Below are positions 1 to 27,465 of a stretch of 27,465 nt of DNA, piece by piece. Origin of the DNA: a virus (Duplodnaviria > Caudoviricetes); IMG/VR virus record IMGVR_UViG_3300035002_000023, positions 1-27,465 of that record; one strand, given 5' to 3'. How positions within the stretch are numbered: position 1 is the first letter of the stretch; every line of letters starts with the position of its first letter. Below the pieces are notes generated by a model, which was given only the letters and a program-made list of their open reading frames with translations, did no database searches and had not been told where the DNA came from. Both the position numbers and the translations under genes were made by a program.

Positions 1-1572
1 ATGCCAGCGACGACCAGCGCGAGAGCAGCGAACCGCGCGACGAAGGGAGCGACAAGTAGCGCGAAGCGCCCAGACGCCCTGCGCGTTGCGCTGCACCCAA
101 AACAGTGGGTGGCGCTGCTCTCGCCGGCGACCGAGATCCTCTATGGCGGCGCGGCAGGTGGCGGCAAATCGCATCTGATGCGGCAGGCGGCGATCAGCTG
201 GTGTGCGGAAATTGCCGGCCTGCAGGTCTATCTGTTCCGCCGCATCCGCGAGGATTTGAGCAAGAACCACATGGAAGGCCCGTCGGGCTTTCGCGCCCTG
301 CTGGCCGGCTGGGTGGAGTGCGGCTTCGTCGTGATCGTCGAGGATGAGATCCGCTTCTGGAACGGCTCGAAGATCTATCTCTGCCACTGCAAGGACGAGA
401 AGGACCGCTTCAAGTACCAGGGCGCCGAGATGCACGTGCTGCTGATCGACGAGCTGACCCATTTCACCGAGGTGATCTACCGGTTCCTGCGCAACCGCGT
501 GCGGATGACCGGCATTGCGGTGCCGGAAAAATATAGCGGGCGGTTTCCCCGCATCCTCTGTGGCGCCAACCCCGGCGGCGTGGGGCACCAGTTCGTCAAG
601 ACGACCTTCATCGATGCGGCGGCGCCGCTCGACATTCACCGCACCAGCGCGACGGAAGGCGGCATGCTGCGCCAGTTCATTCCGGCGCGGCTCGAGGACA
701 ACCCCACGCTTACGACTGACGACCCGACCTATGAGGCGCGGCTCGAGGGGCTGGGGAGCGCGGCCCTGGTGCGCGCCATGCGGCACGGCGACTGGGACAT
801 TATCGATGGCGCCTTCTTCGACTGCTGGCAGACGCACCTGCATGTCATCGAGCCCTTCGCCATCCCCGCGGACTGGGCGAAATTCCGCTCCGGCGACTGG
901 GGCAGCGCCCGGCCGTTCTCGTTCGGCTGGTGGGCGATCGTCGGCGACGACACCAGGCACCCAGTGACAGGTGTGCTGCTGCCGCGCGGCGCGCTGATCC
1001 GCTACCGCGAATGGTATGGGTGCGAACCCGGCAAACCCAACAAGGGGCTGAAGCTCACCGCCGAACAGGTCGGCAAGGGCCTCGCGCAGCGCGAGACCGA
1101 AGCCGTGGGGCTGGGGGTGCTCGACCCGGCGGCCTTTGCCGAGGATGGCGGCCCCTCGATTGCGAGCCGCATTACCCTGGGCTCGGGCGACAAGCGGATC
1201 TTCTTTCGCGGCGCCGACAACAAGCGCGTGTCGCAGCGCGGCGCCATGGGCGGCTGGGACATGCTGCGCCAGCGCTTCGTCGGCACCACGCTCGATGAGG
1301 ACGGCAAGCCCAACCCCGAGGGGCGGCCGATGATCTATTGCTTTTCCACCTGCCGCGACTCGATCCGCACCATCCCGATGCTGCAGCATGACGCGGCGCG
1401 GCCCGAAGATCTCGACACCGACATGGAAGACCATGCCGCCGACGACTGGCGCTATGCCGCGATGTCGCGCCCCTGGGTGCGGACGAAGCCGGTGGCTGAG
1501 CCGGGCAAGGCGCGTTCGGGGTACCGGGCTGCGACGGGTGGCACCGGGCCGGGTGACTGGCAGAGTTATTGA
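1..1572 (+). CDS. terL: Terminase large subunit
   Basis: Walker A YGGAAGGGKS, Walker B LLIDE, coupling motif ANPGG, C-terminal nuclease acidic motifs (DWG; EDHAADDWRY); lies upstream of the portal. Confidence 0.95.
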   Translation: MPATTSARAANRATKGATSSAKRPDALRVALHPKQWVALLSPATEILYGGAAGGGKSHLMRQAAISWCAEIAGLQVYLFRRIREDLSKNHMEGPSGFRALLAGWVECGFVVIVEDEIRFWNGSKIYLCHCKDEKDRFKYQGAEMHVLLIDELTHFTEVIYRFLRNRVRMTGIAVPEKYSGRFPRILCGANPGGVGHQFVKTTFIDAAAPLDIHRTSATEGGMLRQFIPARLEDNPTLTTDDPTYEARLEGLGSAALVRAMRHGDWDIIDGAFFDCWQTHLHVIEPFAIPADWAKFRSGDWGSARPFSFGWWAIVGDDTRHPVTGVLLPRGALIRYREWYGCEPGKPNKGLKLTAEQVGKGLAQRETEAVGLGVLDPAAFAEDGGPSIASRITLGSGDKRIFFRGADNKRVSQRGAMGGWDMLRQRFVGTTLDEDGKPNPEGRPMIYCFSTCRDSIRTIPMLQHDAARPEDLDTDMEDHAADDWRYAAMSRPWVRTKPVAEPGKARSGYRAATGGTGPGDWQSY

Positions 1573-1620
1573 GGTCCACGATTTGGGTGACCCTACGATC
1601 CGTCGGCGTGGCACCTCTTC

Positions 1621-1796
1621 CCTTCTCCCCTCAGGGGAGAAGGTGGCTGGCGGACGATGGCGAAGCCATCGCCGCGGGCCGGTTGAGGGGTGAAGCGGCG
1701 CAACACGCGCTCGCTGAGAGGCTGAACCCCTCACCCTAGCTCCGCTACGGACCTAACGGTCCTAGCTGCACTACCCTCTCCCCTGAGGGGAGAGGG
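1621..1796. repeat. REP/REPIN-like intergenic palindrome pair
   Basis: CCTTCTCCCC-TCA-GGGGAGAAGG at 1621-1643 and an inverted unit CCCCTCACCC...CCCTCTCCCC-TGA-GGGGAGAGGG ending at 1796; resembles alphaproteobacterial intergenic repeats. Confidence 0.85.
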
Positions 1797-1841
1797 TGCG
1801 CCGACTGCGCCGTCTGAACGTGACGTGATCCAGGAGTTCCG

Positions 1842-3794
1842 ATGAGCGATTTCGCCAATGCACCGGCTGCCGCCTCCCCTGCCCCGGCCACCGTGCCGGG
1901 TCGGTCGCTGGCGCGGTTGAAGCAGGATTACCTGAGCTATCTCGACGGCAAGCGCGGGGAGATCGACGAGCAGCAGGAAGCGCGGCGCTACTACCACGGC
2001 GCGCACTGGACGGCGAAACAGATCAAGACGCTGAATCAGCGCAAACAGCCGATCGTCACCTACAACCGCCTGGCGCGGAAGATCAACGCCGTGGTCGGAT
2101 TGCTCGAGCGGCAGCGCCAGGACCCCAAGGGCTATGCCCGCACGCCGCGCCACGAGGATGGGGCGGAGGTGGCGACCGCGGTGCTGCGCTATGTGCTCGA
2201 TGAGCAGCGTTGGCAGGAGAAGTCGCCGATCGCTGCGCTCAACGGCGCGGTCGACGGCATTGGCGGGCTCGAGCTGACACTGGAAGCCGGCGACCGCGGC
2301 GATACCGAAATCGGCTTCGAAGTCGTCGACCCTGCAGGGTTCTTTTACGACCCGACCTCGACCCGCGCCGATTTCTCCGATGCGGGCTATATGGGGATCG
2401 GCAAATGGGCCGATGCCAGCGAGCTGCTTGCGGCGTTCCCTGATAAGGAGCGCGAGATCGAGGCCTCGGTGGACCTGGGCTCCGAGCTCACCAGCAACCC
2501 CGACAGCGACGATAACTGGGTGATGGGCGACGAACACCACCGCCGTGTCAGGGTGATCGACCACTGGTACAGGCGCGGCAACCAGTGGTGCTTTGCCATC
2601 TATACCGGCGCCGCCATCCTCGCCGAAGGCGAGAGTTATCTGCGCGACGAGAAGCGCCGGACGCTCTGCAAGTATGTGATGTTTTCGGCCAATGTCGACC
2701 ATGACGGCGACCGCTACGGCTTCTTCCGCAACATGAAATCGGCGCAGGACGAGATCAACCAGCGGCGCTCGAAGGGGCTGCACACCAGCCAGTCGCGCCG
2801 CATCGTCATCCGCGACGGCCAGGGGCTGGAACCGGAAAAGATCCGCGCCGAAATGGCCCGCCCCGATGGCGTGGTGGTGGTGCCGGTGGGCGCCGAACTG
2901 CCGCAATTCGACGATGCGGCGCGCGGCGCCGAGCTCAGCGCCAATCTCGGTTTCCTCGAGGAAGCCAAGCAGGAGATCGAAAATTATGGCTTCAACCCGG
3001 CGCTGATCGGCTCGGGCATCCAGGACATGTCGGGCCGCGCCATCGCGCTGCAGCAGCAGGCGGGCGTTGCCGAACTCGGCCCGTATCTCCTCGGCTATCG
3101 CGGCTGGAAGCAGCGGGTCTATCGCGCCATCTGGAATGCGGTGCAGAGCCTCTGGACCGCCGAGCGCTGGATCCGCGTCACCGATGACGAGGGGTTGGGC
3201 AATTGGCTCGCCGTCAACCGGCTGGCCATCGACCCCACGACGGGTATCCCCACCATCACCAACGCGCTCGGTTCGCTCGATGTCGACATCATCCTCGACG
3301 AGGGGCCGGACACCGTGACCATGCAGGCCGACACCAACGAGTCGGTGCGCCAGGCGCTGGCCGCGGTCGGCCCGCTGCTGCAGCCGGCAGTGGCCGCGGC
3401 GGCGCTGGAAGTGCTGATCGAAACCTCCTCGATGCCGGCCTCGGCCAAGAAGAAGTTCCGCGATGCGACGCGGCAGAAGCCGCAGCCGCCCAACCCGCTG
3501 GAGCAGCAGGCGGCTATGCTGCAGCAGCAGGCGGCGATGCTGGAGCTGCAAGGTAAGGGGCTGCGCAATCGCAAGACCGAGGCCGAGACGGCAAAGCTGA
3601 TGGCCGAAGCCCAGGATATCGGCGCCGAACGGGCGGCCGAAGGGCTGGAGCAGCGGATCGATGCGGTGGAGCGGCAGGACGAACTGCTGGCCCGCCGCGA
3701 GGAGCAGGACGTCTGGCGCACCAACCGGCAGCTGGAGCTGGCCGGGCGAGCGTTACAGCTGCGGGCGGCTCAGGTGCGGGCGCAGGACGACTGA
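1842..3794 (+). CDS. Portal protein (P22 gp1-like)
   Basis: 650 aa after terL; motifs PIVTYNRLARKINAVVG and QDEINQRRSK; Q/E/A-rich helical C-terminus like the P22 portal barrel; RBS AGGAG upstream. Confidence 0.9.
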   Translation: MSDFANAPAAASPAPATVPGRSLARLKQDYLSYLDGKRGEIDEQQEARRYYHGAHWTAKQIKTLNQRKQPIVTYNRLARKINAVVGLLERQRQDPKGYARTPRHEDGAEVATAVLRYVLDEQRWQEKSPIAALNGAVDGIGGLELTLEAGDRGDTEIGFEVVDPAGFFYDPTSTRADFSDAGYMGIGKWADASELLAAFPDKEREIEASVDLGSELTSNPDSDDNWVMGDEHHRRVRVIDHWYRRGNQWCFAIYTGAAILAEGESYLRDEKRRTLCKYVMFSANVDHDGDRYGFFRNMKSAQDEINQRRSKGLHTSQSRRIVIRDGQGLEPEKIRAEMARPDGVVVVPVGAELPQFDDAARGAELSANLGFLEEAKQEIENYGFNPALIGSGIQDMSGRAIALQQQAGVAELGPYLLGYRGWKQRVYRAIWNAVQSLWTAERWIRVTDDEGLGNWLAVNRLAIDPTTGIPTITNALGSLDVDIILDEGPDTVTMQADTNESVRQALAAVGPLLQPAVAAAALEVLIETSSMPASAKKKFRDATRQKPQPPNPLEQQAAMLQQQAAMLELQGKGLRNRKTEAETAKLMAEAQDIGAERAAEGLEQRIDAVERQDELLARREEQDVWRTNRQLELAGRALQLRAAQVRAQDD

Positions 3795-3833
3795 GAGACG
3801 GCTTCAGCTGGGCGCGACTCTTCGCTGACAACC

Positions 3834-3988
3834 CGGTGCGCTTGGCGCCCCTCACCCTGACCCTCTCCCCAGAGGGGCGAGGGGACGATAGACGCGCCGG
3901 CAGTGCCACAACGCCCCCTCGCCCCTTCTAGCGGACGCAAGAGCGTCCGCGGGGGAGAGGGCTGGGGTGAGGGGCGCCAAGCGCACCG
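3834..3988. repeat. REPIN-like long hairpin
   Basis: Perfect 24-bp terminal inverted repeat CGGTGCGCTTGGCGCCCCTCACCC / GGGTGAGGGGCGCCAAGCGCACCG, with internal CCCTCTCCCC-type units and a GCGGACGC-AAGA-GCGTCCGC hairpin. Confidence 0.88.
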
Positions 3989-4011
3989 CTCCCCACCAAC
4001 AGTTTCCGTCC

Positions 4012-4114
4012 GCGCCACGATACGGCGCATGGGCTGCCGGCGCCCTCTGGCCGGTTTCGCTGCACTCTCCGCGACAGTGAGGGTCACGCCAATCGGACGC
4101 GATAGTCCGGGAGA
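4012..4114 (+). promoter_or_regulatory. Candidate structured translational leader of the scaffold gene (three RCGAYA-loop hairpins)
   Basis: GCGCC-ACGATAC-GGCGC (4012-4028), ACTCTCC-GCGACA-GTGAGGGT (4064-4084), TCGGAC-GCGATA-GTCCGG (4093-4110); the last overlaps the GGGAGA RBS. Confidence 0.5.
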
Positions 4115-4120
4115 CACGAG

Positions 4121-4885
4121 ATGAACGACACTGAAACGGTCGACGATACCGCCTTGTTCAATGCCACCGTCACGGGCGAGGCGCCCGTGGCCGAAGCAGA
4201 ACCGGTCGTCGCGCCGGCCGAACCGCGGCCCGAACCTGCCATTCCCCCGGCCCGGCTTCGTGAGGAAGCCGATGCAAGGCGGGCGGCGGAGCGGGATCGG
4301 GATGAGCTGAAGCATCGGCTCAGCCGGCTCGAGGCGCAGCTGCAGCCGCAGCACCAGGCGGCCCGGCCACCGGAATTCTGGGACAACCCGGATGAATGGG
4401 GCCGCTCGCTGGTGACCCCGATCCACGAGCAGCTGTTCCAGCAGCGGCAGGGCGTCTCCCGCCTCCTGGCGGAAGAAAAGCATGGGGCGGACAATGTGCG
4501 GGCGGCCTACAACGCGCTCGGGCAGGCCATGCAGGCCGACCCGGCGGTGCAGACCGATTACCTCCGCATCATGCGCTCGAACCACCCCTATGGCGAGCTC
4601 GTCGCCTGGCACAAGAAGCGCCAGGCGTTCGATGAGATCGGCAGCGACCCCGCTGCCTATCGCAACCGCGTGCTCGACGAGGCGATGCGGGACCCCGAAG
4701 TCCAGCAGCGTTTCCTCGCCCAGCTGCGTGGCGCCGCCCAGCCCAATATCGAGGCCCCCCGTCGTTCAGCCGTGCCGCACATCCCCTCGCTGCAAGGCAT
4801 CGGCACTGCCGCCGGCCCCGCATCCGCGGCCGGCGACCCCACCGATGCCGAGCTGTTCTCGGCAACCACCCGCCGGCGGCGCTGA
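4121..4885 (+). CDS. Capsid scaffolding protein
   Basis: Between portal and capsid; acidic/Pro-rich N-terminus, IPPARLREE followed by a coiled coil, low-complexity C-terminus ending in RRRR. Confidence 0.75.
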   Translation: MNDTETVDDTALFNATVTGEAPVAEAEPVVAPAEPRPEPAIPPARLREEADARRAAERDRDELKHRLSRLEAQLQPQHQAARPPEFWDNPDEWGRSLVTPIHEQLFQQRQGVSRLLAEEKHGADNVRAAYNALGQAMQADPAVQTDYLRIMRSNHPYGELVAWHKKRQAFDEIGSDPAAYRNRVLDEAMRDPEVQQRFLAQLRGAAQPNIEAPRRSAVPHIPSLQGIGTAAGPASAAGDPTDAELFSATTRRRR

Positions 4886-4923
4886 AGGCGCTGTAACCGG
4901 CTGAGCATCAGGACCATCAAGCA

Positions 4924-6126
4924 ATGGCTCTTTCTCCCAACCACCCCAATAATGAAGTGATCAAGTTCCGCCAGGATGTCGCCTACGACTTCCTGCGCTC
5001 GTCGCGCTTCGACGCCTATATGGGCGACGATTCCACCTCGGTGATCGTGCGCATGTCGGACCTCGAAGCCGACGGCAAGGAGATCCGCGTGCCGCTCGTC
5101 ACCCAGCTTTCGGGCGATGGCGTCGGCGCCGGCACCTTGCGCGGCAACGAAGAGCAGATCGACAGCTACGGCATGCCGCTCTGGGCCGACTGGGCCCGAA
5201 ACGCGGTGGCCAACAACCGGGCGCAGAACAAGGAATCTTCGTTCTCGGTGCGCTCGACGGCCCGGAGCCTCCTGCGTGGCTGGTCGAAGCGGATCGTCCG
5301 CGACGACCTGGTCGATGCGCTGCTGTCGATCCCCACCTCGGCAATGCAGGCCGGCCGCTTCGGCAATCCGGGCAACCGCGTCAACGGCATCAAGTGGTCG
5401 GCGGCCACCGCCGGCAACAAGAATGCCTGGGTCACCGCCAACCCCGACCGCGTGGTGTTCGGCTCGGCGCTCTCCAACTACTCGACCACCTTCGCGACCG
5501 CCGTGGGAAATGTCGACTCCGCCAACGACAAGATGTCTGCGGCGGTCGGGAGCCTGTTGAAGGACCAGGCCAAGCAGACCGGCGTCGACCCCAACAACCC
5601 CGGCGTCTACAACGGGCGGCCCAGGATCAACCCCTATATGGAGGCGGAGGGCGACCAGGAATGGTTCGTCTGCTTCCTCGGCGCCCGCGGTTTTCGCGAT
5701 CTGAAGGCCGATCCGGTGATGACCGCCGCGAACCGCGACGCCCGCAACCGCGAGAGCGGCGACCCGACCAAGACCAACCCGCTCTTTACCGGCGGCGCGC
5801 TGGTCTATGACGGGGTGATCTATGTCGAGATCCCCGAGATCACCCAGCGCCTGCTGCTGAAGGGCGCCGGCGCGGCGGGGATCGATGTCGAGCCGGTGTT
5901 CCTCTGCGGCCAGGGGGCGCTGGCCTACGCGCTCGGCCAGATGCCGCGCCCCACCACGCTCGAGGACGGCGACTACGACTTCGTCACCGGCATGGGCATC
6001 GAAGCCCAGTATGGGGTGGGCAAGATCGCCAAGGCCCCGCTGGCGGCGGGTGCCTCGGCGACCATCGGCAGCCTCGTCGACTGGGGCATGGTGACCGGGT
6101 TCGTCGCGGGGGTGGGTAACAGCTAA
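4924..6126 (+). CDS. Major capsid protein (DUF4043/N4-gp56-like)
   Basis: 400 aa after the scaffold; motifs GTLRGNEE, YDGVIYVE, FLCGQGALAYALG, EDGDYDFVTGMGI; strong GC3 codon bias. Confidence 0.88.
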   Translation: MALSPNHPNNEVIKFRQDVAYDFLRSSRFDAYMGDDSTSVIVRMSDLEADGKEIRVPLVTQLSGDGVGAGTLRGNEEQIDSYGMPLWADWARNAVANNRAQNKESSFSVRSTARSLLRGWSKRIVRDDLVDALLSIPTSAMQAGRFGNPGNRVNGIKWSAATAGNKNAWVTANPDRVVFGSALSNYSTTFATAVGNVDSANDKMSAAVGSLLKDQAKQTGVDPNNPGVYNGRPRINPYMEAEGDQEWFVCFLGARGFRDLKADPVMTAANRDARNRESGDPTKTNPLFTGGALVYDGVIYVEIPEITQRLLLKGAGAAGIDVEPVFLCGQGALAYALGQMPRPTTLEDGDYDFVTGMGIEAQYGVGKIAKAPLAAGASATIGSLVDWGMVTGFVAGVGNS

Positions 6127-6157
6127 GGCGGACTTTCCCGCACCGCCCTCTCCTGAT

Positions 6158-6311
6158 CCTCCCCCGCGTGGCGGGGGAGGGGGACCGCCGTAGGCGGTGG
6201 AGGGGGCGGCTAGACTCTCAGTCGCTCGTCGCGTTCGCTTCGATCGCACAACCTTCGGTTGCGATACCCCTCATCCGCCCTTCGGGCACCTTCTCCCTCA
6301 AGGGGAGAAGG
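6158..6311. repeat. Two REP-like palindromic units
   Basis: CCTCCCCCGC-GTG-GCGGGGGAGGGGGACCGCCGTAGGCGGTGGAGGGGG and CCCCTCATCCGCCCTTCGGGCACCTTCTCCCTCAAGGGGAGAAGG. Confidence 0.85.
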
Positions 6312-6383
6312 CAAAGCGGTGCCCCAAGCACAGCCGGCGCGTTCTTCTCCCAGATTCCAAACCTCACAAAAAGGAGATCGGCC

Positions 6384-6806
6384 ATGGCTGATCGTAACGC
6401 CTATAGCCAGCCGCAGGTTGGCAACCAGGGCTTTGCCCGGACCATGAAGTGCCTCGGCGCCGATGTGGCGCTGCTCGCCGGTGATCTCGCCCTCAACAAG
6501 ACCGTCGGCCTCTTCGTCGTGCCGCGCGGCTTCGTGCTCACCGGGCTCTCGGTGGTGGTGCCCGACCTCGACAGCAACGGTTCGCCCCTCCTCGCCTTCG
6601 CCATTGGCGACGCGGGCGACGATGACCGCTTCATCGCCACCGGCGCCACCACCGGCCAGGCCGGCGGCACCAATACGACGCTGGCGGCGACGGGCCTCAA
6701 CTACGAGTTCACCGCCGACACCGAGATCGCCTGGAAGACCACCGCCGCGGCCGCCACGGCCGTCGCCGGCACCATCCAGCCGCGCTTTTTCGGCTACATG
6801 AAGTAG
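6384..6806 (+). CDS. Putative capsid decoration/cement protein (140 aa)
   Basis: AAGGAG RBS then ATG at 6384 (the track's 6168 start runs through the REP); beta-rich, small-residue-rich; directly after the capsid gene. Confidence 0.6.
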   Translation: MADRNAYSQPQVGNQGFARTMKCLGADVALLAGDLALNKTVGLFVVPRGFVLTGLSVVVPDLDSNGSPLLAFAIGDAGDDDRFIATGATTGQAGGTNTTLAATGLNYEFTADTEIAWKTTAAAATAVAGTIQPRFFGYMK

Positions 6807-6813
6807 GCCCCGA

Positions 6814-7176
6814 ATGGCGAAGGTCACCTACCACGCGCCCCAGGGCGACAGCGAAGTGGTGAGCCTTTCGGGGCTCCGCTTCTTCGATGGCGAGCCGCGC
6901 GAACTCGACGACGCCGAGCACGCGGCGCTGCTCGAAAAGCTGGCCCACAACCCGCATTTCGAAGTCGTGGGCGCCGGCACCGCCGGCGCTCCACTCACCG
7001 TGCTCGACGAGACCGATCCGCCGCCGATCGGACTCAGGGCCATCCACAATGGCGGCGGGCGGTTCATCATCGTCCGCGGCGACAAGGACCAGAAGGTGCG
7101 GGATGGCCTCAACAAGGCCGAGGCCCACGCCTTCAACGCGCTGTCCGAGGCGGAGAAGCGGGCGTTTGTGGGTTAG
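6814..7176 (+). CDS. Small head-region hypothetical protein
   Basis: 120 aa with phage-like codon usage, between the decoration and adaptor genes. Confidence 0.7.
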   Translation: MAKVTYHAPQGDSEVVSLSGLRFFDGEPRELDDAEHAALLEKLAHNPHFEVVGAGTAGAPLTVLDETDPPPIGLRAIHNGGGRFIIVRGDKDQKVRDGLNKAEAHAFNALSEAEKRAFVG

Positions 7177-7249
7177 GGGCGGCGGTCGCCCTAACGGCCC
7201 CTCTCCCATAGTCGCAGTTGTCGTAGGGACGGGTCGGCGCGGAAAGAGT

Positions 7250-7352
7250 ACCCCCCCACCCTGTCCCTCCCCCGCAAGGGGGGAGGCGACCAAACACTGA
7301 CGCCGGTGAAAGCGTCTCCCTCCCCCTTGCGGGGAGGGACAGGGGTGGGGGT
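7250..7352. repeat. REPIN-like inverted REP pair
   Basis: CCCCACCCTGTCCCTCCCCCGCAAGGGGGGAGG ... CCCTCCCCCTTGCGGGGAGGGACAGGGGTGGGGGT in inverted orientation. Confidence 0.85.
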
Positions 7353-7429
7353 GCGTTTCCCGCACCGCTCTCTCAGCCCGTTCCGTGGCACCGCCGCCCG
7401 CTCACAGCCCTCCCACTCCAGGAGCCCCC

Positions 7430-7768
7430 ATGCCCAAAACCCGTCACGACCTCGTCAACCGCGCGTTGGCCGAACTCGGCGTCGTCGGCGCCGGGCAGAC
7501 CGCTGCCGCCGAGAATTTCGATGAGATCGACAAGGCCGTCGCCCCTGTCATGAGCGACCTCGCCACCCGCGACATCTGGGTGTGGGGCGACCCCGATGCC
7601 TATGACGACGATGCCTTCGACCACCTTGCGGTGCTCTTGGCCAATGCCCGGGCCCGCGCCTTCGGCCTGGCGCCCGACGAGCAGAAGCGGCTCCTCGCCG
7701 AACAGCGGCTGCGTGGCCTGAAGCCCACCATCCTCTCCGGCCGCACCCAGGAAATCGAGTATTTCTGA
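7430..7768 (+). CDS. Head-tail adaptor (P22 gp4 position), 112 aa
   Basis: AGGAG RBS, ATG 7430; N-terminus PKTRHDLVNRALAELGV typical of helical adaptors; ends IEYF with a TGATG overlap into a hub-gene start. Confidence 0.75.
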   Translation: MPKTRHDLVNRALAELGVVGAGQTAAAENFDEIDKAVAPVMSDLATRDIWVWGDPDAYDDDAFDHLAVLLANARARAFGLAPDEQKRLLAEQRLRGLKPTILSGRTQEIEYF

Positions 7769-7918
7769 TGCCCCCGATCCCCTGGCCTACCGGCCAGGGC
7801 GCCATGCTCGGTGCGCTGGGCGCCATTGCCGGCATCGCCGGCCGCGCTTTGCCGGCTTCGGCGGCAGCTCCGCCAACCCCACCACCCGCATGCCCGCAAA
7901 CTTCCAAGGACCCCGAAG
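7768..7918 (+). pseudogene. Deletion scar: first 9 codons of the hub gene fused to the 3' part of the gp7-like gene
   Basis: 7753-7794 matches 11985-12026 at 39/42 nt (MPPIPWPTG vs MPPISWPTG), then switches at CCGGC to match 14346 onward (QGAMLGALGAIAGIAGR vs QGAMLDALGTIVGIGGR). Confidence 0.85.
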
Positions 7919-8407
7919 ATGGCACTGAACTACCCCGGTTACGTCGTTCCGCAGCCCTCGCAGACCAAGCTCACCGATCTGCTCGACCTGTGGGACCAGG
8001 GCGTCACGCAAGGCAAAGCCGATCGCTACGAGCGCGAAGCGCCGCAGCAATTCGCGAACGCTGCAGCACCGCTGTCGCAGTTCGGACTGACGACGCCGCC
8101 CGATCAGTTGCGGGCGCTGTTCGCCAACCCCGAGACGCGTCCGTTCGCCGTGCAAATGGTGCAGGAAGCAACAGCGCGACGCGCTGCTGCCAACGATCCA
8201 CGGCTGCAGTTGCAGCTCGAGCAGTTGCGCGCCGAGTCGGCCAGATCGCCTCGACCCGGCGCTGCGGCAGCTTCCTACGCGCCAGTCCCTGCACCGCGCG
8301 AGGCGCGACCAACGCAAGCTGCACGGCTAAGCGTCGGCGCAATCGAAGGCGGCTACCGCTTTACCGGCGGCGATCCGTCCAACCCCGTCAATTGGGAGAA
8401 ACTCTAA
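7919..8407 (+). CDS. Short ejection/internal virion protein, module A (162 aa)
   Basis: ATG 7919 after AAGGA; first 91 aa 83/91 identical to 14557..14853; C-terminal GYRFTGGDPSNPVNWEK motif recalled from podovirus internal virion proteins; TAATG coupling to the next gene. Confidence 0.75.
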   Translation: MALNYPGYVVPQPSQTKLTDLLDLWDQGVTQGKADRYEREAPQQFANAAAPLSQFGLTTPPDQLRALFANPETRPFAVQMVQEATARRAAANDPRLQLQLEQLRAESARSPRPGAAAASYAPVPAPREARPTQAARLSVGAIEGGYRFTGGDPSNPVNWEKL

Positions 8408-10488
8408 TGGCTGGCCCTTGGGAGAACTACGGGCCCCACGTCGCAGAGCCCGCGGTGCCGCCGGTGGGACTGAAACCTGGCACGCAGGGCTATCTCGATT
8501 GGGCGATCGAACAGTCGAAGGCGGGCAGGAGCCTTCCGACGCTGTCACTAGAGGAGATGTTGCCTGAAAACGTAACACTCGTGCCAGGGTGGGAGACCCC
8601 GGGTGCCGGCGAACCGCTCAACGTTGGACCGGCGTCTATTCCGCCGGGCATCCCGGATATGATCCGCTCGCTCTATCCTTTCGAGCGGAACGTCAAGACC
8701 GGCGAGTATAGGCCAGCCGTGCCGAAGATAATCCCTGGAATGATCGAGGGGGCCGTTGACGCAGTTACGCTACCCCGTGACATAGCAGACGGGTACGGCG
8801 ATCTCGGCGCGCCTTATTCCTATTCGCCCGAGCTCGCAGCCCGCGTCTTCAACCTCGCAACGTTTGGGGTCACAGGCCCCATGCCGAAGCTCGGTCCCGG
8901 TCGGCTACCCCGGCTTGGTCAAGAGATTGCGACCAAGGAAGCCGAGAGCTTCGGTATCCCCCTGACATCCGGGCAAGCATCAGGCGACCTGAACCAGTTG
9001 CGGTCGGAGCAACTGCTGCGGCAATCCGACCATTCGCAGCCTCTGATGCGGACATTCGACGATCGCCAGGCTGATGCGATCGGCACCGCGACAGGCACAA
9101 TAGGCAAGGAGTTTGGTGGCTCGGCCGACGATCTGGCCAGCACGGTCACCACCGGCTTGCAGAACAAGACCAAGTTGGCGAAAGAAGGTGCCAATACCTT
9201 CTTTGACGTCGCCCAGGATGGCAAGCTTAAGGTTCGATCTGCCGCGGTGAAAGCGCTGCCGGGCTTCGTCAGGCAACGTCTCGCCGGCGTGGTGATGGAC
9301 GATAATCTGACACGCGCGGCTGTTATCGCGTTGAAGGAGGTCGACGATGCCAGCCTCGCTGCCGGCCGTCGCCCCCTGTCGTGGAAGGCGCTCGATGATG
9401 TCCGGAGGACGCTGGCCGGCCTCACGGGGACTGGCCCCGAGGACATCGCCGCCACTCGCACCGTGAAGCAGGCTTTCGACGACTGGCTGGACGACGCAGT
9501 CGACCAGCAACTGTTCAGCGGCGACGAGGCGGCGCTGGAGGCGCTCAAGGCCGCCAGGTCGGAGACACACCAGTATCAAAGCTTCACCAAACCGAAGGAG
9601 GGTGATGCCGCCGGGGCAACCATCGCCAAGATACAACAAGGCGACGCTACGGCCGAACAGGTCGCAAACTGGCTCTACGGCGCGGATGTCGTGTCACCGA
9701 GCCTCGCTGCGACCGACGTGGCCAGACGCCTGAAGGGGGTATTCGGGCCTTCGAGCGAGGAATGGAAAGCCATTCGCGCCGCGGCCTGGAACAAGCTGGT
9801 TCGTGACCCCGCGACCGGCGAAGCGAGAGCTCCGGCGGTACTAACGAAGCGCCTCGACGACTTCCTCGCGAACAAGGACTCTTCATTGGCGAGCACCCTG
9901 TTCAGCGAGGAGGAGCGCAACCGGATGAAGGCACTTTCGGCGGTGTTGAAACGAACAGTTCTGCCGCTGGAAGCGCGGAACCCTTCTCGCTCGTTTTTTG
10001 GGCTTGGCGATACGGTCAAAGATGTGGCGGCGTCCGTCATCAGCGGCGTCGTCGGAGCCAAGCTCGGGGGAGAGATACCAGGTATTGCGCCAGAGCTGCC
10101 GGGAATATTAGCCGCGGCAGCGGTGCCGATCTTTAGTAGGGTCACTCGCGAGGCGGAGGCACGAGCAGCGATCGCCAACAAACTGCCCCCCAAGTCGGTG
10201 TCGGACGCCCTGCTTTATGCCCCTAGCCTTGCAGCCAGAGTCGCTGCAATTACAGCTGAGCGCGAAAATGACATGGATCTTCGCGGACTCGCGCAGCAGA
10301 TGGTGCGAGACGTGGTGCAACCCCAGGTCGGCAACGATCTCACCAGGGCGCTAGGCTCTATCGGGGTAAGGTACGATCCGCGTGCCCCTTCGGAAGTTGA
10401 TCGCGCGATACGTCCTCAGCCGTTCCTTGCTCCTTGGATGCGCCTAACTCCGCCGGAACCTGATCCCTTGTTTCAGTTGCATGCTTGA
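8407..10488 (+). CDS. Large ejection/DNA-transfer protein, module A (693 aa; P22 gp16 position)
   Basis: Starts MAGPWENY at a TAATG overlap; GIPLTSGQASGD motif, helical Ala-rich body, hydrophobic Gly-rich C-terminal segment; distant paralog of 14971..16740. Confidence 0.75.
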   Translation: MAGPWENYGPHVAEPAVPPVGLKPGTQGYLDWAIEQSKAGRSLPTLSLEEMLPENVTLVPGWETPGAGEPLNVGPASIPPGIPDMIRSLYPFERNVKTGEYRPAVPKIIPGMIEGAVDAVTLPRDIADGYGDLGAPYSYSPELAARVFNLATFGVTGPMPKLGPGRLPRLGQEIATKEAESFGIPLTSGQASGDLNQLRSEQLLRQSDHSQPLMRTFDDRQADAIGTATGTIGKEFGGSADDLASTVTTGLQNKTKLAKEGANTFFDVAQDGKLKVRSAAVKALPGFVRQRLAGVVMDDNLTRAAVIALKEVDDASLAAGRRPLSWKALDDVRRTLAGLTGTGPEDIAATRTVKQAFDDWLDDAVDQQLFSGDEAALEALKAARSETHQYQSFTKPKEGDAAGATIAKIQQGDATAEQVANWLYGADVVSPSLAATDVARRLKGVFGPSSEEWKAIRAAAWNKLVRDPATGEARAPAVLTKRLDDFLANKDSSLASTLFSEEERNRMKALSAVLKRTVLPLEARNPSRSFFGLGDTVKDVAASVISGVVGAKLGGEIPGIAPELPGILAAAAVPIFSRVTREAEARAAIANKLPPKSVSDALLYAPSLAARVAAITAERENDMDLRGLAQQMVRDVVQPQVGNDLTRALGSIGVRYDPRAPSEVDRAIRPQPFLAPWMRLTPPEPDPLFQLHA

Positions 10489-10720
10489 TGCGGGTTCCGT
10501 CCAGGGCTTCGTGCAGGACGATCAGGGCGATACCAGGGGCCAGCACCAAGCCCCAGAAAACCCACAGCGAGACGGGTGGGAAGAATGACAGCACTCCTGC
10601 CGCCAGGAACGGGGCCAGGATGCCGAGCGGAACCGCGAGCTTCACCAGCCAACCCATGTCACGCAAGCGATAGGTGGCCTTACGGCGATACTGGTGTGGT
10701 TCAAGGTCTAGTTCCGGCAT
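10358..10720 (-). CDS. Small membrane protein, antisense (MPELDLEPHQY...)
   Basis: Two hydrophobic segments (LVKLAVPLGILAPFLAAGVLSFF; LWVFWGLVLAPGIALIVL); its 3' end overlaps the convergent ejection gene. Confidence 0.6.
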   Translation of the reverse strand: MPELDLEPHQYRRKATYRLRDMGWLVKLAVPLGILAPFLAAGVLSFFPPVSLWVFWGLVLAPGIALIVLHEALDGTRIKHATETRDQVPAELGASKEQGTAEDVSRDQLPKGHADRTLPR

Positions 10721-10879
10721 CAGAGAACCCCGAATAAGCGAACGAAACACTAGACGAATATGGCCAACGGAATGGAACCCTTTATCACACCCATCAGATT
10801 GCAGTGACACGCACTGAACCTGCCCGCTCGTGCGCGTCGCCAAGGCACTCCAGCGGCCAGGCATTACCATGGATGCCCG

Positions 10880-11089
10880 TCATAAGGTGATGCGAGGGCG
10901 CCGGGCGAATACGAACCCAATGATCACGCCGGTAACGGTAAAGAACCCTGCCGCTGTCCAGTTGTAGCCCGTGGCCTCCAAGCCCCTGTAAAACCCAACA
11001 GCGCAAATCACGACGCCAAAAGCGGCCACGATCAACGGTATCTGGTCGCGTCTTTGAGACTCGTTCGGCTTTTGTTCCAAATTGGACAT
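10880..11089 (-). CDS. Small two-TM membrane protein, antisense (69 aa)
   Basis: MSNLEQKPNESQRRDQ, then IPLIVAAFGVVICAVGFY and WTAAGFFTVTGVIIGFVF, with a basic C-terminal tail. Confidence 0.6.
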   Translation of the reverse strand: MSNLEQKPNESQRRDQIPLIVAAFGVVICAVGFYRGLEATGYNWTAAGFFTVTGVIIGFVFARRPRITL

Positions 11090-11270
11090 CGCAACTGCCA
11101 AGCTTGATTGCCACTACGGCCACCTTATCACAGATATCGCCGCATCACCGGTCGTACAAGCGATCCGCCAATGCCATTGGGCCGTAACGGCCGAGCCGGC
11201 TCATCGGGGACAGCGTTCCGGCTCTCAATCCGCTGATGACCCGTCCCCGGCATCAGCTGCCCCCTGGCGA

Positions 11271-11438
11271 CTAACCGCGAAAGAACAAACTCAGCGCAAA
11301 CAGGATCAGACGCAAGGCCGAGGTAAGCACGACCGCAATGGCAAGGCCGACGACCAACCCGACTGCGACACTCATTGCGAGCGGATCGGTGATCCCGACC
11401 CATTCGAACAACGCCTGAATCCACTCCTCGACCTTCAA
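11271..11438 (-). CDS. TDPLA membrane peptide, copy 1 (55 aa)
   Basis: GGGAG RBS, TTG start; KVEEWIQALFEWVGITDPLAMSVAVGLVVG...; paralogs at 11530 and 18770. Confidence 0.7.
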   Translation of the reverse strand: MKVEEWIQALFEWVGITDPLAMSVAVGLVVGLAIAVVLTSALRLILFALSLFFRG

Positions 11439-11529
11439 CTCAAAGCTCCCGTCGCTCCTGCGCAGGACGATAGGGCTGCGCCTTTTGGGCTGCAACGCCT
11501 CCCTCGCTCCAGTGAGCTAGTCGCTGAAC

Positions 11530-11703
11530 CTAGCGGCGAAAGCCGACCGCGGAGCTAACGACGAACAGAATCAGGCGCACGACCACAGTGAGCACCATCG
11601 CCAAGGCGACGCCGACCACGACCCCGACTCCGACACTTACGGCGAGCGGATCGGTGATCCCGATCCATGCGAACACGGCCTGAATCCACTCCTGTACCTT
11701 CAA
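11530..11703 (-). CDS. TDPLA membrane peptide, copy 2 (57 aa)
   Basis: GGGAG RBS, TTG start; KVQEWIQAVFAWIGITDPLAVSVGVGVVVG... Confidence 0.7.
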   Translation of the reverse strand: MKVQEWIQAVFAWIGITDPLAVSVGVGVVVGVALAMVLTVVVRLILFVVSSAVGFRR

Positions 11704-11777
11704 CTGTGCGAGCTCCCATCGCTGCTGCCTCGCGACGATATGGCGGCGCCCTCCGCGCGGCAATGCTCCTGCCAGCC

Positions 11778-11952
11778 CCATCCCCTCCCGCGGGAGAGTC
11801 CCCCCAGGCAGCCATCTGGTCCGGCTTGCACGTGCCGAATTTCGGCATCGGCGATAGCTCGCATCGCTATGACACCCCACCTCGGCGCTGTGGGCGACCA
11901 ATGTCGACGGCACGCTGAGCGCGGCACGCGACCAGTGGTTCTCGCCGATGCG
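11778..11952 (+). pseudogene. Decayed copy of the 5' end of tail-fibre gene 19143
   Basis: Aligns with 19117-19292 (GCAGCCATCTGG...AATTTCGGCATCGGCGA...GCTGAGCG...GCCGATGCG); start codon lost (CCCAGGCA vs CCCATGGCA); indels present. Confidence 0.85.
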
Positions 11953-12000
11953 GCCGACATCTCTCCGGCAACTTACTCAACACCAATCGAGTATTTCTGA
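11953..12000 (+). pseudogene. Remnant of the adaptor-gene 3' end (duplication junction)
   Basis: CTCTCCGGC...AATCGAGTATTTCTGA matches the end of 7430..7768 (IEYF-stop). Confidence 0.75.
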
Positions 12001-13418
12001 TGCCCCCGATCAGTTGGCCTACCGGCACTGCGCCGGGCGTGAACCCCACCGAAACCGGCGGCCGGCTGATCAATGCCATCGCCGAGCGGGCCCCCGCGGG
12101 CTCGCGCAGCGAGATCGTCTGGCGCCGCGTCGCCGGGCTGATCGCCCGCTTCACCACCACGCAGACCGCCATTCGCGGCGCGCTGCTGGTGGGCTCGGTG
12201 CTCTATGTCGTCTCCGGCAACCGGGTCTATTCGATCACCTCGAGCTATCTGGTGACCGAGCTCACCGGCACGGTGGGCGGCAGCGGCCCCGTCACCATGG
12301 CGCGCAACATGAAGGCGCCGGTGCCGGACGTGCTGATTGTCCACTCCGGCGGCATGTCGCAGATCAACATCTCCGGCGCCTCTGTCGCCGTGTTCAGCGA
12401 TGGCGACCTGCCCTCGGTCAATTCGATCTGTTGGATCGATGGCTACTTCGTCGTCACCGCCGAGAACGGGCTCGCCTACCAGTCGGGGCTCAACGACACG
12501 ACGTTCGCCTCGGTCGACCGCACCACCGCCGAGGCCGACCCCGACGGGCTCTATCGCGCCATCGCCTCGGGCAGCGACCTGATCCTGATGGGCACCGCTT
12601 CGCTCGAATTCTACGCCAATGCCGGCAACCCTACCGGCTTCGCCTTCAACCGCTCGGTGGTGGTGCCGATCGGGCTCAAGGCTCCCTATGCCGTCGCCGG
12701 GTTCGAGCCGGGCTTTGCCGATACGGTGATCTTCGTCGCCAACGACAACACGGTTCGCCGGCTGCAGGGCTATGACCCCACGCCGATTTCCGGGCCCGAC
12801 CTCAACCGGCTGATCGAGGCGGTGAGCAACCCCGCCGAGCTCGCCGCCTGGGTCTACCAGGCGGCCGGCCACGCCTATTGGGTGCTGAGCGGGCCGGGCT
12901 GGACCTGGGTCTACGACGTCTCGACCGGCAGCTGGCATGAGCGCCAGAGTTATGGGTTCCCCGATTGGCGCTGCCGCTATGGCGTTGCCGCCTGGAGCAA
13001 GTGGTTCACCTTCGACCTCGAGAGCGGCAAGGCGTTCGAGCTGAGCTCGGCGGCGCGACGCGATGGAGCGAACCCGCTGGTCTGGACGCTGCGCTCCAAC
13101 CAGGCGCACCGCTTCCCCGGCCGCGCCGTGATCCACAAAGCCAGCTTCGATTTCGAAACCGGCATCGGCATCGACGCCGGCATCTCGCCGATCGAAACCG
13201 AACCGGTGGTGCGGATCCGCTGGTCCGACGATGGCGGCCGCAACTGGGGGAACCCCTTGACCCGTAGGCTCGGCACCCAAGGCGAAGACGTGCCCATCGA
13301 CATCAACAATGCCGGGCTCACCGGCCGCAAGGGCCGGATCTGGGAGATGAGCATCTCCGACCCGATCGAGATCGCGTTTTTCGGCGGCGCCATGGATATC
13401 GAGGAGCGCGCCGCATGA
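12000..13418 (+). CDS. Tail hub / packaged-DNA stabilization protein (P22 gp10-like)
   Basis: 472 aa, beta-rich; motifs IDGYFV, TWVYDVSTGSWHER, IRWSDDGGRNW, RIWEMSISDP characteristic of this family; syntenic position. Confidence 0.88.
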   Translation: MPPISWPTGTAPGVNPTETGGRLINAIAERAPAGSRSEIVWRRVAGLIARFTTTQTAIRGALLVGSVLYVVSGNRVYSITSSYLVTELTGTVGGSGPVTMARNMKAPVPDVLIVHSGGMSQINISGASVAVFSDGDLPSVNSICWIDGYFVVTAENGLAYQSGLNDTTFASVDRTTAEADPDGLYRAIASGSDLILMGTASLEFYANAGNPTGFAFNRSVVVPIGLKAPYAVAGFEPGFADTVIFVANDNTVRRLQGYDPTPISGPDLNRLIEAVSNPAELAAWVYQAAGHAYWVLSGPGWTWVYDVSTGSWHERQSYGFPDWRCRYGVAAWSKWFTFDLESGKAFELSSAARRDGANPLVWTLRSNQAHRFPGRAVIHKASFDFETGIGIDAGISPIETEPVVRIRWSDDGGRNWGNPLTRRLGTQGEDVPIDINNAGLTGRKGRIWEMSISDPIEIAFFGGAMDIEERAA

Positions 13419-13792
13419 GCACGCCGGATAGCCTCAGGCCGATCCCGCATCCGAGCGCCCGGCTGGTCGAGGCCGACGGGGCGATTGCCAAACCCTGGTA
13501 CGACTGGCTGAACCAACTGGCGGGAAAACTTGCCGAGCTGACCCCGCTCGAAGCCAGCGCCACCTACGATCCCCCGCTGCTCGCCGATGGCGCCGGTGCC
13601 ACCACCGACGTGACGGTGCCTGGAGCGGCGCTGGGCGATTTCGCCACCGCGGCATTCTCGCTGGCCACGGCAGGCATCGTCATCACCGCCTGGGTGAGCG
13701 CCCCGAACACCGTTTCCGTCCGCTTCCAGAACGAAACCGGCACGCCGCTCGATTGTGGCAGCGGCAAGCTGACCGCCCGCGTTTACAGATAG
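13415..13792 (+). CDS. Tail needle-position protein (125 aa)
   Basis: ATGA overlap with the hub; N-terminal PWYDWL helix followed by a beta-sandwich (ATYDPPLLADG...VPGAALGDF...AWVSAPNTVSVRFQN) of a type seen at tail-protein C-termini. Confidence 0.65.
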   Translation: MSTPDSLRPIPHPSARLVEADGAIAKPWYDWLNQLAGKLAELTPLEASATYDPPLLADGAGATTDVTVPGAALGDFATAAFSLATAGIVITAWVSAPNTVSVRFQNETGTPLDCGSGKLTARVYR

Positions 13793-13801
13793 GAGCCTCA
13801 A

Positions 13802-14521
13802 ATGGCTGACATTTTCGAAACCATCGGCGACTGGCTGGGCCTCAACAAGGGCAAGGCCACGCAGAAGGCCGCCGAGCAGAACCGCGGCCTCATCGACCAG
13901 CTGGGCAAGACCGGCCGGCCGATCATCGAGGGGATCCAGGGGGTCACCGGCGATTACCTCGATCTCGGCAAGCTCGGCGCCGACCGCTATGCCGATGCCA
14001 TGGGGCTCAACGGCCCCGACGGCTACGCCCGGGCCGAAGCGGCGTTCCGCGCCGGGCCGGGCTACCAGTTCGCGCTCGACCAGGGGCTCGACGCGGTGGC
14101 CCGCAAGGGTTCGGCCATGGGCCGGCTCGATAGCGGCAATACCGATCTCGACCTCATGCGCTACGCCACCGGCTATGCCGACCAGGCCTGGGGCAACTGG
14201 ATGAACGGGCTCTCGGGCTACAACAACATGTACGGCGCCGGCGTTGACAAAGACGTCGCCGCCCGCGGCGGCAGCCTCGATTTCGAGAGCGGGCTTTCCT
14301 CCGCCTATATGGGCGCCAACAACCAGGTCGCCGCCGGCAAGGAAGCCGGCCAGGGCGCCATGCTCGATGCGCTCGGAACCATAGTCGGCATCGGCGGCCG
14401 GATAGCCGGCGGCGGCGCCTTCGGCGGCTATGGCGGCTTCGGGGGTGCGCAGGCGCCGCTCAACTATGGCGCTCCGCAATATACCGGCCAGCTCCGCCCC
14501 GGCTACCAGGCCGGCGTGTGA
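13802..14521 (+). CDS. Ejection protein, P22 gp7-like (239 aa)
   Basis: Gly/Ala-rich with a PGYQFALDQG motif and hydrophobic Gly-rich C-terminal segment; AGGAG RBS; syntenic position. Confidence 0.8.
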   Translation: MADIFETIGDWLGLNKGKATQKAAEQNRGLIDQLGKTGRPIIEGIQGVTGDYLDLGKLGADRYADAMGLNGPDGYARAEAAFRAGPGYQFALDQGLDAVARKGSAMGRLDSGNTDLDLMRYATGYADQAWGNWMNGLSGYNNMYGAGVDKDVAARGGSLDFESGLSSAYMGANNQVAAGKEAGQGAMLDALGTIVGIGGRIAGGGAFGGYGGFGGAQAPLNYGAPQYTGQLRPGYQAGV

Positions 14522-14556
14522 CCGGCTGTCCGCAACCTTCCGAGGAGGCCTGAAAC

Positions 14557-14853
14557 ATGGCGCTGACCTACCCCACCTACGTCGTCCCGCAACCCTCGCA
14601 GACCAAGCTCACCGACCTGCTCGACCTGTGGGACCGGGGCGTCGCGCAAGGCAAAGCCGACCGCTATGAGCGCGAGGCGCCGCAGCAATTCGCGAGCGCT
14701 GCAGCACCACTGTCGCAGTTCGGCCTGACGACGCCGCCCGATCAGTTACGCGCGCTGTTCGCTAACCCGGAGACGCGGCCGTTCGCCCTGCATATGGTGC
14801 AGGAGGCATCCGCCCGGCGCGCGGCTGCTGGCTATCAGCCGCAGCGACAGTGA
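14557..14853 (+). CDS. Short ejection/internal virion protein, module B (98 aa)
   Basis: GAGGAGG RBS; paralog of 7919..8407 over 91 aa, ending 7 aa later. Confidence 0.7.
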   Translation: MALTYPTYVVPQPSQTKLTDLLDLWDRGVAQGKADRYEREAPQQFASAAAPLSQFGLTTPPDQLRALFANPETRPFALHMVQEASARRAAAGYQPQRQ

Positions 14854-14970
14854 TCGCAGTCCGGCACGCGGGGACCTTCAGACAGAGTCACCCACTCCAT
14901 CGGCGCGTATTGCGCCAACGCTGGCGCGGCCGCCCGCTTTCTCCTCCACAACCATTAGCTACAAGGTGCA

Positions 14971-16740
14971 ATGATGGCTTGGGTACCGTTTGATCCGATG
15001 CAGCCCCCGACCCCTGTCACTGAGGATCCGCTGCTCGCGATCTATTTGGCGAGGACGCAGGGTGCCAACCCCAACCGCCCCGAGACCTATGGCGAGAGTC
15101 ATTTTGCGCAGAACATGTCCGGGCTTAACGAGGGTATCGGGTACTTGCTTGGAGGCCCGGTCGATCTCACTGCGGCTCTGCTGAACCTGGGTATCGGGGG
15201 TCTGAATATGGCGTTCCCGCCCGAACAAACGCTTGCCGACCAGATTGCAGGCAAGCACGTGGAGCCACGCTTCAAGCCGATCGTAGACCCGGTAGGCGGC
15301 TCGCAGATGATCAACCGCTTCATGGCCGATGTTGGCGCGATCACGCCAGAAACTAACGACCCCGGTAAGCAGTTCGGGCGTCGTGTCTTTCAGGAAGTCG
15401 GCGCCTCGCTCATCCCGACGATGGGTACGATGAGTCGCGCGGCACGCCCCCTTGCTGCTGCTGCCAAGGAATTTACCCTTGCGGGCGGTGCGGGCATTGG
15501 CGCCGCTACTGCGGATCAGTTAGCCCCGGACAATCCTTGGGCAGAGTTCATAGGGCAAATACTGGGAACTGTCTCCGCGCATGGCGCCACCAAGCTTGGC
15601 AGTAAGCTCATCACCCCATTTCCAGTTCAAGACCCTGCCCGGCTCGGCGCAATGGAAATGCTGCAACGCGAAGGTATCGACCTTTCCGCGGGGCAGCAAA
15701 CCGGGCACGTTGGGCTACAGAACATCGAAGGCGATTTGGCCGGTGCCGAGCTTGTCCGGCTCAGCAACAAGCAGATGGAGCAGTTCACCCAAGCCGTACT
15801 CAAGCGGATCGGCATTGGTGCCAACCGCGCGACCAAAGACGTGCTGAGTGCTGGTAATGAGCGCCTGGGTGCCGCATTTGGCGACATCGGCTCGCGCAAT
15901 GACATCCAGCTGGCAGACGGGAAACTCGGCAACGACCTACGCAAAAGCTACTATGGCTATGCCAAGAGTACCGCCGAAGCCAATCGCCTCCCGGCGATCG
16001 AGGACTTCATCGTCGAGGCCACCATGGCGATGAAACCGAAAGGTGGAGTCGACGTGCTCGATGGCAATGTCTACGCCAGCCTCAGGACCCGTGTTGGCCA
16101 GCTGGCCCGTGAGACGGCCGACCCAAAGCAAAACTCCGTGCTCATGGACATCCAGCGCGCCCTAGATGACGCAATGGAACGCAGTCTGTCCAAGGGGGAC
16201 GTTGACGCATTTCGGTGGGCTCGCGCCGCGGATCGCGACTTCACGATCATTCAGAAGGCGGCATTGCAAGACCCGTCCGGGCTAATCTCACCTACCGCGT
16301 TACAAAGTGCCGCAGTGGCCGGACAGGGCGATCTCGCAAAGCTCGCGGACAGCGGCACGATGTTGATGACACCACCGTCACCGGCCGGCTTAGCGCCCGG
16401 CACGCGGCAGCTACTCTCAGCGGGGCCAACCATCGCCGGCAGTTACATTGGCAACCAGATCGGCGACGTGAATGGGGCTGCGGTCGGAGCAGCGCTGGCG
16501 GGAGCTGCCGGTCCCTACGCTGCTGGTAGCGCAATCCTGTCGAATCCGGGGAGACGGTACCTGGCTAACCAAGTGCTCAATGGGCCACCATCGGGGTCTA
16601 ACGGCTTCGGACCGCTTGGCGCAATGCTCGCGGGGCAGACCGGCGAGATCAGCCCGTCGCGCGACCCGCTGGCGGAGTTGGGCGAGATAGTGGCCATTGG
16701 TCAGAGTGCCATTGGCGGCAAAAACTGGGGAGGGCTGTGA
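14971..16740 (+). CDS. Large ejection/DNA-transfer protein, module B (589 aa)
   Basis: GIDLSAGQQTG motif, YASLRTRVG, ALDDAMERS, C-terminal PYAAGSAILSNPGRRYLANQ; Gly/Ala-rich hydrophobic stretches; gp16 position. Confidence 0.78.
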   Translation: MMAWVPFDPMQPPTPVTEDPLLAIYLARTQGANPNRPETYGESHFAQNMSGLNEGIGYLLGGPVDLTAALLNLGIGGLNMAFPPEQTLADQIAGKHVEPRFKPIVDPVGGSQMINRFMADVGAITPETNDPGKQFGRRVFQEVGASLIPTMGTMSRAARPLAAAAKEFTLAGGAGIGAATADQLAPDNPWAEFIGQILGTVSAHGATKLGSKLITPFPVQDPARLGAMEMLQREGIDLSAGQQTGHVGLQNIEGDLAGAELVRLSNKQMEQFTQAVLKRIGIGANRATKDVLSAGNERLGAAFGDIGSRNDIQLADGKLGNDLRKSYYGYAKSTAEANRLPAIEDFIVEATMAMKPKGGVDVLDGNVYASLRTRVGQLARETADPKQNSVLMDIQRALDDAMERSLSKGDVDAFRWARAADRDFTIIQKAALQDPSGLISPTALQSAAVAGQGDLAKLADSGTMLMTPPSPAGLAPGTRQLLSAGPTIAGSYIGNQIGDVNGAAVGAALAGAAGPYAAGSAILSNPGRRYLANQVLNGPPSGSNGFGPLGAMLAGQTGEISPSRDPLAELGEIVAIGQSAIGGKNWGGL

Positions 16741-16842
16741 GCGACGGACCTCCTTGTTGCCGGGGATGGAGTTAGGGCAGCACGGGTCGCGCCAAACAAG
16801 AAGTACGCCATCACCCGCTTACCGAGCGCAACAGCACTCTAG

Positions 16843-16995
16843 TCAAAAGAACTTTATGTCAGGAAACCACAACTTGAAAGCTATGAAGACAAGCAAGGTA
16901 ACCATCATCGATGTACACCAGTAGATGCCCTGAAGTGTTGCCTGTATGCGGGCAAGCAAATCTGCAGATCTCTTTTGTTCATCCAATTCCGACAT
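16843..16995 (-). CDS. Small single-TM protein, antisense (50 aa)
   Basis: GGAGG RBS; MSELDEQKRSADLLARIQATLQGIYWCTSMMVTLLVFIAFKLWF... Confidence 0.6.
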   Translation of the reverse strand: MSELDEQKRSADLLARIQATLQGIYWCTSMMVTLLVFIAFKLWFPDIKFF

Positions 16996-17465
16996 CCCCC
17001 AACACCTCCAGCACTGGTTCACGGCCATCGCCGGCTACGCAAGCCAGCGTCTTGATCTGATTTCGAAGGTCGACGTGACACTGCTCACGGGCCGCCATCT
17101 CTTCGTTGTTGCGCTGCCTGTTCGTGTCGGACGATTCCATGCTCATCCCCTCATGACTTCGGCGCTACGTTAGGTCTGGGTCCTCGGGGCAGCAATAGCC
17201 CATCGACCGCCGCGGCTCGCATAAACGAGGCCGCAGTGGAACCCTGCGAAACTGCGAATGAGACGCGGGCCTGTCCGTGAGCCCCTTGCGCGCCGCCGCC
17301 AACGCTCCGCGTGCAAGTCACCTCACCCAACGGGGGAATCCGCTGCTCCCGCCATATGTCAACGATGGATTTTGCATTGACAGAGACCGCCGGAGCGCGT
17401 GCGGCCCACGATCACGTCCGACTTGCCTGGCGTCCTCATATCCCTTCGGCAATGTTGTCCAGTTT

Positions 17466-17861
17466 TCAGAGTACTGTGAAGAACCGGACAGCGCAGGCAA
17501 TGAGCACCACCACTGCTACCAGCGTCTTGAGTAAATCAAGCATCACTTCGCGAAACTCCTTCTCCTCACGCGGGCGCTCCTCCCTCAATGACTCGATGAA
17601 TTTCTCCTTATGATGCGGATCAATTAGGCTCCGCACCGCGAGCCTCGTCTTAGCCACCTCCTCCCGCAACTCGCGAATCTGAAAATCGTGACTGGTCCAT
17701 GCCACAATGATCATCGCGTACAGCACACCGGCGAGTGAGACGATCAGCACCTCGGTGCGGTTGGTCAACCGCCAGAGCACATACAAGGCGATACCAAGCG
17801 GTACTAAACTGATCGCGATCGCCCACAGATACGAGACCGCCAGGCTCAGCAAACGCCACAT
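17466..17861 (-). CDS. Three-TM membrane protein, antisense (131 aa)
   Basis: GGAGGAGAGAAGG RBS before ATG 17861; two N-terminal TMs, a charged helical linker and a C-terminal TM. Confidence 0.72.
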   Translation of the reverse strand: MWRLLSLAVSYLWAIAISLVPLGIALYVLWRLTNRTEVLIVSLAGVLYAMIIVAWTSHDFQIRELREEVAKTRLAVRSLIDPHHKEKFIESLREERPREEKEFREVMLDLLKTLVAVVVLIACAVRFFTVL

Positions 17862-18017
17862 AAACCTTCTCTCCTCCGAGTATTGGGGCAACGTAGTGGC
17901 GGAAATGATCATTGGGAAGCAGGCGCCCATCCCGAGCGCTGGCGAGATCAGCAACGGCGTGAACAAACGGCGCCTGCCGCGGAAGAACAGCTTTGGGAAG
18001 TTCAGAGTGCCCCACCC

Positions 18018-18236
18018 GTGAAGCGCTTTTTCCTCACTGACGCGGACAAGGCCGCCATGACCGCCGTTCCCGGCGTCGCCGCCGTAACCCAGAATCGTCC
18101 CGACCTCGGACTGGCAGCCTGGCTATCGCGCAACGGCCACGCTGATCTTGCTGCCCAGCTTGCGGCCGGCAAGTTGACCCCGCGCGCAGCATATGAAGCG
18201 TCACGGCAGCGACCAGCCGCGAATTGGCCCTTTTGA
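18018..18236 (+). pseudogene. Probable orphan fragment of an internal virion protein
   Basis: AAWLSRNGHADLAAQLAAGKLTPRAAY resembles, from recall, a motif of alphaproteobacterial podovirus ejection proteins; no clear RBS. Confidence 0.35.
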
Positions 18237-18264
18237 CGGGCTTGCCCATTGGCAAGAGGGCCGC

Positions 18265-18417
18265 TCACCCCAATGGCCTACCGCCGAATAGAGAAAAAAG
18301 CGGCGCGAAACGCATAAAGCACAGCACGAATATGATCAGTGACGTCAGCGCCGCTATCACATACTTCCACTGACCATGAAAGCTCTTCTTGGCAGAATTG
18401 GCTGGGTTGGCCGGCAC
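18265..18417 (-). CDS. Small single-TM protein, antisense (about 50 aa; start uncertain)
   Basis: KKSFHGQWKYVIAALTSLIIFVLCFMRFAPLFSLF hydrophobic segment; convergent with 18018..18236 across a hairpin at 18226-18262. Confidence 0.45.
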   Translation of the reverse strand: MPANPANSAKKSFHGQWKYVIAALTSLIIFVLCFMRFAPLFSLFGGRPLG

Positions 18418-18769
18418 GGTCGAACTAATGGCCACCAAGCCGGGGCCAATCGAGATCGAGGTGCGAGGCGGCAATCCAAACCTGGTCTGGGACCCCAACG
18501 ACGTGTTTATCATGCCCGACGGCACGCGTATCTGACCACCAGTCGATGTGCTTGAGGCTCAGCGTAGCATTGCACCTGCGATGAAGCCCAAAACAGAACG
18601 ATCGCGGCGAATACCTCCCACATGAGCAGACCGCCGCGTTCGATCCCAGCATGAACCGCTCATGCTGCATTCCCCGCGCCAACTCTCCACGGCTCCGTAT
18701 GAAGGGCGCGCCTCCGGCCGAACAAGCAAGATCGCGGGCAACGGCCGCCGCGACGGCGGCAATCAGTCG

Positions 18770-18940
18770 TTAGCGCGGATAAATGAAGATTGCGAACAAG
18801 ATCTGTACAACGCGCACAACAAACACAAACACGCTCAAGAGGCCCGCAGCGGCAATCACCCCCAGCGCCACGCTCATGGCTAGCGGATCGGTGACCCCGA
18901 TCAATCGCAGGGCGCCGAAAAGCCACTCCTGGAACTCCAA
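18770..18940 (-). CDS. TDPLA membrane peptide, copy 3 (56 aa)
   Basis: TTG start with the same CGATGGG...CGCACAG leader as copy 2; EFQEWLFGALRLIGVTDPLAMSVALGVIAA... Confidence 0.7.
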   Translation of the reverse strand: MEFQEWLFGALRLIGVTDPLAMSVALGVIAAAGLLSVFVFVVRVVQILFAIFIYPR

Positions 18941-19142
18941 CTGTGCGCCCCCATCGTTGCCCTTTACGCCCCGACGATGGGGCTGGGTCCTCGCGGCGGC
19001 AAGCACCCTCTTGCCCCCCACTCCCGTCCCAGCAGCGCGAACCACTACCCACTCAGCGCCTTGCGTGCGACCAGCTGAATTCCCTGCGCATTCAATGCGT
19101 GGGGGCTGAGACGCGTCCATCCCCTCCCCCGGAGACTTCCCC

Positions 19143-20138
19143 ATGGCAGCCATCTGGCCCGGCTCGCGCGTGCCCAATTTCGGCATCGGCGACCGTCTCT
19201 CTTTCTACGATACCGCCACCTCGACGCCGCAGGTGGTCTATGCCGATGGCGCGCTGAGCGTGGCGCATGATCAGCCGATCCGTGCCGATGCGCGCGGCAT
19301 GTTCCCGGTGATCTACCTGAGCCCGGCGCCGGGCAGCTATCGCCAGAAACTCACCGACGCCAACGGCGTCTTGATCTTCGACGACGACGATATCGACGTG
19401 CCGCAATCGGCCGATTACGAGCCGCCCGACCCCGGCGTCACCGACCCGACGCTGCTGGTCAGCACCGGCATGCGCATCGGCTATTATGGCACCGCGGCGC
19501 CGGCCGGCTGGGTGCGCTGCAACGGCCGCAGCCTCGGCTCGGCCGCCTCGGGCGCCAGCGAGCGCGCCAATGCCGATTGCCAGGCGCTGTTCCTCCACCT
19601 GTGGACGGCCGACGCGACGCTCACCGTCAGCGGCGGCCGCGGCGCTTCGGCGGCGGGCGACTGGGCCGCCAACAAGACCATCACCCTGCCCGACTACCGC
19701 GACCGCATCGCCATCGGGCTCGGCGCCATGGGCAATACCGATGCCAACCGCATCCCCGATACGCTGATCGATGGCGGGGAGAACAACACCACGCTCGGCG
19801 CCACGGTGGGCGCGGCGACCCACACGCTCACCGCCGGCCAGATGCCGGCGCACCTGCACGCCAAGGGCACGCTGAAAATGCCCAACCACGGGCACCCTAC
19901 CCGGATGAACCCGGCCGCCAATGTCGACAGCGACACCTATGGCGGCATCGTGGTGCGCGGCCTCAGCGGCCCGCAGAACAAGGTGGCCTGGACCGGCGCG
20001 CCCGAGGATCTGCTGGGCCGGCAGGTGGGCGGCTCGGGCGCCATGGATCTCGATGGCGACATGGCCAATGCCGGTAGTGGCGAGGCGCACCCCAACATCC
20101 AGCCCTCGACCTATGAACTCGTGATCATCAAACTCTGA
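19143..20138 (+). CDS. Tail fibre with virion-attachment N-domain and tail-collar domain
   Basis: N-terminal FYDTATSTPQVVYAD...PIRADARG; collar motif APAGWVRCNG...LPDYRDR; HxH motifs and C-terminal HPNIQP...IIKL. Confidence 0.85.
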   Translation: MAAIWPGSRVPNFGIGDRLSFYDTATSTPQVVYADGALSVAHDQPIRADARGMFPVIYLSPAPGSYRQKLTDANGVLIFDDDDIDVPQSADYEPPDPGVTDPTLLVSTGMRIGYYGTAAPAGWVRCNGRSLGSAASGASERANADCQALFLHLWTADATLTVSGGRGASAAGDWAANKTITLPDYRDRIAIGLGAMGNTDANRIPDTLIDGGENNTTLGATVGAATHTLTAGQMPAHLHAKGTLKMPNHGHPTRMNPAANVDSDTYGGIVVRGLSGPQNKVAWTGAPEDLLGRQVGGSGAMDLDGDMANAGSGEAHPNIQPSTYELVIIKL

Positions 20139-20146
20139 GGTCCGGC

Positions 20147-20485
20147 ATGTACGAGCTGCAGTTCTTTGCCACCGACGATGCCGACTGGGCGCAGCGGGTG
20201 GACCTGATCGACGACGCCACCAACCTGCCGCTGGTGACGGCCGGCGTGCTGTTCGAGCTCGAGGTGAGCGAGGGCGGCGCGCGGCGGCTGTTCGCCTCGA
20301 CCGCCGACAACAGCATCGAGATCCCCGAGCCGGGCACCATTCAGTGGCGCTTCAGCGTGCCTGAGCTTGGGGCGCTCGATATCCGCAACAGCTATCGGGT
20401 CGGCTGCCGGATGACCAATGGCACCGGCACGACGCAGCTGTTCACCGGCACCCTGGCTTTCGTCGGAGGCGGGTTCGGCAGATGA
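20147..20485 (+). CDS. Small fibre adaptor / Ig-like tail accessory protein
   Basis: 112 aa, beta-rich, between two fibre genes with an ATGA overlap. Confidence 0.6.
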   Translation: MYELQFFATDDADWAQRVDLIDDATNLPLVTAGVLFELEVSEGGARRLFASTADNSIEIPEPGTIQWRFSVPELGALDIRNSYRVGCRMTNGTGTTQLFTGTLAFVGGGFGR

Positions 20486-22071
20486 GCGACACCATCACCC
20501 CACGGCTGAGGATCAAGGCGCAGCCCGAGATCGCGGTGCGCGCCAAACCGGTGCCGCCGCCAAAAGTGCGGCTGCGCGTCACCCCGGCGCTGCTGCCGAT
20601 GGAGATCGAACTCCGGAACACCGGCGCCATGGTGCAGTGGCGCTATCTTGGCCAGGACTGGCAGGATCTGATCGCCATCGACGACCTCGATACCACGGTG
20701 ACCGTCGGCACCGTCACCACGCTGCCGCCGGGCTCCCCAGCAGCGGTGGTCAATGTCGGCACCAGCAAGGACATGGTGCTGAACTTTTCCATCCCCGCGG
20801 GCATCCAGGGCATCCAGGGCAACGCTGCGACCATCGCGGTGGGGACGGTGACCACGGTCAGCCCGGCGACGCCCGCCGCGGTCAGCAATGCCGGCACCGC
20901 CAACGATGCGGTGTTCAACTTCGCCATCCCGCAAGGCGCCGCCGCGACGCTCGCCGTGGGCACGGTAACGACGCTGACGCCGGGCAGCGCCGCCACCGTC
21001 ACCAATGTCGGCACCTCCGGCGCCGCGGTGCTGAACTTCGGCATCCCGCGCGGCGCGCCGGGGCTGCTGACCTCGGTGGTTGCCGGCGCCAATGTCACAG
21101 TCGATAGCACCGACCCGGCCAACCCGATCGTCGCCGCAGCCGGCAATGTCAGCGGCCCGGCCAGCGCCGTCGACAACCGCGTCGCGCTGTTCAACGGCAC
21201 CACGGGCAAGCTGCTGAAGGACAGCGGCGTACTGCTCGGCAACGTCGCCTCCCGCAATATCGGCACTACCGCCGGCACCGCGGCGGCCGGCGACGACGCC
21301 CGCTTCGAAACCGTGCCGAACGACTATGTGACGAACGCCAAGCTCGCCAACATGGCCAACGCCACGGTGAAGGGCCGCAACACCGCCGGCACCGGCGACC
21401 CCGAAGACGTAACCATGGCGCAGCTGAAGACGCTGCTGGCGCTGGCCGCCACCGACATCGTCTCGGGGACGTTTGCCGATACCAGGCTGCCGACCCGGCT
21501 GGGGACATTGTCCAAGACCATCACCGATTGGAACACAGCCGTTGAGAACCGCTGGTACATGGCCTCGGGCCTTGGCGCAGCGAATGCGCCGAACGGCTCG
21601 AACAACTGGTTCTACGGTGAAGTTATCAACCACCAGGGCGCCGGCTGGTGCACGCAGACGCTTTACGATTTTGCCTTCGGCGTCCCTATCGTGCCGGTCT
21701 GGCGGCGCGCCCAGCAGAACGGTACCTGGGGCCAATGGTACCGCATTCGCGAGGACGCCATTCTTGCCACGCGCCCCGTCGCCGGCACGACCGACACGCT
21801 GGTCTATGCCGATATGGGCGGCGTGGTGGAGTTCCAGAGCGGATCGGCGACCACGTGTACCGTGCCGCCGAACAGCTCGGTCCCCTACCCGGTCGATACG
21901 ATCATCAACCTGATGCAGTACGGGGCGGGGCAGGTGACATTCGCCGCCGGCGCCGGGGTGACCATCCGCTCAGCGGGATCGCGGCTGAAGCTGGCGGGTC
22001 AATACTCGGCCGCGTCTCTGCGCAAGCGCGCCACCGACGAATGGTGGCTGTTCGGGGATACCACGACATGA
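20482..22071 (+). CDS. Modular long tail fibre
   Basis: Three VGTVTT...NF.IP.G repeats, VTNAKLA repeat, knob-like domain (WNTAVEN...NGTWGQW), C-terminal GAGQVTF...WWLFGD domain. Confidence 0.85.
   Translation: MSDTITPRLRIKAQPEIAVRAKPVPPPKVRLRVTPALLPMEIELRNTGAMVQWRYLGQDWQDLIAIDDLDTTVTVGTVTTLPPGSPAAVVNVGTSKDMVLNFSIPAGIQGIQGNAATIAVGTVTTVSPATPAAVSNAGTANDAVFNFAIPQGAAATLAVGTVTTLTPGSAATVTNVGTSGAAVLNFGIPRGAPGLLTSVVAGANVTVDSTDPANPIVAAAGNVSGPASAVDNRVALFNGTTGKLLKDSGVLLGNVASRNIGTTAGTAAAGDDARFETVPNDYVTNAKLANMANATVKGRNTAGTGDPEDVTMAQLKTLLALAATDIVSGTFADTRLPTRLGTLSKTITDWNTAVENRWYMASGLGAANAPNGSNNWFYGEVINHQGAGWCTQTLYDFAFGVPIVPVWRRAQQNGTWGQWYRIREDAILATRPVAGTTDTLVYADMGGVVEFQSGSATTCTVPPNSSVPYPVDTIINLMQYGAGQVTFAAGAGVTIRSAGSRLKLAGQYSAASLRKRATDEWWLFGDTTT
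20695..21053 (+). repeat. Three tandem coding repeats of about 39-45 aa in the tail fibre
   Basis: TVGTVTTLPPGSPAAVVNVGTSKDMVLNFSIPAG / AVGTVTTVSPATPAAVSNAGTANDAVFNFAIPQG / AVGTVTTLTPGSAATVTNVGTSGAAVLNFGIPRG. Confidence 0.85.
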
Positions 22072-22748
22072 TGATTCCGTTCGGGGTGTACGCGGCGGAT
22101 CGAGACCCCTACTTCGCCAACGTGTCGCTGCTGCTGCATTTCGATGGTACCGACGGCTCAACCACCTTCTCCGATAGCTCGAGCAACAACCTGACTGTCA
22201 CTCCGTCAGGCCAGGCGCACATCGAAAACACGGCAGCGAGATTTGGGCCAACCTCGGCTCAGTTTGATGGTAGCGGGGACTACCTGACGGTTTCCTCAAA
22301 CCCACTGCTTAACTTTGGCAGCGGTGACTACACCGTCGAGTGCTGGATGTATCTCACGGCCAGTGTGGCCGCGGCAGACAAGCGCATCGTCAGCGGCACA
22401 GGAAACAACGGCTTCGAAATACTCATCGGCAGCGGCAACATTTCGATTGGTGTACAAAACATTGGTCAAGTCGTGGCGGGAGCTTTCAGTCCGGCGACCA
22501 ACCAATGGTATGCGGTGGCATGCGTGCGGTCAGGTGGCACAGCAAGAATATACGTCGACGGAACCCAGCTGGCCTCGGCAGCGGACTCGAGCACCTATAC
22601 GCAGCAACAGTTTCAGATTGCGGGACGCTCTGCGACAGCTAGCACCTCATTTCCGGGATACTTGGACGAGTTGCGGGTCACCAAGGGTGTGGGGCGATAT
22701 GCCGGTGCAAGCTACCCCGTTCGTAGTCGGCCGTTTACTGATCGTTAA
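22068..22748 (+). CDS. LamG/concanavalin-A-like lectin, probable fibre-tip receptor-binding protein (226 aa)
   Basis: ATGA overlap; DPYFANVSLLLHFDG, FDGSGDYL, DYTVECWMY, WYAVACVRSG, GYLDELRVTKGVGRY motifs. Confidence 0.85.
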   Translation: MMIPFGVYAADRDPYFANVSLLLHFDGTDGSTTFSDSSSNNLTVTPSGQAHIENTAARFGPTSAQFDGSGDYLTVSSNPLLNFGSGDYTVECWMYLTASVAAADKRIVSGTGNNGFEILIGSGNISIGVQNIGQVVAGAFSPATNQWYAVACVRSGGTARIYVDGTQLASAADSSTYTQQQFQIAGRSATASTSFPGYLDELRVTKGVGRYAGASYPVRSRPFTDR

Positions 22749-23505
22749 CGGCAGGACGAAACCGCCCCAAGAACTGCCGAATGTAGAAACTGCTACGCCG
22801 CCGATGATGCCGAAAGAACGGCGCTGCGTGTTGGTTCCGATCGCTGGGATCTCCGAGCGGGTGAATCCCGTGCTTTATCGCCAAGATGCTGAGAATCGAT
22901 TGATCGTGCCGGTGGTCTTTGAAGCCCGGAAGGTTTGGCAGGCCCGACACATTCGGCAGGTCCGACACCTTGCGGTCATCCATCGTCTCCTCAGCTAAGC
23001 GGCGAAGAAACTCACGGCTCTCATCGCCGACGCGATAGATCTGGAACGCAGCCTGGAACTGCTGAGCGTCGTGAAACCGAGGCTCGTCCGCATCCATCAT
23101 GACGAAACAGTCTCGCTTGGTCCACACGCTCATTGGAAGCGATGGTGTGCCGTCGTGTCTCCGACCATGCTCAAACAGCACGATCGAGCGTCCGGCAGCC
23201 ATTGCAAAAAGCGGGGCTGGGTCCGCGATCAACTCCACTGCTGCATCACTATAGAGGACGAGGTCTCCCTCCTTCGCGTGACGGAACGTGTCCAGGATGA
23301 TCCATGGCTTCCAGCGCCAATAGCCGGCACCGCGACGAGCCATCATCTTCTCTGGCTCTCTATGAATGAGCGAGCGGATGACCGGTGACCATCGCGAATA
23401 TATGCGTGTCCTAAGACCGTAGCGACGCGTCGAGCGACGAAGCAACAGCGCCGGAATCATATACTCGTGCGTAGCAAACGTGACGTGGTGAACCTTCATT
23501 CGCAC
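22735..23505 (-). CDS. Putative glycosyltransferase-like protein (start GTG 23505 or ATG 23499)
   Basis: GAGYWRWKPWII, VLYSDA, WTKRD and DHRHDQSILS motifs; antisense to the phage operon. Confidence 0.65.
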   Translation of the reverse strand: MRMKVHHVTFATHEYMIPALLLRRSTRRYGLRTRIYSRWSPVIRSLIHREPEKMMARRGAGYWRWKPWIILDTFRHAKEGDLVLYSDAAVELIADPAPLFAMAAGRSIVLFEHGRRHDGTPSLPMSVWTKRDCFVMMDADEPRFHDAQQFQAAFQIYRVGDESREFLRRLAEETMDDRKVSDLPNVSGLPNLPGFKDHRHDQSILSILAIKHGIHPLGDPSDRNQHAAPFFRHHRRRSSFYIRQFLGRFRPAVNDQ

Positions 23506-23779
23506 TTGTTCCGTCTGCCGCGCGGCCTTCCAGTTAACGTAGAAGATCCTCTACCGCGTCCCGTTTTCCCCGTGAAGGCGGCACAGCATATCCCAGCTTC
23601 GTGCTCGGCGTGCAGACACCATGGCGACACTCGTCCGCGAAGATCACTTGAGCTGCCGCCTAGCTTTGGGACAGCCATCCCCACACCGGTCGTGGTGCTT
23701 CTTGACCTAGCCGGTTGCTGCATATCGCTGTTGCGTGTGACCTTGCTTGGCGACTGTTACCACAGTGGTATGACGACCA

Positions 23780-26062
23780 CTACCAAACCACCCGCAGCGC
23801 CTCTGCGAGTTCGCTCAACAGCTCTCCCTGCCGGAATCGAGCGAGGGCACTCGTGCGGCCCGCCGCGCCCAGGCGACGGGCCAGCGATCGATCGCGCGCC
23901 AGGGCCTCCACATGCCGCAGCAGTTCGGGCTGCCCCGCCTCCCCGGTTGGGTACAGGTAGCCGGTAACCCCGGGTTCGATGATTTCCGCGGTACCACCGG
24001 CTGACGTGCCCAGCACCGGCAGGCCGAAAGCCATGGCCTCGGTGGTCACTCGGCCGAAGGCCTCGCCCCTGCCGTGTGCCGCACCCTGCGAGTTCATGAC
24101 GAAGGCATCGCTCGCGAGGTAGAACGACGCGATCGCCGACTGCTGCACATAGGTTCGGGCCGGAGACAGCACGGCCCGCTCGTCTTCGGTCAGTTCCTTG
24201 AGAAGGGCCGAGCGGTCGGGGCGACCATGCAGCCCGATGATCAGCAGCTTGATCGGGAGTTTGCGCGCCGCCGCCAGCCGGGCGATCGAGCCGATGAGCA
24301 TTCGTTGCCCCTTTCTCGGCTCGAAGCTACCCACACAAAGCAGGACGAAATCATCCTTCGACACACCAAGCCGCCTGCGAATGTCGTCGCGGCCGAGAAC
24401 GACCGGACGTTGCCTGCGGGCTTGCGGTCTTGCCGGAAAGGGCAGCGAGGCGCGATCCGTCTGCTCGATGAAGCCATCGCTCAGCGGCGGATGCATGACG
24501 TGAACCCTGGGCGGCAACGCTGCGGCGGCCTGCCAGGCGGAGCGTGCCGCGGCGCTGTCGAAGATCGCCAGGGCCGCCAGGTGCAGCAGCTCGGCGGCGT
24601 GCGAGAACATCTCGACATCGATCTCGTGTACCCACCAGACCAGACGCTGCCCCAGAAAGGGGTTGCTGGCCAGGCACCGACGCACCCAGGCGGCGGTCAG
24701 ATCGCTTGCCGTATTGGCGATGACGGCGTCGGAGGCAGCCGCGACGGCAATGGCATTTTCGATGGGGATCAGGGGCACGCCGAACTGACACGCCAGATTC
24801 CAGCCCGTCACGTCGTCCGCTGCCGTCGCGAGGCGGACCGTGGCGCCGCACTCCATCAGGGCCTGCGCGGTTTCCAGCAACAGCAGTGGCGCCCCGCTGC
24901 GCGACAGATCATGCGAAACCAGCAGGATCTTCCTGCCGGCATAGCCCGCACTGTCGCGAACCCGCGGCGCCGACGCCTTCGGCAGGGTCGTCGTCAGTGT
25001 TTCCCGGGTGATCTCGTCCGGCCTGTCACCATCCGGCCGCCTGCCACGTTGACCGGCGACGACGAACAGGCGATCGCCGAGCCGGCCGGCGACCGGGATC
25101 TTGAGGGTGTACGGCAGCTGGCCCAGTATCGACCACCGATCCGCCACCGGATCGTAGGCTTGTATCGCGCCGGTCAGCCGCTGGTAGAATTCGTCCGGAT
25201 CCTTGTAGACCTGCCCGCCGATCAAGAGGATGCGGCCATCGACCACCACCGTCGAGGAGTCGCAGTGCGATACGGCGATGGGAACGTCCGCCACGCTGCT
25301 CCAATCGCCCGAAGGATCGGACAGCTGGAAGGCCGATGAGAGGTAGATCTCCGGTGTTCGACCCGTGCAGGTGCATTGGGGATCGCCTGCGATCGGCTGG
25401 AAATCGCCCTGCTGACCGCCGAACACGTAGAGAATATCGCCTACGACAGCGCTCGACCGGTGCATCCCGGCTACCGGAATGGGCTGCTCGTCCCGCCAGC
25501 TTACCTCGTCGGGGCGCCCCTCCGACACCGCAAGGCTCCAATGGTCGGCCCTTGCCGTCCAACGATCTTCGTCCGCGCCACCGACGACGTGCAGGCGCCC
25601 GCGCCAATACTGCATTGTGGCCGCGTAGCGAGGGGCCGGTACTGGAGGCAGCTCGCGCCAGCGATCCTCGCGGGTATCGTAGGAAAACACGTTCGGTACC
25701 GCGGGGCCGCACTGCGGCCCGAGCTGTCCTGATGCGAAGTAGATATGGCGGTGCCCATCCGAAGCGACCGCACAGTGAGAATGCGCCAGTCCGGCAGGGG
25801 TAGCTATGCGGCCAACCCAGCGTTGCCTGCGCATGTCGAACACGAAGATTTCTTCGTTCGTCACGTCCAGCGATTTGTAGCCGCAGGCAACGTAGAGCAA
25901 GTCTCCGATCTGGGCGCCGCCGGCGTCCAGCAGCGGTTCGGGGCACGGCGCGGCGTTCGTCCATTCCAGTCCATCCCGCGGCGCCCTCCGCCTGAGCCAC
26001 CATGCCTCGGCCTCGCGCCCCCATCGCCTGGGGTTCTTCAGCCACGCAGAAACCCGGACCAT
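23780..26062 (-). CDS. Kelch beta-propeller + GT4 (GT-B) glycosyltransferase fusion (760 aa)
   Basis: Kelch GG...Y...W blades in the N-half; C-half with VSHDLSRSGAP, RKGQ and EAFGRVTTEAMAFGLPVLGT (GT4 E-x7-E). Confidence 0.9.
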   Translation of the reverse strand: MVRVSAWLKNPRRWGREAEAWWLRRRAPRDGLEWTNAAPCPEPLLDAGGAQIGDLLYVACGYKSLDVTNEEIFVFDMRRQRWVGRIATPAGLAHSHCAVASDGHRHIYFASGQLGPQCGPAVPNVFSYDTREDRWRELPPVPAPRYAATMQYWRGRLHVVGGADEDRWTARADHWSLAVSEGRPDEVSWRDEQPIPVAGMHRSSAVVGDILYVFGGQQGDFQPIAGDPQCTCTGRTPEIYLSSAFQLSDPSGDWSSVADVPIAVSHCDSSTVVVDGRILLIGGQVYKDPDEFYQRLTGAIQAYDPVADRWSILGQLPYTLKIPVAGRLGDRLFVVAGQRGRRPDGDRPDEITRETLTTTLPKASAPRVRDSAGYAGRKILLVSHDLSRSGAPLLLLETAQALMECGATVRLATAADDVTGWNLACQFGVPLIPIENAIAVAAASDAVIANTASDLTAAWVRRCLASNPFLGQRLVWWVHEIDVEMFSHAAELLHLAALAIFDSAAARSAWQAAAALPPRVHVMHPPLSDGFIEQTDRASLPFPARPQARRQRPVVLGRDDIRRRLGVSKDDFVLLCVGSFEPRKGQRMLIGSIARLAAARKLPIKLLIIGLHGRPDRSALLKELTEDERAVLSPARTYVQQSAIASFYLASDAFVMNSQGAAHGRGEAFGRVTTEAMAFGLPVLGTSAGGTAEIIEPGVTGYLYPTGEAGQPELLRHVEALARDRSLARRLGAAGRTSALARFRQGELLSELAEALRVVW

Positions 26063-26341
26063 GCTGTCTCCCGGTCAGAAGCGGCACGGTACCGCCCGGC
26101 AGAAACCATAGCGCGCCATCAGATGATCGACCATCGCAGGCGCCTGCTCCCTTGTCCCGACACTGTCGCGGGCTCGATCACCCGCAACAGCTCGATGAGA
26201 ACGATCGCCGGCGGACCCCCGAGTTCGCCAAGGCGATCGCGCTGGCCGACGGCAGCAGCCGATCGGTGTTCGCTTTCATGATCTTCCAGGCCGACTAGTC
26301 GCGCCGCAGGCTGCGGCGCCTCCTCAACATCGGAGACCCTC

Positions 26342-27061
26342 ATGGACCCCAACGTGCCCCGCGGCGCGGCGATGCTGCTCGATTTCATTGCCGGGCTCGA
26401 AACCAACCGGCCGGGCGAGGCCGGCTACCAGACCATCATCGGCTATCGCAACGAGAAGCCCGGCACGCTGCCGAGGCCGATTACCGGGATGTCGCTCGAG
26501 GAGCTGCTGGCCGAGCAGAAGCGCTGGGTGAAGAACCTCAAGGCGCCGAGCGGCGCCGCCGGGCGCTACCAGATCATCCGGCCGACCCTGCTCAGCCTCA
26601 TTGCCGAACTCGGGCTGCCACTATCGGCGACCTTTACTCCCGACCTGCAGGATCGCCTCGGGTTCGCCCTGCTGAAACGCCGCGGCTGGAACCAGTTCGC
26701 CGCCAGAACCCTGTCGCTGCGTGACTTCGGCAATCGCCTGGCGCGCGAATGGGCGAGTGTTCCGGTGCTCAGCCGGCAGCAGGGGGCACATCGCACCGTC
26801 GAGCGCGGCGAAAGCTACTATGCCGGCGACGGCATCAACGCCTCGCTGGCCCGGGCCTCGGAGACCGAAGCCGTACTGGCCGAGGTGCTGAGCGCACTGG
26901 CCCTGCCGGTGCCGGCCCCTGGCCCCGCCCCTGCTCCCGCTCCCGCGCAACCCCAGCCCGGCCTGCCCGCCCGACGCGGCTGGCTCGGCTGGACCATCCT
27001 GGCGCTGCTCGTTGCCGCGGGCCTCGTCACCGCCGCCTTCACCCTCCCGCTTCCGTTCTGA
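26342..27061 (+). CDS. Endolysin, lambda-R-like lytic transglycosylase, with C-terminal TM
   Basis: LLDFIAGLE (catalytic Glu position), GAAGRYQII, FTPDLQD, WASVP; Pro/Ala linker then a hydrophobic helix; GGAG RBS. Confidence 0.85.
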   Translation: MDPNVPRGAAMLLDFIAGLETNRPGEAGYQTIIGYRNEKPGTLPRPITGMSLEELLAEQKRWVKNLKAPSGAAGRYQIIRPTLLSLIAELGLPLSATFTPDLQDRLGFALLKRRGWNQFAARTLSLRDFGNRLAREWASVPVLSRQQGAHRTVERGESYYAGDGINASLARASETEAVLAEVLSALALPVPAPGPAPAPAPAQPQPGLPARRGWLGWTILALLVAAGLVTAAFTLPLPF

Positions 27062-27072
27062 GGACACCCGAA

Positions 27073-27465
27073 ATGACCGCCTTCCTGTCTTCCATCGCCA
27101 CCCAGTGGTGGCTCCGTCGCCTGTGGGATTGGGGCGGCCAGCTGTCCGGCTGGCTGGGCGGCCTGCTGGCCCTCTATGGCCTGATGCCGGCCGATATGCA
27201 GCACACCCTCCTCGCCATTCTCGGTGGCCGGTGGGGCGAGATCAGCCTCGCTTCGGCCGGCGGCTTCCTCGTCTGGGCTATCACCCAGTGGCGCTCCTAC
27301 GTCGCGACGGTGAAGCCGCAGATCGTCACCAAGGCCGGCAAGCGGGCGGAGCTGCGCGAGCTGCCCCGCGGCACCATCAGCGCCGTCGAGGAATTCGCCC
27401 ATACCGCCATCCTCAAGCGCGGCGAGACCCTGGTCGAAAAACTCCTCAGACTGGGGAGGCCGTGA
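27073..27465 (+). CDS. Putative holin (130 aa)
   Basis: AGGA RBS, ATG 27073; two hydrophobic segments and a charged C-terminal tail; directly after the endolysin. Confidence 0.6.
   Translation: MTAFLSSIATQWWLRRLWDWGGQLSGWLGGLLALYGLMPADMQHTLLAILGGRWGEISLASAGGFLVWAITQWRSYVATVKPQIVTKAGKRAELRELPRGTISAVEEFAHTAILKRGETLVEKLLRLGRP

Follow-up and report, generated by a model that had tools for sequence, protein, structure and literature searches.

Polymorphic toxin loci of the CDI, Rhs and MafB classes carry orphan CT-immunity modules, and in pore-forming colicins and CDI/Rhs orphans a variable protein is paired with a cognate small gene and accompanied by stacks of orphan remnants. Domesticated phage particles are described in the literature as GTAs and as tail-only tailocins (PMC9662315, PMC13195805), and transfer by BaGTA requires comEC in the recipient (PMC5496983). 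Among phages, P22 ejects its DNA with the products of the 7-20-16 gene set, beside which lies sieA. The two types of P22 SieA, A and B, are 24% identical and have the same target range (PMC10883804); real SieA is thus broad rather than allele-specific.

Here, we analysed a window of 27,465 nucleotides from a viral sequence record that belongs to a Devosia lineage. Its virion genes follow the P22 order of hub, needle-like gene, gp7, gp20, gp16, membrane gene in the antisense slot and fibre, with gp16-like proteins and with the high allele diversity at gp16/gp20 that P22 also shows (PMC10883804, PMC8954989). The ejection genes, however, are present in two cassettes, module A upstream and module B downstream.

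Results

Self-BLAST recovered repeated pieces within and beside modules A and B, so the duplicated layout proposed in the initial annotation is real (Table 1). The gp7-like 3' part at 7790-7844 matched 14346-14400 (87%), the gp20-like 5' part at 7891-8190 matched 14527-14828 (87%, E 2e-103), and an antisense membrane gene at 11633-11790 matched 18870-19026 (72%). Adaptor and fibre remnants do lie between the modules and the fibre start of copy A has decayed as described; the adaptor remnant, however, is only ~15 nt long (11985-11999) and does not cover 11953-12000. The hub and gp7 genes said to be lost from copy A have indeed decayed but not totally, as nine hub codons (7768-7794) persist and are joined through a shared CCGGC to what is left of the gp7 3' end. 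This remnant matches the end of gp7 in relatives ('NPTTRMPASF') and is indel-ridden across loci. The two ejection ORFs of copy A are open, as reported, and overlap at TAATG. A 906-aa ORF from 7768 was rejected as an accidental open frame preceding gp16 A that is absent from other loci.

Table 1 Features of the window. Positions refer to the window; approximate ends are marked ~.
Feature	Position	Strand	Evidence or remark
Head genes: terminase large subunit (1-1572), P22-like portal (1842-3794), scaffold-like gene (4121-4885) and major capsid protein (4924-6126)	1..6126	+	scaffold-like label by position only
Head-tail adaptor-like gene, full length	7430..7768	+	phrog_29314 (unknown function); label by synteny
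Repeat r1: adaptor 3' end and 9-codon hub 5' remnant	7753..7794	+	39/42 identical (93%) to 11985-12026
Upstream slot: degraded gp7-like 3' remnant with ribosome-binding site	7790..7918	+	within left homology arm
Mini gp20-like gene, module A (162 aa)	7919..8407	+	90% match to its module B counterpart (92 aa aligned)
gp16-like ejection protein of module A (allele A, 693 aa)	8407..10488	+	nearest named ESM cluster PF26808 Phage_P22_gp16
Two-helix membrane gene cognate to allele A (120 aa)	10358..10720	-	family 2; overlaps gp16 3' end
Three further antisense membrane genes, module A	10880-11089, 11271-11495, 11530-~11760	-	families 9, 1, 1
Decayed collar/fibre 5' remnant	11778..11968	+	right homology arm; 75% to 19117-19308, indels and frameshifts
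Repeat r2: adaptor 3' remnant and true hub start	11985..12026	+	self-BLAST match to r1
Tail hub	12000-13418	+	phrog_578 head closure Hc3
Needle-like gene	13415-13792	+	label by synteny only
gp7-like ejection gene	13802-14521	+	phrog_598 DNA ejection
Mini gp20-like gene, module B (98 aa)	14557..14853	+	without C-terminal tail; uncoupled from next gene
gp16-like ejection protein of module B (allele B, 589 aa)	14971..16740	+	phrog_26400 DNA ejection protein, E 4e-14
Antisense membrane array, module B	16843-16995, 17466-17966, 18265-~18400, 18770-~19100	-	families 8, 0, 0, 1
Orphan C-terminal remnant of third gp16 allele (type F)	18000..18236	+	97% to L004 downstream gp16 end
Collar/fibre gene, full length	19143..20138	+	phrog_8763 tail protein; PF07484 weak

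A chimeric assembly is ruled out by spanning contigs from three other studies and by the same layout in loci L002, L004 and L006. In run X4, a single contig extends over 7338-19500 and shows 77 differences; contigs of X2 and X8 cover 7338-14496 and 7321-12596. Among these near-identical strains, differences are clustered in tracts at 12096-12800 and from 14509 onward, gp16 B carries a 1-nt deletion at codon 188, and module A has at least one substitution among the differences listed.

The head module matched PF03237, PF16510, PF13252, phrog_156 and phrog_334. A P22-type portal, an Hc3 hub and the gp7-gp20-gp16 order preceding the fibre identify the cluster as P22-like, and the presence and conservation of capsid, portal and terminase distinguish it from a tail-only tailocin. 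dN/dS was 0.06-0.27 across the head module and 0.10-0.17 for the adaptor-like gene. A conserved promoter-like block precedes the small terminase; no LexA or CtrA box was found there. An Rfam search gave no match, a promoter/terminator scan of 7100-19200 stayed at chance level, and RNA runs X18-X20 gave scattered low-depth contigs indistinguishable from DNA.

The initial annotation held that the two large proteins share only short motifs. BLASTP of A against B gave no match, but profile-profile comparison aligned 197 columns (87.6%, E 3.5e-6), and ESM clusters pointed to gp16 for both: PF26808 (Phage_P22_gp16) was found on 63% of members for allele A (score 0.93), and allele B scored 0.96 to PF26808 clusters. 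By these sequence comparisons, both large proteins are gp16-like and homologous to each other. Predicted structures are of modest confidence (pLDDT 60 for A and 68 for the all-helical B); the B model retrieved only generic helical bundles (best Z 10.2 over 90 residues), Foldseek gave no match to the A model at E 0.001, and a sequence search for a relative of solved structure found none. Scans of the gp16 alleles found no toxin or enzyme domain and gave no support to the suggested toxin delivery; a novel pore-forming activity would be compatible with this result. Nor did anything point to the suggested host-range switching, because fibre genes are present in single copy.

Turnover across loci involves at least seven gp16 alleles, and it is the whole protein that varies among them. 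Alleles A, B, C, D and E-like occur in both slots; allele A, for example, matches downstream-slot copies in relatives at 59-84%. The window is A|B, and its sister locus L001 has C only. Two gp16 matches in L069 proved to be one split gene and not two cassettes. Upstream-only pairs of type D gave dN/dS of 0.22 at dS 0.16 and 0.20 at dS 0.15, and a neutral 693-codon frame remained free of stops in about 5% of simulated runs at 0.05 substitutions per site.

The gp20-like genes, whose identity rests on position and on similarity to syntenic phage genes, are 98-162 aa long in every clade copy examined, compared with a median of 446 aa in phage-like loci. The module A copy corresponds to residues 1-46 plus about 241-290 of phage genes of 520-634 aa, followed by a short allele-specific tail. 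Because both copies in the window are so short, neither module is likely to build a full DNA tunnel, and two complete alternative channels, as the initial annotation envisaged, are unlikely because neither module encodes a full-length gp20. The deletions are in frame and mostly retain coupling to gp16. Loss of the transglycosylase domain was ruled out as a mark of domestication, as the 380-aa gp20 of phage-like L068 also lacks it; what sets the clade's gp20 apart is solely the missing long C-terminal half. The gp20 tree separates upstream from downstream slots weakly (61/73), and a MALTYPE start occurs in 5/7 upstream copies and 5/6 single loci but in 0/11 downstream copies of two-cassette loci.

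Copy A has its own antisense membrane genes, as first described: four at 10358..11760, of which the last two are paralogs; gene starts are uncertain from 10880 to 11760 and throughout the module B array (16843..19100). Loci carry 2-9 such genes. Their place between gene 16 and the fibre is that of sieA and helices are predicted, although the proteins (50-220 aa) had no Pfam or PHROG match to SieA or any exclusion protein. In phage loci, an antisense membrane gene stands directly behind gp16 in just 17 of 52 (at a stricter cut-off). Across the related loci, the first antisense gene family was shared by 22 of 32 same-type gp16 pairs versus 24 of 268 different-type pairs, these pairs not being independent of each other. 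The type F remnant directly precedes its cognate membrane gene, and the cognate family comes next after 15 of 21 orphan gp16 tails; conversely, membrane genes persist without their gp16 for family 2 in 5/9 loci, family 3 in 5/7 and family 0 in 6/13. Cognate downstream partners with orphan modules are also a feature of polymorphic toxin loci, a likeness seen here as genetic linkage only. On balance, these counts favour an allele-specific pairing of gp16 with membrane proteins, and such coupling would fit the Sie-evasion idea of the initial annotation; physical linkage could be enough to produce it as well (in the allele A pair, the two genes share 130 nt).

Counting cassettes in orthologous clusters revealed that the two-cassette layout is not a one-off: among 18 distinct related Devosia loci, 12 have two cassettes joined at the same junctions, and the r2 junction recurs in all of these. 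The clade root has two-cassette loci on either side, and their grouping as a single clade was rejected (p-AU 1.5e-80). The same junctions across loci imply a single old duplication, and we conclude with high confidence that one old tandem duplication was followed by nested losses that left the single-cassette loci. The upstream cassette was lost at least three times and is therefore dispensable. It had been proposed that a second cassette arose by tandem duplication or capture from a relative and was selectively kept. Tandem duplication, maintenance by purifying selection in relatives and a polymorphic locus are supported, whereas recent capture into an ordinary prophage gives way to the old duplication in a host-fixed, virion-only cluster with slots refilled repeatedly. 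Of 243 family genomes searched, only 7 contained the element (hub identity at least 81%), one of them (G004) in a long-gp20 form. Lesions are common among relatives: split hubs (L006, L045), a split capsid (G134), an IS in the upstream gp20 of L004, frameshifted gp16 (L004, L015), a truncated upstream gp16 (L007) and loss of upstream gp20 (L002, L010, L014, L018); some may be sequencing errors.

Four genomes (G001, G002, G003 and G134) share the upstream host DNA, and the flanking genes are of host type. Searches for a tyrosine integrase found none on the contigs that carry the element in G001-G003 and none within 700 kb of it in G134, and none of the four has the adjacent integrase, repressor and replication genes of an active temperate prophage; G232 of the same family, by contrast, holds a full related prophage. 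Element dS (0.12-0.84, mostly 0.2-0.45) resembles that of flanking host genes (0.35-0.62), and dN/dS is 0.06-0.15 for terminase, portal and capsid. A fixed site, vertical descent and purifying selection on structural genes are those of a grounded prophage, and the locus is probably a domesticated P22-like virion cluster of the Devosia lineage rather than an active prophage; dN/dS below 1 may in part be older than the capture.

Discussion

We tentatively favour, at a little under even confidence, a domesticated P22-like cluster with two slots that makes a DNA-filled, GTA-like particle, with gp16 alleles blocked SieA-style by cognate membrane proteins; GTA-like output, taken by itself, is possible but doubtful. 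A single old tandem duplication created the upstream slot; the second copies of the hub, gp7 and fibre ends then degenerated, while the cassette genes remained open, with purifying selection acting on them, and sister strains now differ in their alleles. Cassettes could then be swapped by homologous recombination, with the gp7 3'/gp20 5' stretch as left arm and either the membrane-gene array or the fibre 5' remnant as right arm. Replacement would often leave in place the tail of the previous gp16 together with its membrane gene, so that orphan arrays build up, and recombination between the 42-bp repeats could delete the upstream slot. Both cassettes would lie on a late transcript of the cluster, and particles would be loaded with gp16 of both types. 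The short gp20 would retain its loading and coupling ends and be unable to span the periplasm, so DNA would be freed there and require host uptake as in BaGTA. In the inner membrane, each membrane protein would stop its cognate gp16, and a cell would therefore exclude particles and phages of the types for which it holds locks; a second gp16 key would give a producer access to more kinds of cells.

An extended version, in which a podophage became a host-owned particle with an allele-specific key-and-lock, two co-packaged gp16 keys, a growing inner-membrane lock ring and recombination moving keys from the upstream to the downstream slot, is somewhat unlikely as a whole. If true, the key-and-lock would decide which neighbours receive DNA or die, a self/non-self system made from ejection and exclusion genes, and would provide a natural panel of matched gp16/exclusion pairs.

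The convergent cognate membrane gene behind each allele, the orphan tail-plus-gene stacks, the number of membrane genes (2-9 per locus) and the loss of most of the gp20 tunnel would also suit a podophage-derived killing particle, with gp16 as a membrane-damaging agent delivered into non-kin and the antisense membrane proteins as immunity, kept in orphan arrays. The layout matches that of pore-forming colicins and CDI/Rhs orphans, and a fixed locus with exchanged specificity cassettes recalls carotovoricin (PMC13195805). We nevertheless consider killing unlikely: in P22, K+ efflux does not occur when gp7 and gp16 are released in the absence of gp20 (PMC10883804), the alleles scanned have no toxin domain and a maximal hydropathy of only 1.1-1.5, and terminase, portal and capsid are conserved beyond the needs of a tail-only weapon. 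The position and function of sieA (PMC10883804), orphan membrane genes that outlast their gp16 (families 2, 3 and 0) and related full prophages in the family (G232) are what would be expected if selection acted on superinfection exclusion by the membrane arrays, perhaps with short gp20 and foreign gp16 poisoning related podophage virions, and with little transfer or killing. Such an anti-phage module seems fairly improbable, as it leaves unexplained why the head, tail and lysis genes as a whole are under purifying selection and why the promoter-like block before the small terminase is conserved.

Frequent lesions, repeated loss of the upstream slot (at least three times), a patchy range and nested scars of old alleles could all reflect slow decay of a grounded prophage after a chance duplication, with low dN/dS inherited from phage donors and short gp20 as mere deletions. 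This is quite improbable given in-place divergence at dN/dS of 0.06-0.15 in head genes and about 0.2 in upstream gp16, gp20 deletions that are in frame and mostly gp16-coupled beside remnants full of indels, and the rarity with which a neutral frame as long as gp16 A stays open. Closest to the initial annotation is a helper-dependent or recently mobile element whose genes still spread together and whose two ejection sets serve to dodge exclusion. Complete packaging and lysis genes and two open gp16 genes speak for it, yet it is very improbable in view of the shared chromosomal site in four genomes, the lack of a nearby integrase, host-like divergence and the absence of two gp16 cassettes from all 57 phage-like loci.

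In strains that are cultured and non-pathogenic (Root413D1, DS-56), the locus provides five or more matched pairs of gp16 and membrane protein. These make two P22 questions testable, namely what causes ejection-gene diversity and how SieA-like proteins recognise ejection proteins, and the natural mini-gp20 shows which parts of gp20 are retained once the tunnel is lost. In the open-licence PMC and bioRxiv literature, we found no description of a short-tailed particle whose two ejection cassettes recombine and whose locus stockpiles partner membrane genes.

Compared with P22, the Devosia cluster has two cassettes and no early genes, a gp20 of 98-162 aa rather than the 431-471 aa of Sf6 and P22 (PMC10883804, PMC8954989), and arrays of up to nine membrane genes with orphan gp16 tails; these genes track gp16 type and have no detected similarity to SieA. 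As in CDI, Rhs and MafB loci and pore-forming colicins, a variable protein is followed by a cognate small gene and by stacked C-terminal remnants; here, however, the exchange involves gp16 in its entirety instead of a toxin tip attached to a constant carrier, scans revealed no toxin domain, and the remnants may persist solely through overlap with the partner gene. GTAs, above all BaGTA, likewise are vertically inherited, virion-only clusters of Hyphomicrobiales with packaging genes under purifying selection (PMC9662315, PMC5496983). Two Sulfitobacter phages that PMC9662315 places within the BaGTA TerL clade were absent from our 6 capsid matches and the best 15 of 613 TerL matches. The Devosia cluster differs from GTAs in its narrow range (one lineage), in lacking a recognised replication origin or activator and in its twin polymorphic ejection cassettes, which the cited GTA passages do not describe. 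Carotovoricin and other tailocins share with it a domesticated phage structure at a fixed locus and a specificity cassette exchanged between species by homologous recombination (PMC13195805), but the Devosia cluster keeps capsid, terminase and a short tail, and varies its ejected proteins and their membrane partners instead of tail fibres.

Two ejection cassettes in one virion gene cluster

The 27,465-bp window, an entire virus-labelled record, spans genes from the large terminase to the lysis genes. Self-BLAST bore out the duplicated adaptor and fibre pieces named in the initial annotation, with small corrections. Contigs from three other studies cross the junctions, and one runs from 7338 to 19500, which rules out a chimeric assembly.

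Features of the window and of related loci
Feature	Location	Strand	Remark
P22-type portal	window		Pfam/PHROG
Capsid, PF13252	window		Pfam/PHROG
Hc3 hub	window 12000-13418		Pfam/PHROG
gp7-like gene, 'DNA ejection'	window		Pfam/PHROG
Module B large gene, 'DNA ejection protein'	window 14971-16740		Pfam/PHROG
Collar/fibre gene	window 19143-20138		Pfam/PHROG
Orphan gp16 remnant	window 18000-18236		type F; the window's only one
REP-like palindromic repeats	window 1610-1800, 3834-3988, 6276-6323, 7252-7352		between structural genes
Second fibre-like gene	window 20482-22071	+	three internal ~100-nt repeats
Two antisense genes	window 22738-26062	-	between fibres and lysin
Conserved non-coding block before small terminase	L003:1340-1560	+	same block in L011, L026, L027, L041
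236-aa ORF between gp16 and fibre	L005:12697-13407	+	Devosia sp. ZB163

Hub searches recovered 6 genome loci (all titled Devosia or Devosiaceae), 16 viral loci and 16 metagenome loci; collapsing identical hubs and leaving the partial L051 out of the count gave 18 distinct short-gp20 loci. Two cassettes are present in 12 of these (window, L002, L004, L006, L007, L010, L012, L014, L015, L018, L042, L044) and one in 6 (L001, L003, L011, L038, L041, L045), and the more distant long-gp20 loci (L005, L016, L020, L021, G232) carry one each. The right junction is common to all two-cassette loci, as is the left junction where it survives, so the two-cassette layout goes back to one duplication. When L006 and L045, whose hubs are split, were excluded and the other 16 of the 18 loci were placed in trees with two outgroups, two-cassette loci fell on both sides of the root, a single-clade grouping was rejected, and single-cassette loci required three changes. 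No second cassette was found within about 8 kb in 57 phage-like control loci from gp16 profile searches (0/57).

BLASTP revealed no significant match between the large, gp16-like proteins of modules A and B. Profile-profile comparison (32 and 17 sequences) gave an alignment of 197 columns with 87.6% probability, and language-model comparison linked protein B to clusters carrying PF26808 Phage_P22_gp16 (score 0.96) and protein A to a cluster with this family on 63% of its members (score 0.93). Both predicted structures are almost wholly helical, and no toxin or enzyme domains were found in A, B or the other gp16 alleles scanned.

gp16 alleles turn over in both slots

gp16 alleles fall into types A, B, C, C2, D, E (with E1 and E2) and F, with between-type identity mostly <45%. 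Type A, upstream in the window, is downstream in L002, L003, L012, L014 and L044; type B, downstream in the window and L018, is upstream in L002, L010 and L014; types C, D and E-like occur in either slot. The window's nearest relative, L001, carries type C alone. By these distributions, both slots turn over. A derived MALTYPE start marks 5/7 upstream copies, 5/6 single loci and, where two cassettes are present, 0/11 downstream copies; this pattern suggests that sequence moved from the upstream slot into the downstream one, with weak tree support.

By the Nei-Gojobori method, upstream-only comparisons yielded dN/dS values of 0.22 (at dS 0.16) and 0.20 (at dS 0.15) for type D and 0.10-0.25 for the 5′ part of gp20. 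At these shallow divergences, upstream cassette genes show purifying selection, whereas indels abound in the adjacent remnants. Strains sharing about 99.4% identity with the window show clustered differences in the hub and the start of module B gp20, with one substitution in module A among the differences listed. In contigs of three studies, codon 188 of type B gp16 has a 1-nt deletion, which would leave these strains with the upstream gp16 as their sole intact copy.

Membrane genes track gp16 type

Each gp16 is followed by antisense genes that encode small membrane proteins (2-9 per locus, 8 in the window). Across 25 cassettes, the family of the first such gene is common to 22/32 same-type and 24/268 different-type pairs, a level of sharing reached in 0/10,000 permutations, although these pairs are related and linked and hence not independent. 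Of 21 orphan C-terminal remnants of gp16 in the arrays, 15 are followed by the cognate family, and cognate families often outlast their gp16. The long-gp20 locus L021 combines an A-like gp16 tail and an A-type membrane gene with a different gp16 middle. Under a stricter hydropathy cut-off, an antisense membrane gene directly follows gp16 in 17/52 phage-like loci. An N-terminal MPDL(D/E)LxP motif recurs in several of the small membrane proteins, both of phages and of the element (antisense genes behind gp16 in L005, L016, L020 and L021), and may point to a broader, unnamed family that occupies the sieA position.

Shortened gp20

Among 19 clade gp20 copies examined, one is IS-interrupted; the 18 complete copies are 98-162 aa long. 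Relative to the phage proteins of 520-634 aa, the short form retains residues 1-46 and about 241-290, to which is added a short tail that tracks gp16 type. The first part missing is a transglycosylase-like domain, also absent from the phage-like L068 protein (380 aa); loss of the C-terminal half is special to this clade. Across 57 phage-like loci, the median length of the gene preceding gp16 is 446 aa. The periplasmic tube of P22 is believed to consist of gp20 (471 aa; PMC10883804, PMC8954989); because clade gp20 is far shorter, neither module is likely to make a full conduit.

A fixed, apparently domesticated element

Loci and flanks of relatives indicate that the element is domesticated. In genome loci G001, G002, G003 and G134 the cluster is preceded by shared host DNA, extending over about 6 kb in G001-G003 and present as blocks of 1 to 3.4 kb in G134; 5.9 kb downstream is common to G002 and G134, and 28 flanking ORFs scanned belong to host-type families or to none. 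No tyrosine integrase lies near the element: in G001-G003 the matches are on contigs other than its own, and in G134, a single contig, the distance exceeds 700 kb. Unlike these fixed-site loci, G232 carries integrase and repressor genes and is a full prophage. Of 243 family genomes, 9 match the hub (7 of them with at least 81% identity), and G002 was the sole short-gp20 match among 401 genomes sampled from the order. Terminase, portal and capsid have Nei-Gojobori dN/dS values of 0.06-0.15; those of the hub are 0.08-0.22, and those of needle, gp7, fibre and lysin 0.13-0.40. Element dS is close to that of three flanking host genes. The window's REP-like repeats, abundant elsewhere in the sequencing runs compared, fit long chromosomal residence.

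A promoter-like block, TTGCAC-N17-TAGYTT, preceded by a palindrome (CACAG-N11/12-CCTGTG), is conserved before the short small-terminase gene in five loci, at a position upstream of the window's start. The block also includes a 130-nt leader that folds, with little covariation and no Rfam match. This block is likely the cluster's control region. The small-terminase-like gene of G001, G002 and G003 is short (96-107 aa), lies about 280 nt before terL and may have lost pac specificity in the manner expected of a GTA.

The antisense genes between fibres and lysin encode a 256-aa glycosyltransferase-like ORF with no family match and a 760-aa fusion of Kelch and GT4 glycosyltransferase; relatives carry different glycosyltransferase-like genes there, possibly for surface modification. 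The C-terminal half of the second fibre-like gene varies among relatives. In the long-gp20 cluster of Devosia sp. ZB163, downstream flanks differ, and the 236-aa ORF shows no relation to the ejection genes and looks glycosyltransferase-like on visual inspection.

Proposed function and relation to known systems

Duplication, flank decay, cassette selection, allele turnover, genetic coupling and a fixed site characterize this element. The initial annotation proposed that a captured second cassette was selectively kept and may give particles alternative payloads or channels; its layout stands, and its interpretation, supported in part, is reframed here. We hypothesize that the element specifies a host-owned, DNA-filled particle, probably GTA-like, carrying two gp16 alleles as keys, for which allele-biased membrane proteins would be the locks. 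According to PMC10883804, sieA occupies the same position, acts at the inner membrane and is escaped through gp16/gp20 changes. The same source weighs against the two-key particle in describing real SieA types as broad in range and in reporting that P22 gp7 and gp16 without gp20 give neither DNA injection nor K+ release. Frequent lesions also count against it, and expression of the cluster is a prediction.

Neither the element nor twin ejection cassettes were found described in the literature outside subscription journals. The domesticated phage particle is itself of a known kind, as in the gene transfer agent BaGTA, whose DNA requires comEC (PMC5496983).
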